Positions 1 to 64,000 of a DNA stretch of 64,000 nt are shown piece after piece (the first letter of the stretch is position 1; every line of letters begins with the position of its first letter). Both the position numbers and the translations under genes were made by a program. The stretch comes from an uncultured Dehalococcoidia bacterium (lineage in GTDB: Bacteria > Chloroflexota > Dehalococcoidia > Lucifugimonadales > UBA3495): positions 39,540 to 103,539 of the forward strand of contig CAZCZB010000005.1 in the NCBI GenBank assembly GCA_964502995.1, written 5' to 3'. The notes under the pieces were generated by a model. It was not told the DNA's origin. It did not search any database and saw nothing but the letters and a program-made list of their open reading frames with translations.

Positions 1-40
1 TCCCGAACCAACACCCGCGATCGAAACGCTGCGCCCCGAT

Positions 41-238
41 GTGGATTCAATCAGTTTAGAAAAGCCCGCTGCGCCGGTCCACTCAGTAATCTGTCCGCGC
101 TGCCGCCAGGTGAGTGAGCCAGGCGCTTTGTTTTGTTATTCCTGCGGGTTGCCATTGGACGAAGAAACGCCAGCCGTTACCTCGGGAACCCCGGTTGCAG
201 GCCAGCGTGCGGGATTCTGGATCCGATTTGGCGCCTGA
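41..238 (+). CDS. Zinc-ribbon segment, probably the N-terminal part of a zinc-ribbon/RDD membrane protein. The frame is open back to window position 2, so the true start may lie upstream.
   Basis: CPRC...CYSCG Cys pairs. The ORF ends ...AGFWIRFGA followed by TGA at 236-238, which is where RDD domains normally begin. Confidence 0.5.
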   Translation: MDSISLEKPAAPVHSVICPRCRQVSEPGALFCYSCGLPLDEETPAVTSGTPVAGQRAGFWIRFGA

Positions 239-250
239 GTCATAGATTTC

Positions 251-619
251 GTGGTTCTGGGAACGGTGGGATTCACGATGCTAGCCGTTTGGTTGGGGCT
301 TGAGGAATCTCTCAACGATGCAACCATAGGCTACTGGGCGTATCTGATTAACTTGCTGATTGGCGCGGCATACTACACGGGGTCGGTTTCGATTTGGTCA
401 ACCACCATAGGCAAACGCGTATTTGGCCTGTACATTCTGCGCGCGGACGGTACCAGGATCGGGGTTGGCCGGGCGTTCGCCAGATTTCTTGCCGGTTTTG
501 TGTCCGCCCTGTACCTGGGCATTGGATATTTGATGATAGGTCTGCGAAGAGATAAACGCGGTCTGCACGATCTGATCTGTGATACGGCGGTGGTGCGCGG
601 GCGTCCTCAGCGGGGTTGA
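251..619 (+). CDS. RDD family membrane protein, in the same frame as 41-238 and separated from it by one TGA
   Basis: Hydrophobic helices plus GKRVFGLYILRADGTRIG...RRDKRGLHDLICDTAVV, typical of RDD domains. The frame is identical to the upstream zinc-ribbon ORF. Confidence 0.6.
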   Translation: MVLGTVGFTMLAVWLGLEESLNDATIGYWAYLINLLIGAAYYTGSVSIWSTTIGKRVFGLYILRADGTRIGVGRAFARFLAGFVSALYLGIGYLMIGLRRDKRGLHDLICDTAVVRGRPQRG

Positions 620-1475
620 TTTGAACCTGCTCATATTCCCCTTGCTCGCGTTCACGCCGGGGATATTCTGGCTCTGGTTATTCGCACGCCGAAAGGTCTA
701 TCGTCCCGGACCGCGCCGGCTGTTGATATTCACGTTTCTCCTGGGCATGGCCGTAACTATTCCCGCCGGGTTTATCGAGTATTGGTTCCTGGACGAATCG
801 TTGACGTCAGACTCGGCCGATCTCGCATCGGTCGCCGTGGCGATGTTGTTTGTCGTGGGGCCGGTTGAGGAAACCTGCAAGTTTCTGGCCGTGCGGGCGC
901 TTGCCTACCGCTCGATGTATTTCGATGAACCTGCGGATGCGTTGGTGTACTGCGCTGCAGCCAGCCTGGGTTTCGCTTCTCTGGAAAACCTCGTGTACAT
1001 CGCGAGTTTCGGCCCCGCAGTGATGATCGGTCGCGCACCCCTCAGCACGTTGGGGCACCTGGTTTTCGGGAGTTTCTGGGGCTATGCGCTGAGCCGACAG
1101 ATTCGGAGCGGACGCCGCAGCAGGCTCCGGTTGTTGGCGGGGATCTGCCTGGCATCGCTGGTTCACGGCTTGTTCAACGTGTCTGTGTTCGTGCTGATTC
1201 CATTGGCCATTGGGTTGGTTGCCCTGGGCGCATTGTGGACGGCCCAACGGTTTGGCTGGGCACGGAGGGTCTCGCCATTCCGTTACCGGCGGAACTATCC
1301 GAACATGCCCTGCCCCAACTGCCACCAAAACATAAGAATCGTGAGCCGTTTTTGCCAGTTCTGTGGGTTGCCGGTTTCACTGCCGCCGGCCCGACTTGTC
1401 TGCGGCTATTGTTCCAATCCAAACCGGCCTGATGCGAGGTTCTGCACGCGCTGCGGCGACCAACTGCTACGATGA
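579..1475 (+). CDS. PrsW-family intramembrane metalloprotease with two C-terminal zinc ribbons. The real start is probably near 615-621, after the RDD stop.
   Basis: Motifs VEETCKF (EExxK), GFASLEN and HGLFN in a polytopic protein. The C-terminus carries CPNC...CQFCG and CGYC...CTRCG. Confidence 0.7.
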   Translation: MIRRWCAGVLSGVDLNLLIFPLLAFTPGIFWLWLFARRKVYRPGPRRLLIFTFLLGMAVTIPAGFIEYWFLDESLTSDSADLASVAVAMLFVVGPVEETCKFLAVRALAYRSMYFDEPADALVYCAAASLGFASLENLVYIASFGPAVMIGRAPLSTLGHLVFGSFWGYALSRQIRSGRRSRLRLLAGICLASLVHGLFNVSVFVLIPLAIGLVALGALWTAQRFGWARRVSPFRYRRNYPNMPCPNCHQNIRIVSRFCQFCGLPVSLPPARLVCGYCSNPNRPDARFCTRCGDQLLR

Positions 1476-1485
1476 TATCTACGCA

Positions 1486-1513
1486 TTGCCAGCGTTGCGG
1501 TTGCTTGTATAAT
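1486..1513 (+). promoter_or_regulatory. Sigma70-like promoter candidate upstream of the CoA-transferase operon
   Basis: TTGCCA (1486-1491), a 16-nt spacer, then TATAAT (1508-1513), about 50 nt upstream of the ATG at 1564. Confidence 0.4.
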
Positions 1514-1563
1514 GGCCCGCGTCGGCTTTTCGTCGACGCAAACCCTGCTGGGAGCCATTCCCG

Positions 1564-2262
1564 ATGAAGAACAAGGTCTATACCGATTTTGATTCCGCCG
1601 TCGCCGACATGAAGGACGGCATGACTTTTATGTCACCCGGCTTCGGCAACGTGGGTCTCGCCCGCAACCTGCTGGCCGCCGTCCACCGCCTGGGCGTCAA
1701 GGAACTCACCGGCATCTCCAACAACGCGGGCTCGCTGGACGACCGCGTTGACGTGGGTACGCTCATCGAGGCCGGCCAGGTCAAGAAGATGATCTGCGCC
1801 TTCACCGCGCCCACTCACCCGTCGCAGATCACCCCGTTCGTCCAGATGTACAACGACGACCTGCTGGACGCCGAACTGGTGCCCCAGGGCACCCTGGCCG
1901 AGCGGATGCGCGCGGCCGCGGCCGGCATTGGCGCGTTCTACACCCCCGCCAGCGTGGGCACCGAGTTGGCCGAGGGCAAGGAACACCGCGAGATCAACGG
2001 GCGCACCTACGTGCTGGAATTCCCGCTGCCCGCCGATTTCGCCCTCATACGCGCCTACCGCGCCGACACCTTCGGCAATCTGCAATTCCGGCTGACCCAG
2101 CGCAACTTCAACCCGATCATGGCCATGGCCGCCGACATCACCGTGGTGGAGGTGGAGGACAGCATCGTGGAGCCGGGAGAAATCGACCCCGACTGCGTCC
2201 ACGTGCCCGGCGTTTATGTTGACCGCCTGGTCAAAATTCCCGAGGACGGCATCTGGGACTGA
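1564..2262 (+). CDS. scoA: 3-oxoacid CoA-transferase subunit A (family I CoA transferase alpha)
   Basis: The N-terminus MKNKVYTDFDSAVADMKDGMTFMSPGFG and the overall sequence are typical of ScoA/AtoD. It is followed by the subunit B gene. Confidence 0.85.
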   Translation: MKNKVYTDFDSAVADMKDGMTFMSPGFGNVGLARNLLAAVHRLGVKELTGISNNAGSLDDRVDVGTLIEAGQVKKMICAFTAPTHPSQITPFVQMYNDDLLDAELVPQGTLAERMRAAAAGIGAFYTPASVGTELAEGKEHREINGRTYVLEFPLPADFALIRAYRADTFGNLQFRLTQRNFNPIMAMAADITVVEVEDSIVEPGEIDPDCVHVPGVYVDRLVKIPEDGIWD

Positions 2263-2276
2263 CCCGCTGTCACCAC

Positions 2277-2304
2277 GTAGGGGCGAATAATCAACCGCCC
2301 TTAC
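2277..2304. repeat. Degenerate copy of REP family A in the scoA-scoB spacer
   Basis: gtaggggcgaataatcaaccgcccttac, compared with the perfect palindrome gtaggggcgaataattattcgcccctac at 7977. Confidence 0.6.
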
Positions 2305-2348
2305 CCTGCCGCCAGGACCCGTAGGCGAAAACCAAAGGAGCCCGACCA

Positions 2349-3038
2349 ATGACTACCGCCGACAAACCGCGCCTTTCCCGGCAGACCATGTGCGACCGCC
2401 TGGCCATGGAGTTCCAGGACGGCTGGATCGTGAACCTGGGCGTGGGTATGCCCACACTGTGCTCCAACTACCTGGAGTGCGAGCCGGACAAGGAGATCAT
2501 TTTCCACTCCGAAAACGGTGTGATCGGTTTCGGCCCGCTGGCTCCCGCCGGCGAGGAAGACAGGCACCTGGTCAACGCCGGCGGTCAGAACGTTGTCGCG
2601 CTGCCCGGCATGGCAATCGTCCACCACGCCGATTCGTTCGGCCTGATCCGCAAGGGGATGGTGGACGTTACGGTTATGGGCGCCTACGAGGTATCCGAGA
2701 ACGGCGACTTCGCCAACTGGCGCATACCCGTGCGAAAAGGCGGCGGAATCGGCGGCGCGATGGATCTGGCGGCGTGCGCCAAACGGGTGTTCATCGCCAT
2801 GGAGCACAACCAGCGCAACGGCGCGCCCCGCGTGCTCAAGACCTGCAACCTGCCCATCACGGCCCCGGGAGCGGTCAAACTGCTGGCCACCGACCTTGGC
2901 CTCTTCGAGATTACCGAAGCAGGGTTCGTGCTCAAAGAACACGCTCCCGGCTGGTCTCCAGAGGACATCCAGGAGCAAACCGAGGCCCAACTGATCATCG
3001 CCGACGACCTGCGAGAGATACGGGTGCGACCGGAGTAA
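2349..3038 (+). CDS. scoB: 3-oxoacid CoA-transferase subunit B
   Basis: Contains HSENGVIGFGP and the SENGDFANW catalytic-Glu region. Size and order match ScoB/AtoA. Confidence 0.85.
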   Translation: MTTADKPRLSRQTMCDRLAMEFQDGWIVNLGVGMPTLCSNYLECEPDKEIIFHSENGVIGFGPLAPAGEEDRHLVNAGGQNVVALPGMAIVHHADSFGLIRKGMVDVTVMGAYEVSENGDFANWRIPVRKGGGIGGAMDLAACAKRVFIAMEHNQRNGAPRVLKTCNLPITAPGAVKLLATDLGLFEITEAGFVLKEHAPGWSPEDIQEQTEAQLIIADDLREIRVRPE

Positions 3039-3060
3039 CGGCATCGCCATCGCAACGAAA

Positions 3061-3095
3061 ACGGGCGGCCAGGGATGGCCGCCCGTATTTCATTG
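3061..3095. terminator. Bidirectional intrinsic terminator between convergent genes
   Basis: An 11-bp stem acgggcggcca/tggccgcccgt with a ggga loop. It is flanked by T-rich runs on both strands (atttcatt on +, tttcgtt on -). Confidence 0.6.
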
Positions 3096-3728
3096 TGCAG
3101 GGAACCACCGCTGCAATGTGTTCCTGAATTTTTGGAACGCGCGGTCCTGGCAACGATTGAGGCTAACGCGGCGGGCGAGGTCGGCGAATAACTTGGCGGA
3201 TATATGCCCTCTCTGCCTGTTCAATGCAGCGTCGATTGCTGCCTTGGGGTCTTCAGGTTTCAATTCGCCAACCCGCAAAAATCCCTCTGTTTCGAACCAA
3301 TCCTTGATAGGCATACTTTGCGACCAGCGCACCACGTTCTGAATGTCGCGGTAAGTTGCGCCGAAAATCCACGTCTCCAATTCCGGCGCAATAACAATGA
3401 ACGCAACTGAGTCGGGAGTCCACCCCACTCTGTAGTACTGCTGCTCGAGGTTCTGTTCAATATCGTCCGGTGCGATATTGCTGGCACCACAGCCGTCGAA
3501 GTCGAACACGACCATCATTCTGCGATAATTTGCGCGTAAAGGGTTGAGCAATTTTTCTGAGGCGGTCAAGCAACCGGGATCGCTGTCAGGATGGCGTATG
3601 ACGTCGACATCAATGTCAGATATCTGCAGAGAAGACTGACGGTACCGCAATAGGGTTTCCACGGCAATTCGGATATGTGTGTCCGCGGTCAGGACCAATA
3701 GATCTTTAATTGCCGGATTCCTGATCAC
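3090..3728 (-). CDS. Small Toprim-like / DUF4276-like protein, partner of the upstream ATPase (assignment tentative)
   Basis: 212 aa. The GTG start overlaps the ATPase stop (GTGA at 3725-3728). It has an acidic VVFDFDG (DxD-like) motif and a later APELETWI motif. This size and position are typical of small nuclease partners of AAA_15/AAA_21 ATPases. Local G+C is lower. Confidence 0.45.
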   Translation of the reverse strand: MIRNPAIKDLLVLTADTHIRIAVETLLRYRQSSLQISDIDVDVIRHPDSDPGCLTASEKLLNPLRANYRRMMVVFDFDGCGASNIAPDDIEQNLEQQYYRVGWTPDSVAFIVIAPELETWIFGATYRDIQNVVRWSQSMPIKDWFETEGFLRVGELKPEDPKAAIDAALNRQRGHISAKLFADLARRVSLNRCQDRAFQKFRNTLQRWFPAQ

Positions 3729-5002
3729 GCGAGTATCCCTGATGCGTAAAAAGTGCCCAAATCGACTTGATACTGCCAGTTTTGCAAGCGGGGGTGCGAC
3801 TCTCCATGGACTATATCAACCAACCCATCCTCAGTTTTGCTGAAGCACATCAAATCCCTGGGTTTTGCGATGGCAACAAACTGTGGCGAATGGGTTGCCA
3901 ACATCATTTGGGCATTGTACACCGAAGACAGCGAGTCAAACGCGGCTTGCAAACCTCCTGGATGAATACCATTTTCTGGTTCCTCGATCATGTACAAGCC
4001 ATAAGTTTCCGGCATATATGCTAACAAGGTGAGTGCCAGTAACCTCAGGGTTCCATCAGAAACTTTCCAGGACGGCACTTCCAGGTTGTTGCTGTATTTC
4101 ACCATCAAGTATTTGTGGCCATCATCGCTGCGGTGTTCCACTCGCACCGATTCAAACCCATCCAACGCGAATTGGATGTGCCCCATCCAATCGGCTGCAC
4201 GGTCAGGGTTTTGTTTTATCAGCGCGTCGGCTACCCACGGCACGTTGGAACCATCGGGAAGGAAATCTCTTCCTGCACCAGGCGGACTTGCTTGCCGCAT
4301 GCGTTCACTGTTTAACGATAACGCAGTCATCCCATCTCTGAGGTAAGCCAATATACGGGTAGTCACAGGATATTCGTCGACGGTGTCGGGCAGTATCGAC
4401 ATCGCAGAGCGTTCCGCACCCAAGTTGAACGCGGCACGCCAACCTTCAGCGCCAGTTTTTTGGACGGTTTCGGGGTAATATCTGCTGCGACCATTCCGGC
4501 TCTTTCCAAAAATGGTGCGCCTACCACGGCCTCCACGTTGAACCATGGTTGACACTGGCGCCAAAGGCTCTGGAAAAAAGTTCAACTGCCTGCCCCTGAA
4601 AGGTAACCCAGGAAGTAAAGCCCCTCTTTCTTCCTCGATACCTATTCGCATTGTTTCCGGGTTCATGCCTACCGCCAGTGTATATCTGAACGACTTGTAA
4701 CCCCGGTCAGATGGTAACAACGCTCGAACCTCGTCCGGCAGGCCAAACTCCAGCGCGATCTCAAACCGCTGCTCCTCTGGATCGTCGGGCCGGCCCCATA
4801 CCAGATCGGCAAAGTTCGAGGTGCGTTTCCTCCAGGCTGCCTCCACTCCATCCCGCACCACGTCGGACACGAACTTGATGGCATCCATCAGCGTGCTTTT
4901 GCCGCTGGCGTTGGGGCCAATGAGCACGTGAAAGCGGTCCATCGGCACATCTACGTACCGCAGGCAACCGTAGTTGAGCACTTGTATGCGGTTGATGATC
5001 AT
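3725..5002 (-). CDS. ABC-type (AAA_15/AAA_21, SMC-like) ATPase, not a transporter subunit
   Basis: Walker A GPNASGKST, signature-like VSDGTLRLLAL, Walker B LYMIEEPENGIHP and H-loop ATHSP. There are no TM segments. Confidence 0.75.
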   Translation of the reverse strand: MIINRIQVLNYGCLRYVDVPMDRFHVLIGPNASGKSTLMDAIKFVSDVVRDGVEAAWRKRTSNFADLVWGRPDDPEEQRFEIALEFGLPDEVRALLPSDRGYKSFRYTLAVGMNPETMRIGIEEERGALLPGLPFRGRQLNFFPEPLAPVSTMVQRGGRGRRTIFGKSRNGRSRYYPETVQKTGAEGWRAAFNLGAERSAMSILPDTVDEYPVTTRILAYLRDGMTALSLNSERMRQASPPGAGRDFLPDGSNVPWVADALIKQNPDRAADWMGHIQFALDGFESVRVEHRSDDGHKYLMVKYSNNLEVPSWKVSDGTLRLLALTLLAYMPETYGLYMIEEPENGIHPGGLQAAFDSLSSVYNAQMMLATHSPQFVAIAKPRDLMCFSKTEDGLVDIVHGESHPRLQNWQYQVDLGTFYASGILA

Positions 5003-5045
5003 TGGATGCCTTCACGTGCATCGGTAGCGGTGGGAGTGAAGTGCC

Positions 5046-5798
5046 CTACCCGAAATACCCCTGACCTCCGTTGACGTGCAGGGTTTGGCCGGTTACGAAC
5101 CCGCCGTCGTCGGTGCAGAGGAACGTGATGGCCGACGCGATCTCCTCCGGCTTGCCCTGGCGTCCCAGCGGGATGCCCGACGAATCGGGCACGCGGCCGG
5201 CGTACCACTCCGGATTGGCGCGGGACGTGTCGATGCTGCCGGGAGCGATCACGTTGACCCTGATGTTGTGGGGCGCGAACTCCGAGGCCAGGGCACGGGC
5301 CATGCCCACCAGCCCCATCTTGGCCGCCGATACGTGCGCCCGCAGCGGACTGCCCCGGAACGCGCCGTCCCCGGTGAGGAAAACGATGCGCCCGAAGTTG
5401 TTGGCGACCATCTGCTCAATGACGCCCCGCGTCGTGTAGAAGGAACCGTCCAGCACCACGCCCCGCACGTGCTCCCAATCCTCCAGCGTAAGCTCGGTGA
5501 ACGGCTTGTGAGGGCGAATGGCCGCGTTGTTCACCAGGATGTCGATGCGCCCGAAGGTGGACATGGCCGCGTCTATCATGGCGTCAACCTGTTCCTTGCT
5601 GGACACGTCTGCGATCACCGGCAGCGCCTTGACTCCCAATTCCTCCACCGCGGCGGCGGTAGCCTCTGCCTCATCGTGGTTGCTGCGCGCGTTGACCACG
5701 ATGTTCGCTCCCTCCGATGCCATCATCAACGCCGTCGATCGCCCGATGTTGCGTCCCGACCCGGTAATCAATGCCACTCTGCCGTCCAATTTGCCCAT
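5046..5798 (-). CDS. SDR-family oxidoreductase (FabG-like)
   Basis: MGKLDGRVALITGSGRNIGR (TGxxxGIG-type) together with NNAA, a SAAK-type YxxxK region and PGSIDT. An ATG at 5798 is preceded by AGGAGA. The ORF is open to 5939, but that extension has no homology-like sequence. Confidence 0.8.
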   Translation of the reverse strand: MGKLDGRVALITGSGRNIGRSTALMMASEGANIVVNARSNHDEAEATAAAVEELGVKALPVIADVSSKEQVDAMIDAAMSTFGRIDILVNNAAIRPHKPFTELTLEDWEHVRGVVLDGSFYTTRGVIEQMVANNFGRIVFLTGDGAFRGSPLRAHVSAAKMGLVGMARALASEFAPHNIRVNVIAPGSIDTSRANPEWYAGRVPDSSGIPLGRQGKPEEIASAITFLCTDDGGFVTGQTLHVNGGQGYFG

Positions 5799-5930
5799 TA
5801 TCACGTCTCCTTGATCAGTCGTATATCGAGGTCGATTCAGGGCGGACGCGCGATGATGTGACGGCGCAATTGCCCCGGTTGGTTGACGCATTATAGCGCA
5901 GGAAATCGGCCGCCCGGATATACTATTTCC

Positions 5931-7907
5931 ATGCGCCACCTAAGTATCCTGATCTCGCTTCTGCTGCTGGGAGCCGTATTGGCGTGCAACGGCGACCCTG
6001 AAATCAGCGCGGAGTCGGCGCGGGCGACGATTGAGGCCGCCGTTTCTGACCTCAACCGGAACGTGGCGCCGGAAGACACCCGCACGCCGACGCCGGCAGT
6101 CCGCTACACCCCGTCTGATTTGCCCACCGCGACACCGTCTCCGGAGCCTGTCGCCCAGCCCACCGCCGGCGGCCGTGACTTTCGGACACTCACCAACGCG
6201 GCATACCTGGAGCAATCTGTGCCGCAGTCTGCGGACGCCATAAAGGCCCTGCCCTGGATCGCCGACGGAATCGCCGATGCAGAACTGGAAACTGCCGAAC
6301 ACCTGACGCAACTCGCCGCATTCCAGCCGACGGCGTTCTGGACCCTGGTGGCCATTCCCTGGCTGCAGGACGACGTTACGAAACCGGAAGCGTCCGCGAT
6401 TACAAGCGCCGTGATAATTTCCCAGCGCGACGAGGCGACAGCGGCGTTGTTGTTCAGCCTGGCCTGGGTTTCCGACGAAATCACCGACACCGAGGATGAA
6501 CTGGTCGCAAACATCGCCCGAATCTCCCAGTCGGACCCGGCCGGCGCGGCCCAGATCGTGGCCATGCCGTTCCTGCAGACCATAGAGGCCCGCGATATTG
6601 CGGCTCTCGGTTCGTTGCAGCAGTTGGCCTATCTCAACCCGGGTGTGTTCCGGTACGTTCTCGAACACCCCACCCTGAGCGGCGGAATCACCCACGACTG
6701 GGCTACCATCGTCGCCACTATGCACGGCGTCAGCCGGACCAATCCGGGCCTGATCGACGTGCTACTGGATGTCAATCGAGTCGGCGTGGAATCACGCACG
6801 ATTGACCTGCCGTTGTCGGGTCCCGTGGAAATGACCATCATCCGCACCGGCCCGGGCGCGCGGCGCAGCATGGACCTGCTGGAAACGGCGGTGCGCAATT
6901 CCGAGCAGTTCATGGCCGCGCCGATGCCCATGGGCCACGTCATCGTGCTATTCGAGCTTGCCGTTGCGGGATCGTCGGCCGGCACCAACTTTGGCTCCAG
7001 CATTTCCATCCGTCCCAAGTTCGACGTTGACGATGATAGCCATGAGGCCCAGACGGCCGGCCACATCATCGCCCACGAGGTTGCCCACTACTACTGGAAC
7101 CACAACGCCGACTGGGTCGATGAAGGAGCGGCTGAACTGATCGCCTCCGCGTCCGAGTATGCCCGCGTTGGCCGGGCTCTGGAGGCCATCAACTATCCTT
7201 GCGGATACGCGCCGAACATCGCGGCGCTGGAAGCCCTGAACGCCCAGCGAGAATCGGGCGCATTCACCTGCAATTACTCCATGGGCGAACGCATCTTACT
7301 GGATCTCTATCGCACCCTTGGGGATACCGACTTCAGGGAGGGCTTCCGCACGCTGTATGGATTGTCCGCTGTCGAGGACGACGCCGACGACTTTCCGGGA
7401 ACGGCGGTCGGCATCAATGAGGTCCGCGCCGCCTTCCGGCAGGCCAGCGGCAACGCTGCTGTGGACACATCGGTCGCCCGCTGGTTCGACGGCAGCGCGC
7501 CTTACGACGTGTCCACCCTGGACACCGGGGGCGTAGACTCGATATTGCCCGATATTCAGGGGCGCATAGACCGTGCCTTCATCAGTTTCACCGAGGACGG
7601 CCAGCCGGTCGACCAGTTTTCGGCCAGTGATTTCACCGGTCCGGTGCTGCTGCACCTGCAATACTCGTTCCAGGCCCTGACCGCTCCGTCAACTGTTCAC
7701 CTCCAGATCGTGGAATCTTACCAGGACGGGTTCACATTCCGGCGTCGCGATTCGACCATCAACGCGCGGCCGGGATTCCAGGGCGGCACTCAATGGCTGC
7801 AGGTTGGGCCGGCCCTGGGCGGGCGCTGGGCGCCGGGTTGGCACCAGGTCCAGGTGTATGAAAGCGGCCGCAAGGTGGCAGAGGTGCAGTACACGGTGAC
7901 GCCGTAA
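5931..7907 (+). CDS. Secreted lipoprotein, gluzincin-type (HExxH...E) zinc metalloprotease
   Basis: The signal peptide MRHLSILISLLLLGAVLAC ends in a lipobox-like LAC. The protein carries HEVAHYYW followed by DEGAAEL. Confidence 0.6.
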   Translation: MRHLSILISLLLLGAVLACNGDPEISAESARATIEAAVSDLNRNVAPEDTRTPTPAVRYTPSDLPTATPSPEPVAQPTAGGRDFRTLTNAAYLEQSVPQSADAIKALPWIADGIADAELETAEHLTQLAAFQPTAFWTLVAIPWLQDDVTKPEASAITSAVIISQRDEATAALLFSLAWVSDEITDTEDELVANIARISQSDPAGAAQIVAMPFLQTIEARDIAALGSLQQLAYLNPGVFRYVLEHPTLSGGITHDWATIVATMHGVSRTNPGLIDVLLDVNRVGVESRTIDLPLSGPVEMTIIRTGPGARRSMDLLETAVRNSEQFMAAPMPMGHVIVLFELAVAGSSAGTNFGSSISIRPKFDVDDDSHEAQTAGHIIAHEVAHYYWNHNADWVDEGAAELIASASEYARVGRALEAINYPCGYAPNIAALEALNAQRESGAFTCNYSMGERILLDLYRTLGDTDFREGFRTLYGLSAVEDDADDFPGTAVGINEVRAAFRQASGNAAVDTSVARWFDGSAPYDVSTLDTGGVDSILPDIQGRIDRAFISFTEDGQPVDQFSASDFTGPVLLHLQYSFQALTAPSTVHLQIVESYQDGFTFRRRDSTINARPGFQGGTQWLQVGPALGGRWAPGWHQVQVYESGRKVAEVQYTVTP

Positions 7908-7976
7908 GAACCAGCGGTCGAGTTTCCTGTCTATCCGTACCGGAGTGGTGTGGTGATAAGGCGGACACTCAAAATC

Positions 7977-8004
7977 GTAGGGGCGAATAATTATTCGCCC
8001 CTAC
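7977..8004. repeat. REP family A, a perfect 28-bp palindrome
   Basis: gtaggggcgaataa|ttattcgcccctac. Related copies lie at 2277, 10399, 62399, 62480 and 63666. Confidence 0.9.
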
Positions 8005-8045
8005 CCGTTGCAACGACACAGCCGAAGTTGATCCGGTGTTCCACT

Positions 8046-8074
8046 GTAGGGGCGGGTTTGAAACCTGCCCCTAC
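8046..8074. repeat. REP family B palindrome
   Basis: gtaggggcgggtttgaaacctgcccctac. Related copies lie at 31077, 34448, 51592, 62596 and, degenerate, 63532. Confidence 0.9.
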
Positions 8075-8099
8075 GCCGGCCGGAGATTCAAAGGACCCG

Positions 8100-9242
8100 C
8101 TACCCGAGCAGCCGGTTCAGACCGGAATGCCGCGCCGGGTCCAGGTCGCGCCCCGCCAACGCGGGATGGTCGGGGCCGTAGCGGTGGCACCGGAAGGTGG
8201 CGTTGGTGTATTCCATGCCGCCCGCGCCGCCGGCCGCATCGCTGTGCATGAAGAACGGGTTGATGTACTCCCAGACCACCTCGCCCCGGGGCGTTACTTC
8301 GAACATTCGGCCCGGCGCGCCCTCGCATATCAGAGTGTTGCCATTGGGCTGACGCTCCGCGCTGCTGATGTTGTAGCTGTAGAAGGAAATCGCCGGCTCG
8401 CCCCGGTACTGCCAGTGGATCTCGTTGGTGGCCGGGTCAACCTCAACGATGCGCGAGTGGCTGGCGCCTCTCCGGTGGCCGCCGTTGTCGAATATCAGCA
8501 CGCGCCCGTTTTCCTGCCAGGTGGGATGATGCTGGTGGTAAATCTCGCCCGGCCCCCACTTCCACTTGAACGCTCCGGATTGCCGGTCAACAATGCCCAC
8601 CGTGCTGGTCAGCCGGTAGCTCACCAGCAGGTCGCCATTCGGCGTCACGTTCAGGCAGTTCTGATGGGTCCATTCCCGCCGGGCCTCCAACGGGCAGATC
8701 ACGTCCTCCGCCACGTCGAGATGCTCCCAGGAACGCCACTCCCAGACGGTGTTGCCGTCCGGCGTTACTTCCCGCACCACGTCGCCCAGCATACCGGGAG
8801 CGAAATCAACGTCGAAACCACCCTGCACCTGGGCTTCCAGACCGTCGGGCAGCGGCTCCCACAGCAGCAGCAGCGTGTTGCCGTTGTCCAACCGCTCATA
8901 GTCGTGATGCAGCGTGGGGTCGCGGTACGACCAAACCACGTTGCTGTCCCAGTCCAGCTCGATGATGCTGGCGGACGAGCCGCCCACAGTCTCGATGCCG
9001 CCGGCGTCCCTGGGCGGCATGGTGCGGCAGAGCAGGTTGCCGTTGTCCAGCAGATAGGAGTAGTGGATGCCCTCCTCGGAATGCCAACGATGGACAACGT
9101 TGCCGTGCATATCGATCAGGTAGGCGTCCTTGCCGCCGCGAGTGGTGGAAAACAGCGTATATCCCAGTTGGCACGCCGTCGGTGTGTAGTGGATCAACCC
9201 CACCGGATGATGAATCGACCAACCCATTGCAACCCCCTCCAA
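8100..9242 (-). CDS. Arylsulfotransferase (ASST)-like beta-propeller protein
   Basis: Repeated blades of the form DNGN(L/T)L...(V/I)VWE(Y/W), plus HHDYERLDNGN and HQHHPTWQENG, as in ASST/Arylsulfotran_2 proteins. The start could also be the Met at 9227. Confidence 0.55.
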   Translation of the reverse strand: MEGVAMGWSIHHPVGLIHYTPTACQLGYTLFSTTRGGKDAYLIDMHGNVVHRWHSEEGIHYSYLLDNGNLLCRTMPPRDAGGIETVGGSSASIIELDWDSNVVWSYRDPTLHHDYERLDNGNTLLLLWEPLPDGLEAQVQGGFDVDFAPGMLGDVVREVTPDGNTVWEWRSWEHLDVAEDVICPLEARREWTHQNCLNVTPNGDLLVSYRLTSTVGIVDRQSGAFKWKWGPGEIYHQHHPTWQENGRVLIFDNGGHRRGASHSRIVEVDPATNEIHWQYRGEPAISFYSYNISSAERQPNGNTLICEGAPGRMFEVTPRGEVVWEYINPFFMHSDAAGGAGGMEYTNATFRCHRYGPDHPALAGRDLDPARHSGLNRLLG

Positions 9243-9340
9243 TCACAAAGTTGGCGGATTATAGCAGGGGCGCATCGCATTCCGTTTTCGGTTCGACCCG
9301 CACCGGGGAGCGAACCGGCCGTTCACCCATACCTGCAATC

Positions 9341-10276
9341 TTGCTCCGCTTTGGCTGGCCGTTTGGTATCCTGCCCGCTGTGTGGATTTTGCTTGCCATC
9401 TGCAGCGCGGCCTCGCTGGGCTTCGCCAACATTGCGCACAAGCGGCTGTTGGACAACTACCTGGCCGGCGTCAGCGTCCTGGGCGCCGGCTCGATTCTGA
9501 CCCGCCTCACGTCGGCGGCCATCGTGTTGGCGGTGGTGGGATGGCCCACGGAAGCGCCGTTGCAGGCGGTAGCCGTCGGATTGCTGTCGGGAATCAGCCT
9601 GGGCGCCGGCCTGCTCCTGTTGTTCCTGGGACTGAAACTGGGCGAGGCGTCCCGGGCCGTCGCCATCAGCCAGACCAATCCCATACTGGTGGCCATCCTG
9701 GCCCTGGTGGCGCTGGGCGAACACGTGGGCCCCTGGCAGTGGACGGCCATCGCGCTGGTGGTTCTGGGAGCCATCCTGGTATCGGTCGAAGGCCTGGGCC
9801 GCCGCCTGTTCCGGTTGACGCCGGGGTTGACGGCGTTGGTGGGCAGTTCCGTCGGGCTGGGCATGTCCTTTTTCCTGTCCAAACTGGTTCTGCAAGACCT
9901 GACGCCGTGGGAAGTTTTCGCCATGCAGGAACTGGGCATGGTGCCGGTGTTCGCGGTGTTCGGGCACCCGACGAACTGGCGCAAGTTGTACCGGGGCCTG
10001 CGTTCGTGGTCCGCGCTGACCACGTTCGTGGTGGGTGAGGGGATATTGCCCCAGTTGGCGATCCTGCTGTTCGTCTGGTCGTTTGCCTTTGGCCCGGTAT
10101 CCCTGGCGTCGGCCGTACTGGCGACGCGGCCCATGTTCGTGTTCGTGGCGGGATCGCTGTTGAGTTGGCGGCGGCTGGGCCTGCTGCAGGAGTCGCTGGG
10201 AACTCAGGCGCTGGCGGCCAAATTCATTGCCATTGTCATGATCGTGGCCGGCACAATTCTGCTGGCGGCGCTCTGA
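9341..10276 (+). CDS. EamA/DMT-family transporter
   Basis: About 10 hydrophobic helices in two halves. The ORF opens at 9182, and a TTG at 9341 directly precedes the first helix. Confidence 0.55.
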   Translation: MLRFGWPFGILPAVWILLAICSAASLGFANIAHKRLLDNYLAGVSVLGAGSILTRLTSAAIVLAVVGWPTEAPLQAVAVGLLSGISLGAGLLLLFLGLKLGEASRAVAISQTNPILVAILALVALGEHVGPWQWTAIALVVLGAILVSVEGLGRRLFRLTPGLTALVGSSVGLGMSFFLSKLVLQDLTPWEVFAMQELGMVPVFAVFGHPTNWRKLYRGLRSWSALTTFVVGEGILPQLAILLFVWSFAFGPVSLASAVLATRPMFVFVAGSLLSWRRLGLLQESLGTQALAAKFIAIVMIVAGTILLAAL

Positions 10277-10398
10277 AACGGACGCAACGCGCGGATCCCG
10301 GTACCGGGCAGGACGCGCCGGCCATCGCCGCGGCGGGACTGAAGCAAGCCCCGCCCACCGGTCGCGGCGCTTGCGTAATCACCTACTGATCAGAAGTT

Positions 10399-10422
10399 GG
10401 GGGCGAATAATCATTCGCCCCC
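10399..10422. repeat. REP family A copy
   Basis: gggggcgaataatcattcgccccc. Confidence 0.8.
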
Positions 10423-10453
10423 GGTTGTGCAGTCCTGTGAATGTGGCCCGGGG

Positions 10454-10966
10454 CTAACCTTCCGGCGCCTCGTGGGACCAGGTGAAACCCTGGTCGGGCT
10501 CGTCGATCAGCCTCCACTGGGGCAGCTTGATGTCGCCTTCGACCGGCTGGAAAGCGACCTCTACCCTCTTGCCGATGCCGACGTTCGCCTCCTTCTCCAT
10601 ATTGAAGTCGGCATCCACCAGGTTTCCGGTGATGCGCAGTCCGTCGAACTCGGTGGGCTGCCCACGCTGCTCGTCCAGTTCCACCAGCACGATGGCGAAG
10701 GGCGTGAGATCGCGGAAGCTGGGGATAACGGTGTGGGCCACCACCTGGTATGAGTAGATGGTGCCCTTGCCCGACACCTGCTGCCACTCCCAGTTGATGG
10801 ACGTACACCACGGACACGCCGGCCCCGGCTCGCCGCGCAGCAGCCCGCAGTCGGCGCACTTCTTGACCACCAGGCGACCCTCGCCGGCGGCCTCAAAGTA
10901 TCCCTTGTACTCGGAATCGTTCTCGGGGATGCTCAGTGTGATGCCCCGGTAGTTGTAATTTGCCAT
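10454..10966 (-). CDS. Zn-ribbon/OB-fold protein (DUF35 family), partner of an SCP2-type thiolase
   Basis: Contains CADCG...CPWC followed by OB-fold sequence. An ATG at 10966 is preceded by GGAGAA. It lies downstream of the thiolase-like gene, the usual arrangement. Confidence 0.75.
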   Translation of the reverse strand: MANYNYRGITLSIPENDSEYKGYFEAAGEGRLVVKKCADCGLLRGEPGPACPWCTSINWEWQQVSGKGTIYSYQVVAHTVIPSFRDLTPFAIVLVELDEQRGQPTEFDGLRITGNLVDADFNMEKEANVGIGKRVEVAFQPVEGDIKLPQWRLIDEPDQGFTWSHEAPEG

Positions 10967-10984
10967 TTGTGGTTCTCCAACCCT

Positions 10985-11059
10985 CCCGCTCGTCCTGAGC
11001 CTGTCGAAGGACATCTCAGTCACACTGGATCATGGTTCGACAGGCTCACCATGAGCGGG
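10985..11059. repeat. REP family C hairpin element
   Basis: The arms are cccgctcgtcctgagcctgtcgaa and ttcgacaggctcaccatgagcggg. Related copies lie at 34148, 45843 and in the core of the 47339-47528 element. Confidence 0.8.
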
Positions 11060-11089
11060 CTGTAATGATCTTTGCAATCTCCACGGCGT

Positions 11090-12319
11090 CTAGTTGAGCA
11101 CGTTGCCCATGATGAGCGAACTGCCGACGGCCGGCGTGCCCCAACCCATGTTCATGCTGATCCTGGCGTCCCGCACCTGCCGGCAGCCGCCCTCGTTGTA
11201 GTCGTAAGAGTGGTCGCCTTCCAGCGCGCCGGGGCAATAGTCGTCAACGGTGCCGCGCAGTTGCCGCACGTTCTCGATGACCATGTTCATGCCGTGGGTG
11301 TAGCCCTCGCACAGGTGGCCGCCGCTCAGGTTGTTGGGACGCTTGCCGCCCAGGTTGATAATGCCGCTGGTAACGTAGTCCTTGCCCTCGCCCTTCTCGC
11401 ACCAGCCATAGTCCTCGAACTGCAGCAATACGGTGTAGGTGAAGGCGTCGTAGCATCCGGTGATGTCCACGTCTTCGTGCTTCACGCCGGCCAGTTCAAA
11501 GACGCGGGGGCCAACGTAGTGACCGGCCACGCGGGTGATGGGACCGTGCTGGTAGTGGAAATCGCCGCCGGGCTTGGTGCCGCGACCCTGCACGCCCTTG
11601 ATGTAGATGGGCTTGTGCTTGAGGTCCCTGGCCCGCTCGGCGGAGGTGACGATCACACAGGTGGCGTTATCGGTCTCAAGGCAGCAGTCCAGCAGGTGCG
11701 CCACCGGGCGGATGATCCAGCGCGAGTTCATCACGTCGTCCACGGTGACCCGGTGCTTCATCAGCGCCTTGGGGTTGTTGGAGGCATGATTCGAGTGTGC
11801 GACCTTGATGGCAGCCAGGTCCTCGCTCTTCACGCCATACTCGGCCATGTGGCGGGTGAACGTGTACGAGAACTGCTGCACCGCGCTGATCAGGCCATAG
11901 GGGCGCTTCATCAGGTCCAGCCCGCCGATGGGAGCGGATGCCCGCGCGCCGGTGCCGCCGATGCGCACGTTGGAGTAGCCGTTCATGGAGCGGAAGATGG
12001 CGACCACGTCGCACATGCCCGCCTCGATCGCGCCGATGGCCAGGCCGACCAGCGCCTCGGTGGACGAGCCTCCCCCGGAGCAGTCCATGTAGAAGTTGGG
12101 GCGGATGCCCAGGTCGTACTGGATGGACGTGGAGGGTGTGGAGTCACCGCCGTGGTAACTGAGCATCCCGTCCACCTGGTCGGGAGTCAGGCCGGCGTCA
12201 TTCATGGCATTGCGGATGGCCTCTGCGCCCAATGCGCGGGTGGTTCGGCCGGAGGCGCGGCTGTACTCGGTCTCGCCGACGCCTACGATGCAGTATTTGT
12301 CTCGCGGGTTACCCGCCAT
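11090..12319 (-). CDS. Thiolase-like (SCP2/lipid-transfer type) acetyl-CoA C-acyltransferase
   Basis: Contains MAGNPRDKYCIVGVGETEYSR... and a DCSGGGSS Cys region. An ATG at 12319 is preceded by GGAGGG. It is paired with a DUF35 gene. Confidence 0.8.
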   Translation of the reverse strand: MAGNPRDKYCIVGVGETEYSRASGRTTRALGAEAIRNAMNDAGLTPDQVDGMLSYHGGDSTPSTSIQYDLGIRPNFYMDCSGGGSSTEALVGLAIGAIEAGMCDVVAIFRSMNGYSNVRIGGTGARASAPIGGLDLMKRPYGLISAVQQFSYTFTRHMAEYGVKSEDLAAIKVAHSNHASNNPKALMKHRVTVDDVMNSRWIIRPVAHLLDCCLETDNATCVIVTSAERARDLKHKPIYIKGVQGRGTKPGGDFHYQHGPITRVAGHYVGPRVFELAGVKHEDVDITGCYDAFTYTVLLQFEDYGWCEKGEGKDYVTSGIINLGGKRPNNLSGGHLCEGYTHGMNMVIENVRQLRGTVDDYCPGALEGDHSYDYNEGGCRQVRDARISMNMGWGTPAVGSSLIMGNVLN

Positions 12320-12408
12320 ATCGTTCCCTCCGATTGGTGGTTCTGGAATCGAGCGCCGGCGCATCCGCCCGGCCCCGTGAGGCACGCTAACACGGGCAGA
12401 ACAGGGAT

Positions 12409-13179
12409 TCAAGCGGTATCCCGTTCGTCAAACTCCTCCGGCTCTCCGGCGTCGGGCGGCGTCACAACCACAACCTCAACGCCCTTGTCTTCAGCCAATT
12501 GACGATATGCGGGAGATACAGAGTAACCGGCAACCACTGCCATGGTGGCATGGCTGGTCAGCTTTTCCAACAACCGCGCCCGGTCTGCGGCGCGCATGAT
12601 GTCCCGTTCACCAATTCCTGAGGATACTTCCACCGCTAACCGGGTTTCCTGACGCGTATCCCGGTCAATGCCGCGCACTGCCACGTCGAGGGCCATCAAA
12701 GATCTCCGGTCGCTATCGGTAAAGAAACCGGCGTCGATGGCATCGTCGATCTGGTCGGCCAGGACTGATTTATCAATCACCCGAATACGCCGGAGCAGGT
12801 GGCCGAAAAGGCCGGCAGCGTTGTCCCGGAATCTACGCTCGGCTTCGTCGCCAAGCAGCCGATTCCGATGTCTCTCGTGACGCTCCAACCGGTGGTCAAT
12901 GCGTCTCAGCCAATTGGTATGCTCCTCCAGAAGCTTGGTATGCCCTTCCAGAAGCTTGGTATGCTCCTCCAGAAGCTTGGTATGCCCTTCCAGAAGCCGG
13001 CTGTGGTTTTCCAGCGTAACAGCCTGCGCCTGCACTCCCGCTATCAGCGCGCGGACCTGGGCCGGCATCTGCCGGAACTCCTCGTCCAGGATCTGCTGCC
13101 GCAATCGCTCCCGGTATTCCGGGTTTCGCTCCAACAGAGCCATCAGATCGTCGAAAGTGATGATTTCCTCGGTGGCCAT
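12409..13179 (-). CDS. Coiled-coil protein with a C-terminal restriction-endonuclease-like (D...ExS) module; function unknown
   Basis: Heptad repeats LLEGHTK/LLEEHTK occur four times. The C-terminus ALDVAVRG...RLAVEVSSGIGERDI...AVVAG resembles a family of repeated paralogues in Thermus, Chloroflexi and cyanobacteria (from memory only). Confidence 0.4.
   Translation of the reverse strand: MATEEIITFDDLMALLERNPEYRERLRQQILDEEFRQMPAQVRALIAGVQAQAVTLENHSRLLEGHTKLLEEHTKLLEGHTKLLEEHTNWLRRIDHRLERHERHRNRLLGDEAERRFRDNAAGLFGHLLRRIRVIDKSVLADQIDDAIDAGFFTDSDRRSLMALDVAVRGIDRDTRQETRLAVEVSSGIGERDIMRAADRARLLEKLTSHATMAVVAGYSVSPAYRQLAEDKGVEVVVVTPPDAGEPEEFDERDTA
12916..12999. repeat. Four tandem 21-bp units inside the CDS, encoding the heptads
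   Basis: ggtatgctcctccagaagctt alternates with ggtatgcccttccagaagctt. Confidence 0.9.
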
Positions 13180-13209
13180 GCTGACGTTTCCCTGCGTCCG
13201 TTTAAACTA

Positions 13210-14226
13210 TCAGGTATAAACCACCTGCATGGCCTGCCGGACGTTATCCATGGTTTCCTGGGCGATGGCCCGCTCGCGCTCGGTGCCTGCTTTCAGGACG
13301 TCGCGCACGTAGTCGGGGTGTTCCTCGTACCAGGCCCGCCGCTCGCGGATCGGTTCCAGGAAACGGTTGATGGCGGCGGTGAGTGTGTCCTTCACCTCTC
13401 CGTCGCTGACCGTGCCGGCGGTGTATCGTTCCTTCAGTTCCGCCACCTCGTCCTGGTTGTCGTTGAAGGCGTCGTGGTACAGGAACGCCGGGTTGTATTC
13501 CACCACGCCGGGATCGGTGGCGCGGAGCCTGGGGTTTTCGCCGGTAATGTCGGACACCATGCGCCGCACCCGTCGCTGCACCGTTTCGGGGTCGTCGGCC
13601 AGGTAGATGGTGTTGTTCAGGCTCTTGCTCATCTTGGCCTGTCCGTCGGTTCCGACGAGACGGGGCACCCGGCCAACGCGGGCGCGCGGAACCGGAAACA
13701 CCTCGCCGTACAGCCGGTTGAACCGACGGGCGACGTTCCGCGTGTACTCGATATGCGGCACCTGGTCCTCGCCCACCGGCACCAGGTGCGCCTTGGGCAG
13801 CAGAATGTCCGCCGCCTGGCTGATGGGGTAGTTGAAGAACCCCAGGGTGATGGACTGGTTTTCGGACTCAAGCTGTTCCGTTTCCGCGCGCAGGGTCGGA
13901 TTCTTCTGGTGCTGGTTGAGCGGCATCAGCATCGAGAAGTACATGGTCAGTTCGGCGTGTTCGGGCACGTAACTCTGGATGACGAAGGCCGATTTCTCAG
14001 GGTCCAGACCCACGGCCAGCCAGTCGGTGGCGACCTCAATCACCGAGCGCTGGATCAGGCCGATGTCGTCCAGATGGTCGCCCATGGCCTGGTAGTCTGC
14101 AATCAGAAAGAAGCACTCGTACTCGTTTTCCAACTGGAGCCAGTTCTCCAGCGCGCCGAGATAGTGCCCAAGATGCAGTTGCCCGGTGGGGCGCATGCCG
14201 GTGAGAATGCGTTGCTGGTCAGCCAT
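13210..14226 (-). CDS. trpS: Tryptophan--tRNA ligase
   Basis: Carries TGMRPTGQLHLGHYLGAL (HIGH-type), GEDQ and KMSKS. The length is 338 aa. Confidence 0.95.
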   Translation of the reverse strand: MADQQRILTGMRPTGQLHLGHYLGALENWLQLENEYECFFLIADYQAMGDHLDDIGLIQRSVIEVATDWLAVGLDPEKSAFVIQSYVPEHAELTMYFSMLMPLNQHQKNPTLRAETEQLESENQSITLGFFNYPISQAADILLPKAHLVPVGEDQVPHIEYTRNVARRFNRLYGEVFPVPRARVGRVPRLVGTDGQAKMSKSLNNTIYLADDPETVQRRVRRMVSDITGENPRLRATDPGVVEYNPAFLYHDAFNDNQDEVAELKERYTAGTVSDGEVKDTLTAAINRFLEPIRERRAWYEEHPDYVRDVLKAGTERERAIAQETMDNVRQAMQVVYT

Positions 14227-14268
14227 GTTCCGGAACCCTCACTAATAGTCCAATCAAATTTGAGATTG

Positions 14269-14466
14269 CTACGACGACAACCTGAAAGCCACAGAAAGCA
14301 GAATTCCGGCGATCCCGAGCCAGAACCAGGAAACGGTTCGATACAAAACCTTCAGGAAAAACCTCGATGTGTTGATGGCTTCGGTTCGTTCTGCCAACTC
14401 GTGAAACACTGCTCCCGCGAATCCAATTCCCACTACGAAAACGACATAGACCAGCGCCACGCTCAC
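14269..14466 (-). CDS. Small two-helix membrane protein (hypothetical)
   Basis: The GTG start overlaps the stop of the upstream small ORF (GTGA at 14463-14466). The sequence is VSVALVYVVFVVGIGFAGAV...WFWLGIAGILLSVAF. Confidence 0.35.
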   Translation of the reverse strand: MSVALVYVVFVVGIGFAGAVFHELAERTEAINTSRFFLKVLYRTVSWFWLGIAGILLSVAFRLSS

Positions 14467-14630
14467 GTAACGCTGCCTTGTCGCCAATGAAGCCAGGTTG
14501 CAATTACGGCAGCTGCGACACCCACCAATATGATTGCGCCAATCGGCGCCAACCACTGATATTGGTACTCGCAAGCAGATACCGTATATGGTGGCGCGGT
14601 GCAGATATGGTTCAGGAAAAACTCCTTCAT
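14463..14630 (-). CDS. Small one-helix membrane protein (hypothetical)
   Basis: An ATG at 14630 is preceded by AAGGAGG. The sequence is MKEFFLNHICTAPPYTVSACEYQYQWLAPIGAIILVGVAAAVIATWL. Confidence 0.45.
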   Translation of the reverse strand: MKEFFLNHICTAPPYTVSACEYQYQWLAPIGAIILVGVAAAVIATWLHWRQGSVT

Positions 14631-14860
14631 GTGGGTTCCTCCTTCGCTGGCAGTCTGGCCAATGCACACACCCGGCTAAAGGTGTCAGCGTCAGGCCTGC
14701 CGCGTGATTGATGATGGGTTGCCAGATATTTTAGCAGTTTGTCAGTTGCAGTTGCCTTACGCTCACCCGCAGCAATTCTGTCGAACGGTGCGGCATTGCA
14801 GCGTCGTGCGCCCTCTCAATACCGGGGCGCAGACGCAGCCGATGAAGCGTGCTGTTGCCA

Positions 14861-17122
14861 TTAATCTTCTTCGCCGATGGTTCCCGCCAGGGCTCTGGCC
14901 CGTCGTATTGCCGCATCCGGCAGGGATTCTCGCGCCTGCTGGCGGAGCTTCAAATGTTCGAGGATATTGTCCGTGGCCGCAGCTTTGCACTCGCCGCACG
15001 TCAGTTTCCCGGAGCGGCATCGTTCCTGAAGCTCGGTGTACGCCCCCGGCTCCAAAGTGGCGTGAAAAGCGTGCAGGCTCGACACGCTGCATACTCGCGG
15101 GTCGGGATTTCCTCCCAGTTCCCGCTGTTCCGTCAGCGTCTGCCGACCGCCCGTGTACGCCCTCAAAATACGTCGCCGAACGTCCTCGGTCGTGTCGTTG
15201 TAGGCGATACGTCCCTGGGGCACCGCATTGGTCATCACGTCCACCGCGCTTCCCGTGCTCGGATCGTCGTAGGTGGTCAGGCCGCGCATTGGTCGCAGGT
15301 ACAGCGCAGACGGCTTGATGAATCCGAACTTCTCGGCAATGTTTCGCGCCATGCGCACGTACACGTCGCCGCCAATGCTGTCGATGACCAACGTGCGGCA
15401 GGGCCCCGCCATTTCCGGCTGCTGGACGTGCAAAATCGAGGCCAGCCGCAGCAGGGGCAGGAAGGTATCGGTCACGCTGGTACTCAACCGCAATCCCAAC
15501 GCGGAGTTCAACGTGCTCAATGGAATGGCCTCGCCCAACTTGAACGCGGTCTCCACCACCGCGGGGCGTTCCAGTTCCATGTTTGCGTCCGTCTGATGCA
15601 AGTCCAGGCCCGCCGCCGCCAAGGTCAACAGCCGCTCAGTCGCGTTCGCCCGGGCGGTTTCGCGCGAATTCGGATCGCCGTGGAAACCAAGCGAAACCTC
15701 GGCGCCCAATGAGTTAAAGTACAGCAGCAGGTTCCCCAGGGCCATTTCTCCCAGGTGCATCGGTCCTTCCGTGGACATGGTTGCTATCACTTTGCACCGT
15801 TGGCCGTCCTCCAACGCCTGCATGAAGAGGTCAGCGTCCCGGCTGCCCACAACCTGCCCGGTCAGAATGTAGGGATGCGGCTCCTCGAACCATTGCGCAA
15901 ACCTGCTTTGCTGCTCAGGGTAGGCCTCGTTGAGTCCGGTGACCCGCAGTTCTTTGATCAGTTCATTCTCGCGGGCCAGTGGTTGGTCGCCGGTACGCAC
16001 CACCAGCGACGGGATGGCCATGTCGGCCTCCTCGGTGCGCGTCTCCGGTGAATCGGCGTCGAGAATCTGGCCGTGCAGTCGGATCAGGCGTTGGGCGATG
16101 TCGTTTAGCGTGCGCTCCTGCACCTCGCGGGCGTTGGACAACAGCAGACGAGCGATGTCCTCGGCGGTTTCCGCCGACAGGCCCAACTGCCTCGCCTTGC
16201 GCCTCGCGCCGATGAAAAGGTTTTCCTCCACGGCGGGCTTGTGGATGGTGTCGCTCTCCAGGTACTTTTCGGCCGCCACGTTGCGAGATGCCTCGATGCG
16301 GTCGTGGGTCAACTCCAGGATGCGCTCGTGGCTGCCCGCGATGATGGCGCGCTGCTGTCCCCGGTACTCAGCGTAGGGAAGGCCTCCACCCGGCATCTGA
16401 GAACGGACCAGCGCAGGATCTTCGCCCTCCAGCAGTCGCTCCACGCCGCGCCGCAGGGTTGCGATCTCCGACAGGCGGCGCCAGTCAGGAGGAACCAGCG
16501 CGCCCGGTTGGCTGTCCAGCCACTGTGCCAGCCTGGGCATCCGCTCGTCATACATTGCTCGCGCCGCCGGTAATTCCAGCCGTTCGCGCATATCCAGCGC
16601 GGGCGCGAGGCACTGCATGCGGTACGCGGCCAGATGGTTCTCGCGGGCCCGTCCGGGCGAGGGAACTTCCTTGATGCGGTCGGAGTGGTGTTCCACGGTG
16701 GTCAGGTCAAGGAGCGCCGCGTGCCAAAGACACCTCGCGTTCGCGTCATCGGTGGAACCGTCCCACGCGCCCGATACCGCGGCGCGCACCGATGCGACAA
16801 AAGCATCGGGCGCCCCCGACCCGCGCAGCCAGGCTTCGGCAATGGCCGCCGATGTGTCGGCGCGGCGCGGGTCGTCGGGTGAACCTGCCAGGTAAAACAG
16901 GGCGGCAGCGTTGACTGCGGAGAAATCCACCGCCGCGTCACCGGCTTCGGCCAGTTCACCGGCGGTGGCGGCGATTCTGCGGGCCGCCGGCAATCCGTCG
17001 GCATCGCGATGGCTCGCGTAAATAGCCGGCAGCGAGTTGGCGAGCCGGTGGGCGTCAGGCGTGTACTGCTGGGCAGTGGTCATTGCCGGTATCAGAGCAA
17101 CGATAGATTCGGATTGCCACAT
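14861..17122 (-). CDS. Fusion protein: an unknown N-terminal domain of about 400 aa joined to a degenerate TrpRS-like class-I synthetase domain with a 4-Cys motif
   Basis: The C-terminal half aligns by eye to the neighbouring TrpS: ATMSTEGPMHLGEMALGNL vs TGMRPTGQLHLGHYLGAL, and ELQERCRSGKLTCGECK vs ELKERYTAGTVSDGEVK. GxDQ and KMSKS are absent. The start is either 17122 or 17083; the ORF is open to 17272, which would overlap the upstream gene. Confidence 0.6.
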   Translation of the reverse strand: MWQSESIVALIPAMTTAQQYTPDAHRLANSLPAIYASHRDADGLPAARRIAATAGELAEAGDAAVDFSAVNAAALFYLAGSPDDPRRADTSAAIAEAWLRGSGAPDAFVASVRAAVSGAWDGSTDDANARCLWHAALLDLTTVEHHSDRIKEVPSPGRARENHLAAYRMQCLAPALDMRERLELPAARAMYDERMPRLAQWLDSQPGALVPPDWRRLSEIATLRRGVERLLEGEDPALVRSQMPGGGLPYAEYRGQQRAIIAGSHERILELTHDRIEASRNVAAEKYLESDTIHKPAVEENLFIGARRKARQLGLSAETAEDIARLLLSNAREVQERTLNDIAQRLIRLHGQILDADSPETRTEEADMAIPSLVVRTGDQPLARENELIKELRVTGLNEAYPEQQSRFAQWFEEPHPYILTGQVVGSRDADLFMQALEDGQRCKVIATMSTEGPMHLGEMALGNLLLYFNSLGAEVSLGFHGDPNSRETARANATERLLTLAAAGLDLHQTDANMELERPAVVETAFKLGEAIPLSTLNSALGLRLSTSVTDTFLPLLRLASILHVQQPEMAGPCRTLVIDSIGGDVYVRMARNIAEKFGFIKPSALYLRPMRGLTTYDDPSTGSAVDVMTNAVPQGRIAYNDTTEDVRRRILRAYTGGRQTLTEQRELGGNPDPRVCSVSSLHAFHATLEPGAYTELQERCRSGKLTCGECKAAATDNILEHLKLRQQARESLPDAAIRRARALAGTIGEED

Positions 17123-17165
17123 AATACCAGCAATGTCGGCGGCGGGACGATGCCCGCTGTGCCAA

Positions 17166-17846
17166 CTAGGAATCGAGTCGTTGCAGGAACCGGGCGATGG
17201 CCTCGTTGCACGCCTCCGGTTGTTCCAGCGTAACGAAGTGGCCCGAGTTGGGAACCACCACGACCTCGGCATCCGGCAGCTCGCGGCCCAGGTATTCGGC
17301 GTAGCGCACGGGCGTCATGACATCGTCGGCGCCGACAATGACCAGCGACGGTATGGCAATTTCCTTCACCCGTTCCATCACGTCGAACTTGTCGCAGCAG
17401 ACCAGATCGTTGTGCTCTACCATTGGGCCGGATCGCAGGGCACGCTCGGCCAACTGAGGGGCCAGGTCGCGGTTGATCGCCTCATAGTAGCCGGGGGCTT
17501 CGGATCGCCACTGGGCGTCGTCCAGACAGCGAGTCAGGTAGTCGGGATGCACGCGAAGGCGGGCGCCGGTGCCGATCAGCACCAGGCCGGCCAGATCCTC
17601 AGGGAAGCGCAGCGCATAGTCCAGCACGATTGCCCCGCCCATCGAGTGCCCGAAAAGCACGAACGGCGCGTAACCCCGGGCTGTGGCGTACTCGCGAACC
17701 CAGTCCACGTAGCCGCCGATGGTATCCCGAGGTTCGCCGTCGGGGTGGCCGGGCAGATTCACCGCGTCGGCGTCGTCGAAAGCCCGTGTCTGGTAGTGGT
17801 AGGTGAGTTCGTTCTGGCCGGAGCCGTGAACCATGACGAGTTGCAT
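17166..17846 (-). CDS. Alpha/beta-fold hydrolase
   Basis: Contains MVHGSGQN (HG oxyanion region) and the GHSMGG nucleophile elbow. The ATG is at 17846. Confidence 0.8.
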   Translation of the reverse strand: MQLVMVHGSGQNELTYHYQTRAFDDADAVNLPGHPDGEPRDTIGGYVDWVREYATARGYAPFVLFGHSMGGAIVLDYALRFPEDLAGLVLIGTGARLRVHPDYLTRCLDDAQWRSEAPGYYEAINRDLAPQLAERALRSGPMVEHNDLVCCDKFDVMERVKEIAIPSLVIVGADDVMTPVRYAEYLGRELPDAEVVVVPNSGHFVTLEQPEACNEAIARFLQRLDS

Positions 17847-17878
17847 TAAAGTGTCCTGTCGGGTGATTGGGTTGGGGT

Positions 17879-18073
17879 TTACTTCTTCGGCATCGCTGGC
17901 GGCGGGTCGTCGTCGTCCAGCAATTCCGGGTTGGCAGCGATCCGGCGTTCCAGCCACGCCTGCCACCGGGCTGATTCTTCCGCGCGACCTTCGTCCTTGC
18001 CCTTGCCCAGGCCTTCAGCCAGGGCTTCCTCGCGTATCAGGTCCATGGCCCTTTGCTTGAGCGTTTGGAACAT
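17879..18073 (-). CDS. Small charged hypothetical protein (64 aa)
   Basis: An ATG at 18073 is preceded by AAGGAG at about 8 nt. The protein is helical and charged, with an acidic, Pro-rich tail. Confidence 0.45.
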   Translation of the reverse strand: MFQTLKQRAMDLIREEALAEGLGKGKDEGRAEESARWQAWLERRIAANPELLDDDDPPPAMPKK

Positions 18074-18461
18074 GATCGCAACTCCTTTGACTATCCAGCC
18101 GCTTATCGTAGAAGCCCAGGGCAAGCCGGGCAAAACCCGGATATCCTCACCAGGTTTGCCGCCGTATCCCTGCCCTCCCGCGCTCCCCAATAACTCAGTA
18201 CCAGAGAAGCCAAAGCGATGCAGACTACGGCTTCGTCTGCGACGCCGATTCGGTCCTGAACGAGGCCGCTGACGGGTATTTTCCAACCGTCCGGCCAGGC
18301 TTCCAACCGTGGCAGGGACAGCGCGGTGGCGTATAACGCCAACAGCAATATCAACCACCGCGCGCCATGCGCAACCGTCCGCAGCGCCGCGGCCTTCAAG
18401 CCGGCTGGGGAGCGGAGACTTCCCATACGCCAGACGGTCGCTATTGTATCTTATCGGACGG

Positions 18462-21197
18462 TTACAGCAGCGTCCCCTGCTCGTTCATCGGCGTTTCCGG
18501 ATCGTCGTCTTCATCCTCAACCGTGTCGTCAGACAGTTCCGCCTGATCCAACTCAGTTTCTTCATCCTCGTCGTACTGGCTATCGGCGACAGCCGCCACC
18601 GCTTCGGCCTGTTCCAGCACGGAATTGGCGTCAGCCTCCGCGCCGTTCTGACGGGTGGGGTCGCCCTGGCTGTAATCGTTGGCGCGGAAACAGTAGATGG
18701 ACACCACGCTGTCGTCACCGCCGCGCTCGCGCCAGATGATGACGCCCTTGGTCTGGCGTGTGTTGACCACCTTGACCTCGGCCAGGTTTATTCGCACCAC
18801 CTGGCCCTGCGCCGAGATGATGAACACCTCGTGCCCTTCTTCCTCGTTCATTTCCGCTGAGTTGACAACCTTGGCGTCCACCACCGGGCCGGTGGGCTTG
18901 TCGCCCTGGTCAACGGCAAAGGTCTTGACGCCCATGCCTCCGCGGTTGGTCTCCCGATACACGGCCTCGCCCTTGCTGTTGTACAGGGGCGTGGCTTTGC
19001 CGTAGCCCTTTTCGCTCACCACCAGCAGGTACTCGTCCTCGGGGTTGTTGACCACGTCCATGGCCACCACCCGGTCGCGTCCGTTGAATTCGTCCTTGAA
19101 CTTCATGCCGATTACGCCCGTCGCATTGCGGTTCCGTTCCGGTATGCTGCTCACCGGGCACAGCAGGGCCTGACCCTGTTCGGTGACCAGTACGATGGAG
19201 GCATCGCTGGACACGGGACGCACCGCAATCATCTCGTCGCCGTCCTGTATCTTCATGGCGATCAGGCCGGATTTGCGCAGGTTTTTCAGCTGGCCGGGCC
19301 TCAGGGCATTCACGCGCCCGTTGCGCGTGGCAAAGATGTACAGGCTGTTGTATTCGTCCCTGCTGGCGGGCAACATGGTCTGCACCTGCTCACCCGGTTG
19401 CAGCGGAATCAGGTTCACCAGCAAGGTGCCCCGGGCCGTTCGCCCAGTGTCGTTGGGAGTTTCGTACACGTTGAGCGGATACACGCGCCCCTTGTTGGTG
19501 AAAAACAGCAGTTGGTCGTGGGTATTGACCACGGCGATCTGCATCACCGCGTCGTCGTCGCGGTTATTGGCGCCGCGCACGCCCTTGCCGCCGCGCTTCT
19601 GGGTGCGGTACGTGTTGATGGGCACGCGCTTGATGTAGCCTCGCTGGCTCAGGGAGACGACCACGTCCTCCTGAACGATGAACTGCTCGATGGACTGCTC
19701 CTCCAACTCCTGCGCGATGATCTCGGTGCGACGCGCGTTGGCGTGCTTGCGCTTCACCTCGCGGGTTTCCCGCTTGATCTCGTTGCTAATCTTCTGCGGG
19801 TTCTGGAGCAGGTCTTCCAGTTCGGCGATGGTCGCCAGCAGGTCGTTGTACTCCTCGTCCAGCCGCTGCCGTTCCAGCGCGGCCAGGCGACGCAATTGCA
19901 TATCCAGGATGGCCTGCGCCTGAATTTCGGTCAGGTCAAATTCCTGCACCAGGTTGTTGCGCGCCGTTTCCACGTCCTGGCTGTTGCGGATGGTCTCGAT
20001 GATGGCGTCGATGGCGTCCAGCGCCTTGAGCAGACCCTCCACGATGTGGGCGCGGTCGCGGGCGCGGCCCAGCTGGTACTCGGTGCGGCGCCGGATGACG
20101 TCCTCACGGTGCAGGACGAAGTAGCGAATCAGGTCCTTGAGCGACAGTTCCTGGGGCTGTCCGTCCACCAGCGCCAGCATGATGGCGTTGAAGGAAGAGC
20201 GCAGGGCCGTGCGCTTGTACAGGTTGTTGAGAATCACCGTGGCCTGCGCGTTCCGCGACAACTCGATAACCACTCGGATGCCCCGGCGGTCCGACTCGTC
20301 GCGGATTTCCGTGATGCCCACCAGAGTCTTGTCGCGCACCAGTCCGGCGATCTTTTCCACCAGGTTCGCCTTGTTGACCTGGAAAGGCAGTTCGCTGACG
20401 ATGATACGCTGCCGGTTGTTGCGCATCTCCTCAATCTCGGTGACGGCCTCCATCACGACGCGGCCGCGCCCGGTGGCGTACATATCGCGGATGCCGGAGA
20501 TGCCGCGGATGCGTCCGTGGGTGGGGAAATCCGGCCCCGGCACGATGGCCATCAGTTGGTCAACGTCGCAGTTGGGATGGTCAATGACGTGGCAAACGGC
20601 GTCGCAGATTTCGCCAAGGTTGTGCGGCGGCATGTTGGTTGCCATGCCCACCGCGATGCCGGACGAACCGTTGACCAGCAGGTTGGGCATCCGGGCCGGC
20701 AGAACCTGGGGTTCCCGGATCGAGTCGTCGAAGTTGTCGGTGAAATCGACGGTCTGCTGGTCAATATCCGCCAGCATCTCGTCGGCGATGGCGGTGAGGC
20801 GAGCCTCGGTGTAGCGCATGGCCGCCGGCGGGTCGCCGTCGATGCTGCCGAAGTTGCCCTGTCCGTCGATCAGAGGCGCGCGCATCGAGAACGGCTGCGC
20901 CATTCTCACCAGCGCGTCATACACGGAACCGTCGCCGTGGGGGTGGAACTTGCCCAGCACTTCGCCGACGATACGGGCGCTCTTGCGGTACTGGCTGCCC
21001 GGGCGGATGCCCATGTCGTGCATGGCGTACAGGATCCGGCGCTGCACCGGCTTGAGTCCGTCGCGCGCGTCGGGCAGCGCGCGGGACACGATGACCGACA
21101 TCGCATAGGACAGATACGACTCGCGCATCTCGTCTTCGATGGGTCGGGGAGTGAAATCACCGCCGGTCTGTGGTGGGGGTGGGGGCGCTGTGGTCAT
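18462..21197 (-). CDS. gyrA: DNA gyrase subunit A
   Basis: Contains [21 protein letters not shown] and AAMRYTE. The C-terminal beta-pinwheel region has repeated blades and ends in an acidic tail. Confidence 0.95.
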
Positions 21198-21862
21198 GGT
21201 TGGCTATCTCCTGTGGCGGTGAAATCTTCGGCCCGCTCCACCAATCCCAGAAAGAGGTTGTTGAAACTGGCCGGCACTTCGTCGGCGCGCTCGGGCAAAA
21301 ACTGGACTGCGATCACCCAGCTGTGTTCCTTGCTCTCCAGACCTTCAATTACACCATCGTCAAGCTGGTAGGCGATGGACATGAGCCGTTGGGCGCGTTG
21401 GGATTCCTTCAGGGCCAGGCGGCGGTTCCACGCGCCGTTGTTGACTCGGAACATTCCGGCGCTGCCCACGATGGCAGCCATTTTGGATCCCGGCGAAAGG
21501 TATATCTGACGTCGGGCCGGCCGGCCCGACGCATCATCGTATTCTTCGTTGTATGGCGATTCCGAGGCGGCAGGTCGTCCGCCGCCGAAACCGGAGTTGA
21601 GGAGGTACATGCCCCGCCCGGTCAGCAGGGTTGGCATATCCGCGGCCATGGCCGCTTCGAGCAACGCCAACGCGCCGTCGCTGGGGCCGTCGGCGTCGAA
21701 TCCGGTGTCGGGGACAAGGAGGCCGCCGGCTCCCGACAGTTCATCAGGGCCCGACGTTGGGGTAACTACACTTACTCGACCGCCGGCCGCCTCAACCGCG
21801 CGGATGCCTGGATCTGGATGGTGGCCGTTGCGGTGAGTGGCCAGTATGGCAATGGTCGGCAA
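21194..21862 (-). CDS. Class-I glutamine amidotransferase (peptidase C26-like) homologue lacking the catalytic Cys and His
   Basis: [11 protein letters not shown] aligns to the family motif GICRGMQLLN (Cys replaced by Gly). VIAVQFLPE aligns to GVQWHPE (His replaced by Leu). The stop overlaps the gyrA ATG (ATGA at 21194-21197). Confidence 0.55.
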
Positions 21863-22004
21863 AACAACTTCAGAGACTTGAAAATAGTATTTGTATTATA
21901 CTAAAAATTGTCACATTATGCCAATTGTTTCGTGTGCAAACTTTCGTCGTCTTTCATTGATCATCAGCCCCATGATACTCTGTCAACGGCCGAATGGAGG
22001 CCAA
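21863..22004. promoter_or_regulatory. AT-rich divergent intergenic region, probably carrying promoters for both flanking operons
   Basis: This is the only strongly AT-rich stretch in the neighbourhood (e.g. cttgaaaatagtatttgtattatactaaaaattgtcacattatg). I could not place unambiguous -35/-10 boxes. Confidence 0.3.
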
Positions 22005-22361
22005 ATGGCGATGACTACCGGCAGTACCCCGGCTTCACAGCAAGTCGCTAATTCAGTGGAGGACGAGGGGACCTTCCAGGTTCTCGTCTCGTACTATGAC
22101 GGTGAAGATTTCAACGGCGACTGGCGCTGGGGAGCCGACTGTCCGGCAGTGGGCTGCGCTACCGATGGCCGAACTCGCGAGGAAGCGCTGGAGATGATCA
22201 AAGACGCAATTCAGTGCCACTTATCGGAATACCCTCCGGGCCAATTTCCGTTGCGTTCCGGCGACGCTGTGGCTGAAGCTTGCGCCGAGTACCAAGCCGA
22301 AGGGTGGGGAGAGTACGCGTTGGATTGGGTATCAATTTCCGGCCCCAACCCGTATCGTTAG
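22005..22361 (+). CDS. HicB-like (UPF0150) domain protein with no adjacent HicA
   Basis: An ATG at 22005 is preceded by GGAGG. It contains GWGADCPAVGCATDGRTREEALEMIKDAIQCHL, resembling the HicB N-terminal fold motif. Confidence 0.5.
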   Translation: MAMTTGSTPASQQVANSVEDEGTFQVLVSYYDGEDFNGDWRWGADCPAVGCATDGRTREEALEMIKDAIQCHLSEYPPGQFPLRSGDAVAEACAEYQAEGWGEYALDWVSISGPNPYR

Positions 22362-22652
22362 ATTTCAGGGCGTGTCGATAGCGAATGCCGAGACAACCTA
22401 ACCGGGCTGACCGGTGCGCGCTTGGGTTGCGGCTGGGTTTGTGTTCGTTCCCGGTAGCGGCCGCGGCGGCCACGACAAGTGGCGGAATAGTCCATACGTC
22501 GTTTCGGTGCCGCGCCATAGCAGCGACATTCGCCCTGGGACGTTCGCCAGTATCCGTCGGCAGGCCGGCGTTTGGTCAACTGCCAAGTTCTGGTAGTACG
22601 CAGACGGGATGCGCAGGCCCGAACCGGACTGAGCGAAATGACTGTTCTCCGC

Positions 22653-23984
22653 TCATAGTCCATGGGTTGTAACCCCATCCTCCTCCACCATTCGCGCCAC
22701 CTGCCGGCCCATTCGCACCGAGTAGTTGGTTCCCCTGTCTTCCGGGTAGATCTGCGTGGTGTTCGCCAGGTACAGCGACTTGATTGGCGTTCGGTGGTCA
22801 GGAATCCGCTGACCGTAGTTGACCCCGATGATGGGCTGCGCGCCGTCCACCCGGTGGTGATGGTATTCCACGATCCAGTCGCGTGAGAATTCGGGATTCA
22901 ACTGTCTCAGGTGGGGCAGGAACTCCTCAAGCAGATCCGCCGGTTCCTTGCGGTAAAGCTCGCTGTTGCGGTCGGGGTAGTTGGTGAAATAGACGATGTG
23001 GTTCCCGCCATAAAGTTCCTTGTCGATCATGTTGGTATGCTCGATCACCCCCACGAACGGCAGCGAGCGGTCTGCGACGTTCAACCAATACTTGGACGTG
23101 AGGGGCCGGTCCAGCACCAGGATCATCAACACGGCGGACAGATACTCCGCCGATTCCAGCACGCTGCGGTAGTCGGCCGGCAACTCCGGCGCCAGGCGCG
23201 TGAACACGTAGGACGGCGTCGTGGCGATCACCGCGTCGTACTCGTGGTCCCGCTCGTCTCCGCCGTGGGGCGCGGCGGTGAACCCGGTGGCCCTGCCTTG
23301 CTCAACGTTGATGCGACGCACGCCAACGCCCGTGTGAACCCGACCGCCCTGCTGTTCCACGCGCTCGCCGCACACGTCGAACACCGTGCCGAAACTGCAC
23401 ATCGGGTAACCCAGCCGTTCCTTCTGCATCCGCTTCCGCGACGCCACCCGCAGGTAAATCTTGCCCCAGAGCCACGTCATGCTCACCTTGTCATAGTGGT
23501 CTCCGAACTTGCCCCGCAGCATCGGCTCCCAGATCACGCGATAGGCCGCGTCGCCCATGTGCTTGCGGGTCCATTCCGCCGCGGTGACGTTTTCGTATTT
23601 GCGCCAGTTGCTCGTCTTTTGCAGCAGGAAAGTCCAGAGACCCAGACGGATGCGCTGTGTGAAAGGCAGCGGGGTGAATCGCAGCAGGTCCATGGGCGTC
23701 GCAAAGTCCCAGATGCGCCCGCCGTGGAAGAAGCCGACCCTGGACTCCAGCCATTGCATGGAATCGCCCAGGCCCAATTCTTCGATGAGTTCCACCATGT
23801 CGGTATCGCTCACGAACAGATGATGATAGCCGCGCTCAAGCTGCCCGCCGCCGACATCGAAGGTGGACGCCTGGCCTCCGAGAAACGGCGCCGCCTCAAA
23901 TACCTCGGCGAAATGGCCCCGCTTGGTCAACTCGTAGGCGGCAGCCAGGCCGGCCGCTCCGCCGCCAATTATCCCTACGCGCAT
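22653..23984 (-). CDS. NAD(P)/FAD-dependent oxidoreductase (amine-oxidase/phytoene-desaturase-like)
   Basis: N-terminal dinucleotide fold MRVGIIGGGAAGLAAAYEL...E. The length is 443 aa. Confidence 0.7.
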   Translation of the reverse strand: MRVGIIGGGAAGLAAAYELTKRGHFAEVFEAAPFLGGQASTFDVGGGQLERGYHHLFVSDTDMVELIEELGLGDSMQWLESRVGFFHGGRIWDFATPMDLLRFTPLPFTQRIRLGLWTFLLQKTSNWRKYENVTAAEWTRKHMGDAAYRVIWEPMLRGKFGDHYDKVSMTWLWGKIYLRVASRKRMQKERLGYPMCSFGTVFDVCGERVEQQGGRVHTGVGVRRINVEQGRATGFTAAPHGGDERDHEYDAVIATTPSYVFTRLAPELPADYRSVLESAEYLSAVLMILVLDRPLTSKYWLNVADRSLPFVGVIEHTNMIDKELYGGNHIVYFTNYPDRNSELYRKEPADLLEEFLPHLRQLNPEFSRDWIVEYHHHRVDGAQPIIGVNYGQRIPDHRTPIKSLYLANTTQIYPEDRGTNYSVRMGRQVARMVEEDGVTTHGL

Positions 23985-23987
23985 GGG

Positions 23988-25106
23988 TCAGTCATCCTCC
24001 ACAGCGCGCACGCTGCCAACTTTAGGCGTGGGTTTGTCGTTTGGGTCGTTTGGCTGCGCATCCGAATCCGGTATGGTGGCGAGGCCGCGCAACGACACGT
24101 TGTGCCAGAGCAGCAGCCCGAGTCCGGCCAGGTTCACCGGCAGCCACAGCGCCAGCAGGTGTACCGCCACCGAGTAAGATGCCGCCGTCGCCGCGCCCAC
24201 CGCCAGCCCGACGAGCGTTTGCTGAGCCACAACCTCAAAGGCTCCGATGCCGCCGATGGATGCGGGTATCGCTGTGACCAGGTTGGAGGTCACGGTCACC
24301 AGCAGGACCGCCAGCGCCAGGAACCAGAAGGACGCGAAGTAGGCGTCCAGGTTGAACGAGTACGCCACGATGAGATATACGCCCGCCTCTGCTACCCAGA
24401 TCGGCAGCGACGCAACGAACAGCATGACGTGCTTGCGCGGTGAGTTCAGCGCGGCCAATCCCTCAACGAACCCGACGATCAGGTCTGACGCCAATGGTCG
24501 GAATCTGGCCGGCAGTATCGCGGTGAGTTTGATCAGCCAGTTGACCGTTCGTGAACTGCACGCCAGCGCGGTCAGAATCACCAGCGCAGTTGCGAAGCTG
24601 ATCAGCACTCCCACCATCAACACGATGGCGGTGGACTGATAGGCAAGGCTCGCCTCGCTGAACAGGCCGGCGGCCAGCAGGATAGGCGCGGCGAAGGCGC
24701 CCAACGCCAGCAGCGTCATGCCGTCATAGAGTCGTTCTACGCTCAGGGTCGCGATTGACGCCGGCACGCTGACCTCACGCTCTCGCTGCGACAGGTACAC
24801 CGCGCGCACCAACTCGCCGATACGCGCCGGCAGCACGTTGTTGGCCATGTATCCGATGATGATGACCGGATACAGCCGTTTCGCGGGTATCCTGGCGATG
24901 GGCGAAAGCAGATACTGCCACCGCAGCGCGCGGAACCATTGGCCGATGAAATACAGCACGATGGCCGGAGCGAGATACAGGTAGTTGGCCGTGCGGAGGG
25001 CGTGCCAAAGCTCCTCCGTGTCCACAAACCACACCAATAAGGCCAGCGTGACCACGCTGACCAGCACCCCAGCCCAGAACCGCCAGTTGCCCAGAAAATA
25101 GCTCAT
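23988..25106 (-). CDS. Flippase-like / lysyl-PG-synthase TM-region family (UPF0104) membrane protein
   Basis: Polytopic protein. The N-terminus ...LLVWFVDTEELWHALRTANYLYLAPAIVLYFIGQWFRALRWQYLL is typical of this family. Confidence 0.65.
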   Translation of the reverse strand: MSYFLGNWRFWAGVLVSVVTLALLVWFVDTEELWHALRTANYLYLAPAIVLYFIGQWFRALRWQYLLSPIARIPAKRLYPVIIIGYMANNVLPARIGELVRAVYLSQREREVSVPASIATLSVERLYDGMTLLALGAFAAPILLAAGLFSEASLAYQSTAIVLMVGVLISFATALVILTALACSSRTVNWLIKLTAILPARFRPLASDLIVGFVEGLAALNSPRKHVMLFVASLPIWVAEAGVYLIVAYSFNLDAYFASFWFLALAVLLVTVTSNLVTAIPASIGGIGAFEVVAQQTLVGLAVGAATAASYSVAVHLLALWLPVNLAGLGLLLWHNVSLRGLATIPDSDAQPNDPNDKPTPKVGSVRAVEDD

Positions 25107-25190
25107 GCGCGACGGTTTCGCCCGATGATGCGGTCGGTGCGTCCCATCACGTCAATGGCCGGCGACTGCGCAGAGCATGTATCACGTCGG

Positions 25191-25727
25191 TCACGCATCG
25201 ACGCTGCCGTTGGCGGGGGCGTCGTGGGTGTTGGAGAAACCCACCAGCGACGAATCGCCCACTTCCAGCGTCTGCCGGCCCGTGAGCGTGCGGACGCGCC
25301 ATAGGGCCTCTTCCCGAATGACGTAGGCACGCGGCGATTCCTCCAAAGCAACCTCAAGCCTGGGCAATACGTTCGCCACCTCAGCTATGATTTCGGTGAT
25401 TTCCGGTGGGCTCATCTCGTTGTCGTAGAAATTGCGATGCCCGTTGTCCGCTGCAATGTATGCGCTGGCAACCGCAATTTCGCTGTATTCCGCGTCCAGT
25501 TGTCTGGCGATGTGCCCGACGGTGCGGTGGCTGCCGAGGTTCATCCAGCCCCGCTGCTGGCCGTGAGCCTTTAGCATCTGGGCCAACGCGCCCCAGACCT
25601 TTTCGGTGGCCTGCAGACGGTCGCCGTTGTCCAGTTCCTCGCGCGCCTGCTGAATCAGACGCCGGCTGATCTGCACGCGGTCGTCCACCGAGGCTTCTCC
25701 GGGTTCGGGTAGGGTTGTCGTGGTCAT
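25191..25727 (-). CDS. PaREP1-like (HEPN-superfamily-like) helical protein, paralogue A
   Basis: Contains REELDNGDRLQATEKVWGALAQMLKAHGQQRGW...SH and HRNFYDNEM, resembling the PaREP1 pattern GDxxQASEKxWxA...H.NFY. Confidence 0.45.
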   Translation of the reverse strand: MTTTTLPEPGEASVDDRVQISRRLIQQAREELDNGDRLQATEKVWGALAQMLKAHGQQRGWMNLGSHRTVGHIARQLDAEYSEIAVASAYIAADNGHRNFYDNEMSPPEITEIIAEVANVLPRLEVALEESPRAYVIREEALWRVRTLTGRQTLEVGDSSLVGFSNTHDAPANGSVDA

Positions 25728-25751
25728 GGTAAGTTGTTCCGCGCGCGATGT

Positions 25752-26294
25752 TCACGCATCGACGCTGCCGTTGGCCGGCGCATCGTGGGTGTTTGAGAAT
25801 CCCACCGGCGATGAATCTCCCACTTCCAGCGTCTGCCTACCCGTGAGCGTTCGGACGCGCCACCGCTGGTCAACATCGGCGATGGTGAAGGGCCGGGGCG
25901 GTTGCCTTAACGCAAGTTCGAGTCGAGGCAATACGTCGCCCACCACGCTCAAAATCCCTTCGATTTCCGGTGGGCTCATTTCATTGTCGTAAAAGTTCCT
26001 ATGGCCGTTGTCAGCTGCGATATAAGCCCTGACCACGGAAATTTCGTCATACTCGATGTCGAGATGCTGGGCAATGTGCCCGACGGTGCGGTGGCTGCCG
26101 AGGTTCATCCACCCCCGCTGCTGGCCGTGGGCCTTTAGCATCTGGGCCAACGCGCCCCACACCTTTTCGGTGGCCTGCAGACGGTCGCCGTTGTCCAGTT
26201 CCTCGCGCGCCTGCTGAATCAGACGCCGGCTGATCTGCACGCGGTCGTCCACCGAGGCCTCTCCGGGTTCGGGCAATGTCAGGGCAGTGGTCAA
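25752..26294 (-). CDS. PaREP1-like helical protein, paralogue B
   Basis: The N-terminal roughly 70 aa and the C-terminal roughly 35 aa are identical or nearly identical to paralogue A. Two internal patches have diverged. Confidence 0.45.
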   Translation of the reverse strand: MTTALTLPEPGEASVDDRVQISRRLIQQAREELDNGDRLQATEKVWGALAQMLKAHGQQRGWMNLGSHRTVGHIAQHLDIEYDEISVVRAYIAADNGHRNFYDNEMSPPEIEGILSVVGDVLPRLELALRQPPRPFTIADVDQRWRVRTLTGRQTLEVGDSSPVGFSNTHDAPANGSVDA

Positions 26295-26316
26295 TGCACT
26301 ATCTTCAAAATCGTCA

Positions 26317-28905
26317 TCAATTGCGTGTGTACTGGTAATACTCGGCCCGGTACCAGTCGGTCTCCTGGCGGCGCGTTACCAGGTATTCGATGGCCTGTTG
26401 CCATTTTTGCCGGTCGGTGGCGGTGTCGGTGAAGAAATCCACGTCAGCCGTCAACTGCTCCCATATCCCCGTTTCCTCGCGATTTTCGCCCGGCCGGCGG
26501 TAGGTTTCAGGATACCATAGCAGGTTGCGAAGGGGCCCCTCGCGTTCGTAGTCGGCAGCCTCCTCCGCTTCCACGGCGTGGGCAATCTCGGCCATGTACA
26601 CCGCAGGGCCGGTGTCCTGGCCCACCTTGCGGCATTCTTCCGAATCGCCATCGGCGTTGGCGGCGCAGAAGTGATCAAACCAGAGTGTACCGTCCTCCGT
26701 TTCGCCGCGCACGTACCATTGGAACGGATACCACATGTCGTAGTCCACCTTGACCGATGCGTGCTGCTCACCGACCAACGGGCCGCCTTTCAGTTCGGTG
26801 TACGAGTCGATCAGGTCGGCGGAACCCTGGGCATACGCCAGTATCTCCAGCCTGGAGTCGTCGTAAACATAGGCGGCGCGCCCGGCCGACACCGTGCCGA
26901 AAACCAGCAGTATCGCCGCGATGCCCAACGCCGCAACCCTGGCCCCGGAAGGCTGAACCCGCACCAGCCACGCAATCCCGACGGCCAACGGCAGCAGAAT
27001 CAACCCGGCCAACCAGAACGGGAGATTGCCGGCGTCCCCGCGAGCCGCGAGCCAGGCCGCCCAGACCGCCAGCAACAACCACATGGGCGCCAAGACGAGG
27101 AGCCCGGCCACGCGCCACCGTTCGGTTATCTCCGTGGGCCACCGGATGCCGTCCATCGTATGGCCGATTAACATGCCTGCCGCCAGCGCCAGCGGGACGG
27201 TGATGTTGACCAGCAGCCACGGCATTTTCTCGGCGGCGATTGTGTACATCACCAGCGATGCGATGACCCACCCGGCCAGTACCAGACCGAAGGGTTCGCG
27301 CCGCCGTATCAACCAGACCACCGCGACCAGCCCGAATACAAGCGCGATCAGTTCGTACACGGTCAACCCGACGGCGTAGTAGTACCAGGGCTGGTTGCCC
27401 CGGGCCACGTCCTGCTGCGCCAGCCAGTATCCGAGGCTCTGCCACGCGCCGGTGAAGACGCCGGGCCAGTTGGTGAAGAACGTGGTGTAGAGCGTTGACC
27501 AGATGGCGTAGAACAGAAAGGCGCACAGCACCCAGATGCCGCCGCCCCACGCGACGCCCACCGCGCCGCCCACGGTCAGCAGCAGGAGCAACGCCAGCAC
27601 GGGAACGATGTAGTTCACCGCTACCTTGCCGGTTTCCAGATCCGCGACCGGCGCCGCTGACGGCAGCAGTTCCGCCGCGATGCCCAGGCCGTCGCCGAAT
27701 GCCGTCAGCCACAGCCAGGTCCCGATTGCGGTGGCGCCCAGCAGCAGCATCATTCGCCGCCAGTTGCGCAGAGCCTCGGGAGCAACGAATGACATCGCGC
27801 CGCCCAGGAGCATCAGGCCGCCGCCGATGGCGCAGTCGATGTACGCGCCGCTCATTCCGGCATCGGGAAGCATCCCCTCGACGGGTCCCGCGACGACGAC
27901 CGCCACCGCCGCCGCCGCGCAAGTTGCCGCCACGCCGACGGCGGCCAGATCAAGCGGCCCGCGGACGCGCCACCCGAAGCGCGCGAGTCCGGCAAACACC
28001 GCCAGCGCTCCGGCCAGCGCGACCAGGTGCATCCAGGTCGGCGCATCCCATACGGGCAGGGACACGAACGGCGCTTCCCAGACCGGGGCGCCGGTTTCCC
28101 CGGTCGATCCGCTGTCTTCGGCCGCCAGCGTCAACCCCAGCGGTTTCTGGATCACCGAAATGGCCGCCGCCGCCTGGGGCAGCGTCAGCGTGGCCATCAG
28201 CACGAAGAATCCCGCCGCGCCGCCCATGTTGGCGAGGGCGGATCGCCGGCGCACCACGTTCCAGACCGCGCGCCATCCCAATGCCAACGCTGCCAGCCCC
28301 ATGAACAGAATCACGAAGTAGGCTGTTTCCTTGGACGCCAGCATCAACGCCGTCACCGTCGCCGCGCCGACGAGATACCGCGCCCGGCTGCTCTGCGTAT
28401 ATCGCCAAAGGAATATGAGCAGCAGCGCCGCCCACACCACCATCAGAATGTCGTTGCGTCCGAATCGGCTGAAGTATAGCAACGACGGCGACAAAGCCAG
28501 TATCACCGCCGCGCACAGGGCGCCCTTGTCGCCAATCTCTCGCCGCATGAAGTAGGGCAGCCCCACCATCGCGACGCCAAACAGCGCGTAGGGCAGTCGC
28601 GCCACGAAATCGGTATCTCCAAGTACCTTGATGAATACCGCCACCATCTCGATCTGCAGCGGGCCGTGCATCCACGGCGAGTGCAGGAACTCGACGCCCC
28701 GCGCCAGTTTCCAGGCGTAATGGAGGTGGATGGCCTCGTCGTAGTGCATGACGCGCCCGTCCAGTTCCCACAGGCGCATCACCGCGGCCACCAGCGCCAC
28801 CAACACGAAAGCCCATTCCAGGCGACCCAGTCGGGGGCGTCGCCACAGGGACGGGCTCATCGCGTCCGAAACGCGGGAGCGGACGGTGTGCAGGGCGTAA
28901 AACAC
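26317..28905 (-). CDS. Large polytopic GT-C-fold membrane protein (ArnT/PMT-like; resembles TIGR03663/Agl23-type proteins)
   Basis: More than 15 hydrophobic helices. The N-terminal motif is RLWELDGRVMHYDEAIHLHYAW. A soluble C-terminal domain follows. It neighbours a flippase-like gene. An alternative start lies at 28860. Confidence 0.6.
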   Translation of the reverse strand: MFYALHTVRSRVSDAMSPSLWRRPRLGRLEWAFVLVALVAAVMRLWELDGRVMHYDEAIHLHYAWKLARGVEFLHSPWMHGPLQIEMVAVFIKVLGDTDFVARLPYALFGVAMVGLPYFMRREIGDKGALCAAVILALSPSLLYFSRFGRNDILMVVWAALLLIFLWRYTQSSRARYLVGAATVTALMLASKETAYFVILFMGLAALALGWRAVWNVVRRRSALANMGGAAGFFVLMATLTLPQAAAAISVIQKPLGLTLAAEDSGSTGETGAPVWEAPFVSLPVWDAPTWMHLVALAGALAVFAGLARFGWRVRGPLDLAAVGVAATCAAAAVAVVVAGPVEGMLPDAGMSGAYIDCAIGGGLMLLGGAMSFVAPEALRNWRRMMLLLGATAIGTWLWLTAFGDGLGIAAELLPSAAPVADLETGKVAVNYIVPVLALLLLLTVGGAVGVAWGGGIWVLCAFLFYAIWSTLYTTFFTNWPGVFTGAWQSLGYWLAQQDVARGNQPWYYYAVGLTVYELIALVFGLVAVVWLIRRREPFGLVLAGWVIASLVMYTIAAEKMPWLLVNITVPLALAAGMLIGHTMDGIRWPTEITERWRVAGLLVLAPMWLLLAVWAAWLAARGDAGNLPFWLAGLILLPLAVGIAWLVRVQPSGARVAALGIAAILLVFGTVSAGRAAYVYDDSRLEILAYAQGSADLIDSYTELKGGPLVGEQHASVKVDYDMWYPFQWYVRGETEDGTLWFDHFCAANADGDSEECRKVGQDTGPAVYMAEIAHAVEAEEAADYEREGPLRNLLWYPETYRRPGENREETGIWEQLTADVDFFTDTATDRQKWQQAIEYLVTRRQETDWYRAEYYQYTRN

Positions 28906-29198
28906 TGTACGGGTTACGTAGGCAACTGGCCGCGCGGATTGAGCGTCAGCGCGACATTAGTGGAGTCAAAATCGCCAGCGATTATACCCGCCTTCGCTCA
29001 ACCCGTTTGATTCGGCTGCATCCTGCGCAGGGAAATCAAAGCATCCTCTTCGTTTGCGCGACAGTAGCGTGTGCGCCCGAAGCGGGCGGGAATCCAGTCC
29101 TCGCAATTGTTGTGTCATGCTGCGGTTCGTTCCCCATTCTGTGAATGGGCTGGTGATTCCGCAGGAGGGCAGGACGATTGCCAACCTGCCCGTACACC

Positions 29199-29750
29199 CT
29201 AGCCGAGGATGGTATCGGAGTCTCCGGCCGCCGTCGCCGCCTCAATCGCACGATCAAGATTGCGACGACTGGCCTGCGTAGATGGGTGTTCGGGACCCAG
29301 GACATCGCCCCGGTCGCCGGTGTTGCGCCGGTGCAGCGCTTCCGCTTCCCCATACCGTCCGGCTACGTGCAGGGCGTTGCCTAGGCTGCCACGGCTGCGC
29401 AGAGTATCGGGGTGGTCTTCTCCCAGAACCGCGGCCCGCGCTTCAAACAACTCCCGAAACATTGCGATGGCGACGGCGGTATGGCCCGCTGCGTAGTGGC
29501 AGTTGGCCAGGCTGCTGCGATACCGGAGAGTCTGCGGATGGTCGCTCCCATGCTCCTCCACGCTGCCCGCAACGGTGACGGCGAACCGGCGCAGGGCTTC
29601 GTCGTAGTTTCCCGCCGCACGATGGGCGTGGGCAAGCCGGTGCTGGGCGGCCAGCAATCGTTGCGGATTGTTGGCGGAATCGGACTGGGCAGATTCCAAC
29701 TCTGCCAATCGCTGTCGAATTCTGTCTGTCAAAACTGGCGGCACGCTCAT
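29199..29750 (-). CDS. Tetratricopeptide (TPR_10/12-type) repeat protein
   Basis: Repeated A(G)xYxEA...LGxxHPDTL units occur three to four times. Confidence 0.7.
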   Translation of the reverse strand: MSVPPVLTDRIRQRLAELESAQSDSANNPQRLLAAQHRLAHAHRAAGNYDEALRRFAVTVAGSVEEHGSDHPQTLRYRSSLANCHYAAGHTAVAIAMFRELFEARAAVLGEDHPDTLRSRGSLGNALHVAGRYGEAEALHRRNTGDRGDVLGPEHPSTQASRRNLDRAIEAATAAGDSDTILG

Positions 29751-29857
29751 GAGGCATCACGGATAATCGGTATCATGCGCAACATTGTGGCATCCTGGCG
29801 GACTGGAAGCAATTCGACGGCGCGGTCCACGAAAGCCCATTCGCGCCCGGAAATTCA

Positions 29858-29964
29858 TCAGAATCAGGATTTACATGACGTGCAGATTCACATGATCGGC
29901 ATGGCTGACCTGTGCAACCGTCCCAATCCCGAAAATCCGATAATCCCAAAAATCCTGATTCTGA
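29858..29964. repeat. Perfect 15-bp inverted repeat pair enclosing 77 bp
   Basis: tcagaatcaggattt (29858-29872) pairs with aaatcctgattctga (29950-29964). Confidence 0.85.
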
Positions 29965-30087
29965 CAAGTCCCCCGAAAACGCGATGCCCGCCGGGTCGCC
30001 GGGTCGCCCCCGCGCTCTGATAGAATGACGCCGGCCGGCTCGCGCAATGATCCGGCGCAGACGGATTGTGACAGGAGATCATTGAAC

Positions 30088-31023
30088 ATGGCAAAAGTAG
30101 GATTTATCGGCCTGGGCACCATGGGCGCCAGCATGGCCTACAACTGCCTCAGCGGCGGAAACGACATGGTCGTTCACGACATCCGGCGCGAGGCCGCCAC
30201 CCAGCATCTAGAAGCCGGCGCAACCTGGGCCGACACCCCCCGCGAGGTTGCCGAGTCCACCGACGTGGTGTTCACGTCCCTGCCCGGGCCGGTGGAAGTG
30301 GAGGCGGTGTCGCTGGGCGAGGACGGCATAATGTCCGGCATGTCGGCGGGCAAGACCTATTTTGACCTGAGCACCAGTTCGCCCACCCTCATCCGGCAAA
30401 TCCACGACCGTGTCGCGCCCCAGGGCATCAACGTGCTGGACGCTCCGGTCAGCGGCGGCCCGGCCGGCGCAGCCAGCGGACGCCTGGCCATCTGGGTCGG
30501 CGGCGACAAGGACGTGTTCGACCAGCACAAGGCCGTGCTGGACTCCATCGGCGACGCCGCCTACTACGTGGGCCCCATCGGCAGCGGCTCCGTCGCCAAG
30601 CTGGTCCACAACTGCGCGGGATACATTGTGCAGACCGCGCTGGCCGAGGTGTTCACCATGGGCATCAAGGCCGGCGTGGATCCTTTGGCCCTGTGGCTTG
30701 CCGTCCGCAAGGGCGCCGGCGGACGCCGGGGCATGTTCGAAGGGCTGGCCCAGCACTTCCTGATCAACGACTACGATCCGCCGGACTTCGCCCTGCGCCT
30801 CGCCCGCAAGGACGTTGACCTCGCCGTGGCGGTGGGTCGCGAGTTCGACGTTCCCATGAAACTCGCCAACACCACCCTGGCCGAAATGACCGAGGCGCTC
30901 AACCGCGGTTGGGCCGGCCGCGACTCCCGCGTGGCAATGCTGCTTCAGCAGGAGCGCGCCGGAATCGAGTTCGAGGTTGACCCCGAGGATTTGCGGCGCG
31001 CGTTGGAGGAGCAGGGCGGTTAA
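30088..31023 (+). CDS. NAD(P)-dependent 3-hydroxyisobutyrate-dehydrogenase-family oxidoreductase
   Basis: Starts MAKVGFIGLGTMGASMA, with an AGGAGA Shine-Dalgarno sequence. It also has LDAPVSGG and GSGSVAKLVHN. Confidence 0.8.
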   Translation: MAKVGFIGLGTMGASMAYNCLSGGNDMVVHDIRREAATQHLEAGATWADTPREVAESTDVVFTSLPGPVEVEAVSLGEDGIMSGMSAGKTYFDLSTSSPTLIRQIHDRVAPQGINVLDAPVSGGPAGAASGRLAIWVGGDKDVFDQHKAVLDSIGDAAYYVGPIGSGSVAKLVHNCAGYIVQTALAEVFTMGIKAGVDPLALWLAVRKGAGGRRGMFEGLAQHFLINDYDPPDFALRLARKDVDLAVAVGREFDVPMKLANTTLAEMTEALNRGWAGRDSRVAMLLQQERAGIEFEVDPEDLRRALEEQGG

Positions 31024-31076
31024 CGCTGTGGGTGGCCGGAAGCAACACTGCACGGAGTGAGTCTCCATCGAAAATA

Positions 31077-31099
31077 GGGGCGGGTTTGAAACCCGCCCC
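31077..31099. repeat. REP family B copy
   Basis: ggggcgggtttgaaacccgcccc. Confidence 0.85.
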
Positions 31100-31150
31100 G
31101 ACCGTTATCGGCAACGTACCTCTTGGCCCGCGCTGACGCGGAACGCGTCT

Positions 31151-31759
31151 CTAGGCAGATATTGATTCCGCCGGACGTGGGCGGAACTTCAGGCTCCAGA
31201 AATGCACCACGCCGATGGATACAAAGATGCCCACGCAGTACCAGATTATTCCCCACGACACGTTGAACAACGCTTTGGCCAAAACGATCGAGGAGACGTA
31301 GGCGAACGCGAGTGTGAGAGTGGTGCTGCGGGTGCGCCACAGGACGGCCATGGTGGGCAGCGCGACGAGCAATACGGGGCCGGTCAATACCGCGAAGGTT
31401 ACGCCCAGAGCGGACGCCGCGCCGCGTCCTCCGTGGAACCGGAGCCAAACCGGCCAAACGTGTCCGGCGATGGCGGCAGCCCCGCTCAGCATCGCCGGTC
31501 CGGATATCGTGTCCCACGATCCGAGCAGGGAGTTTATCAACATCACCGGGGCCGCGCCCTTGGCGATGTCCACGATGCCAACGAATATGCCCCAGCGGGC
31601 TCCGAGAACTCGGCCAACGTTGGCCGCGCCGGCGTTCCCGTCGCCGGACAGCCTGATGTCGGCAACCTGCCTACCGACCCGTTGAGTAACCAGATGAGCG
31701 GTTGGCAGGCTGCCCAGCAAGTAGCCCAGCAGGATGGCAGCGCCGGACAGCCAAACCAT
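31151..31759 (-). CDS. plsY: Glycerol-3-phosphate acyltransferase PlsY
   Basis: LLGYLLGSLPTAHLV, SGDGNAGAANVGR and DIAKG motifs in a 202-aa polytopic protein. Confidence 0.85.
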   Translation of the reverse strand: MVWLSGAAILLGYLLGSLPTAHLVTQRVGRQVADIRLSGDGNAGAANVGRVLGARWGIFVGIVDIAKGAAPVMLINSLLGSWDTISGPAMLSGAAAIAGHVWPVWLRFHGGRGAASALGVTFAVLTGPVLLVALPTMAVLWRTRSTTLTLAFAYVSSIVLAKALFNVSWGIIWYCVGIFVSIGVVHFWSLKFRPRPAESISA

Positions 31760-31773
31760 TTGTCACCTTTCCG

Positions 31774-32754
31774 TCAGGCTGGCACCAGATTGCCGGTTTT
31801 GACCTGCGTACACCAGTGCCGGTACTTGGGGTTGTTGCCCACCACGATATCGAAGTACATTCGCTGCAATTCGCTGGTGATGGGGCCGGGCTCTCCGTTG
31901 CCAATGGGACGGCAGTCCAGTTCGACCACGGGAGTGAGGTGCGCCGCAGTTCCGCTGAGGAACACCTCGTCGGCCAGGTACAGCTCGCTGCGGTCGATGG
32001 TGCGCATGTCGATTTCCAGGCCGAGTTCAGCGCTGGCAAGCTGCATTACCGTGTCGCGGGTGATGCCGCCCAGCGCGTTGTCCTCCAGGCCCGGCGTATA
32101 GACGCGGCCGTTCTTCACCATGAAGAGGTTTTCGCCGGAGCCTTCGGATACATGGCCGTCGTGGTTCAGCAGGATGGCCTCGTCGAATCCGCTCAGCGTG
32201 GCCTCGGTCTTGGCAAGGATGCTGTTGACGTAGATTCCGCACGCCTTGATACGCGCCGGGATCATCGGATCATCGACCCGCCGCCACGATGACGTGCAGC
32301 AGCGAAGGCGGTCGCTTCCCAGGTAGTTGCCGAACGGGACGGTGATCAGCGTGAAGTCGGCGGCCAGGTCCTGCAACTTCAGGTTCGCCACCAGTTCCTC
32401 GCTCTTGTAGGCCAGCGGTCGGATGTAAATGTCGCTGACGTGCCGGTTGCGCTCAACCAACTGGGTGGTGATGTCGCACAACTCGTCGGCGGTGTATGGG
32501 ATGTCCAGCATCAGGATCCGGCAGCCGTCCAGCAGGCGAACGTAATGCTCACGCATCCGGAATATATTGATGGATTCCTGTTCCTGGTTCCAGTTGCCGC
32601 GGATGCCTTCGAAAACGCCGGTGCCGTAGTGCAGGGCATGGGTCATTACGCTTACCTTGGCCTCGCTTACCGGTACGAACTGGCCGCGGAAGAACACCTG
32701 CAGTTCGTCGGCGTTGAAGGTAGCCTGGCCGTTGGTAGTGGCGTTGGTAGTCAC
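31774..32754 (-). CDS. ilvE: Branched-chain amino-acid aminotransferase (class IV)
   Basis: Contains HYGTGVFEGIR, and EGSGENLF...TPGLEDNALGGITR. A GTG at 32754 is preceded by AAGGGGG. The ORF is open to 32841. Confidence 0.85.
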   Translation of the reverse strand: MTTNATTNGQATFNADELQVFFRGQFVPVSEAKVSVMTHALHYGTGVFEGIRGNWNQEQESINIFRMREHYVRLLDGCRILMLDIPYTADELCDITTQLVERNRHVSDIYIRPLAYKSEELVANLKLQDLAADFTLITVPFGNYLGSDRLRCCTSSWRRVDDPMIPARIKACGIYVNSILAKTEATLSGFDEAILLNHDGHVSEGSGENLFMVKNGRVYTPGLEDNALGGITRDTVMQLASAELGLEIDMRTIDRSELYLADEVFLSGTAAHLTPVVELDCRPIGNGEPGPITSELQRMYFDIVVGNNPKYRHWCTQVKTGNLVPA

Positions 32755-33215
32755 GTAATGCCCCCTTTGAGCAAAGATTCGGTTCATTATAGCGTTGACA
32801 CCGCCGAGTTGCCAATTGCGCAAGCGGTCGCAAACTTGCAAAGTTCAGCAGATCGCCGGGAATCGAATCCGTCATGCAACCGCGTTTTCGCCGCACCCCA
32901 GGATTCCTGCGGACGAGTCAACAACATCGTGCGAACAGAAACGATCGGCGATGCCTGGCGAGAAGCGCGAAATTGAGACCCCTATATGTCGGAATCACCG
33001 GTGGATACCGCAGGATATTGGCAACATTCCAAAAATTGCCAAAATCGGCATTGGGGTTATGTCTCGCGACTTCTCCTTTGTTTGATATAAAAAAGTAGCC
33101 ACAAGGAGCGCTGGCTGCTCGCCTGTTGTGACCAACAACGTGCCTGCGCTCCGCACTATACAAAACACGCCTGACCGAGCGCTGCATAGCTGGCAGGGCG
33201 AGGAAGGAATCTTAA

Positions 33216-33911
33216 ATGCCTGATCAATTTTCGGACGAACTCACCCAACGACTGCGCAAAGCCGAGGAAGCCGCCGCATACGTAGAACGGCTGGAATCCC
33301 TGGCGTCAGAGGCGCCCGCGTTGCGCGAACGGGTCACTCTGCTGCAACGGATGCAGGAACGCGAACAGCACCGCGACGATGCGCTCGAACGTGCCCAAAC
33401 CGCGTTGGCCGCAGCAAACGAGGCCCAGGGAAACCTTCCTGAAATCATCGCCAGCGCGGCCAACCTGGTGAACCAGTTGGCGATAACCCTGCGCGAGATC
33501 GATACCTACGTGCGCGAAGCCACCACTTCTCTCAGTGTGGTTGACCGCATGGACTACGAGGACGAAATGGAGCGGGTTACTGAACCAATAGGTGGCGAGG
33601 ACGATGAAACCGCCCGCGACCCGCAGTCTGCTCGCATGATCATAGCGGCGCGCCACGGGTCCACCCGCGTCCGGCAGATGATTGACCAAATGTCTCCGGG
33701 ATTCGAGGTGTTCGCCGGCTGCGATCTGGACGCCGTGCCCATGCGCCGCGAACTGACCACCATGATCATGGCCCAATTGGCCTCGGAAGTGGAATCCAGC
33801 CGACCCCAGCAGCGCCGGGCTGCGCCTCCGCCTCCTCCACCGCCGCAGACGTTCGATCCCGCGCCGGCGGTCTCCCAGCAATCCTCCGCCGACAGCGATC
33901 CCTTCGCATAA
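33216..33911 (+). CDS. Hypothetical coiled-coil protein with a poly-Pro C-terminus
   Basis: Shine-Dalgarno GAGGAAGGA; strong third-position G+C. I recognise no family. Confidence 0.5.
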   Translation: MPDQFSDELTQRLRKAEEAAAYVERLESLASEAPALRERVTLLQRMQEREQHRDDALERAQTALAAANEAQGNLPEIIASAANLVNQLAITLREIDTYVREATTSLSVVDRMDYEDEMERVTEPIGGEDDETARDPQSARMIIAARHGSTRVRQMIDQMSPGFEVFAGCDLDAVPMRRELTTMIMAQLASEVESSRPQQRRAAPPPPPPPQTFDPAPAVSQQSSADSDPFA

Positions 33912-33938
33912 CCCGCAACACACAACCGGCGAATCCAC

Positions 33939-33969
33939 GGGGCCGATGCCGAGTCGGCCCCTTTTCTTT
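33939..33969 (+). terminator. Intrinsic terminator
   Basis: An 8-bp stem ggggccga/tcggcccc with a 7-nt loop, followed by ttttcttt. Confidence 0.7.
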
Positions 33970-34447
33970 GCCCGGCACACCGCAGGCCGCCACTGCAGCA
34001 TTCTCGCTGGACGGTCGTTATCCACAATCCCGTGGTGGCGCGCATCTTTCCGGTCCCGGCGGGATTGCGGCCGCGCCGACGCCGCGCGTCGTGAATCCTC
34101 CCTCAATCCCGCCTGTGGCCGGATATTGGCGATGGATGAAAGGGGTTCATGGTTCGACAGGATCACCAATAGATAGATACTGGCAAGTGCGCCAATAACG
34201 GACTGCTGGTGAGTGCGCCAACGACAGCGAGGACCTGCCTCCGTCGCCGTCGCCCGTTTCCCGTCCCATCCGGGTATGGTATCCTTCCTGCGCTTGGCCT
34301 CAACGGGGCCAGGCATAGATTTGCGCAGAGATAACCGCACTGGCATAACGGCCTGCCCAACATCAGCCGTGGTGATCGCAGATTCCTGATCCGTGCGGGT
34401 CGTGTTTGCTTTGATAGTCGTAGAAACAGCGCCACCGCATGGTCTCA

Positions 34448-34470
34448 GGGGCGGGCATGAAACCCGCCCC
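34448..34470. repeat. REP family B copy
   Basis: ggggcgggcatgaaacccgcccc. Confidence 0.8.
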
Positions 34471-34502
34471 TGCCAACGCCGGCGCGCGCGCCTCGTGGCC
34501 TG

Positions 34503-37500
34503 ATGCGGAACATTGGTCTGCTGCTCTGGTTGTTGCCGCGACGGATTCGTTCGGCGTGGGGTCTGCTGGCCGTAACCGCATTCGGCGTCCTGGCCGCCGT
34601 TACCATCATGGCGCTGGGCGCGATGTATTCGCAGGCCCTGGCCGAAGCCGGCCTGCGTCACTCGCTGGCGGTTGCCTCTCCTTCGGTGATCAACACCCAG
34701 GTTGTCGTTCGCAACCGTCCCATGTCTCCCGAGGACTATACCGCCCTGCGCGGCAAGATCGAGGGCATCATCGACGCCGATGTGGACTACCTGGTGCGGG
34801 ACAGCAACCGGTACGCCAGGATGCTGCCATCCCTTCCTCTTACCCGCGACGGCATGCCCTATGGAATCTCGGACGCGCCGCTGGGCCGGCCGTTCTTTGT
34901 AACCCGTTTCACCGAGCATACCCGGCTGGTGGAGGGCAAGTGGCCGTCGGACGGAGTGGCGATGGACCCGTCGGGCTGCGCCGATGTCGGCGGGTGCCCG
35001 AGCATCGAAGGCGTGCTGGGAGTGGATACCCTGCGCTTGCTGGGCTGGGACGTGGGACAGAGAACCTGGATGGTGGTGTTCGAAGGGGACGAGTCCGAGC
35101 CACCCGAGTTCATCGCCGTGGACATCGTCGGCAGCGTGGAGCCCATCGACCCCCGGGCAGAATACTGGATGGGAGCCACCGACTATTTCCGCATCGGCGA
35201 TTGGGACAATCAGCCCGTCGCGCCCATCTACGTTACCGAAAACGCTTATTTCAACGGCATTGGACAGCCTCATCCCACGCTGGTGGGAGACTACGGCTGG
35301 CTCCTGTACCTGCAGACAGACACGATCACCGCCAGCACGGTGCAGAAAACCAGGGACGACCTGACTGCACTGGAAATCGACGTCAACAACGAACTGCCCC
35401 GCTCCTACGTTCTGACGGGACTTGAAAACAGCCGAGGCACCGGACTGCTGGCCTCATATCAACGTGAGTTGACGCTGGCTCGCGCGCCGTTGTTCCTGTT
35501 CATATCGCTGGTGGTCGTGGTGATCCTGTACTTCCTGGCGTTGGCGGTGGGACTGTTGGCCGGGGCCCGTTCGGCGGAATCGTCCATGCTGCGCAGCCGG
35601 GGCGCCAGCGTGGGACAGGTGGGCGGCCTGCTGGCGGTGGGAGAAGGGGTCATCGTCGTCATTGCGACGGCCATCGGCCCGCTGATTGCCTGGGGCATCG
35701 GCAGCCTTTTTCTCATCGGCTCCATAGACCCGGCATCGCGGGCAGGCGTGGGCGAGGTCCCGCTGGACGTGACCCTGTCGTGGCAAATGTACGCCATGGG
35801 CGCGGTGGGCGGCCTGCTGAGCCTGGCGGTGCTAACCATCGCCGGCGGCAGCCTGGCCCGCCTGGGCATTCTGGACTTCCTGCGCGCCCGCGCCCGCCCG
35901 CCGTCGGCCCCGTGGATGCAGCGGTACTACATCGACGTGCTGGTAGTGGTCGCGCTGGGGGTGCTCATCTGGCAGATCCGCCAGCGCGGCGGATTCGTCG
36001 AGGGCGAATTGGCCGGGCGCGGCCCGGCGCTGGACCCATCCCTTCTGCTCGCGCCTTCGGCGGCGCTTTTGGCGCTGGCATTCGTGATGCTGCGCGCGCT
36101 GCCGTGGGTCATGGTGGCTACGTCATGGGTTGCCCAGAGATCCGCGCCGGCGTGGGTTTCATTGTCCCTGCGACAGATGGCCCGCCGTCCGCTGCCCTAC
36201 GCGTCGCTCACGGTGGTGGTGACCATGGCCGCCGCGCTGGGAGTGTTCGCGGGGTCCTTCCAGACTACGCTGGCCCGCAGCGAGGCCGATCAGGCCAGCC
36301 ATCGCGTCGGCGGCGACATGGTGCTGGCGGGGGCCAAATTCCAGGGCAGTACCGAAGAGACGCGCATCGCACGCCTGCACGACATCGAGGGAGTGGAGGA
36401 CTTTTCCGCCGTCATACGAAAATCCGTCGGCTTTCTTGACGGGGGAACACAGCGGGGAGTCGTGCTGGGCGTCGACCCGATCACAATGCCCCAGGCCTCA
36501 TGGTGGCGCGACGATTTCGTCGAAGGAGAACCCGCGCCGCTGGACACCGTTCTCGCGCCCCTGCGGCGCACCTTGACTCCGGAGGCCGCCGGCGTCGAGT
36601 TGCCGCCCGGCACCGAGCAGGTCAGCATCAGGGTCAGGCGCGACGACGGAGTCCAGGCCGGAGCCGCCGTGCCGCTGCCCAGTTACCGGCTGTGGGTCCG
36701 CATCGGCAATCAGCGCGGATTCTACCGCACGCTGGAAATGGGAACGCTGGCTCCCCAGTTCGGACAGGACGATGCGTGGCAGCACCTCACGGGCGTGATG
36801 CCCGACGAGAGCACGACCGCCTCCGCCGAGGACCAGTGGCGCGTGGTTGCGGTGTACATATCGGGCGATACCTTCTCGCGCACTCCACCCGGCGGCCTTT
36901 CCTTTGATAACATTGTCGCCCTCGGGCGCACTCTGCCGCCGGACGGACAGCTTGTTGAAGGCTTTGAGGAGGTGGGCGCTTGGACGGCGCTGCCCCAAGG
37001 CGGCAACGCGCCCGACCGCACCGAGAGATCCGCCGAGGCCGCCTACGCCGGCGATGCCGGCCTGGCCGTGCGCTGGGAAGAACCGTTGGGCCGCTCACCG
37101 CGCGGCATCGTCATACCGCCGGGTCAACTGCCACTGCCCTCCGTTGCCAATGCGGGATTCGAGGTGGGGCAGTCGGTGCGAATCACCGTCGACGGCTACG
37201 TCGTGCCCACGCGAGTGACGAGTGTTGTCAAACATTATCCCACCATGGACGACGGCCGGCCTTTCGTTGTCGTTTCCGTGCATGAACTGAGGGCGTGGCT
37301 TGACCAGGCTCCGGGGGCGCAACCCATTACGCCCGGCGAATGGTGGTTCGACATCGCCGACGACCCGGGTCTGGACCGGACGGCAGTGGCTGCCGAAATC
37401 CTTGACGTGGGCTATCGGCTCTCGTTCTTGCGCGACCGGGACCACGCCGTGGACCTGGCGACCCGCAACCCCCTGGCCGGCGGAGCGTGGGATGCGCTGA

Positions 37501-37907
37501 CCGGCATCGGGCTGGCGGCGTTGGCGTTGGCGGTCGGGCTTGCCCTGTGCGCTCAGGCCGCCGTGGCCGTGCGCGAGCAGCGGGTGGATATGTCGGTGGG
37601 CTCCGCGCTTGGCCTGCCCAGGTGGCAGCGATTCGCCGGCCTGGCGCTGGAACGAATCCTCGTCGGCGCGCTGGGGATAATCATTGGCGGTCTGGCCGGA
37701 TGGGGCCTGGCCCGCTGGACGTTGGGCGAACTGGCCAGCAATGCCTCCGGCGGTTCGGTCACTCCCCCGTTGGTTTTCGTCGCTCAGGGGCCCTGGCTGG
37801 CCGCGACCTTCATTTGCCTTGATATTGCGGCGGCGGCGGCCATCGCGCTGGCAGGAACCATAGCGAGCCGTCTGCGTCCGCCCGAAGTGCTGCGGGAGAC
37901 CGAGTGA
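34503..37907 (+). CDS. Giant FtsX-family (MacB-like) permease with two FtsX modules
   Basis: The two FtsX helical bundles lie around ...ARSAESSMLRSRGASVGQVGGLLAVGEG... and ...VREQRVDMSVGSALGLPRWQ.... Large extracytoplasmic domains lie between the helices. Confidence 0.75.
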   Translation: MRNIGLLLWLLPRRIRSAWGLLAVTAFGVLAAVTIMALGAMYSQALAEAGLRHSLAVASPSVINTQVVVRNRPMSPEDYTALRGKIEGIIDADVDYLVRDSNRYARMLPSLPLTRDGMPYGISDAPLGRPFFVTRFTEHTRLVEGKWPSDGVAMDPSGCADVGGCPSIEGVLGVDTLRLLGWDVGQRTWMVVFEGDESEPPEFIAVDIVGSVEPIDPRAEYWMGATDYFRIGDWDNQPVAPIYVTENAYFNGIGQPHPTLVGDYGWLLYLQTDTITASTVQKTRDDLTALEIDVNNELPRSYVLTGLENSRGTGLLASYQRELTLARAPLFLFISLVVVVILYFLALAVGLLAGARSAESSMLRSRGASVGQVGGLLAVGEGVIVVIATAIGPLIAWGIGSLFLIGSIDPASRAGVGEVPLDVTLSWQMYAMGAVGGLLSLAVLTIAGGSLARLGILDFLRARARPPSAPWMQRYYIDVLVVVALGVLIWQIRQRGGFVEGELAGRGPALDPSLLLAPSAALLALAFVMLRALPWVMVATSWVAQRSAPAWVSLSLRQMARRPLPYASLTVVVTMAAALGVFAGSFQTTLARSEADQASHRVGGDMVLAGAKFQGSTEETRIARLHDIEGVEDFSAVIRKSVGFLDGGTQRGVVLGVDPITMPQASWWRDDFVEGEPAPLDTVLAPLRRTLTPEAAGVELPPGTEQVSIRVRRDDGVQAGAAVPLPSYRLWVRIGNQRGFYRTLEMGTLAPQFGQDDAWQHLTGVMPDESTTASAEDQWRVVAVYISGDTFSRTPPGGLSFDNIVALGRTLPPDGQLVEGFEEVGAWTALPQGGNAPDRTERSAEAAYAGDAGLAVRWEEPLGRSPRGIVIPPGQLPLPSVANAGFEVGQSVRITVDGYVVPTRVTSVVKHYPTMDDGRPFVVVSVHELRAWLDQAPGAQPITPGEWWFDIADDPGLDRTAVAAEILDVGYRLSFLRDRDHAVDLATRNPLAGGAWDALTGIGLAALALAVGLALCAQAAVAVREQRVDMSVGSALGLPRWQRFAGLALERILVGALGIIIGGLAGWGLARWTLGELASNASGGSVTPPLVFVAQGPWLAATFICLDIAAAAAIALAGTIASRLRPPEVLRETE

Positions 37908-40900
37908 TGACCGCCATCCTGAACCTTGGCTATGTTCTCGCGCGGCGGCGGCTCATGTCATCGTTCCGCATCGAGTTGACGGTGCTGCTCGGCGTCACGC
38001 TGGCCGTGGTGCTGCTTGCCAGCGCGGTGGTGTTCAACGACCTGCTGGCCGAAACCGCGCTGCGCCGCGCTCTGGGCGAGGCAGACTCCGGCAGTGTCAA
38101 CATGTGGGTGCGCGTGTTCAACGACCTGGACGACCCCCGCACCGCCACGTCCGCCAGCGACCGTTACCTCAACTCCCAGTGGTTCGTTGGCCAGCGGGTG
38201 CTGCCGCCGTTGGGCGACGCCATCGAGGCGGTTTCGTTCCAGGTTGAAACATCCACGTTCTATTTCTCAGGACGGCCCAACCTGGACCAACCGGATGACG
38301 TGCGCCCACGCGGGCGCATCCAGTACCTGTCCGGGGTGCAGGAGGAAAAGGGTAGGCTGGTGCAGGGGCGGTGGCCTGCAATGCCCGCCGACGGCGGATG
38401 GGACGATGCCACCGGAGACACTGAAAACATCGTGATCGAGGTGGCAGTTGACAGCCAGGGCTTCGAGTTCCTGGACATCCCGCTGGGCGAAGGATTCCAG
38501 ATCGTGCCGGCCACCGGCGGCGACGGGCAGCCCTTGACACAGGTCGTCGTGGTCGGCGTTATCGAACCGGTGGACCGCGAGGACGAATACTGGTATCGCC
38601 GGGACAAACTGCTCTCCTACCATGATGACCAGTGGACGCTGGTGCCGCTGTTCGTCTCGGAGGACACCCTGCGCCGTCAGGTTGGCCGGCGGTATCCCGG
38701 CATTTACACCAGTTCCGCGTGGTTCCTCCAGTTGGACCGCACCGGCCTGCCCGCCAAGCAGGTGGACGAGTTCCAGGTGGCGCTGAGACAGGTGCGTCGC
38801 GACGTGTCCAACCATTTGCCCAACGGCAGCACATCCACGGGCCTGGCCCGCATTTTGGAGGACCACGAGGAAAGGTTGCTGCTGGCGCGCATCCCGCTGT
38901 TCCTGATGGTGTTCCTGGTCACCGGCATCCTGGCCTACTACCTGACCATCACCGCCGGCATGGTGATACGCGCCCGGGCCGGCGAGATCGCGATGCTCAA
39001 AAGCAGGGGCGCAACCACGTTCCAGATCGGGATACTCACCCTGGTGGAAGGGTTGCTGCTGGCGGTGCCGGCGCTGATCGTAGGGGTGTTGCTGTCTCCG
39101 TTGCTGGCTAAAGGTCTGGGCGGACTGGTCTTCGATTCAGCGTCGGGAGGCGCTCCGGTGTCGTTGTCCTGGCAGGCGTTCGGCATGGGCGCGGCCGGCG
39201 CAGCGCTGGCGGTGCTGGTGCTGTCGCTGGCGACCCTGGCGGCGGCAGGGAAAAGCATCGTGGAGTTCCGGCAGGCCGGCGCGCGCCCGGCCCGCACACC
39301 CTTCATTCATCGCTACTATCTGGATTTCCTGGGGCTCGCTATCATCGCGTTCCTGTGGTGGCAGATATCCAGCCGGGGCACGGTGCTGACCCGCAGCCTG
39401 GGCGGTAGAGATCTTGAAATCGACTTCGCCCTGATGCTCGGCCCGGCCCTGGGCCTGATCGCGCTGGGTTTGCTGGTGATGCGATTCTTCCCGCTGCTGA
39501 TGGGCCTGCTCGCCCGACTGGTGGGTCCGGTGGGCCCCGGATGGCTCGTACAAGGACTGCGACGCATTGCCCGCGACCCGATCGCGCCCGGCAGCCTGGT
39601 GGCCCTGCTGATGCTGGCAACCGCGCTGGGCGTGGTCGGCAGCGCGTTTTCGGCCACCCTGACCAAGAGCCTTGACGACCGCATCCGTTACGAAACCGGC
39701 GCCGACATCCGCATCCAACACGACGGCGGGCGGATTCCCCGCGCGTTCACCGGCGCATCTAGGATATTGACCGATTCGGCGGAGGTGTTGCGCACCGAGG
39801 GCAGCCTGCTCACCGAGGGGTTCGGTTCCCAGCGCGTATCGGTGCTGGCCGTGGAGTCCGACCGCCTGGCCGACGTATCCTGGTGGCGCGAGGATTTCGG
39901 CGACGGCGACACGCTCCCCGAACTGATGGCGGCCATCGCGCCCACGCATCAAAACCAGGATGGACTGCAGCTTCCCGAAGGCGCCACCGGCCTCTCCATG
40001 TGGGCCCGCAGCGGTGGCCTGCCCAACCGGTTGGTAAACGTCATTGCCCGCTTGCGCGACAATTCCGGCCGCTACTACGACGTTCCCATGGGCGACGTGA
40101 CGGGCGGTGATTGGGTGCATCTGAATGGTACGGTTGCCCTGCGTCTGGGTCGGACGGGGCGGCCCACCGACGACGAGCAGAGGCCCCGGATCGACCAACC
40201 CCCGCTCACCCTGATCAATTTGCAAATCGTCGGAAGGACCGGCGGCGACCGCCCCGGCATCATGTTCATCGACGGGTTGACCGCGCACACTCCGCGGGGC
40301 GATGTAGTGATTTCGCCGTTCGACACTGCCGACGGGTGGAACTCCATCGAGGACTATGTCCGGCCCGGACTGTACTCGCTGGAAACCAGCCGCGCCGTAT
40401 CCCAAACGGGCGGCGAAGGTTCCACGGTGTTCAGTTGGTCGCCGGGCGGCATCGGCGCGCCCGGGCTGCATCCCGGCGCGTCGCCGCCGCCGATGCCCGT
40501 TGTCGTCAGCCCGGAGATACTGGACGAAACCGGCTCGGAGATTGGAGATCAGATCAGTTTGGGGTTGTCCACGTTCGCGCTGCCAGTGGTGATCGCCGGA
40601 GTGACCGACTTCTTCCCGACGGTTGATCCACGCGAACAGCCCTTCTTCATCGCGGATCTCGCCACCTTCGTGGAGTACTCGAACATCCATAGCCGCAGGG
40701 TCTTTGGGGGAGCCAACGAGCTATGGATCGACCGGGATATCGCCCCCAGTGATCTGGCATCCGCGCTGGCGGCGACCGAGTCGGCTACCAACCGTATCGG
40801 CGAGCTTGGCTTGAACACGGGCGACATCATCATCACCGAGGAGGAAGCGGAACTGCGTGGTCAGCAGCCATTGGCAAACGCCGGATGGGGCGGCCTGCTG

Positions 40901-41311
40901 GTGATTATGTTCCTGGCGTTGGCGCTGGCCAGCGCGTCGGGCATTGCCCTGTTCTGCTGGCTCGACACCCGGGAGCGGCAAACCGAGTTCGCGCTGCTGC
41001 GAACGCTGGGGAGCAGTCGCGGCCAACTCAACGGCGTGGTCTGGTTCAACCTGGCCATCGTCGTGATTGCCGGCGTGGCGGTTGGCACGTGGGCCGGCGC
41101 GCAGATCGGGGCGGCCCTGCTGCCGGTGCTGGAAGTGGCCGAGGGCGGAGTGCGAGCAACGCCGCCCCTGACCTTCGAAACCGACTGGCGGATGCTGGCC
41201 CTGGCCTACGCCGTGCTGGCGACGGTGAGTATCGTCACCGTGTTCTGGCTCGCCTACGTTACCGGACGGTTGGAAGTGCAGCGGGTGCTGCGCGCCGGCG
41301 AGGGCGGCTGA
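37904..41311 (+). CDS. Giant FtsX-family permease, paralogue of the preceding gene
   Basis: Contains ...RARAGEIAMLKSRGATTFQIGILTLVEG... and ...TRERQTEFALLRTLGSSRGQL.... The start (GTG 37904 or ATG 37907) overlaps the upstream stop. Confidence 0.75.
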   Translation: MMTAILNLGYVLARRRLMSSFRIELTVLLGVTLAVVLLASAVVFNDLLAETALRRALGEADSGSVNMWVRVFNDLDDPRTATSASDRYLNSQWFVGQRVLPPLGDAIEAVSFQVETSTFYFSGRPNLDQPDDVRPRGRIQYLSGVQEEKGRLVQGRWPAMPADGGWDDATGDTENIVIEVAVDSQGFEFLDIPLGEGFQIVPATGGDGQPLTQVVVVGVIEPVDREDEYWYRRDKLLSYHDDQWTLVPLFVSEDTLRRQVGRRYPGIYTSSAWFLQLDRTGLPAKQVDEFQVALRQVRRDVSNHLPNGSTSTGLARILEDHEERLLLARIPLFLMVFLVTGILAYYLTITAGMVIRARAGEIAMLKSRGATTFQIGILTLVEGLLLAVPALIVGVLLSPLLAKGLGGLVFDSASGGAPVSLSWQAFGMGAAGAALAVLVLSLATLAAAGKSIVEFRQAGARPARTPFIHRYYLDFLGLAIIAFLWWQISSRGTVLTRSLGGRDLEIDFALMLGPALGLIALGLLVMRFFPLLMGLLARLVGPVGPGWLVQGLRRIARDPIAPGSLVALLMLATALGVVGSAFSATLTKSLDDRIRYETGADIRIQHDGGRIPRAFTGASRILTDSAEVLRTEGSLLTEGFGSQRVSVLAVESDRLADVSWWREDFGDGDTLPELMAAIAPTHQNQDGLQLPEGATGLSMWARSGGLPNRLVNVIARLRDNSGRYYDVPMGDVTGGDWVHLNGTVALRLGRTGRPTDDEQRPRIDQPPLTLINLQIVGRTGGDRPGIMFIDGLTAHTPRGDVVISPFDTADGWNSIEDYVRPGLYSLETSRAVSQTGGEGSTVFSWSPGGIGAPGLHPGASPPPMPVVVSPEILDETGSEIGDQISLGLSTFALPVVIAGVTDFFPTVDPREQPFFIADLATFVEYSNIHSRRVFGGANELWIDRDIAPSDLASALAATESATNRIGELGLNTGDIIITEEEAELRGQQPLANAGWGGLLVIMFLALALASASGIALFCWLDTRERQTEFALLRTLGSSRGQLNGVVWFNLAIVVIAGVAVGTWAGAQIGAALLPVLEVAEGGVRATPPLTFETDWRMLALAYAVLATVSIVTVFWLAYVTGRLEVQRVLRAGEGG

Positions 41312-41331
41312 CGCCGGGGCGCTGGCTGATC

Positions 41332-41568
41332 CTACGAGATATCTGCGCCGTTCCTGTTGCGCAGTTCGGCAATGGCGCTGGTCAACTCGGCAATCGTCGC
41401 CATCATTGCTTGACGCTCTTCGGCGGCTTGGCGACGCTCCTCCCGCATTTCGTGACGTTCCTCGCGCATTTCGTTTAGTAGCGCCTCGATGCGCTCGTCT
41501 GCCCGTTTTCTTTCCTCGTCGGCCCGCCGGTTGGCTTCCTCAGTACGCTCTCGTTCTCTGCTGAGCAT
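41332..41568 (-). CDS. Small charged coiled-coil hypothetical protein
   Basis: The ORF has an E/R-rich heptad-like sequence. I found no Shine-Dalgarno sequence and recognise no family. Confidence 0.25.
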   Translation of the reverse strand: MLSRERERTEEANRRADEERKRADERIEALLNEMREERHEMREERRQAAEERQAMMATIAELTSAIAELRNRNGADIS

Positions 41569-41839
41569 GATAGCGTTGATACCTCCCGTCAGAGTGGTGG
41601 CTCCCAGCCATGCTCCGGTACACCGGGACGTTACGTCAACATTGATGAGGCTGGCCGCCGTGCTCGGATTGCACAATCCGATGGCTGCATTATCAACTGG
41701 TACAGGGCACTTTGGTAAAATACCACACCAGCCACGTCAAACCGGCCAGAACGCCCCCCAACATCACCGGCCCGCGCCAGAAATCGGCGTCGTAACCGAA
41801 TACGTCCCAAAAGCGGCGGACACCGCCAAACACCGCCAT

Positions 41840-42739
41840 TTACACCAGCCCCAGGCTCCGGCACATTTCCAGCATCGCCTTGGCGGTTTCCTCGTGGGCC
41901 ACGTCCACCATGTCGCCGGCGTAGGTTACGGCGGCGGTGCCCTGGCGGCGGCTCTCTTCCATCGCGTCCAGCAGTCCCTGCCAGAAGGCGATTTCCTCGG
42001 GTGTGGGCGTGAAAATTTCGTTGACGATGGGCACGTGTGACGGGTGAATCAGGTGCATTCCTGTGTAGCCCAGCGCCTTGAGGTTGTTCGCCCAGTAGCG
42101 CAGCCCGTCGAGATCGCGGATGTCGAACCACCCGCCGCTGATGGGCCACTGGATGCCGGCGGCACGGCTGTCGATCAGCACCTTGCTCCGAAGGAACAGC
42201 GTTTCCTTGCCCTCCAGCGTCCAGCGGTATCCGACGCTGCGGGCGGTGTCGCCGCCCTTGCCGCCGCTGCCGCCCATGTGGGACACACGGTCCGACGCCA
42301 TGGCGATGTCGTATGCAGACCGTATGCCCGACGCGGTTTCCAGGCCGGGGTCGATACAAACGGTGTTCAGGTCCATGCCCGCCTTGCGCTCGAAGTAGCG
42401 CAGCAACACGTCGGCCTCAACCACGTCCGCCGGAGTCTCCACCTTGGGAAGCAGTATTCCGTACAGACCGGGACGTGTAACCGCCTCCAGGTCGAATCCG
42501 GTCAGGCCCGTTTCCAAGCGGTTGACCCGCACGAACAGCGTTTGGCCGCGTTCGGCCAACTCGTCGATCATCCGGCCAACCAACGGGCGCGCGGCATCCT
42601 TGTCGTACTCAGGCACCGAGTCTTCCAGGTCCAGGATGAGCGCGTCCGCCCCATACTGAGGAGCCTTGCGCATCCAGTCCTCCTTGTTGCCGGGAACGAA
42701 CATCACGGAGCGCAGGGGTTTGGTGGTGATTCGGGCCAT
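41840..42739 (-). CDS. HpcH/HpaI aldolase / citrate-lyase beta (CitE)-like acyl-CoA lyase
   Basis: Starts MARITTKPLRSVMFVPGNKEDWMRKAPQYGADALILDLEDSVP. An ATG at 42739 is preceded by AGGAGG. Confidence 0.8.
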   Translation of the reverse strand: MARITTKPLRSVMFVPGNKEDWMRKAPQYGADALILDLEDSVPEYDKDAARPLVGRMIDELAERGQTLFVRVNRLETGLTGFDLEAVTRPGLYGILLPKVETPADVVEADVLLRYFERKAGMDLNTVCIDPGLETASGIRSAYDIAMASDRVSHMGGSGGKGGDTARSVGYRWTLEGKETLFLRSKVLIDSRAAGIQWPISGGWFDIRDLDGLRYWANNLKALGYTGMHLIHPSHVPIVNEIFTPTPEEIAFWQGLLDAMEESRRQGTAAVTYAGDMVDVAHEETAKAMLEMCRSLGLV

Positions 42740-43012
42740 GTTAGAGCCTCCTGTTGCAGGACAAATGCTAATTGGATGCCGCCAGCGCCGGGCGAGCCTG
42801 GGCAACCACGGCCACACCGTTGGACACGATTGAGGCGACGGCCGCCCAGTATAACGCCACTCAGCGTGGCTTGCTAAAACGGTCGCCCAGTGAATTCAGG
42901 GCCGTCCGTTTGTCTGTCCGTGTTCCCAAACCCGGACTGTCCTTTGAGGCTGGCGCAGGGGGTCGGAAGGGAACGCGCCGGGCCACAGCCGCCGGACGCG
43001 GCGACGCAACGG

Positions 43013-43696
43013 TCATCCCTGTTGCAATGGCCACAGGAGTCCCCAAGCGTCCGGAATATGCTCGTTGGAGGCGTCCTCTCCGTGCCACAATTGCACGAGA
43101 TTTCGCCATCCCGTTTTTGCCAGCGCGAATCCGTACACCGTAACGCCCGGGTTGCGTTCGACTATAGCGGTGGCCGCCATGGACAGGGTTTTGCCGGTGG
43201 CGACGAGATCATCCACGATGATAACGATGTCGGCGTCCAGCGGTTCGGCACGATACTCGGCGTGTTCCACCAGCAGCATCCGGAACTCCGGGTCAAGCCG
43301 GCCACGTCCGGTGGGCAAATGCGACTTTTTGGACAGGACACCGGGAACGAATCGGCAACCGGTAGCGTCAGCGCAGCGCCGGGCAATCTGTGACAAGGCG
43401 CCGTTCTCCGCTGCGCGGGTTTCTCCGGACCGCATGGCGGAGACGAACGCGACGCGGCCGGTATCCCGCCCCAGGCCATTCACCAACAATTGCGCGGCGG
43501 CTTCCATCAGATTGCTTGCGCCCGTAACCGATGCCGGACCCTCGTCGAACTTGAAAGCCGTGAACCGCTGCGTCCATGGATCCTCGGGGGTATCTTCCAA
43601 GCGATAACCCAACGTGTAGGCCGCAGCCAATCCGTCACAATAGGTCAGCTCATCAAACCGGAGCAGCCCATAACAAAGGGTTGCTACGTCGCTCAT
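43013..43696 (-). CDS. ComF-like phosphoribosyltransferase-domain protein without the N-terminal zinc finger
   Basis: Carries the PRPP-binding motif DIVIIVDDLVATGKTL. I see no CxxC pairs at the N-terminus. Confidence 0.55.
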   Translation of the reverse strand: MSDVATLCYGLLRFDELTYCDGLAAAYTLGYRLEDTPEDPWTQRFTAFKFDEGPASVTGASNLMEAAAQLLVNGLGRDTGRVAFVSAMRSGETRAAENGALSQIARRCADATGCRFVPGVLSKKSHLPTGRGRLDPEFRMLLVEHAEYRAEPLDADIVIIVDDLVATGKTLSMAATAIVERNPGVTVYGFALAKTGWRNLVQLWHGEDASNEHIPDAWGLLWPLQQG

Positions 43697-43736
43697 TGCT
43701 CCATCCAGAAACCGGAATCGCCCGGGTGCGGGCGAG

Positions 43737-44963
43737 TCAGATTACACCAGTTTCACGCAACTTGCGCAAATCGTGAGCGGTAACATTGCACAGTTCAGCC
43801 AGCACTTGTGCATTGTGCATCCCAAGGGATGGTGCTCCGGGAACATCCGGCAGCGGCTGCCCGTCGAACAATACCGGGAAGCCGGCAACAACCTCATCGA
43901 CCTCACCATCGAATGCCGCGTTGCGCATGGGACGCAGCGCGCCGCGGTCCCGGAAGTGTTGGTCAGCAAGGATCTCCGGGACTGTTCGCACAGGAGCGCA
44001 GGGGACATCGCCGGCCGACAGGCACTCCAACGCCTCGGCCCGCGACATTTTGCCGATTCGCTTTTGCACTTCGGCGCGCGCGCCTTCGGCGTTCTCCGAG
44101 CGCACCTGGTAGCGCGCGAACCGTTCGTCCTCGATCAGTTCCGGCATGGCAATGGCATTGCACAGCCGTCGCCACTGGTCGTCGCTGGCAGCGGTGATGA
44201 TTATTGCCCCGTCGCTGGCCTGGTACTGCCCGGTTGGCCCGCTGCGGCTGTTGTTGCCAGTGCGCAAAGGGATGCCAGCGGCCATGTCTTCTTCGAGATT
44301 TTCCATGAGCATCAACGACGTCAGGGTATCCATCATCGACACGTCGAGATACGACCCCTTGCCGGTGCGTTCCTTTTCGCGCAGCGCGGCCAGGATCGCC
44401 GTGGACGCGAACATGGGCGTGACCAGATCGCCGATGTAGAATCCGACGCGAGTTGGCGGACCGTCGGGCTCGCCGTTGATGTCCATGAGGCCGCTCATTC
44501 CCTGGATTTGAGGGTCGTGAGCCGGTTGATGCGAGTAGGGTCCCGTCTGGCCGTACCCGGAGATGCTGGCGTAGATGACGCCCGGGTTCACGGCCGACAC
44601 ATCATCGTAACCAAGACCAAGCCGGGTCATGGAGCCGGGCGCGAGGTTTTCCAGCACGATGTCGGACTGGCGGGCCATCTCCAGGAACAGCTCACGGCCT
44701 CTGGGGTTTTTCAGGTCCAGCGTAACGCTCTTGACGCCCTGGCTGCGCTTGAGGAATCGGGTGGCGATGTGCTTTTCGGATCGTTGTTCGGACTGGATGC
44801 CGTCGGGCCCGGCGAAGGGCCCGTTGCCGCGCACCGGATCGCCCCGCCCGGGAATTTCAATCTTGATCACATCGGCGCCCAAACGGGCCAGCGTCATGCT
44901 CAAAAACGGGCCGGCCAGGAACACCGTAACGGCAAGAACCCTCAGATCAGCAAGCGGTCGCAT
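43737..44963 (-). CDS. Family III CoA-transferase (CaiB/BaiF)
   Basis: Contains LADLRVLAVTVFLAGPFLSMTLARLGADVIKIE. An ATG at 44963 is preceded by GGGAGG. Confidence 0.85.
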   Translation of the reverse strand: MRPLADLRVLAVTVFLAGPFLSMTLARLGADVIKIEIPGRGDPVRGNGPFAGPDGIQSEQRSEKHIATRFLKRSQGVKSVTLDLKNPRGRELFLEMARQSDIVLENLAPGSMTRLGLGYDDVSAVNPGVIYASISGYGQTGPYSHQPAHDPQIQGMSGLMDINGEPDGPPTRVGFYIGDLVTPMFASTAILAALREKERTGKGSYLDVSMMDTLTSLMLMENLEEDMAAGIPLRTGNNSRSGPTGQYQASDGAIIITAASDDQWRRLCNAIAMPELIEDERFARYQVRSENAEGARAEVQKRIGKMSRAEALECLSAGDVPCAPVRTVPEILADQHFRDRGALRPMRNAAFDGEVDEVVAGFPVLFDGQPLPDVPGAPSLGMHNAQVLAELCNVTAHDLRKLRETGVI

Positions 44964-45232
44964 ATCAACCTCCCAGCGCGGCAACCTCAAAGCAGGTATG
45001 GGTTACCGGCGCGCCAACGATTGCGAGGCGGATTATACACGGCGGGGGACTGCATTATTGGGACGGATGGCTCTGCACGGTCGCCGGCGCGAGAACCGAC
45101 GGGACTGGATGCCACACGCACCGGACATTCGGGGATTGGACGATGAGGGCCGCAGCGAGACCGTTTCCTGTCGCGTCCCGTTTCCGATACACTGCCACAA
45201 TCCATAGTTCGCAACCCTCAGGATTTATTCAC

Positions 45233-45442
45233 ATGTGCCGCAGCATCAAAACGCTTCGCCGCCCCGACGAACCCGCCTCCGATGACGAGGTATATGCGGC
45301 GGCGTTGCAGTTCGTCCGCAAGATCAGCGGCTACCGGCAGCCCTCCCGCGCCAACGCGCCGGCCTTCGACCAGGCGGTGGTTGATGTGGCCCGTTCCGCC
45401 CGGGCCCTGCTGGATTCGTTGCAGACTCCGGCGGGTCGGTGA
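45233..45442 (+). CDS. DUF2277-family small protein
   Basis: MCRSIKTLRRPDEPASDDEVYAAALQFVRKISGYRQPSRANAPAFDQAV matches the family pattern MCRNI..L. Confidence 0.7.
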   Translation: MCRSIKTLRRPDEPASDDEVYAAALQFVRKISGYRQPSRANAPAFDQAVVDVARSARALLDSLQTPAGR

Positions 45443-45446
45443 CGCC

Positions 45447-45782
45447 ATGCTGGATTTGACGCCGGCGGAGGCCAGCCGCATCTGCATGGACGAGTGCCGC
45501 GCCATGTGCTGCCGCGGGCCGTTGATCCTGCGGTTGGGACCCGACGAGGTGGCCGGATTTTACCGGTCGGCCGAGAGTCTGGGAGCGACCGCTTCCATCA
45601 AACCAACCGCAGACGGCGGCGGCAATCTGCTGTTTCTCGATCATCCAGGCGAATGCTGCCCCATGCTGAACCAGAACACCTACGGCTGTCGCATCTACGA
45701 CGAACGACCGAGGGTATGCCGGGAGTTTCCCCGCAAACCTGAACCCGGCTGCGCCATCTCCGGCTGGGTTGACGAGGGGTGA
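45447..45782 (+). CDS. YkgJ-family Cys-cluster (zinc/iron-chelating) protein
   Basis: Contains CRAMCCRG...CPML...GCRIYDERPRVCREFP. Confidence 0.7.
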   Translation: MLDLTPAEASRICMDECRAMCCRGPLILRLGPDEVAGFYRSAESLGATASIKPTADGGGNLLFLDHPGECCPMLNQNTYGCRIYDERPRVCREFPRKPEPGCAISGWVDEG

Positions 45783-45842
45783 TCGGAACCCGTTGGCGGC
45801 GTCGCCGAGGAAACTCTTTGGACGCGGCCCAGCCCGCCCATG

Positions 45843-45867
45843 GTTCGACAGGCTCACCATGAGCGGG
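45843..45867. repeat. REP family C copy
   Basis: gttcgacaggctcaccatgagcggg, embedded in a ccagcccgc...gcgggctgg hairpin. Confidence 0.8.
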
Positions 45868-46014
45868 CTGGCTAGTTCCTAGCGCGAGCGGACTGGCTTC
45901 GTATGACGTGCGGTTTCCGAGTGCTGATACCGCCGGTTCCCGGCGCGACCTGACTGGTCGGTTCCCGGCGCGAGCGGGCTGTGCAACCGGCGACGATGTT
46001 GCCTCGCCGGTCGA

Positions 46015-47232
46015 TCAACCTGTGGTGAAACGGGCCGCTTCCTCCGAGCCTCCGGTGGCGTCGCCCTCGCTGTAGGAGTGGGCGCCCGCTCCGGCCAGCG
46101 CGCCGCCCTGCACGATGAGGTATTCCTCGCGAATGGGTCGGCCGTCGAACCAGCATTCCAGGATCTCGCGGACGCCGGCGGCATACCGCGCCTGCGCTGA
46201 CAGGGATGTACCCGACGTGTGCGGCGTCATGGCGTGGTTGGGCATGGATCGCCACGGGTGGTCGTTGGGCGCGGGCTGGGGGAACCAGACGTCGCCGGCG
46301 TATCCGGCCAGTTGACCGCTCTCCAACGCTCTCACGATTGCCTCGCGGTTGCAGATCTTGCCCCGGGCGGTGTTGACGATATATGAGCCGCGCTTCATCT
46401 TGCCGATCAGTTCGTCGTTGAACATGTCCTCGGTCTCAGGGTGCAGCGGGCAGTGGATGCTCACCACGTCGCACACGCTGACCAGCGACTCGACCGTGGG
46501 GTGGAAGGTCGCGCCGAGTTCGGCTTCCACGTCGGCGGGCAGGCGGTGGCGGTCGGTGTAGTGCAGGTTGACGTCAAAGGGCTTCATCCGCTTGAGAACC
46601 GCCTGCCCGATGCGTCCGGCGGCCACCACGCCCACGTCCATGCCCTCGATGTCGTAGGAGCGTGAGGCGGCATCGGCGATGTTCCAGCCACCGCGCATGA
46701 CCCAGCCGTACTGCGGGATGTAGTCGCGGACCAGCGCCAGCATCTGCATCACGGCGTGCTCGGCGACGCTGATGCTGTTGCACCAGGTTACCTCGGCCAC
46801 CGTTATGCCACGGTCGATGGCGGCCTGGAGATCAACGTGGTCGGACCCGATGCCGGCGGTGATGGCGATTTTCAGGTTGCGCGCTTTTTCGATTCGCTCT
46901 GCCGTCAGGTAAGCCGGCCAGAAGGGTTGTGAAATCACCACGTCGGCATCCACCAATTCGCGCTCGAACACCGAATCGGAACTGTCCTTGTCGGCGGTGA
47001 CGATGTATTCGTGGCCTCGCGATTTCAGGAAATCCGACAGGCCCAGCCCTCCCGACACCGAGCCCAGCAGGTGGCCGGGCGTGAAGTCGATGGACGCGGG
47101 TGAGGGCAGCGTTTGCCCGTCGGGATATTGGGTGAGGGTTGGGATGCCCGCGCGGGCGTAGTCGGGCGGGAATCCCGCCACGGGATCGTCGTAGAGTACG
47201 CAAAGGACCTTATGACCGGAATTGGAACTCAT
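46015..47232 (-). CDS. fdh: NAD-dependent formate dehydrogenase
   Basis: KVLCVLYDDPVAGFPPDYAR...DFTPGHLLGSVSGGLGL...VFERELVDADVVISQPFWPAYLT...ITAGIGSDHVDL is near-collinear with classical bacterial NAD-FDH. Confidence 0.9.
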   Translation of the reverse strand: MSSNSGHKVLCVLYDDPVAGFPPDYARAGIPTLTQYPDGQTLPSPASIDFTPGHLLGSVSGGLGLSDFLKSRGHEYIVTADKDSSDSVFERELVDADVVISQPFWPAYLTAERIEKARNLKIAITAGIGSDHVDLQAAIDRGITVAEVTWCNSISVAEHAVMQMLALVRDYIPQYGWVMRGGWNIADAASRSYDIEGMDVGVVAAGRIGQAVLKRMKPFDVNLHYTDRHRLPADVEAELGATFHPTVESLVSVCDVVSIHCPLHPETEDMFNDELIGKMKRGSYIVNTARGKICNREAIVRALESGQLAGYAGDVWFPQPAPNDHPWRSMPNHAMTPHTSGTSLSAQARYAAGVREILECWFDGRPIREEYLIVQGGALAGAGAHSYSEGDATGGSEEAARFTTG

Positions 47233-47338
47233 CGCTAACCTCCTTGGCGGTGCCCATCATCCGAAGCTTCGGAGCGTTTTGAAAGTTCGCCTAATGTAAC
47301 GCCAAGAACCCGCACGCGCAATGCGCAGGCGCATACCC

Positions 47339-47528
47339 AGGGCCTTTCGATTATTGCCACACCGACCGGTATTCCGCTCATGGTGCGAAACGTCCGCCTT
47401 TGGCGGGAGCCTGCCGTAGGCCCGCCCGTGGAGGGTCGAACCATGAACCCCATCCTTCGACAAGCTCCCGCCACGGGCGGACGTTTCGCAGGATGAGCGG
47501 GTAGGCGGGGCGATAATCGAAAGGCCCT
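47339..47528. mobile_element. MITE-like 190-bp imperfect palindrome flanked by a 10-bp direct repeat
   Basis: The termini are agggcctttcgattattgcc and ggcgataatcgaaaggccct. Inner arms are gctcatggtgcgaaacgtccgcc and ggcggacgtttcgcaggatgagc. The direct repeat gcgcataccc lies at 47329-47338 and 47529-47538. It contains no ORF. Confidence 0.6.
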
Positions 47529-47623
47529 GCGCATACCCAAGTGCGATTGACACCATCAGGCACGCAAGATCGTCGGGCCGGCACCAAGGTTGCGGGATTC
47601 AAGGGATGAACCCGTTGGGGCAA

Positions 47624-47791
47624 TCAGTCGCCTGACTCCTTCCAATCCGCCATGCCGACCACTTCCGATTGGGCCGATTTTCTGCGTATTTGCCACTGCT
47701 TGACCCGACGCTCGATCAGGAATCTGGTCGCCCAACCGATTCCCAACGCCGCGGCGATGCAAACGATCACGTAACTATACGGTTCCGCCAT
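47624..47791 (-). CDS. Possible 55-aa single-pass membrane protein (below the 60-aa ORF cut-off)
   Basis: MAEPYSYVIVCIAAALGIGWATRFLIERRVKQWQIRRKSAQSEVVGMADWKESGD. The Shine-Dalgarno sequence is weak. Confidence 0.25.
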   Translation of the reverse strand: MAEPYSYVIVCIAAALGIGWATRFLIERRVKQWQIRRKSAQSEVVGMADWKESGD

Positions 47792-48185
47792 GACCAACAC
47801 CCGTTCCTGTGGTTGGGATATACCTATAGACGGTATTCAATCCGTAATACGCCTTGCGCCCATCCGCGGATCACTCGCCACGACACCAAATCCAGATTCT
47901 GGAAGGCCGGAATCGAACCACCGGCGCCGCGCTCAAAGCGTGTCCACGCGGGAGCACGAGCGGCGGCGGTGTTGACCGTGAGATTGCTGGACACGCCAGC
48001 GCGCCCATGAGCCTAGCAGGGCGGCAGCCCGGGCTACTACCACTCTACGGGGCCAGTTTGAGGCTAAAAATGGCCCGGTAGGCCGATGTGCGTACACAAC
48101 GCCGTATCAACGGTCCGTATGATCAGGACACCGTCGTTCCGCAGATGCGCGGTTGGCGAGGGTCGAAAACTCGTCCGGGGAACAT

Positions 48186-50045
48186 TCAGCCCAACCCGTG
48201 CTCGGCCAGCACGGGCTTGATTGCTTCCACCAGCGGCGGCAGGTATTCGTTCCAGTCCCCCACAATGCCGTAGTCGGCGGCGCGGAAAATGGCGGCGCGG
48301 TGGTTCCGGTTGATGGCCAGAATCACGCCGGCCTTCTGGATGCCGACGGTGTGGTTGAACGCGCCGCGTATGCCCACCGCCAGGTAAACCTGCGGCGCGA
48401 TGGTACGTCCGCTGATTCCCACCTGAACATGGTGAGGCAGCCAGCCGGAATGCACGACGTTGCGCGTGGTGCAGATGGACCCACCAATCGCCGAGGCGAA
48501 CTCCTGGACGGCGGGCACGCCCTCCTCGGTGACGCCCATACCAACGCCGATTACGACCTCGGCGGATGTGAGTTCCAGGGCTCCATGTTCCTCCGACAGA
48601 TGCTCGCTCACCAGCGTAACGTCCTCACCGGAGGGGGCCGCCGGCGCGATGGCATCGATGCGGATCGATCTGGCTCCGTCCTCGGGAGCGGCCGGTGTCA
48701 GTACTCCGGGGCGCAGGGTTACCAGGTTGGGCAGGGTTTTGGACAGGATGGGAGCGACGACGTTGCCGCCCAGCGCGGGTTTGAGTTGAACCAGTTGGCC
48801 GGCATCGTTGATTTCGAGGTCGATGGCGTCGCCGGTCAGGCCGAGGCCCTGGCGCGCGGCGATTCGGGCGGCCAGGTCGCGTCCGTCGGCGGTGGCGGCG
48901 AACAGCACGGCATAGGGAGGATCGGCGGCGATGGCTTCGGACAGGCTGTCAGCAACGCCGCGTCCGCAGATGGGTCCGAGACCGCTGGCGTCCAGCGTCA
49001 GCACGCGGTCGGCGCCGCCGGCGGTGAGATCGCGGATGATGCCAGCCCGGCTGGCGTCGTCGCCGGTTCCGTCGGAGATGACCACCGCGACGACCTCGCT
49101 TTGCGTGATCGGAGTCAGGGCACGGGCCTTGCCGAGCATCTCCAGCGTCACTTGGCGCACGCCGTCGCCGGACAGTTCCGCCAACACCCACATGGGCCGG
49201 TCGCCGCCGTCATAGTGGGGCAGATCACCATCACCGGAATCGGAGGCGTCCTGCCGGTCCAATGCGGCCAGTCGTTCGCCAAGATGCTCGGCGATCTGGC
49301 GGGCAGCCTCCTCCGGCGTCTCGTCCCGGACAACCACGCCGAGGCGGTCGGGTTCGACCAGCCTGATATCCTCAACCCAGGTTGGCGATCCATCCAGGCC
49401 GAACAGCGACAGGTCATCGGTCAGATCGGAGCAGGTCAGTTGCTCGACAGTCTTGCCCTCGGCCTCCTCCATCTCCTCGCGGCCCGGGTAGCGTTCCTGA
49501 CCCGCGCCTTCGGTTACGCAGACCACGGCGGGCAGCGGACATTCCATGACCTGGTAGCCCTCGTCCGTGACCCGCTCGACGCTGATGCGGTTGGCGGCGC
49601 GGTCGATTTCCAGTTTGCGGACGTTGCTGATGTGTGGCAGACCCATGAGTTCCGCGACCTCGGGCCCAACCTGGCCGGTTTCGGCATCGCTGCTGTTGCG
49701 GCCGCACACGATGAGGTCGGCGGATTCGCGGCGCAATGCCAACGAGAGGGCCTGCGCCGTGGCCAGGGTGTCGCTGCCGGCCAGCGCGCGGTCGGACAGC
49801 AGAACGGCGCGGTCGGCGCCCAGGGCGTAGCATTGGGTAAGTCCTTCGGCAGCGTTGGGCGGCCCCATGGACAGGGCGACGACGCTGTCGTCGCTTTCCT
49901 TGAGGTCGACGGCCATGTTGATGCCGAGCAGGTCGAAGGGGTTGATCTCCGAGGGGACGCCCTCGCGTTGGATAACCTTGTTTTCGTAGTCGAACTGTAT
50001 GCGGGAAACCACGGGGACGTATTTCACGCAGACTGCTATTTTCAT
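48186..50045 (-). CDS. Fused electron-transfer flavoprotein, with an EtfB-like N-terminal half and an EtfA-like C-terminal half
   Basis: The N-terminus MKIAVCVKYVPV...NPFDL is EtfB-like. The C-terminus ...GRDLAARIAARQGLGLTGD... and VQVGISGRTIAPQVYLAVGIRGAFNHTVGI is the EtfA FAD domain. Confidence 0.85.
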   Translation of the reverse strand: MKIAVCVKYVPVVSRIQFDYENKVIQREGVPSEINPFDLLGINMAVDLKESDDSVVALSMGPPNAAEGLTQCYALGADRAVLLSDRALAGSDTLATAQALSLALRRESADLIVCGRNSSDAETGQVGPEVAELMGLPHISNVRKLEIDRAANRISVERVTDEGYQVMECPLPAVVCVTEGAGQERYPGREEMEEAEGKTVEQLTCSDLTDDLSLFGLDGSPTWVEDIRLVEPDRLGVVVRDETPEEAARQIAEHLGERLAALDRQDASDSGDGDLPHYDGGDRPMWVLAELSGDGVRQVTLEMLGKARALTPITQSEVVAVVISDGTGDDASRAGIIRDLTAGGADRVLTLDASGLGPICGRGVADSLSEAIAADPPYAVLFAATADGRDLAARIAARQGLGLTGDAIDLEINDAGQLVQLKPALGGNVVAPILSKTLPNLVTLRPGVLTPAAPEDGARSIRIDAIAPAAPSGEDVTLVSEHLSEEHGALELTSAEVVIGVGMGVTEEGVPAVQEFASAIGGSICTTRNVVHSGWLPHHVQVGISGRTIAPQVYLAVGIRGAFNHTVGIQKAGVILAINRNHRAAIFRAADYGIVGDWNEYLPPLVEAIKPVLAEHGLG

Positions 50046-50050
50046 CGGGT

Positions 50051-51445
50051 TCAGACTCCTTGGGATTGGCCGGTTGTTATACCGGCGCGGATCTGCGACT
50101 CCAGCCGCTCCAATCCGGCGCTGATGGATACGGGATACTGCGCTGGCGACCGGATTTTCCGGTATTCATCCGGCAACGCTGCCAGACCGTCGGCAACGCG
50201 TTGGCGAGCTTCAACGATTGGACTCGCCGGGATCGTGCGCCGCCCGTCGGCCATCGCCAGGGACAACAGCGGTTGGGCGGATTCGACGGTTTCGTCCTCC
50301 AGGGCGATCACGTCGCCGGCCATCCCGCCATTGGCATCGTGCCGGCGAAACACCTGCTTGCCGCCGGGCAGCGACGCCTTGCCGGCGCTGAGTTTCATCA
50401 CAGGGCGGGCGTTGTAGCACACCATCTTGTACACCATGTCGCAGTATGGGGCGTCGGCCGACACGCCGACACGGGTACCCACGCCGAACATGTCGATGGG
50501 CGCGCCGCTCTGGATCAACCGGTTGAGTTCGTATTCGTCCAGCCCGCCGCTGGCGACGATGCGGACGTAGTCCAGCCCCGCGTCGTCCAGAATCCGGCGC
50601 ACCTGGCGGCTCAAATCATCAAAGTCGCCGGAGTCGAGACGCACGCCGGTGAGCCAATGGCCGTCGGCCTCCATTTCCTTCGCCACATCGACGGCGATGT
50701 GGGCGGCGTTGATGGTGTCATAGGTGTCCAGCAGCAGGATGCTGCGATCCGGGAACCGGCGGCAGTAGGCGCGGAATGCCGCCGCCTCGTCGTCGAAACT
50801 GGTGATGTAGGAGTGGGCCATGGTGCCGGTGGGAGGGATGCCGTAGCGTCGGGCCGCCAGAACGTTGCTGGTCGCGCCGAACCCACCGATGTACGAGGCG
50901 CGTGCCATGCGCAGGGACGCCTCGGATCCGTGGGTGCGCCGGGCCGCGAAATCGGCCAGCGGACGGCCAGCGGCGGCATCGACGCAACGGGTCGACTTGG
51001 TGGCCAGGAGAGTCTGGTACTGCACCTGGTTGATTGCGATGGTTTCGGCCAGCTGCGCTACGATCACCGGCGCGGTCACTTCGAGCACGGGTTCGTGGGT
51101 GAAGAACAGGCTGCCTTCGGCCATGGCCCTCACGCTGCCGGTGAACCGGAAGCCCCGCAGATATTCGAGGAAGTCATCCGCGAAAACTCCGGTCTCGTGG
51201 AGGTAGTCAACGCTGGCATCGTTGAAGGACAGGGCTTCCAGGCAATCGATGGCGTCGTCGATTCCGGCGGCAACCATGTAGCCACGGTCGGGCGGATACT
51301 CGCGCACGTAGAGGCTGAAGGTCGCTGCCGCGTCCATCCCCTCGGCGAAGTAGGACTGGGCCATGGTCAGTTCGTAGAAATCGGTGAGCAGGCCGATGTC
51401 GCCGGCCGGCAAGGGGAGATAGGGATTTTCGCTCTGGCTGGACAT
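50051..51445 (-). CDS. pncB: Nicotinate phosphoribosyltransferase
   Basis: Contains LLTDFYELTMAQSYF and GTMAHSYI. The length is 464 aa. Confidence 0.85.
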   Translation of the reverse strand: MSSQSENPYLPLPAGDIGLLTDFYELTMAQSYFAEGMDAAATFSLYVREYPPDRGYMVAAGIDDAIDCLEALSFNDASVDYLHETGVFADDFLEYLRGFRFTGSVRAMAEGSLFFTHEPVLEVTAPVIVAQLAETIAINQVQYQTLLATKSTRCVDAAAGRPLADFAARRTHGSEASLRMARASYIGGFGATSNVLAARRYGIPPTGTMAHSYITSFDDEAAAFRAYCRRFPDRSILLLDTYDTINAAHIAVDVAKEMEADGHWLTGVRLDSGDFDDLSRQVRRILDDAGLDYVRIVASGGLDEYELNRLIQSGAPIDMFGVGTRVGVSADAPYCDMVYKMVCYNARPVMKLSAGKASLPGGKQVFRRHDANGGMAGDVIALEDETVESAQPLLSLAMADGRRTIPASPIVEARQRVADGLAALPDEYRKIRSPAQYPVSISAGLERLESQIRAGITTGQSQGV

Positions 51446-51591
51446 GAAAACCCGATGCGGCCGACGGTTGGAAGGTGCGAGAGTGCGGCGCCGGCCGGGA
51501 GTGTCCGCATTATCAGTCGGCCCTGCGGTGGTGTCAAACGTCGGTTACACTATGGAGACATTCCGTTTTGGCTATGCTACAGCAGCAGTTG

Positions 51592-51617
51592 GGGGCAGGT
51601 TTGAAACCTGCCCCTAC
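51592..51617. repeat. REP family B copy
   Basis: ggggcaggtttgaaacctgcccctac. Confidence 0.85.
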
Positions 51618-51682
51618 ATGGGCGGACGGCCTCGGAAACCCTGTGGACGCAGCATCACCCGACACTATCCAGGAACAGCGAC

Positions 51683-52411
51683 ATGACCAACCCAATCATC
51701 CGACACGACGGCCGCCACCCGGACCAATTGCGCCCGGTCCGCATCACGCCCAACTGCCAGCCCTACGCAGAAGGGTCGGCCATGATCGAAATGGGCGATA
51801 CGACGGTGCTGTGCGCCGCGTCGGTGGAGGAGGAGGTGCCCGGCTGGATGCGCGGGCGCGGCACCGGTTGGGTCACCGCCGAGTACGATATGCTGCCCCG
51901 CGCCACGTCATCCCGTCGTCGCCGGGACCGCGATTCGGGACGCACCGCCAGCCGCTCCCAGGAGATACAGCGACTCATCGGGAGGTCGCTGCGGGCGGCC
52001 ACCGACCTGCCGGCCCTGGGCGAGCGGGCCATCTACCTGGACTGCGACGTGCTGCAGGCCGACGGGGGAACGCGCACGGCGGCCATCACCGGCGCATACG
52101 TGGCGCTGCATCTGGCGCTGCAAGGATTGGTTGCGGACGGCAGGCTGGAAACTGTGCCACTGCATTGCGCGGTGGCCGCCATCAGCATCGGCATACACGA
52201 CGGCGGGTTGCTGCTGGACCTGGACTACGCGGAGGACTCCTTCGCCGACGCCGACTTCAACATCGTGCTGACGGACGCCGGCGACATCGTGGAGATCCAG
52301 GGCACCGCCGAGGGCAATCCGTTCCCCCGCCAGCAGGTTGCCGATGCGATGGCGCTGGCGGCGCGGGGTATGGAACCGCTATTCGCCGCGCAGCGGAGGG
52401 CGGTGGGGTGA
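51683..52411 (+). CDS. rph: Ribonuclease PH
   Basis: Contains [16 protein letters not shown]...[23 protein letters not shown]...[14 protein letters not shown]. Confidence 0.95.
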
Positions 52412-52444
52412 TAATAATGTGTTAATATCAGCGAACTCCCTGAG

Positions 52445-52951
52445 TTGCCAATTCAGGCTCGACAATGGACAAACCAGATGACCCACGAACAACAGATGGA
52501 GCAATTCTCTTTGGCGCACATCCGGGCGGTCGCGGCTCGGGCAGGATACCAAGTTACCCGAGACGAAACCGACACTGGCCTGGATGGAGTATTAAAAGGC
52601 GACGGTTCGGGCCGGCCAAGAATGGAGTTTCAAGCCAAATCGACCTCCACTGACGTACGCCGCGGAGACTATCTACATTTCCCACTTCCGGTCGGCAATT
52701 ACAACATTCTGCGTGATGAAAACAGTGTACTGCCTGCGATCCTGATAGTAGTGACGGTGCCGCGAGATGTACGAGATTGGACGAACCAGTCGGATGAGCA
52801 ACTGTGTTTACGCCATTGCGCATACTGGTTGTCCTTAGAAGGCCACCCAGCTGTACCCAACACATCCACAGTAACAGTTTACGTTCCGACCACCAACGTA
52901 TTCAGTAGCGAACAATTGACCACGTTGATGGATCAAACATCGGGAAGGTGA
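52445..52951 (+). CDS. DUF4365-like PD-(D/E)xK nuclease-fold protein. The likely start is the ATG at 52478.
   Basis: Contains EQFSLAHIRAVAARAGYQV...DTGLDGVL...MEFQAKST (D...ExK-like core) and the C-terminal CAYWLSLEGHP..NTSTVTVYVPTTNVFSSEQL, as in DUF4365. Local G+C is lower. Confidence 0.6.
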   Translation: MPIQARQWTNQMTHEQQMEQFSLAHIRAVAARAGYQVTRDETDTGLDGVLKGDGSGRPRMEFQAKSTSTDVRRGDYLHFPLPVGNYNILRDENSVLPAILIVVTVPRDVRDWTNQSDEQLCLRHCAYWLSLEGHPAVPNTSTVTVYVPTTNVFSSEQLTTLMDQTSGR

Positions 52952-54087
52952 AGGCCATGGAGGTTACGATACGCGACCAGGCCGCATTGGAATCTTTACC
53001 TCTTTTGAGTGTGCGTGCCTACCTCTCATCTCAAGGATGGATCAACGACGGTTCCTGGGGTCGTCGTAGGTTGGCGAGCTTGTACTTGAAGGAGCAAGGA
53101 GCGAAAAGTTGGGACTTGGTAGTACCCAACTTGGACACGGTTTCGGACTACGCCCGCAGGATGTTTGAAGTTGTCGAGACGCTATCAAAAGTCGAGGAGC
53201 GCCCGCAACTGGACGTGTTTTACGACCTCAAAAACGCTGGGGGAGACATCATCCGGCTAAGTTCCAGAAACGGGAAAGCCAGACACCCCATGTCGTTGCG
53301 TGATACCACAGAACTGCTCAGCGACACATACGGAATGCTATCGGCGGCCGCTCGATCGGTTGAGAACCCTCAAGCGGTTCACCGAGGAAGCTTGAGCACC
53401 GAAATATCCGATTACCTTGGCGCAGTGCAACTGCTTCCCCATAACTTTGATACCTACGCACTAGCGTTGCGTTCTCCAGCTCCCGGTGGAATTGGCCCTC
53501 AGCTGGACCTCGGCGATGAGTACCATACTCCTTTCCCACGGCGGGCCACGTCCCGACTAAGTCAGGCACTCCAGTCCACCACAGCAGCGGTCAGGGAAGC
53601 AATCGGCACAGATACACTCGATCCCTTTAGAGAAGCCGTGTCGGAGGGAGTCAGCGCTAACCTTTGCAGTTCAGTAGCGCGGTTAGCCGAAAAGGGACAT
53701 GGAATTGAAATCAGAGTCCATTGGGCCGAAACCCGCCCCTCCACCACGCCCGAGCAGCGTTTTCCGTTTGGCACACATACTGTGGGTGTGCTAAACGACG
53801 CTGCGGCCGATTTTCGTCGCAATGAACCTTCTCCCAGTGAACTCATCACGGGGCACATTGCCCGGTTGGAAAGGGACAACCCTGATGAATTTGATGGGAG
53901 GGCTGTAATCCTGTCAGTGCGCGACGAGCGACAAGTACGGGTCAGGGTTGAGTTCAAAGAACCAGATTTCAAAAAAGTAATTGATGCGTTTCAATCTTTG
54001 TCTCCAATACGAGTAACTGGCGATGTGTACCGAGTCGGCAATACATACGAATTGCGAAATCCACGTGACCTAACCGTGCTTGAATAG
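52948..54087 (+). CDS. Unknown 379-aa protein coupled to the DUF4365-like gene. The start is GTG 52948, or ATG 52957 with a GGAAGG Shine-Dalgarno sequence.
   Basis: Either the start overlaps the upstream stop (GTGA) or a 5-nt gap separates them. The ORF is long and coherent, and I recognise no motif. Local G+C is lower. Confidence 0.6.
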   Translation: MKAMEVTIRDQAALESLPLLSVRAYLSSQGWINDGSWGRRRLASLYLKEQGAKSWDLVVPNLDTVSDYARRMFEVVETLSKVEERPQLDVFYDLKNAGGDIIRLSSRNGKARHPMSLRDTTELLSDTYGMLSAAARSVENPQAVHRGSLSTEISDYLGAVQLLPHNFDTYALALRSPAPGGIGPQLDLGDEYHTPFPRRATSRLSQALQSTTAAVREAIGTDTLDPFREAVSEGVSANLCSSVARLAEKGHGIEIRVHWAETRPSTTPEQRFPFGTHTVGVLNDAAADFRRNEPSPSELITGHIARLERDNPDEFDGRAVILSVRDERQVRVRVEFKEPDFKKVIDAFQSLSPIRVTGDVYRVGNTYELRNPRDLTVLE

Positions 54088-54112
54088 TCGGATACGAACT
54101 TTCGCCGCTGGG

Positions 54113-56773
54113 CTAATCCACCGCCAGGCCCTCCGCGTCCAGCACGGTTAGGCCGTGGCCGAGGTCTTGGAGGGGTTGTTCGATTTGTTGGCGGTCGCCC
54201 ACTACGAGGATGGTGAGGCGGTTGGGGTTCAGGTATTGGGCGCCGACGCGGTGGGTGTCGGGAAGAGCGACTGCGTTCAGGCGTTCCTCGAAGGTGCGGA
54301 AATGGTCGTCGGGCAGGTTGAATTGCGCCAGGGTGACAAGCTGTCCCAATATCTGGGCGGGACGCTCGAATCCTGCGGGATAGCCGAGGCGCAAACCGGT
54401 CTGGGCGTTGGTCAGTTCTTCGTCGGTCAAGGGGCGCTGCCCGCTGATGTCGGCGAACTCTTTCAACGTCTCGACCACGGCCTCGCGGGTAACTGCGGTT
54501 TGAACGCTGCCGCCGGCCGAGAGCAGCGACGCTGCGTTGTACCACGCTATGCCCGAGTTGTAGCCGTAGCTGTATCCCTTGTCCTGCCGCAGGTTCTGGT
54601 TCAGGCGGGCCGAGAACTGGCCGCCGAAGGCGTAGTTCAGCACCGACAGCGGCATGTAATCGGGGTGGCTGCGATCAACCAGTGGCATACCGGCGCGTAT
54701 CACCGACTGGGCGGCGCCGGGCTTGTCGATGAGGTAGATGCGGGGGCCGCTGCTGCCATCGGACACATCGCCGGCGGTAACACCGGACGCCGGTTTCGAC
54801 GGGGCGGCCCAATCACCGAAATGTTCCTGCGCTGCCGACATCGCATCGTCCAGCGTTATGTCGCCGGCCACGAGCAGGGAGAGGCGATCGGGCCGCATGG
54901 ATTCGGCGTGCCGCGCCACGAGGTCGGCGCGCTGGGCCGCCACAACGGACGCCTCGGTGCCCAGATTCGAGTGGCCGTAGGGCGAGCCGGGGCCAAAGAC
55001 CAGCGCGCCATAGTTTGAATCGGCCAGGAATCCGGCGTCGTCCCGGGCCCGGCGGAGGTCGGTGAGACGCTCGCGGCGCACGCGCTCCAGTTCATGCTCG
55101 GGGAAACTGGCGTTGCGGGCCACGTCGGCGGCCAGTCCCAAGGCGTGCCGCCAGTGCCGGTCGAGGGTCTCCGCAGTGAGCAGGGTGAGTTCCTTGCGGG
55201 CCTCGGTGGAGAGGCGGGATCCGATGTGCTCGAAGGCGGCGGAGATTTCCTGGCTGGTGCGGCCGGTGGTTCCCTCGTCCATCATGGTGGCTGTGAAGGA
55301 CGACAGGCCGGGCAGCGCGGCGGGATCTCCGGTTGCGCCGGCGCGGGCCACGAGGGCGAAGGACACCAGCGGGAGTCCCGGTTTGTTGGCGACGATGACC
55401 TCAATGCCGTTGTCCAGTCGGCCGCGTTGGGGAGTCGGCGGGACGAAGGACGGTGTCGGTCCGCCGTCGGGCTGCTGAGTGCGGTCAACAGACATTGTGG
55501 CGGTGGACAGCGGGCGCTCGGGATACACGCGCATCCGCACCTGGCCGCCGTCCATGATCCGGCGATGGACGCGCATCACGTCGTCGCGGGTCACCTTCCG
55601 GTAGTCGTCCATCACCGTGTTGAGGCGGTTGGGGTCGCCGGTGTAGGTGTTGAAGTAGTTGAGGGCGTCGGCGCGGCCGCCGAACCCGCCGACGCGGGAG
55701 AGCATGCGGTAGTGCTGCATTTCGATGCGGTTGATGGCGCGCTCGAACTCCTCTTCGGTGGGTGGTTCGGTGGCGATGCTGGCCAGAACTTCGTGGGCGG
55801 CCGCCTCTACCTCGTCCAGGGTGTGGCCCTCGGCGGGGGTGAGTTCCATGCGGAACTGGCCGGCGATTTCGGCGGCGTAGTAACTGACCGACGCCGACTG
55901 GGCGATCTGCTTTTCGTACACCAGCGAGCGGTACATGCGGCTGCTGTGGCCGTCGGACAGGATGGCGCGCAGTATGTCGCTGGCGTCATCGTCGCCGGAC
56001 AGGTTGGCGGGGGCGAGCCACACGGAATACTGGCGCGGCAGGGTGACGCGGTCGGTCATCTCCAGATCGACGCGGCCGGCCAGGGGCGAGTCGGCGCGGG
56101 CGATACGGCGCACCGCGGGGCCGGGGTCAAGGTCGGAAAAGTACCGCTGGGCCATATCCAATGCCTCGGCGGTGTCGATGTCGCCGGCGATGGCGAGGCT
56201 GGCGTTGGACGGCGAGTAGAAACGGCGGAAGAAGTCCATCACGTCGTCGAGGCTGGCAGCGTCCAGGTCTTCCTGGGAGCCGATGGTCATCCAGTGGTAG
56301 GGATGGGGCAGCGGGAAGAGCGATTGCTGGATGTGCCATTGGGCCATGCCGTAGGGGCGGTTCTCGTAACTCTGGCGGCGCTCGTTTTTGACCACGTCGC
56401 GCTCGGTGTCGAATCCCTCCTGATCGAGGGCATCGAGGAGGAATCCCATTCGGTCGGCCTCGAGCCAGAGGGCCATTTCCAGATAGTTGGACGGGACGTC
56501 TTCCCAGTAATTGGTGCGGTCTCCGGTGGTGGAGCCGTTGAGGGTGGCGCCGATCTTCTGGAGGGGCTCGAAGTGGCTGGCCTTGTGGTGCCGGGTGCCC
56601 CGGAACATGATGTGCTCGAAGAGGTGGGCGAACCCGGTGCGTCCGATCTCCTCGTCCTTGGAACCCACGTGGTACCAGACGTTGACGGCGGCCACGGGGA
56701 TGGAACGGTCCTGGTGGACGATCACGTCCAGACCGTTGGACAGGGTGTGTTTTTCAAAAGCGATGCCAGCCAT
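54113..56773 (-). CDS. M16 (pitrilysin/insulinase) family zinc peptidase, double-length
   Basis: The HxxEH motif appears in GFAHLFEHIMFRGT. The protein has four M16-type half-domains and is 886 aa. Confidence 0.85.
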   Translation of the reverse strand: MAGIAFEKHTLSNGLDVIVHQDRSIPVAAVNVWYHVGSKDEEIGRTGFAHLFEHIMFRGTRHHKASHFEPLQKIGATLNGSTTGDRTNYWEDVPSNYLEMALWLEADRMGFLLDALDQEGFDTERDVVKNERRQSYENRPYGMAQWHIQQSLFPLPHPYHWMTIGSQEDLDAASLDDVMDFFRRFYSPSNASLAIAGDIDTAEALDMAQRYFSDLDPGPAVRRIARADSPLAGRVDLEMTDRVTLPRQYSVWLAPANLSGDDDASDILRAILSDGHSSRMYRSLVYEKQIAQSASVSYYAAEIAGQFRMELTPAEGHTLDEVEAAAHEVLASIATEPPTEEEFERAINRIEMQHYRMLSRVGGFGGRADALNYFNTYTGDPNRLNTVMDDYRKVTRDDVMRVHRRIMDGGQVRMRVYPERPLSTATMSVDRTQQPDGGPTPSFVPPTPQRGRLDNGIEVIVANKPGLPLVSFALVARAGATGDPAALPGLSSFTATMMDEGTTGRTSQEISAAFEHIGSRLSTEARKELTLLTAETLDRHWRHALGLAADVARNASFPEHELERVRRERLTDLRRARDDAGFLADSNYGALVFGPGSPYGHSNLGTEASVVAAQRADLVARHAESMRPDRLSLLVAGDITLDDAMSAAQEHFGDWAAPSKPASGVTAGDVSDGSSGPRIYLIDKPGAAQSVIRAGMPLVDRSHPDYMPLSVLNYAFGGQFSARLNQNLRQDKGYSYGYNSGIAWYNAASLLSAGGSVQTAVTREAVVETLKEFADISGQRPLTDEELTNAQTGLRLGYPAGFERPAQILGQLVTLAQFNLPDDHFRTFEERLNAVALPDTHRVGAQYLNPNRLTILVVGDRQQIEQPLQDLGHGLTVLDAEGLAVD

Positions 56774-56825
56774 AAATCAGCGTTCCTTGAGGGTGTGATG
56801 CGGCCATTGTAGCACCGGGGGACCG

Positions 56826-57284
56826 GTGCGAATGTTGGGCCGGCACGATGTGGAGGTGTGCTATATTCGATTCGATTCGACGATTCCGAGGTTTCTCCCA
56901 GTGCTATACGAGGTTGAAGTGGTTGCCGACGGCAACAGTCCCATGGATCTGAACCGGGTTTTTGACCTGCTGACCGACCCTCGGCCGGTGCTGCGAATCA
57001 TTGCGCCGGACCCGATGGGGAACGACGTCTGGTGCGACGTGGCGGGTTGGGAGAACGGCGAGCCGTGTCCTGCGATGGCCGCGCTGTCGGAGGACTCGGG
57101 CGAGGGCGTCATTATGCTGATCTACGGGGGCGAGGACGGCATTCGCCTGAAGCCCGCCGAGGGATCAGGCGACTGGGACGGCGATTCCTCGGATCAGTGG
57201 GGCGAGGCATGCCTGATGCTGGGGAACGACGTGGAGATCGAGTACGCGCCGGCGGGTTGGGATTACGGGCAGCATCCGCATTGA
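56826..57284 (+). CDS. Hypothetical acidic protein (start uncertain, possibly GTG 56901)
   Basis: Strong third-position G+C bias. I recognise no family. Confidence 0.4.
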   Translation: MRMLGRHDVEVCYIRFDSTIPRFLPVLYEVEVVADGNSPMDLNRVFDLLTDPRPVLRIIAPDPMGNDVWCDVAGWENGEPCPAMAALSEDSGEGVIMLIYGGEDGIRLKPAEGSGDWDGDSSDQWGEACLMLGNDVEIEYAPAGWDYGQHPH

Positions 57285-57317
57285 CCAGTTGGGTGGTTTG
57301 TACGTACAGCATCCATG

Positions 57318-58925
57318 TTAGTTGGGGAGTATCTCCAGCTGTCCAACGACGGTCTCTCTGCCGACTGTTACGTGAACGCTGTATATTCCCGGCGCAACGT
57401 CTGGCACAATGATACCCTCGACCGTGGCGTTGCCGTTTCGGTCAGTGTTGATGACCGTATTGCCGAGGCGATTGCCTCCGGCGATGCTCACTGATGTCAC
57501 CAGCTCGAACACAGGCATACCGACCAGTTCAATGGTCACCAGTTCACCGGGCCGCGCCTGCTCAGGCATGATGGTAATGCCAGGAGCCGGATTGTCGGAG
57601 GTATCATGTTCATAAGGCAGTATTTCCAGTTGTGCAACCACCGCCTCTCCGCCAACCGCTACATGCACATTGTAATGTCCGGGTGCAGCAACAGGAACCA
57701 CAATGCCACCAACGGTGGCGTTGCCATCTCGGTCAGTGTTGATGACCGTATTGCCGAGGCGATTGGAACCGGCGATGCGCACCGATTCCACCAATGTAAA
57801 AACTGGCATATTGAACAGTCGAATGCTCAGAAAGTCCCCAGGCTGTGCCTGCTCCGGTGTGATGGTCATGCTGGGGGTTGGAGTTCTGAACGTAGCAGAT
57901 TTATAAATCCTTCCACGAGAGTCCTCAAAGACGACCTCTACGTAGTGCTGTCCTCCCAAGTTGATATCGGAACTGAGGCGGACCTGGTGTGTAAATCGGC
58001 CTGAGGTATCTATGGCCTCTGATCTATCTCTACCGTCTACAAATATACTAACCGCTCGTCCGGTTTCAAAGGTGGACATGGGCCAATTCTCGCCGTAGAT
58101 AGCGATGTAGTCGCGTGGTCCGGCTACTTCCGGAGTAATGGTTACAACGGGTTCAAGGATGGTGATCTCGGCCTCGCCTTCGAAGCCGGCGGAGTCCACT
58201 ACCTTGAGGGTGTGGACGCCGGCGACTAGCGCCGGATTGCTGCCGTTGCCGACGCTCCAGATGCGGGCTTCAAAAACGAACTGGCCGCTGCTGTCGATCC
58301 GAAGTTTGCCATTCGCTGTGCCGGTTAGGTCCACATCCAGCGGTTCGCCATCCAGAGTAATCTTACTCGCGTCGATGGTGGCAGCAGAGCCGAAGCCACT
58401 CCCCACGATGATGATGGACTCATTGGCGACTACGATGGTCTTGCTCAGTTGGAGGTGACCTGCTGCTGTGGTGGGCGTGTGGGGTGGGCAGACTTCGGTA
58501 CCTTGCTGTCCGGAAGTAGTTACCGCGTCTGACCAGGGAGTCCATGTTGGCGGAATGCCGCCGAAACGCTGGGCTTGCGCTCCTACGTTGACGTAGTATT
58601 CATCACCGGGTTCAAGGCCTCTGATCGTATGGCTGGTATAGATTCCCGTTATTGTGACGTATCGGAACGCGTCCAGCCAATTGCGGCCGTCGGACTGCAT
58701 CGCGCTGATATCGCTTTTGCTGATCCAGCCAACCGTATAGTAGTTGGTACCGGGCGCATTGTTCCAACTTACCCGCAGTTCGCCGGCGTTTTCGGTGGCA
58801 ACAACAGTGGGTGGATTCTGCACTGCCGGCTGAGCTGACGCCTTTCCAACGGCCAGGTTTGCTCCCGCCAACAGCACCGCTGCAATCAAGAGAGACGTTG
58901 CAGTAAGGACGATTCGCTTTTGCAT
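57318..58925 (-). CDS. Secreted multi-domain protein with an FN3-like domain and repeated Ig-like domains
   Basis: The signal peptide is MQKRIVLTATSLLIAAVLLAGANLAVGKASA. It contains ELRVSWNNAPGTNYYTVGW and two near-identical 97-aa repeats (...RIAGSNRLGNTVINTDRDGNATV...QLEILP). Confidence 0.6.
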   Translation of the reverse strand: MQKRIVLTATSLLIAAVLLAGANLAVGKASAQPAVQNPPTVVATENAGELRVSWNNAPGTNYYTVGWISKSDISAMQSDGRNWLDAFRYVTITGIYTSHTIRGLEPGDEYYVNVGAQAQRFGGIPPTWTPWSDAVTTSGQQGTEVCPPHTPTTAAGHLQLSKTIVVANESIIIVGSGFGSAATIDASKITLDGEPLDVDLTGTANGKLRIDSSGQFVFEARIWSVGNGSNPALVAGVHTLKVVDSAGFEGEAEITILEPVVTITPEVAGPRDYIAIYGENWPMSTFETGRAVSIFVDGRDRSEAIDTSGRFTHQVRLSSDINLGGQHYVEVVFEDSRGRIYKSATFRTPTPSMTITPEQAQPGDFLSIRLFNMPVFTLVESVRIAGSNRLGNTVINTDRDGNATVGGIVVPVAAPGHYNVHVAVGGEAVVAQLEILPYEHDTSDNPAPGITIMPEQARPGELVTIELVGMPVFELVTSVSIAGGNRLGNTVINTDRNGNATVEGIIVPDVAPGIYSVHVTVGRETVVGQLEILPN

Positions 58926-59032
58926 ACAGAACTTTCTTTTGTGCAAGCGGTAGAGGCACCTACGGATATCAGGGTTGCCGATTTACAGGGCCTTCTATCG
59001 ACAAGCGTGTCAGGAATGGCATTCTGGTTCGT

Positions 59033-60322
59033 CTATCCTGTGGTATGGAGAGTCGTCTCGTCGGGGGCGTCGGGCCAGGGTTCTTCGGTGAACTTGGGGT
59101 TGGCCGTGAGGGTTTCGAGGACGCCGGGGAGATCGCGGCGGTAACCGCCCTTGCCGTCCTTGCGGGGGCGCATGCGGGCGGACGGGCCGGTGTGCAGCAG
59201 TTGGAACGCCTCGTCGTCGGACGCGGGCGGGTTGTCGAGACATTCGTCCAGTTCGACGGCCACGATGTACACCCGGCGGGCGGCCGAGTCGGATTGGCGC
59301 TGCATGATCTCGCGGTACAGGCGCCAGCAGAGCGGACTTTCCAGGGCCTCGCCGGAGCAGAGCAGGGCGACGCGGTCGTAGTTGCGAAAGCGGCTCATGG
59401 GCGGTATGACCTGCGAGTTGTAGATGGTCTCCTCGTCGTCGGCCAGGAGGCTCCAGCATTGCAGGCCGCGCTGCCGAAGTTCGTCCTCCAGCCAGTTGAC
59501 GATATTGGAGTCCACGGTCGATCCGATGAGCAGAACGCGACGGTGGGGCGTTTCCTGCTGCAACAGGCTGGCGTGGCCGTTGATGAAATCGGGGGGCACT
59601 CCGGCCGAGCGCATGAACACCTCGGGCAGGGCGCCGCCGGACCGGGCAAGGGTATCGGCGCCCACGATGCTGGGCCCCTCGTGGCGCAGGGTTTCGAGGC
59701 ACAGCGCGGCGCTGAGGTCGCAGTCGGCGAAGAGGGTCATATCCACGAGACCGTCTTCGACTATGGTGCAGTCGAGGCGGGTGCGAACGAGGGAGGTTTG
59801 GCGCAGGTCGCAGCGGGTGAGGTTGGCGACGTCGAGGCAGGCGGCGTTGAGCCGGGCGCCGCTGAGGTTGGCGTCGGTGAGGTCGGACATGGTGAGGTCG
59901 GCTTCGGAGAGGTCGGCGCCGGCCAGGTTCGCCCCGACGAGGGTGGAGAAGGCGATGTCGCAGTTGGTGAGATTGGCGCCGCGCAGGTCGGCGTGGTTGA
60001 GGTTGCTGCCGCGCAGGTCGGAGCGGGTGAAGACGGCGCCGGAGGCCTGGGAATCCTCGAAACTGGCGCGGTTGAGGTTGCAGCGGGTGAGGTGGGCCTC
60101 GCGCATCCTGGCGCCGTTGAAGCGTCCGTGACGCAGGTCGGCGGAGGTGAGGTCGATCTGGGTGAGGTCGTCGAAGGAGAGATCGACGCCGGGCATTCTG
60201 ATGCCGCTCAGGTACGCGCCCGACAGATCGAGGTGGGCACGTTCCTGGAAGTGGGTGGCGCGCCAGCGAGCGATGGCGAAGGCGCGCCGCTTGGCAATGG
60301 CTATATGTTCCGGGTTGGCCAA
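59033..60322 (-). CDS. Pentapeptide-repeat protein with a C-terminal TIR-like domain
   Basis: About 200 aa of A(D/N)LxG-type pentapeptide repeats. This is followed by RRVLLIGSTVDSNIVNWLEDELRQRGLQCW...YDRVALLCSGEALESPLCWRLYREI, which has a TIR-like beta-alpha pattern with a W..x.E. Confidence 0.6.
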   Translation of the reverse strand: MANPEHIAIAKRRAFAIARWRATHFQERAHLDLSGAYLSGIRMPGVDLSFDDLTQIDLTSADLRHGRFNGARMREAHLTRCNLNRASFEDSQASGAVFTRSDLRGSNLNHADLRGANLTNCDIAFSTLVGANLAGADLSEADLTMSDLTDANLSGARLNAACLDVANLTRCDLRQTSLVRTRLDCTIVEDGLVDMTLFADCDLSAALCLETLRHEGPSIVGADTLARSGGALPEVFMRSAGVPPDFINGHASLLQQETPHRRVLLIGSTVDSNIVNWLEDELRQRGLQCWSLLADDEETIYNSQVIPPMSRFRNYDRVALLCSGEALESPLCWRLYREIMQRQSDSAARRVYIVAVELDECLDNPPASDDEAFQLLHTGPSARMRPRKDGKGGYRRDLPGVLETLTANPKFTEEPWPDAPDETTLHTTG

Positions 60323-60370
60323 CCCATTACCCCGCTCCGGGCGTTGCGTCTGATTTAATCATTCCCGGCT

Positions 60371-61549
60371 CTAATCGTTTCCGGCGACCAGGGCGGCCTC
60401 CCGCTCGGTGAACGCGGGCATGACCTCGGACGAGAAGATGGATAGCTGATCCTTGAACTCGCTCCAGGGCATTCCCTCGGGCCACTGGAGTACGATGTCC
60501 TCAAGTCCCGGGTACTTGGTTTCGATTTCGCGCAGGAAGTCGATGAAGTCGCCGGAGTTGCCGCAGAACCACGCCTTCTGGTCAACGCCATCCTCGACGC
60601 GAGGGGTGCGGGCCGGAGCGCCGGGGGTGCCCCAGGGGCGGCCCTGCTCGTCGGTGTAGCGGACGAATCCGAAGGGGGCGAACCACTTGTACCGCTCGTC
60701 GTGGAAGGGGCGGACGCGCTCGATGGCTTCCTCGCGGCTGCCGGCGATGTAGAAGCCGAAGCCGAGGGCCATGTCGCCGCCCAGGGGAATGTCGCGTCCG
60801 GCGCCAACTGCGGCGGCGTGGTACTGGGTGATCATCTGCTCGGCGTAGAGTTCGCCGGTGAGGGCGACCATTGCCTTGATGCCGCGCTCGGCGATGTAGT
60901 TGAGGGTGCGGCCGCTGGCGATGGGCTGCCAGATTTCGACGGGTTTGTTGACGGGCCGGGGCACCATGGTGATCTCTTCGAGATCGTAGCCGCGATAGGG
61001 AACGTTGGGCGGGATGGTGTAATACTTGCCCTGATGGCTCCAGGAATCCTCGTTGAACGCCTTGAGGATGACTTCCATCTGTTCGAGGAAGAGTTCGCGG
61101 TTGGCGTCGTTGTCGATGACCGGGGAGCCGAAGGTCTCGACTTCGCGGGAGTGGTAGCCGCGGCCGACGCCGAAGATCATGCGGCCGCCGGTGAGGATGT
61201 CGGCCATGGCAAAGTCCTCTGCGATGCGCAGGGGGTGCCACATGGGAATGATGTTGAAGGCCTGGCCGAACTTGAGGTTTTTAGTCTGGCCGGCGAGGTG
61301 GACGCCCATGAGGATGAGGTTGGGGATGCACTCGTAGCCCTCATGCTGGAAGTGGTGCTCGGCCATCCACATGCAGTAGAAACCGCGCTCGTCCATGTGC
61401 TGCGCCAACGCCTGGGCGTGGTCGTAAGCCTGCGCCAACTGCTCATTGGTGTAGCGCCGCTGGTCGGGTGGGGTGCCGTCCGCGCCCACGTTGTCCAGGT
61501 CAATCTGTCCGACGTACAAAACCGAAAACCGCTTAATCATCCAGCCCAT
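60371..61549 (-). CDS. LLM-class (luciferase-like) flavin-dependent oxidoreductase
   Basis: Contains MWMAEHHFQ...GQAFNIIPMWHPLRIAEDFAMADILTGGRMIFGVGRGY. Confidence 0.85.
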   Translation of the reverse strand: MGWMIKRFSVLYVGQIDLDNVGADGTPPDQRRYTNEQLAQAYDHAQALAQHMDERGFYCMWMAEHHFQHEGYECIPNLILMGVHLAGQTKNLKFGQAFNIIPMWHPLRIAEDFAMADILTGGRMIFGVGRGYHSREVETFGSPVIDNDANRELFLEQMEVILKAFNEDSWSHQGKYYTIPPNVPYRGYDLEEITMVPRPVNKPVEIWQPIASGRTLNYIAERGIKAMVALTGELYAEQMITQYHAAAVGAGRDIPLGGDMALGFGFYIAGSREEAIERVRPFHDERYKWFAPFGFVRYTDEQGRPWGTPGAPARTPRVEDGVDQKAWFCGNSGDFIDFLREIETKYPGLEDIVLQWPEGMPWSEFKDQLSIFSSEVMPAFTEREAALVAGND

Positions 61550-61616
61550 GCTCCGCTGTGATAAGAATTGGGGCAGATTATAGCATGGGGCCGGGGGTGG
61601 TTCGGGGTTTGTTTCT

Positions 61617-61675
61617 TTTACATCGATGTACAGGATGGGGTGGGTTTGTTTTTTTACATCGATGTACAGGATGGA
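61617..61675. promoter_or_regulatory. Two identical 23-bp direct repeats, each containing the 12-bp palindrome TACATCGATGTA; candidate operator pair upstream of the LLM gene
   Basis: ttttacatcgatgtacaggatgg lies at 61617-61639 and 61653-61675. The palindromes are at 61619-61630 and 61655-61666, 36 bp apart and 70-117 bp upstream of the ATG at 61549. Confidence 0.45.
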
Positions 61676-61737
61676 CGGGATGGGTTGGGGTTTTTGTATG
61701 GATGGGTGGTATTGATGGGGTTGATGGGGTTTTTGGT

Positions 61738-62307
61738 TTATTGGAGGATGTGGGGGACGTTTGGGTCGTTGTAGCCGAGGAGGCAGCCGGGGCAGTTGAG
61801 GGGGTGGTTGGCGTGGGCAGTGTCGCAGGGGCGGCCGAGGAGGGCGCGGAGTTCGCCCATGGTGGTAATCTGCGGCGTTGGGTCGGGTTGAGGCAGGCCG
61901 GGAGTTTCGGCGAGCAAGTCATCGATTGACATGGCGGCGGAATCGTCGGACATGGCGTATCGGATGGCGGCGGCGAGGCGGGATACGCGGCGGCGCAGGC
62001 GGCGCAGCATCCGTCGAGCGGCGTCGGCGGTGGAGTTTTGGACCGTTTCCAACGAACGGTACACCTGGGAGAAGGTGCGGACGTGGGAGTAGGCGATGCG
62101 CCGGGTGTACACCATTTCGGTCAGCACGGTGGTGAGTCTCCGACGGCTGTAGTGGGGTTGGCCTCCGTGGACGGCGGCGGCGGTTACGGCGTGGCTGGCG
62201 GAGCGGGCCAGGGCCTCGGCGGCGCGGTGGTGATCGCCGGCGGCGATGTTGCCGGGGACGAAGTCGAGGTAGCGTTGGCTGCGTTCGAGATGGTGGTTTG
62301 GGGTCAT
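61738..62307 (-). CDS. Hypothetical helical protein, possibly distantly PaREP1/HEPN-like
   Basis: A coherent ORF of 189 aa. AAGDHHRAAEALARSASHAVTAAAVHGGQPHYSRRRL echoes the GDxxQAxEKxWxA...H pattern of the 25191/25752 proteins. Confidence 0.4.
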   Translation of the reverse strand: MTPNHHLERSQRYLDFVPGNIAAGDHHRAAEALARSASHAVTAAAVHGGQPHYSRRRLTTVLTEMVYTRRIAYSHVRTFSQVYRSLETVQNSTADAARRMLRRLRRRVSRLAAAIRYAMSDDSAAMSIDDLLAETPGLPQPDPTPQITTMGELRALLGRPCDTAHANHPLNCPGCLLGYNDPNVPHILQ

Positions 62308-62398
62308 GGGGATGGTTTGCCTCCGTGGGCGGGCGTGGGGGGTTGGCCCGACGATGCGGGGTGTTGGGGTCCGTTGACGTTGGCGGGGCCGGGGGAGC

Positions 62399-62575
62399 GG
62401 GGCGAATGATTATTCGCCCCTACGCGGTGCGGGTCGGGGTCGGCCTCCGACGTTTGGGCACGAGTAAGGGGCCGGAGGCGGGGCGAATGATTATTCGCCC
62501 CTACGCGGTGAGGGTCGGGGTCGGCCACCGACGTTTGGGCACGGGTAAGGGGCCGGAGGCGGGGCGGACCGGGTG
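62399..62575. repeat. Tandem 81-bp repeat (2.2 copies); each unit starts with a REP family A palindrome
   Basis: Units at 62399-62479 and 62480-62560 differ at 3 of 81 positions. A third unit starts at 62561 and then diverges. Confidence 0.9.
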
Positions 62576-62595
62576 GCGGTGTGGTTGGCGAGGGT

Positions 62596-62621
62596 GGGGC
62601 AGGTTTGAAACCTGCCCCTAC
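62596..62621. repeat. REP family B copy
   Basis: ggggcaggtttgaaacctgcccctac. Confidence 0.85.
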
Positions 62622-62690
62622 GTGGTGAGGGAGGGTTGGACGGGCGCGATGGTTTGGCCCGGCGATGCGGGGGTTAGGCGGGCGTGATGG

Positions 62691-62758
62691 GTTGGCCCGA
62701 CGTGGGACGTTGGACGGGCGTGGCGGGTTGGCCCGGCGTGGGACGTTGGACGGGCGTG
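62691..62758. repeat. Tandem 36-bp repeat (2 copies)
   Basis: gttggcccgacgtgggacgttggacgggcgtg (62691-62722) and gttggcccggcgtgggacgttggacgggcgtg (62727-62758). Confidence 0.85.
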
Positions 62759-63531
62759 TCGGTGTGGCCCGGCGGTGCGCGGTCGCCGGGTGGATGGTTG
62801 TTTGGCGGTGGCCCGGCGGGTTATTGGTGGATGGTTGTTTGGGTCTGGGATTGGAGGTTGGTGGGGGTTGGTTTCTTTTGGGTTGCGCGTGCGAGAGGTG
62901 ATGTTTTTGGTCGTTGTCAGCCCCACGGCCGGGGGGTTACGCATGGTTTTTGCCGCTACGGTTTGCGCCCGATGCGGCCTTGCGGCTGCGTCGGGACACC
63001 AGCGCTGCGGCGGGCGCTGTGTCGTTGGGACCACGGCGATTAGTGATTGATCGCGCGCTGGTCTTTCCGGACGGTCTGCGATTTTTGCTGCTGACGGGTG
63101 GCCGTAACGACCGACATCTCCTCTGGCACGACTTAAGGACGAAATCACGTGATGAGTTCATTATGGAACATGGGTTTCACGGCGCGCAACGGGGAGATGT
63201 CATTCACTCTCACCCGGTTTGCTGTCATTGACTGATCCACAGAGCCACGGCGTGGGGATTTTACGCAAAGGCGCAGAGACGCAAAGTGGCAACCGGCGGC
63301 TGTATGGATGGTTTCCGGCGCTGAATGCAATCTCCCGTTGGCATGAGGGCCAGGACGGTTTGATCAAACCGGGCGCGCGTGAGGCAGGTGACAGTGTTTT
63401 TGATGGATGGACGGGAGGGACGGGATTTGATTGGGGTTGCGAGCATTTCGCCGTATGTGGGGTAGAGCTACGGCGGGTCGGGATGGTGGGTGCGGGGCAT
63501 GTGTTCCAATCCGGCGGCGGTTGGGAGCAAC

Positions 63532-63551
63532 GGGCGGGTTTGAATCCCGCC
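63532..63551. repeat. Degenerate REP family B copy
   Basis: gggcgggtttgaatcccgcc. Confidence 0.6.
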
Positions 63552-63665
63552 ACTACGTGGCGATTTTCGTGTGCAGCCGGTTTGTGGGTTGGGAATGCTC
63601 CGCCGGGGTATTGCGGGCAACGATCCTGTTCGGGTGGTTTGCTGCTATCGATGCCATTGGCGTCG

Positions 63666-63693
63666 GTAGGGGCGAATAATTATTCGCCCCTAC
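63666..63693. repeat. REP family A, perfect 28-bp palindrome
   Basis: Identical to the copy at 7977-8004. Confidence 0.9.
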
Positions 63694-63696
63694 AAT

Positions 63697-63780
63697 GGAG
63701 GGCCGCTTGATATTCAACGCTCCGTCATTTGTCCGGGTGGAGGGCCGCTTAATATTCAACGCTCCGTCATTTGTCCGGGT
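63697..63780. repeat. Tandem 42-bp repeat (2 copies plus the start of a third)
   Basis: The unit ggagggccgctt[g/a]atattcaacgctccgtcatttgtccgggt occurs twice. Confidence 0.9.
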
Positions 63781-63859
63781 GGATGGAGCCCGCATGTCAT
63801 CACCCTGCTTCCCGATGGAATTACGGTGCATAATGCTTTTTTGACAGGAGATCCCGGCC

Positions 63860-64000
63860 ATGAAAATCAAGCATTTTCCTGACACCGACACTCTTTACAT
63901 TGAGCTTTTATCCGTGGAAGTTCACGAAACGCGGGACCTGAATGAAGATACTCTGCTGGACCTGGACGCAGACGGGAGGTTGTGTTCCATAACCATCGAG
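63860..64000 (+). CDS. DUF2283-family protein (antitoxin-like), truncated by the window end
   Basis: An ATG at 63860 is preceded by AGGAGA. MKIKHFPDTDTLYIELLSVEVHETRDLNEDTLLDLDADGRLCSITIE fits the DUF2283 pattern. Confidence 0.65.
   Translation, partial: MKIKHFPDTDTLYIELLSVEVHETRDLNEDTLLDLDADGRLCSITIE

Follow-up and report, generated by a model that had tools for sequence, protein, structure and literature searches.

An AroQ chorismate mutase fused to a degenerate archaeal-type tryptophanyl-tRNA synthetase module upstream of trpS in Chloroflexota

We analysed a 64,000-nt stretch of DNA from an uncultured Dehalococcoidia bacterium (GCA_964502995.1, CAZCZB010000005.1:39540-103539; hereafter the window), whose minus strand carries a gene for a large fusion protein (14861..17083, (-), 740 aa plus stop). 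The protein consists of an HD-like domain, an AroQ chorismate mutase (CM) domain and a tryptophanyl-tRNA synthetase (TrpRS)-like module. An earlier note on this DNA had claimed an intact minus-strand ORF at 14861-17122, and such a frame is present, staying open up to 17272. The start at 17122 needs correction; it most likely lies 13 codons further in, at 17083 (MTTAQQ...), since homologues begin at this point and are ~740 aa long. The gene order read previously, namely hydrolase, fusion, two small membrane ORFs, trpS and coiled-coil protein, is borne out. Specifically, small ORF1 (14463..14630, (-)) encodes a 55-aa single-TM protein (MKEFFLNHICTAPPYTVSACEYQY...) and is not always part of the fusion-trpS operon, occurring in 22 of 62 species loci, and small ORF2 (14269..14460, (-)) encodes a two-TM protein of ~63 aa. 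The housekeeping bacterial-type trpS (13210..14226, (-), 338 aa) keeps intact HLGH, GEDQ and KMSKS motifs and scores 296 bits against TIGR00233 (cutoff 177), with a Pfam E value of 5e-66. We considered and rejected the possibility that the DNA between the fusion and trpS encodes a T-box or other RNA leader, or a tRNA mimic: the ~230-nt stretch before trpS shows 3-nt periodic conservation in alignment A5 and an Rfam E-value scan of 9000-22000 returned nothing relevant, so the small ORF2 region is coding rather than an RNA leader. Promoter and terminator scans gave background level only, and the window contains no tRNA genes and, elsewhere, no other aromatic-pathway genes.

Apart from a few divergent relatives in metagenomes, the fusion family occurs only in Chloroflexota. 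Its common hosts are marine and sponge-associated Dehalococcoidia/SAR202-type Chloroflexota; as far as is known, the picture of how they make and use aromatic amino acids comes mostly from annotated genomes. Conservation counts given here refer to 120 Chloroflexota members, and linkage counts to 62 species-level loci. The literature searched gives no description of the CM-TrpRS fusion architecture or of a Chloroflexi TrpRS paralogue. JGI labels some members 'tryptophanyl-tRNA synthetase', which is a mis-call for the fusion gene, and other annotations read 'hypothetical protein'. A survey of gene neighbourhoods, as the earlier note had suggested, found trpS directly downstream of the fusion on the same strand in 61 of the 62 loci, usually tens to a few hundred bases away. 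The adjacency holds in 20 loci that lack the gyrA/hydrolase context, in the short-form clade and at the locus of the relative P0131 (31% identity), where a tRNA-Trp gene follows ~1 kb beyond trpS. Adjacency was likewise seen in L007; among 58 related loci, L007 alone has a tRNA-Trp gene. The fusion and trpS are probably co-transcribed.

The N-terminal ~400 aa had been described as free of recognisable motifs; they comprise an HD-fold domain, an AroQ chorismate mutase domain and the N-terminal extension of an archaeal-type TrpRS. The presence of the AroQ domain completely alters the functional reading of the fusion. In profile searches of the two halves, the C-terminal one matches TrpRS and the N-terminal one matches CM_2 (Pfam), in the window copy just under the cutoff. 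Among the members compared, mean pairwise identity is 92% in the CM domain and linker, the most constrained region of the protein, 72-78% in the TrpRS parts and 61% in the HD-like domain. The full-length AF2 model has a pTM of 0.56, and its interdomain geometry is not confident.

The HD-fold domain (16394..17083, (-), aa 1-230) is all-alpha and was modelled by AF2 with a pLDDT of ~90. Foldseek matches it to 2pq7 and YpgQ 5dqw (prob 1.0, TM 0.67-0.71) and, weakly, to the tRNA-contacting HD domains of GlyRS-beta and CCA enzymes. The metal-ligand motif H...HD...D is missing: at the dyad position the family has H64-L65, with H in 107 and L in 114 of the 120 members, and the window copy has Y64-L65. 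The domain is the fastest-evolving part of the protein besides the C-terminal tail, and short-form relatives lack it altogether. Given this dyad, the low conservation and the absence from short forms, the HD-like domain is probably non-catalytic.

The AroQ (type II) domain (16073..16381, (-), aa 235-337) forms three long helices in the AF2 model. Pfam CM_2 (PF01817) matches all 20 members tested, with a best E value of 2e-8; the window copy scores 26.7 bits against a gathering cutoff of 27, which is passed by the relatives P0131 (36.6), P0133 (34.9) and P0139 (46.6). BLASTP aligns the CM region of the fusion without gaps to the canonical AroQ protein P0141 (E=6e-14). Since a phmmer search of the PDB with the CM region as a single sequence returned no CM match, residues were mapped through P0141, by which R245, R262, K273, E286 and Q322 correspond to R11', R28, K39, E52 and Q88 of the E. 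coli enzyme (EcCM). These five principal catalytic residues are invariant in the 120 members; R245, R262, E286 and Q322 stay unchanged down to 28% identity, and K273 nearly so. Secondary active-site positions differ (D48->K282, R51->V285, S84->A318). The lysine at the D48 position is an invariant signature of the fusion family, and the R51 equivalent is present in the relatives P0124, P0131 and P0133. When aa 1-400 were modelled alone, as a monomer, the CM helices had a pLDDT below 50, so that Foldseek with this model was uninformative for CM; in the full-length model with a deeper alignment they reach 75-90. Judged from its residues, the CM domain is probably active, as an intertwined dimer. 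A search of the window and of +/-10 kb around each of the 62 loci found no second AroQ gene.

The C-terminal ~375 aa adopt a complete archaeal/eukaryotic-type TrpRS fold. As the earlier note had proposed, this half is a TrpRS homologue, matching NCBIfam PRK12285.1-2 with E=1e-48 and PDB 3a04 with E=1e-25 (phmmer); the matches are significant, and an intact catalytic loop is absent. Superposition of the AF2 model (pLDDT 85 in this module) identifies the Aeropyrum pernix Fe-S TrpRS (3a04; TM 0.83, E=2e-19), and not the product of the neighbouring bacterial-type trpS, as the closest solved structure, against a TM of 0.65 for the bacterial-type 2g36. Human TrpRS gives a TM of ~0.8, and both the Rossmann and the helical anticodon-binding domains are present. 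The module falls below the equivalog cutoffs (PRK12285.1-2, 166 bits vs 451; TIGR00233, 86 vs 177). It had also been described as alignable along the whole neighbouring TrpS, of which it would be a paralogue; identity between the two is only 24% (E=7e-5), and the module belongs to the archaeal/eukaryotic type. A recent duplication of the adjacent trpS is ruled out on the same figures, archaeal-type profiles and structures fitting far better. The linker and TrpRS N-terminal extension (15797..16072, (-), aa 338-429) were delimited by aligning the protein with the TrpRS of human, A. pernix and P. horikoshii. This region has a conserved flexible linker of low pLDDT (aa 341-365) and an extension that includes a helix aligned to helix alpha1' of human TrpRS, plus an HPY..TG..VGSRD motif. 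In the human enzyme, helix alpha1' grips the tRNA 3' end and the discriminator base (PMC1538984). Identity over aa 338-429 is 92%; this acceptor-end helix is invariant in the fusion family, and L369, R371, E372 and E378 are unchanged down to 28% identity.

The Rossmann-fold catalytic domain (15164..15796, (-), aa 430-640) is a relic, as indicated by alignment, conservation counts, AF2 and Foldseek. HIGH has become H443-L-G-E446 (15746-15757, (-)), AIDQ survives in the window copy as I570-G-G-D573, with D312/Q313 replaced by G571/G572, and KMSKS is reduced to V616-M-T-N-A620 (15224-15238, (-)); the losses reported at all three motifs thus stand up to alignment. At the fourth HIGH position 100/120 members have H and the others D, E, N, Q, Y or R (E in the window copy), and the catalytic KMSKS lysine is missing in 120/120 (K349->V). 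The KMSKS loop had been described as replaced by an unrelated insertion; an insertion of 8-10 residues does exist, but the aligned V-M-T-N-A relic follows it. The claim that the Trp/ATP pocket scaffold is retained has to be given up, because the residues that contact Trp are replaced or deleted in the alignment and the pocket is remodelled. Specifically, we observed Y159->I433 (I/L/V in the family), Q194->G466, Q284->R546 and Q313->G572, deletion of E199/K200, and R162->M/V/F in the family; the window copy has S in place of the 'AADIL' Asp. H443, G445 and M617 are kept. The relic positions H446, D469 and D549 drift among members, and R546, GGD, VMTN and H443-L-G are remodelled yet invariant. 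With the KMSKS lysine, the AIDQ Asp-Gln pair, the Trp-binding Tyr/Gln/Glu/Gln residues and, in the window copy, the second HIGH histidine all lost, the module is very probably unable to aminoacylate, which agrees with the earlier view of a non-aminoacylating TrpRS derivative. The fusion is an aminoacyl-tRNA synthetase (aaRS)-derived pseudo-enzyme of an uncharacterised Chloroflexota family.

These losses bear on two other explanations. The fusion could be a second TrpRS that is in fact active, for instance a copy with appended domains that withstands stress or antibiotics. The JGI name is in line with this, as is the divergent short form P0135, which may be active since it keeps HLGH, GIDQD, RMSSS and an A. 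pernix-like pocket. P0135 is a singleton, however: searching with it brought up no other short fusions of CM and TrpRS that might be active, and it is most closely related to plain TrpRS of Bathyarchaeia. As the residues needed for aminoacylation are gone across the Chloroflexota clade and every TrpRS equivalog cutoff is missed by far (166 vs 451 in one case), we consider an active synthetase extremely unlikely. Alternatively, the TrpRS-like pocket may bind free tryptophan and activate the fused CM. Such control makes metabolic sense, for Trp activates chorismate mutase in yeast (Aro7) and plants (CM1), and it would also accord with the formerly supposed pocket scaffold and with the retention of H443, G445 and M617. 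Every Trp contact (Y159, Q194, E199/K200, Q284, Q313) is nevertheless replaced or deleted, as is the AADIL Asp in the window copy, which leaves tryptophan sensing improbable.

In contrast to the catalytic residues, the tRNA-recognition elements are conserved. The anticodon-binding helical domain (14912..15163, (-), aa 641-724) was mapped to human and A. pernix TrpRS, and the residues that read CCA are retained: T644-G-G-R647, Q653, G697 and K700, at least 98% invariant in the 120 members, were mapped from S378/G379/G380/R381/H387/G428/K431 of human TrpRS, and Q653 equals Q293 of the A. pernix enzyme. The roles of these readers are documented in the human TrpRS-tRNA complex (PMC1538984) and for the A. 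pernix and T. maritima Fe-S TrpRS (PMC2954223, PMC4027196). The same domain carries a Cys tetrad (nt 14987-15091, (-)) in the order C665-x23-C689-x6-C696-x2-C699. The motif is present as first described, with C665 and C699 in 120/120 members and C689 and C696 in 119/120, and its likeness to the tetrad of the Fe-S-binding subset of TrpRS holds, since it fits the published pattern C-x(21-24)-C-x6-C-x2-C (PMC2954223). Two further views of the tetrad do not hold. Rather than a gain over the housekeeping enzyme, it is an inheritance, with aligned Cys in A. pernix and P. horikoshii TrpRS. In Fe-S TrpRS the cluster sits in the anticodon-binding domain beside the 5' anticodon base (PMC2954223, PMC4027196), so the tetrad, ancestral in the archaeal enzymes and located by that base, is no evidence for a new redox function. 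The tetrad may bind a [4Fe-4S] cluster, and conservation of the cluster motif despite lost aminoacylation argues that the TrpRS cluster serves tRNA (anticodon) binding, not catalysis. From the conserved readers we also assume that this archaeal-type module can bind bacterial (G73) tRNA-Trp. The conservation pattern favours the sensor or tRNA-binding role suggested for the protein at the outset.

The retained elements also bear on a simpler explanation, that the fusion is the lineage's own chorismate mutase, with the TrpRS-like and HD-like modules as structural relics that serve dimerisation or stability. The CM domain and linker are by far the most constrained part, the HD-like domain is dispensable in short forms, relic positions such as H446, D469 and D549 drift, and no other AroQ gene lies nearby. 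For a mere scaffold, though, the readers including Q653 and K700 and the four Cys would be needlessly invariant, both among the 120 members and in relatives of as little as 28% identity, and it would have no need of a constant place upstream of trpS while other neighbours change. We regard this explanation as unlikely. Somewhat less unlikely is a reversal of roles, in which the AroQ-like domain senses chorismate or prephenate and the output of the pseudo-TrpRS is directed at tRNA. The module could then sequester or chaperone tRNA-Trp, pass it to TrpRS, or regulate the operon by aromatic precursor supply. The invariant readers, acceptor-end helix and Cys tetrad, the tight operon with trpS, and the weak resemblance of the HD fold to the tRNA-contacting domains noted above are all consistent with it, and CM-like regulatory domains sense ligands in type I-beta DAH7PS. 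Conservation of all five AroQ catalytic residues goes beyond the needs of mere binding, however, and the coding spacer upstream of trpS, with its empty Rfam result, offers no RNA leader or tRNA mimic on which such regulation could act.

A further explanation takes its cue from the former active site, whose remodelled yet invariant residues suit a passive sensor no better than a new ligand or a new chemistry. The fusion might be a new kind of tRNA-Trp-directed enzyme: prephenate formed on the spot by its CM would be a co-substrate, serving for instance as O-donor, in a reaction that modifies tRNA-Trp or Trp-tRNA-Trp. The site would be C34, next to the Fe-S cluster, or the 3' end, held in the remodelled pocket. 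RlhA makes ho5C2501 in a reaction that depends on both prephenate and Fe-S (PMC5727448), and prephenate can serve as an O-donor (PMC10990095), so that this combination has a precedent in RNA hydroxylation. The scheme is an analogy with the Fe-S-dependent RNA and quinone hydroxylases RlhA, TrhP and UbiU/V, which use such an organic O-donor. The cluster of Fe-S TrpRS also adjoins the 5' anticodon base. Ligation by four Cys would nevertheless leave no open Fe site, and the fusion has no homology to U32 peptidase-like hydroxylases or CmoA/CmoB, making this scheme very improbable.

The reading we tentatively favour is that of a chorismate mutase gated by tRNA-Trp status, following the logic of HisZ and GCN2, which appears possible though hardly assured. 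It draws together the dead TrpRS with its kept readers, the constrained CM module, the trpS linkage and the precedents among aaRS paralogues. In this proposal, module 1 would be a degenerate, probably non-catalytic HD fold, and module 2 an AroQ-class CM in which the five principal catalytic residues are kept and which probably works as an intertwined dimer. Module 3 would be an archaeal Fe-S-type TrpRS body that can neither bind Trp nor form Trp-AMP but keeps the CCA-anticodon readers, the Cys tetrad that adjoins the C34 site, and the helix for the tRNA 3' end. The dead synthetase module may then act as a sensor of tRNA-Trp, most likely of the uncharged form left over by the real TrpRS, and the rigid, highly conserved CM-linker-TrpRS junction would pass the signal and tune the fused CM allosterically. 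Only with sufficient tRNA-Trp charging, and so sufficient Trp, would chorismate be committed to Phe/Tyr. The domain identities, the kept and lost residues, the Cys motif and the operon linkage are observed; we infer the CM activity, the binding of cluster and tRNA-Trp, and the presence and sign of the allosteric coupling. The position of the gene almost always directly upstream of the real trpS suggests that the fusion may tie tRNA-Trp status to aromatic amino acid synthesis; operon linkage alone does not by itself say which molecule is sensed. If true, the proposal would offer a way into the function of the puzzling [4Fe-4S] cluster of TrpRS, and the fusion would be a bacterial single-polypeptide counterpart of the HisZ/GCN2 principle, in which a dead synthetase reads the status of its cognate tRNA and steers a branch-point enzyme competing for the precursor. 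It would then be without precedent among class I synthetases and in the aromatic pathway.

Each module has known relatives. The TrpRS-like module resembles archaeal [4Fe-4S] TrpRS, to which related Bathyarchaeia TrpRS belong; with the A. pernix enzyme (3A04) it shares the full fold (TM 0.83, 26% identity), including the N-terminal extension, the TGGR...EEQR...GGxP motif with the Cys tetrad in the anticodon-binding domain, and the Gln (Q293 there, Q653 here) proposed to read the 5' anticodon base. Unlike that enzyme, the fusion has a degenerate HIGH, has lost AIDQ, KMSKS and the Trp-binding residues, carries its 8-10 aa insertion ahead of the former KMSKS loop, adds AroQ and HD-like modules, and coexists with a bacterial-type TrpRS. 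The CM module shares with EcCM, from the E. coli P-protein, the three-helix AroQ domain and the equivalents of R11', R28, K39, E52 and Q88, but differs by D48->K, R51->V and S84->A. AroQ domains occur in allosteric bienzyme assemblies (PMC8408635, PMC5526877), and as in the DAH7PS-CM bienzyme, a CM domain is here fused to a second module, which makes allosteric cross-talk plausible, although the partner is a pseudo-synthetase and not a shikimate-pathway enzyme. YpgQ-type HD phosphohydrolases (5DQW, 2PQ7) share the fold of aa 1-200 (Foldseek prob 1.0, TM ~0.7), from which the fusion departs by its H-L dyad (Y-L in the window copy), low conservation and loss of the domain in short forms. Additionally, Mukai et al. 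2017 described extra TrpRS-A/TrpRS-A-like copies and ORF1 in CPR bacteria and DPANN archaea (PMC5370408). Compared by description, these are likewise archaeal-type TrpRS with indels, found in bacteria beside a canonical TrpRS and linked or fused to an all-helical partner of unassigned role (ORF1), but no CM or HD domain is reported there and the host phyla are different. Finally, aaRS paralogues act as sensors: HisZ, a HisRS paralogue, regulates the ATP-PRT HisG, and the HisRS-like domain of GCN2 senses uncharged tRNA (PMC4335047, PMC7373986). The fusion would share with them a dead aaRS module serving as an amino acid or tRNA-status sensor for an enzyme of the cognate amino acid economy, a role that is hypothetical here. 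It differs in its class Ic TrpRS rather than class II HisRS origin, and in being fused in cis to its putative target, the competing-branch enzyme CM.

The minus-strand reading frame of the fusion gene is open over 14861-17272 of the window. More than 140 homologues of ~740 aa, one of them 100% identical, share a start equivalent to MTTAQQ, and the gene therefore most likely spans 14861-17083. The earlier note had the strand and the 14861 end right, while its start was 13 codons too long. Residue numbers here follow the 740-aa frame. The GC content of the window is 57-68%. Since all close relatives in the species-representative genome collection come from Chloroflexota (Dehalococcoidia/SAR202-type) MAGs, the window is part of such a genome. 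The full-length AF2 model has a mean pLDDT of 84.9, with internal disorder only at residues 341-365 and 605-620; its pTM is 0.56, so the interdomain geometry is not confidently predicted.

The N-terminal ~400 aa, in which no motif had been recognised, resolve into an HD-like and an AroQ domain by Foldseek matches to the PDB and Pfam CM_2. Specifically, residues 1-~200 adopt a confident all-alpha fold in the AF2 model (pLDDT ~90), the top PDB matches of which belong to the HD superfamily (2pq7 and B. subtilis YpgQ; probability 1.0, TM 0.67-0.71). The HD dyad reads H-L in the family and Y-L in the window copy, and the domain, with 61% mean pairwise identity, is the fastest-evolving part apart from the C-terminal tail. 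It is absent from short-form relatives and is probably non-catalytic. Residues ~235-337 are assigned by sequence to the AroQ (type II) chorismate mutase (CM) domains. CM_2 matches all 20 members tested (best E=2e-8); the window copy, at 26.7, falls just short of the gathering score of 27, and the threshold is passed by the divergent fusion relatives P0131 and P0133 and by the standalone CM-like protein P0139. A gap-free BLASTP alignment (E=6e-14) links the domain to P0141, a canonical 91-aa AroQ protein in which the eight canonical residues (R11', R28, K39, E52, Q88, D48, R51 and S84 in E. coli CM numbering) are all present and correctly spaced. This alignment places R245, R262, K273, E286 and Q322 on R11', R28, K39, E52 and Q88. 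All five are invariant in 120 members, and R245, R262, E286 and Q322 remain so down to 28% identity, K273 nearly so. Three secondary positions differ (D48 to K282, R51 to V285, S84 to A318); K282 is itself invariant across the extended family, and three divergent members have R at the V285 position. The most constrained part of the protein is the CM domain together with the linker/TrpRS N-terminal extension behind it (92% mean pairwise identity); the TrpRS Rossmann and anticodon domains show 72-78%. A plain CM carried on relic scaffolds would accommodate the strong constraint on the CM domain and the absence of the HD-like domain from short forms, leaves the conserved tRNA-contacting residues described below without a role, and is unlikely. 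The linker at residues 341-365, DADSPETRTEEADMAIPSLVVRTGD, is ~92% conserved across the family yet has a pLDDT <50, a prediction of disorder; one portion is similar to the N-terminal beta-hairpin (VTPWDVEG) of archaeal TrpRS, and the linker may fold only upon binding of a partner or tRNA.

The suspected TrpRS kinship of the C-terminal part is borne out. Residues ~398-724 match archaeal/eukaryotic-type TrpRS profiles at E=1e-48, far under the curated equivalog cutoff (166 vs 451 bits), and the closest solved structures are the TrpRS of A. pernix (3a04, E=1e-25) and P. horikoshii (3jxe). Superposition of the AF2 model gives a TM of 0.83 with 3a04, ~0.8 with human TrpRS and only 0.65 with the bacterial-type T. 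maritima enzyme. The neighbouring housekeeping trpS (13210-14226, minus strand) is of bacterial type with HLGH, GEDQ and KMSKS intact (TIGR00233, 296 bits), and shares only 24% identity with the fusion (E=7e-5); the proposal that the C-terminal half is a paralogue of this gene thus gives way to the better-fitting archaeal/eukaryotic type.

Human, A. pernix and P. horikoshii TrpRS were aligned with the family and residues were counted in 120 members; the functional residues of human TrpRS, the sequence of which was checked against PDB 1o5t, were drawn from papers on its tRNA and Trp/ATP complexes (PMC1538984, PMC2275098). The Trp readers are lost (human to family: Y159 to I/L/V433, Q194 to G466, E199/K200 deleted, Q284 to R546, D312/Q313 to G571/G572), including the GxDQ motif already reported as missing. 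Also lost are the adenylation residues R162 (M/V/F) and K349 of KMSAS (V616). The latter lies in a degenerate relic, V-M-T-N-A, that follows the insertion previously thought to have replaced the KMSKS loop outright. At the second His of HIGH, 100 of the 120 members have H and the window copy has E, in line with the partly kept HLGE. Additionally, the window copy has decayed further than most of the family at the relic positions Y64, E446, G469 and S549, which are H, H, D and D in 83-90% of members (n=120). H443, G445 and M617, adenine contacts in human TrpRS, are kept; the Trp pocket, which the earlier note had counted as retained together with that for ATP, has not been retained. A role as a free-Trp sensor is improbable because this pocket is lost, and with the Trp and adenylation residues gone an active second TrpRS is hardly credible.

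All anticodon readers are kept, namely T644-G645-G646-R647, Q653, G697 and K700. The TrpRS N-terminal extension is also kept, including the acceptor-end helix, aligned to the one with which human TrpRS holds the 3' end and the discriminator base of tRNA; in the extension, L369, R371, E372 and E378 are invariant down to 28% identity. The tetrad C665-x23-C689-x6-C696-x2-C699 is essentially invariant in 120 members and fits the published C-x(21-24)-C-x6-C-x2-C motif, by which T. maritima TrpRS binds a [4Fe-4S] cluster in its anticodon-binding domain (PMC2954223). At aligned positions, the same Cys occur in the TrpRS of A. pernix and P. horikoshii; the A. pernix structure 3A04 was reported with a cubane, and its adjacent Q293, a proposed reader of the 5' anticodon base (PMC4027196), is the invariant Q653 of the fusion by direct counting on the alignment. 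Since these Cys are shared and lie in the anticodon-binding domain, the tetrad is an inherited piece of the archaeal tRNA-anticodon site: its presence and Fe-S-like spacing were correctly noted, and it is not a new redox feature. That it was retained when catalysis was lost is an argument that the TrpRS-like module still works in anticodon binding. A new tRNA-Trp-directed enzyme using prephenate formed in situ, a reading suggested by prephenate- and Fe-S-dependent RNA hydroxylases and by a former active site that is remodelled but invariant, is quite improbable.

Searched exhaustively without a profile, the N-terminal 400 aa returned only 21 cluster representatives, in four groups: Chloroflexota long forms; more divergent long forms (P0122, P0124 and P0131, the last about 31-33% identical); short forms, ~520-550 aa long, in which the HD-like domain is missing (P0133-P0135 and a Chloroflexota clade, loci L060-L068, ~50% identity); and two standalone CM-like proteins. 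Every fusion retains the CM site residues, TGG, K700 and all four Cys. The short form of the L060-L068 clade, up to 550 aa, lies directly upstream of trpS (about 9970-11620, plus strand), reads HVGQ, GGLERD and VMHG, and has His at the Q653 position. P0135, with Bathyarchaeia TrpRS as its nearest relatives, may still be an active synthetase because it keeps GPMHLGH, GIDQD, RMSSS and the pocket residues of A. pernix TrpRS. Its loci (L004, 2114-3459, minus strand, and L005) are flanked by convergent genes of PF01947 (chorismate pyruvate-lyase-like) and PF02621 (MqnA/D, menaquinone), both chorismate-utilising families. In the simplest history, an AroQ domain was first added to an archaeal Fe-S TrpRS of TACK type; catalysis was then lost in Chloroflexota and the HD-like domain was gained in one branch.

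The suggested survey of linkage found trpS directly downstream of the fusion, on the same strand, in 61 of 62 species-level loci, with gaps of 6 to ~900 nt, often 30-90 nt (61 loci). The pairing persists in 20 loci without the upstream gyrA/alpha-beta-hydrolase context, short-form clade included, and at the P0131 locus L007. Thus fusion and trpS form the conserved unit of the gene string described earlier, and the surrounding hydrolase, thiolase and coiled-coil genes are local synteny. The coiled-coil gene (12409-13179, minus strand, between trpS and the thiolase gene; 256 aa, tandem HTKLLE(E/G) repeats, weak DUF3135 match) is present in only about half of related loci and is a variable insertion. 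In about a third of loci, the window included, two small membrane ORFs, both genuine conserved genes, separate fusion and trpS. The first (14463-14630, minus strand; 22 of 62 species loci) encodes a 55-aa single-TM protein, MKEFFLNHICTAPPYTVSACEYQY followed by the TM helix, and its start is usually at or overlapping the fusion stop codon. The second (14269-14460, minus strand; ~63 aa, two predicted TM helices, ...YRTVSWFWLGIAGILL...) is conserved with codon periodicity in 15 loci, which marks it as coding and rules out a 230-nt trpS leader. No T-box, other Rfam element or tRNA was found in the region. Locus L007, home of the most divergent full-length member, alone carries a tRNA-Trp(CCA) gene (5527-5601, minus strand; bacterial-type, G73, G1:U72), ~1 kb beyond trpS; none occurs in the other 57 loci scanned.

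Elsewhere in the window, a single 619-aa ORF (48186-50045, minus strand) combines a beta-type ETF domain with an FAD-binding ETF_alpha domain and is a possible EtfB-EtfA fusion. Two paralogous ORFs in tandem, ~1135 aa each (34503-41311, plus strand), both terminate in an FtsX-like permease domain and lack a Pfam match over most of their length. An AAA_21/AAA_15 ATPase of AbiEii-like type (3725-5002, minus strand) is a candidate defence or toxin-antitoxin component; a VapB/PIN pair occupies the same general neighbourhood in the related locus L001. GC skew climbs steadily from ~0.13 to 0.28 over 54000-64000, unlike the rest of the window.

Together, sequence comparisons firmly support a non-aminoacylating archaeal-type Fe-S-motif TrpRS paralogue joined to an AroQ CM domain with an intact-looking active site, and the gene and the housekeeping trpS are firmly supported as an operon-like pair. 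The most economical reading, which we infer tentatively, is a CM gated by tRNA-Trp status. The dead synthetase would bind tRNA-Trp through its preserved anticodon/Fe-S site and acceptor-end helix, and would then modulate the attached CM, an obligate dimer, where the routes from chorismate to Trp and to Phe/Tyr divide. The reverse wiring, with CM as the sensor and a tRNA-directed output, is less likely.

Family members are named 'hypothetical protein' or 'tryptophanyl-tRNA synthetase' in databases, and full-text literature searches brought up no account of either a CM-TrpRS fusion or a Chloroflexi TrpRS paralogue. In CPR and DPANN organisms, additional TrpRS of archaeal type were described together with a helical partner, ORF1 (Mukai et al. 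2017, PMC5370408); these may or may not be related to this family. Pseudo-enzymes derived from aminoacyl-tRNA synthetases are a known kind; the novelty lies in the CM-TrpRS architecture and in its link to trpS. For the proposed gating of CM by tRNA-Trp, HisZ and the HisRS-like domain of GCN2 offer an analogy, and allosteric AroQ-containing bienzymes a further one.

Follow-up and report, generated by a model that had tools for sequence, protein, structure and literature searches.

The two-gene cassette lying between rph and an M16 peptidase gene in the window (the whole 64,000-nucleotide stretch of an uncultured Dehalococcoidia bacterium that was analysed) is, as judged by its profile matches, one copy of the catalogued PADLOC candidate PDC-M02 and no new class. 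It encodes a DREN-type nuclease and an obligate partner, most likely an abortive-infection sensor–nuclease pair, a reading of moderate confidence. The first protein matched PDC-M02A with an E-value of 7.4e-50 (residues 12–166 of 168, profile positions 1–160 of 165), and the second matched PDC-M02B with an E-value of 1.4e-95 (residues 4–378, profile positions 1–374 of 380). Among the matches listed, 25 of 25 families were PDC-M02A for gene A and 25 of 25 were PDC-M02B for gene B, and NCBIfam had no match for either protein. The PDC-M02 arrangement was also present in the window, with A followed by B on the same strand, adjacent and coupled, with a 5-nt gap. PDC-M02 was defined as CAS_00021, with 894 RefSeq instances, and was found through guilt-by-embedding, part of the family lying inside type I RM operons (Payne et al., 2024; bioRxiv 10.1101/2024.01.29.577857); only HEC systems were validated in that study, and PDCs were stated to be unvalidated. 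As a member of this multi-gene candidate of PADLOC-DB v2 the pair is therefore not undescribed, as the sequence-only reading had supposed. Nothing defining sets the window copy apart from PDC-M02; its differences are that it is solo, sits between housekeeping genes and belongs to a Chloroflexota MAG. No experiment, domain description or mechanism has been published for the candidate: the searchable literature contained no experiment on PDC-M02 or on any stand-alone DUF4365 pair, and literature on PDC-M02, PF14280 and DREN with OB-fold included no paper about this pair.

Both ORFs of that earlier reading were found at the coordinates it had given, 52445–52951 (168 aa from TTG) and 52948–54087 (379 aa from GTG), and all peptide motifs it had quoted were present. 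Homologue N-termini and public gene calls favored later starts, namely ATG 52478 for gene A (52478–52951, + strand; 157 aa, ‘MTHEQQMEQFSLA’) and ATG 52957 for gene B (52957–54087, + strand; 376 aa, ‘MEVTIRD’), leaving TTG 52445 and GTG 52948 as alternatives. The A–B coupling region (52942–52956, + strand), as read from the letters, contains a Shine-Dalgarno-like GGGAAGG, located 8–14 nt before ATG 52957, together with the TGA stop of gene A (52949–52951), which is separated from gene B by 5 nt. On the left, the cassette is flanked by rph, encoding RNase PH (51683–52411, + strand; Pfam RNase_PH and RNase_PH_C), and on the right by a gene for a pitrilysin-type M16 peptidase (54113–56773, - strand; Pfam Peptidase_M16 and Peptidase_M16_C). 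Pfam thus confirmed the two housekeeping neighbors, both of which lie outside the system.

The left junction (52412–52477, + strand) is AT-rich and is presumed to be the promoter region of the cassette; its + strand showed no sigma-70 consensus in a simple scan, which also gave no convincing promoter or terminator for the cassette. Right after the rph stop, the sequence reads TGTGTTAATATC, similar to TGTGCTAACATC of L003 and L006, two relatives with the pair at the same site. The right junction comprises the 25 nt from the stop of B to the convergent stop of the M16 gene (54088–54112, no strand); these contain no terminator hairpin of their own, and the junction is straddled by a 15-nt inverted repeat (54069–54083 and 54138–54152). 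The cassette borders showed neither flanking direct repeats nor att-like sites, an Rfam search of 51.5–57.5 kb gave no match, and there were no tRNA genes in the window.

Gene A and its relation to SPARDA

Gene A scored 68 bits with Pfam PF14280 (DUF4365), above the gathering cut-off of 24.3 (E-value 1.2e-18, profile positions 1–138 of 139), and its 157 aa consist of the DUF4365 domain only, without APAZ. Residues D32, D36, Q52 and K54 were invariant across 51 homologues. The catalytic segment (52583–52639, + strand) includes D36 (52583–52585), Q52 (52631–52633) and K54 (52637–52639); the strand earlier described as ‘ExK-like’ is actually Q-x-K, and E50 varies. D36, Q52 and K54 correspond to D41, Q60 and K62 of NbaDREN, and the QxK to Q62 and K64 of TmuRE, and mutating these residues of NbaDREN or TmuRE abolishes nuclease activity. 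An AF2 model of A (pLDDT 89) retrieved SPARDA DREN–APAZ chains as the best Foldseek matches (E-values 3e-7 to 5e-5, TMq 0.63–0.67), followed by EcoRV and Hjc/Hje, while a sequence search of the PDB with A gave no significant match. The Pfam score and these fold matches upheld the proposal that the first gene encodes a DUF4365 protein of the PD-(D/E)xK fold. From its sequence and predicted structure, gene A encodes a predicted stand-alone DREN-type PD-(D/E)xK nuclease whose D..QxK active site is intact.

The sequence-only reading had also held that no DUF4365 system was experimentally defined. This does not apply to the domain as such, which serves SPARDA as its DREN effector nuclease and is documented by structures and mutants; it stands for the stand-alone form, which has no published test. 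SPARDA and the window pair share the DUF4365/DREN effector domain and the D..QxK active site, as well as an operon of two genes that begins with the nuclease, and SPARDA provides the closest fold match to A. On its own, the SPARDA DREN is monomeric and inactive, and tetramerisation activates it; by analogy, an inert nuclease activated through assembly is probably common to both. In contrast, the SPARDA nuclease is fused to APAZ, which gene A lacks, and gene B is no Argonaute, with no MID or PIWI domain by Pfam and no Ago match when its model was compared by Foldseek with the PDB, including SPARDA structures. The putative sensor of the window pair is an unrelated protein, composed of an N-domain, a helical domain and an OB-like barrel, and guide nucleic acids are not indicated. 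Divona, a Vibrio integron cassette, likewise is a compact anti-phage cassette with DUF4365 as presumed effector, but its DUF4365 is fused to crr6 (PF08847), with no PDC-M02B-like partner (bioRxiv 10.1101/2024.07.02.601686).

The resolvase matches bear on another reading, in which the cassette would be a DNA-processing module of mobile elements, with A acting as a structure-specific nuclease or resolvase of the Hjc kind, guided to recombination or replication intermediates by B as an OB-fold accessory protein. The topology of DUF4365 is Hjc-like and the model of A also matches Hjc/Hje, but those DUF4365 nucleases that have been characterised are all indiscriminate immune effectors. Together with the properties of gene B and the genomic contexts given below, this makes the DNA-processing role improbable.

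Gene B and its coupling to gene A

Pfam assigned no family to B, giving a sub-threshold HYR match only, and all 122 close homologues were annotated ‘hypothetical’. The partner is nevertheless not the orphan that had been claimed, because its family comprises 6079 clusters at 50% identity. The AF2 model of B (pLDDT 88.6, pTM 0.82) predicted an alpha/beta N-domain (approximately residues 1–105; 52957–53271, + strand), a middle helical domain (approximately residues 106–290; 53272–53826, + strand), delimited by the secondary structure of the model, and an acidic, OB-fold-like barrel at the C-terminus (approximately residues 291–376; 53827–54084, + strand). The middle domain carries the motifs PFPRR (192–196) and GVSANLC (231–237; 53647–53667), in which R195, G231, S233, N235 and C237 are invariant columns, and it is missing from 180-aa short forms of B.

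The C-terminal topology (b1–b3, a helix at 338–346, then b4–b5) fits an OB barrel in the model. Foldseek comparison of B with the PDB returned OB folds only (Stn1/Ten1, RPA, SSB, Asp/LysRS), with a probability of about 1, and these matches were weak (E-values 0.02–0.1, TMq ~0.17); on these fold grounds, B as an analogue of APAZ or Argonaute was rejected. A sequence search of the PDB with the B profile gave nothing significant, only one de novo helical bundle with an E-value of 0.017. An OB-like end of B would suit the DNA-processing role, but the domain is acidic, with a median pI of 5.0 and a net charge of -5 among 57 homologues, whole-domain charge being a crude proxy. This acidity disfavors simple ssDNA binding, and the OB-like domain as an ssDNA sensor was downgraded for that reason. 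No sensor, ATPase or nucleic-acid-binding signature was recognised in B, a point against the sensor reading, and Pfam revealed neither a DNA-binding nor an autoregulatory domain in it.

Gene A was located directly upstream of B in ~45 of 49 genome loci, mostly with an overlap of 4 or 7 nt, and an ORF for the B N-domain followed A immediately in 70 of 70 metagenome loci ascertained from A. These counts bore out the tight coupling proposed earlier and show an obligate, translationally coupled pair. The constancy of the N-domain was scored in the A-ascertained scan, with B-ascertained loci set aside; the statement that an intact A always keeps the N-domain, as drawn from the latter, was rejected as circular. 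One natural A–B fusion was found (P0406). The N-domain was the sole part of B common to the PDC-S11-fusion, short and truncated variants, and it occurred with the helical and OB parts, with the OB part only, with a complete PDC-S11/DUF4268 protein, or with no partner domain. In P0471, it bore an added C-terminal extension, TPR-like by eye. The B N-domain is thus the constant companion of A, and the remainder of B is swappable.

At loci L048–L052, an A gene is followed immediately by a gene in which the N-domain is joined to a full PDC-S11 protein, implying that PDC-M02 and PDC-S11 share an effector/adaptor framework. PDC-S11, a PADLOC single-gene candidate with DUF4268, has the N-domain in common with the window B through these fusions; the window B differs in having the helical and OB parts and no DUF4268. 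In addition, Nodularia siphoviruses conserve a stand-alone 101-aa homologue of the N-domain, gp166 (MK605244, 112830–113135), and Nostocales plasmids carry a short form of the pair, for instance NPUN_RS36885/36890 on pNPUN04. It is conceivable, if doubtful, that the N-domain is a docking or regulatory adaptor for the stand-alone DREN onto which unrelated sensor modules plug, and that the phage gp166 is a captured decoy. By binding A or competing with B, gp166 would then leave the system of Nostocales hosts disarmed.

The architecture of the pair also bears on a toxin–antitoxin (TA) or addiction module, in which A would serve as a nuclease toxin with constitutive activity, and B would counter it stoichiometrically as an antitoxin acting through its N-domain. 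Such a module would stabilise mobile elements or genomic islands, with phage defence as a secondary effect once a labile antitoxin is lost at the shut-off of host expression. Like type II TA systems with nuclease toxins, the pair is a small, translationally coupled and mobile two-gene operon, found on plasmids and prophages, and it has minimal forms with a short partner, either A with an N-domain-only protein of 98–130 aa or A with the 180-aa short B. Variants with A and the N-domain only (L061 and L054) fit the TA reading equally well, and loci in which A has decayed while B is intact (L026, L044 and L045) are expected for toxin loss. Variable spots of this kind often have TA genes nearby, for instance RelE/ParE beside a Gluconobacter copy and PIN/MazE close to the M16 gene in relatives. 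However, DREN, the closest characterised relative of A, is inert as a monomer and cuts only once assembled, so that A alone may not be toxic, and in at least one locus (L046) A is intact and B is frameshifted. The order of the window pair is nuclease-first, unlike that of type II TA systems, and the canonical B, with 376 aa in three conserved domains under purifying selection and without an antitoxin-type DNA-binding or autoregulatory domain by Pfam, far exceeds what an antitoxin needs. A TA module is therefore considered rather unlikely.

Mobility and the rph–M16 site

The GC content was 0.50–0.57 across 52350–54150, compared to 0.62–0.71 on either side, and GC3 was 0.54 in genes A and B versus 0.85–0.86 in rph and the M16 gene, confirming the low-GC cassette described earlier. 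Over 42 loci, the GC content of the cassette averaged 0.061 lower than that of its flanks. With the M16 gene as a marker, the rph–M16 junction was compared in relatives, the empty-site check that had been proposed, and was empty in four of them (L055, L056, L057 and L062), whose M16 genes were 85–88% identical. The pair occupied the same site in L003 and L006, whose rph was 84–87% identical to that of the window, and one further relative had A with a truncated B there. The window allele differed from those of L003 and L006 with a pS of 0.76–0.83, whereas the flanks had a pS of 0.37–0.58. Non-host composition and the empty site in close relatives agree with the horizontally acquired insertion put forward earlier, and the cassette is a mobile two-gene module that entered a variable spot between rph and the M16 gene by insertion or exchange.

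Conservation of the pair at this locus across distant relatives, with host-like composition, had been named as a finding that would refute the earlier reading. It was seen in part, in that two to three relatives carry the pair here, but the composition is non-host and four equally close relatives lack the pair. The same data weigh on a conserved, lineage-specific housekeeping pair whose low GC content would be merely a family trait. L003 and L006 share the rph–M16 site and the pair has a dN/dS of ~0.10 between them, indicating that A and B are functional genes; yet the empty junctions in relatives with equally similar M16 genes already contradict a housekeeping role, the pair was found in more than 40 other genomes of several phyla at unrelated loci, and the divergence of the window allele is far above that of its flanks. 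A housekeeping pair is thus extremely improbable.

Type I RM subunits were the most frequent neighbors of the pair. In L004, the pair adjoined a SIR2_2 protein, a transposase and a large protein for which Pfam gave no more than a faint N6_Mtase match, and in L005 its neighbors were AbiEii and an element of the IS21 type. It was also present on 19 plasmids and on 6 IMG/VR contigs, and was carried by the temperate Leptospira phage LE1 and by an M. abscessus prophage. The copies in LE1 and in the Mycobacterium prophage came to light only via structure or via the Nostoc short form, and tblastn of B against a phage collection gave no match. The conflict-system contexts expected from the earlier reading were accordingly recovered (type I RM, AbiE, plasmids and prophages). 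The window copy stands by itself between two housekeeping genes and outside any defence island, which counts against the defence reading; in many MAGs, too, the pair is inserted singly in the chromosome, unaccompanied by further mobile-element genes. Travel on phages and plasmids would fit a DNA-processing module, but such solo insertions do not, nor does the patchy presence among near-identical lineages, and the position inside type I RM operons is more like that of defence cargo than of a replication module.

Proposed mechanism and implications

For the preferred abortive-infection reading, we infer A–B contact, a trigger, oligomerisation and a defence phenotype. The N-domain of B would bind A and hold it monomeric and inactive, and the variable part of B would sense an infection cue. 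Upon this cue, the A–B complex would oligomerise or free A, and A protomers would then form an active oligomer, like DREN in SPARDA filaments. The active oligomer would degrade DNA indiscriminately, so that the infection is aborted or the invading DNA destroyed. Contact and oligomerisation are extrapolated by analogy from SPARDA, whose APAZ and pAgo scaffold is absent here.

With 894 RefSeq cassettes, PDC-M02 ranks among the commoner multi-gene candidates that guilt-by-embedding produced, and the present analysis gives it a testable anatomy, namely a DREN active site without Argonaute or APAZ, a constant N-domain and a swappable rest of B. A single locus offers a natural series of insertion, empty site and truncation, and the phage-encoded stand-alone N-domain could be an inhibitor. 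Should the adaptor and decoy proposal be true, it would represent a new modular sensor–effector architecture and a new family of anti-defence proteins. If the sensor–nuclease reading is confirmed, a SPARDA-type collateral nuclease would be used outside Argonaute systems, in a compact (~1.6 kb) inducible nuclease module.

Gene content and identity of the cassette

Two adjacent ORFs were confirmed where the sequence-only reading had placed them, gene A (52478–52951, + strand), encoding a DUF4365 nuclease, and gene B (52957–54087, + strand), encoding its partner. Homologue N-termini and public gene calls set the starts at ATG 52478 (157 aa) and ATG 52957 (376 aa), and the junction (GGGAAGG-TGA-AGGCC-ATG) carried a Shine-Dalgarno-like motif and a gap of 5 nt. 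Pfam confirmed the expected housekeeping flanks, RNase PH (rph, 51683–52411, + strand) and an M16 peptidase (54113–56773, - strand). The cassette was also low in GC as claimed, at 0.50–0.57 over 52350–54150 versus 0.62–0.71 on both sides, with a GC3 of 0.54 in both A and B versus 0.85–0.86 in the rph and M16 flanks. Housekeeping genes of the window were 83–88% identical to their counterparts in Dehalococcoidia metagenome-assembled genomes (MAGs), which suggests that the window derives from a member of the Chloroflexota (Dehalococcoidia). Neither flanking direct repeats nor a tRNA or integrase accompanied the cassette. A 15-nt inverted repeat, 93% complementary (54069–54083/54138–54152), connects the last B codons with the convergent M16 3′ end; it could be a terminator used by both genes, or a chance occurrence.

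The system had been put forward as possibly undescribed, yet both proteins matched the PADLOC-DB models of PDC-M02 over their full length (A, E 7.4e-50; B, E 1.4e-95). The PDCs are 145 experimentally unvalidated 'phage defence candidates', identified among genes that lie within loci for BREX, DISARM and type I RM; the supplementary table lists CAS_00021, with 894 RefSeq instances, as 'Assign as candidate PDC-M02' (Payne et al., bioRxiv 10.1101/2024.01.29.577857). Literature searches found no paper mentioning PDC-M02 or a stand-alone DUF4365 pair. The cassette is thus a member of PDC-M02, a catalogued but unvalidated candidate, and all the defining features open to testing were present.

Gene A scored 68 bits against Pfam DUF4365 (cut-off 24.3), in agreement with its initial assignment. 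Alignment of 51 homologues revealed that D32, D36, Q52 and K54 were invariant; the catalytic strand is therefore Q-x-K, and not the E-x-K first proposed. The catalytic positions have as their equivalents D41/Q60/K62 in the DREN (a DUF4365-type nuclease domain) of N. baekryungensis and Q62/K64 in TmuRE, residues whose mutation deprives SPARDA, a short pAgo system with DREN-APAZ, of its collateral nuclease activity. The AlphaFold2 model of A (pLDDT 89) best matched the DREN domains of the solved SPARDA complexes 9qcc, 9vx6 and 9jt2 (E 3e-7 to 5e-5, TMq about 0.65), followed by EcoRV and the archaeal Hjc/Hje resolvases. All DUF4365 nucleases that have been characterised serve as effectors of immunity and, upon activation, cleave both DNA and RNA without specificity. 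On its own, the DREN domain is an inactive monomer; it is switched on when it tetramerises on a filament that the target induces. The likeness to SPARDA is confined to the effector level; the cassette has neither of the structural hallmarks of SPARDA, the APAZ domain and pAgo.

Anatomy of the partner protein and its coupling to the nuclease

No Pfam or NCBIfam family was found for B, but it is not the orphan it had appeared to be, since a profile search yielded 6079 representatives (50% identity clusters), among which 2016 had E <= 1e-30. The AlphaFold2 model, a confident one (pLDDT 88.6, pTM 0.82), showed three parts: an alpha/beta N-domain (about residues 1–105), a helical middle domain (about 106–290) with the aligned invariant motifs PFPRR and GVSANLC, and a C-terminal barrel of OB topology (b1-b3, helix, b4-b5). 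This OB-like domain was acidic (median pI 5.0, net charge -5, 57 homologues), as were A and all three B domains (pI about 5–5.6), and a classical ssDNA-binding role is therefore unsupported. Foldseek against the PDB gave weak matches to B, all to OB folds (Stn1/Ten1, RPA, SSB and Asp/LysRS anticodon-binding domains; E 0.02–0.1), and no Argonaute, APAZ or other full-length match. The Hjc-like fold of A and the OB-like domain of B would fit DNA processing for mobile elements, a role that we regard as improbable.

The B profile recovered 49 genome loci, in MAGs of Dehalococcoidia, Caldilineaceae, Poribacteria, Latescibacteria and Pseudomonadales. A DUF4365 gene lay immediately 5′ of B in about 45 of the 49, mostly with a 4- or 7-nt overlap. 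Because these loci were ascertained through B, a test from the A side was added: metagenomes scanned with a motif specific to A yielded 80 loci, in 70 of which 350 bp or more of sequence followed A. An ORF with the B N-domain directly followed A in 70/70 (40 canonical, 13 short, 4 with another continuation, 13 at a contig end, 0 without the N-domain). A few decayed copies were also seen, with A frameshifted (L026) or absent (L042, L044, L053), B broken (L046), or an insertion between the genes (L038). The pair is obligate and mobile.

The remainder of B varied. A 180-aa form on Nostocales plasmids and at 13 metagenome loci had only the N-domain and OB domain; at L049, L051 and L052 the N-domain continued into an entire PDC-S11 protein containing DUF4268, with a shortened version at L048, and L050 was grouped with these by its length only; and protein P0471 was a full B with a C-terminal extension of roughly 380 aa, TPR-like by eye. 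Two loci, L061 and L054, had the N-domain alone beside A. These variants show B to be modular: its N-domain invariably accompanies A, and the remainder is exchangeable. Protein P0406, truncated at its N-terminus in the record, was a natural fusion of the C-terminal half of the A nuclease to a full B. The chimeras (L048–L052, about 8001–9317 in each) are second genes situated directly 3′ of a DUF4365 gene that is intact; about 100 N-terminal residues of the chimera correspond to the PDC-M02B N-domain and PDC-S11 follows, which connects two candidates that had been catalogued separately. The minimal forms, A with a small N-domain protein, would also suit a toxin-antitoxin module, which we consider unlikely.

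The rph-M16 junction and history of the window allele

The closest relatives of the window, with M16 proteins 85–88% identical to its own, were compared at this junction, and the empty sites looked for were found at four loci (L055, L056, L057 and L062), where rph and M16 were convergent and 0–70 bp apart. These empty sites exclude a housekeeping role for the pair. The window, L003 and L006 held the full cassette, and occupied L003 and empty L056 came from one metagenome sample. At L061 (7699–8549; ENA ERZ21830300 ctg717582c), a DUF4365 gene 68% identical to A was followed by a 130-aa protein with only the B N-domain; this form either arose by deletion or is a functional minimum.

Between L003 and L006, cassette and flanks were equally diverged (pS 0.44–0.49 and 0.46–0.53), and a cassette dN/dS of about 0.10 indicated that A and B are both under purifying selection. 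When the window was compared with either locus, synonymous sites of the cassette were saturated (pS 0.76–0.83, dN 0.20), whereas those of the flanks were not (pS 0.37–0.58, dN 0.08–0.10); the window allele is therefore much older than its flanks predict. Its likeliest origin is allelic replacement by recombination via the conserved flanks, or independent acquisition at the same spot. Given these junction states and this divergence, the pair is not a conserved element of host-like composition at this locus in relatives.

A second variable spot (56826–58946) lies beside the first, between M16 and a pentapeptide-TIR gene. In the window it holds a 542-aa fn3/repeat protein (57318–58946, - strand) of low GC (0.54–0.57) and a 152-aa ORF; in the relatives their place is taken by an ORF of 127 aa and a toxin-antitoxin pair, PIN/MazE. 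The adjoining gene (59033–60322, - strand), syntenic in L003, L055–L057, L061 and L062, encodes a 429-aa protein that combines pentapeptide repeats with a TIR_2 domain at the C-terminus (E 8.8e-7); such a fusion might act in immunity or as an NADase in its own right.

Genomic contexts and probable role

Among 119 neighbours at 33 loci, the commonest Pfam families were type I RM subunits (HsdR 6, HsdS 5, HsdM 4). One pair (L004) adjoined a SIR2_2 protein, a transposase and a large protein whose sole Pfam match, to N6_Mtase, was faint, and another (L005) AbiEii/DUF6088 and an IS21-type element. The pair was found on 19 plasmids (Alphaproteobacteria, Streptomyces, Entomospira, cyanobacteria) and six IMG/VR contigs, and cassette GC averaged 0.061 below the flanks at 42 loci. 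A fold search, confirmed by PADLOC models, located it in the temperate Leptospira phage LE1 (LE1-0038/0037; L058:38735-40413, BX571876.1); the Mycobacterium abscessus prophage prophi102-2 carried a complete pair as genes 1-2, at one end of the linear record (L063:398-2160, MW584173.1). Both pairs were annotated as hypothetical proteins. These contexts support a conflict role.

A and B are probably a sensor-nuclease pair serving defence. The most economical scheme would have the N-domain of B dock A and the variable part of B perceive an infection cue, upon which a changed assembly would gather A protomers for non-specific DNA degradation, and the infection would be aborted or the invader destroyed. 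We hold the activation step with much less certainty than the defence reading as such.

A stand-alone homologue of the B N-domain, gp166 (101 aa), occurs in the Nodularia phage vB_NspS-kac65v162 (L066:12830-13135; MK605244.1 112830-113135; hmmsearch E 7.6e-13 against the PDC-M02B N-domain; BFVD A0A482MK90, TM 0.79, TMt). It was kept at 95–100% identity in six Nodularia siphoviruses; its neighbours are thyX and a gene for dTMP kinase, and no DUF4365 gene is close by. One might speculate that gp166 is a decoy-type anti-defence protein, an idea made testable by its presence in these siphoviruses and that of the short pair on Nostocales plasmids. What this analysis adds for the family is the domain anatomy of B, the strict coupling of A to the N-domain, a natural allelic series at one locus, and a phage homologue of the N-domain.
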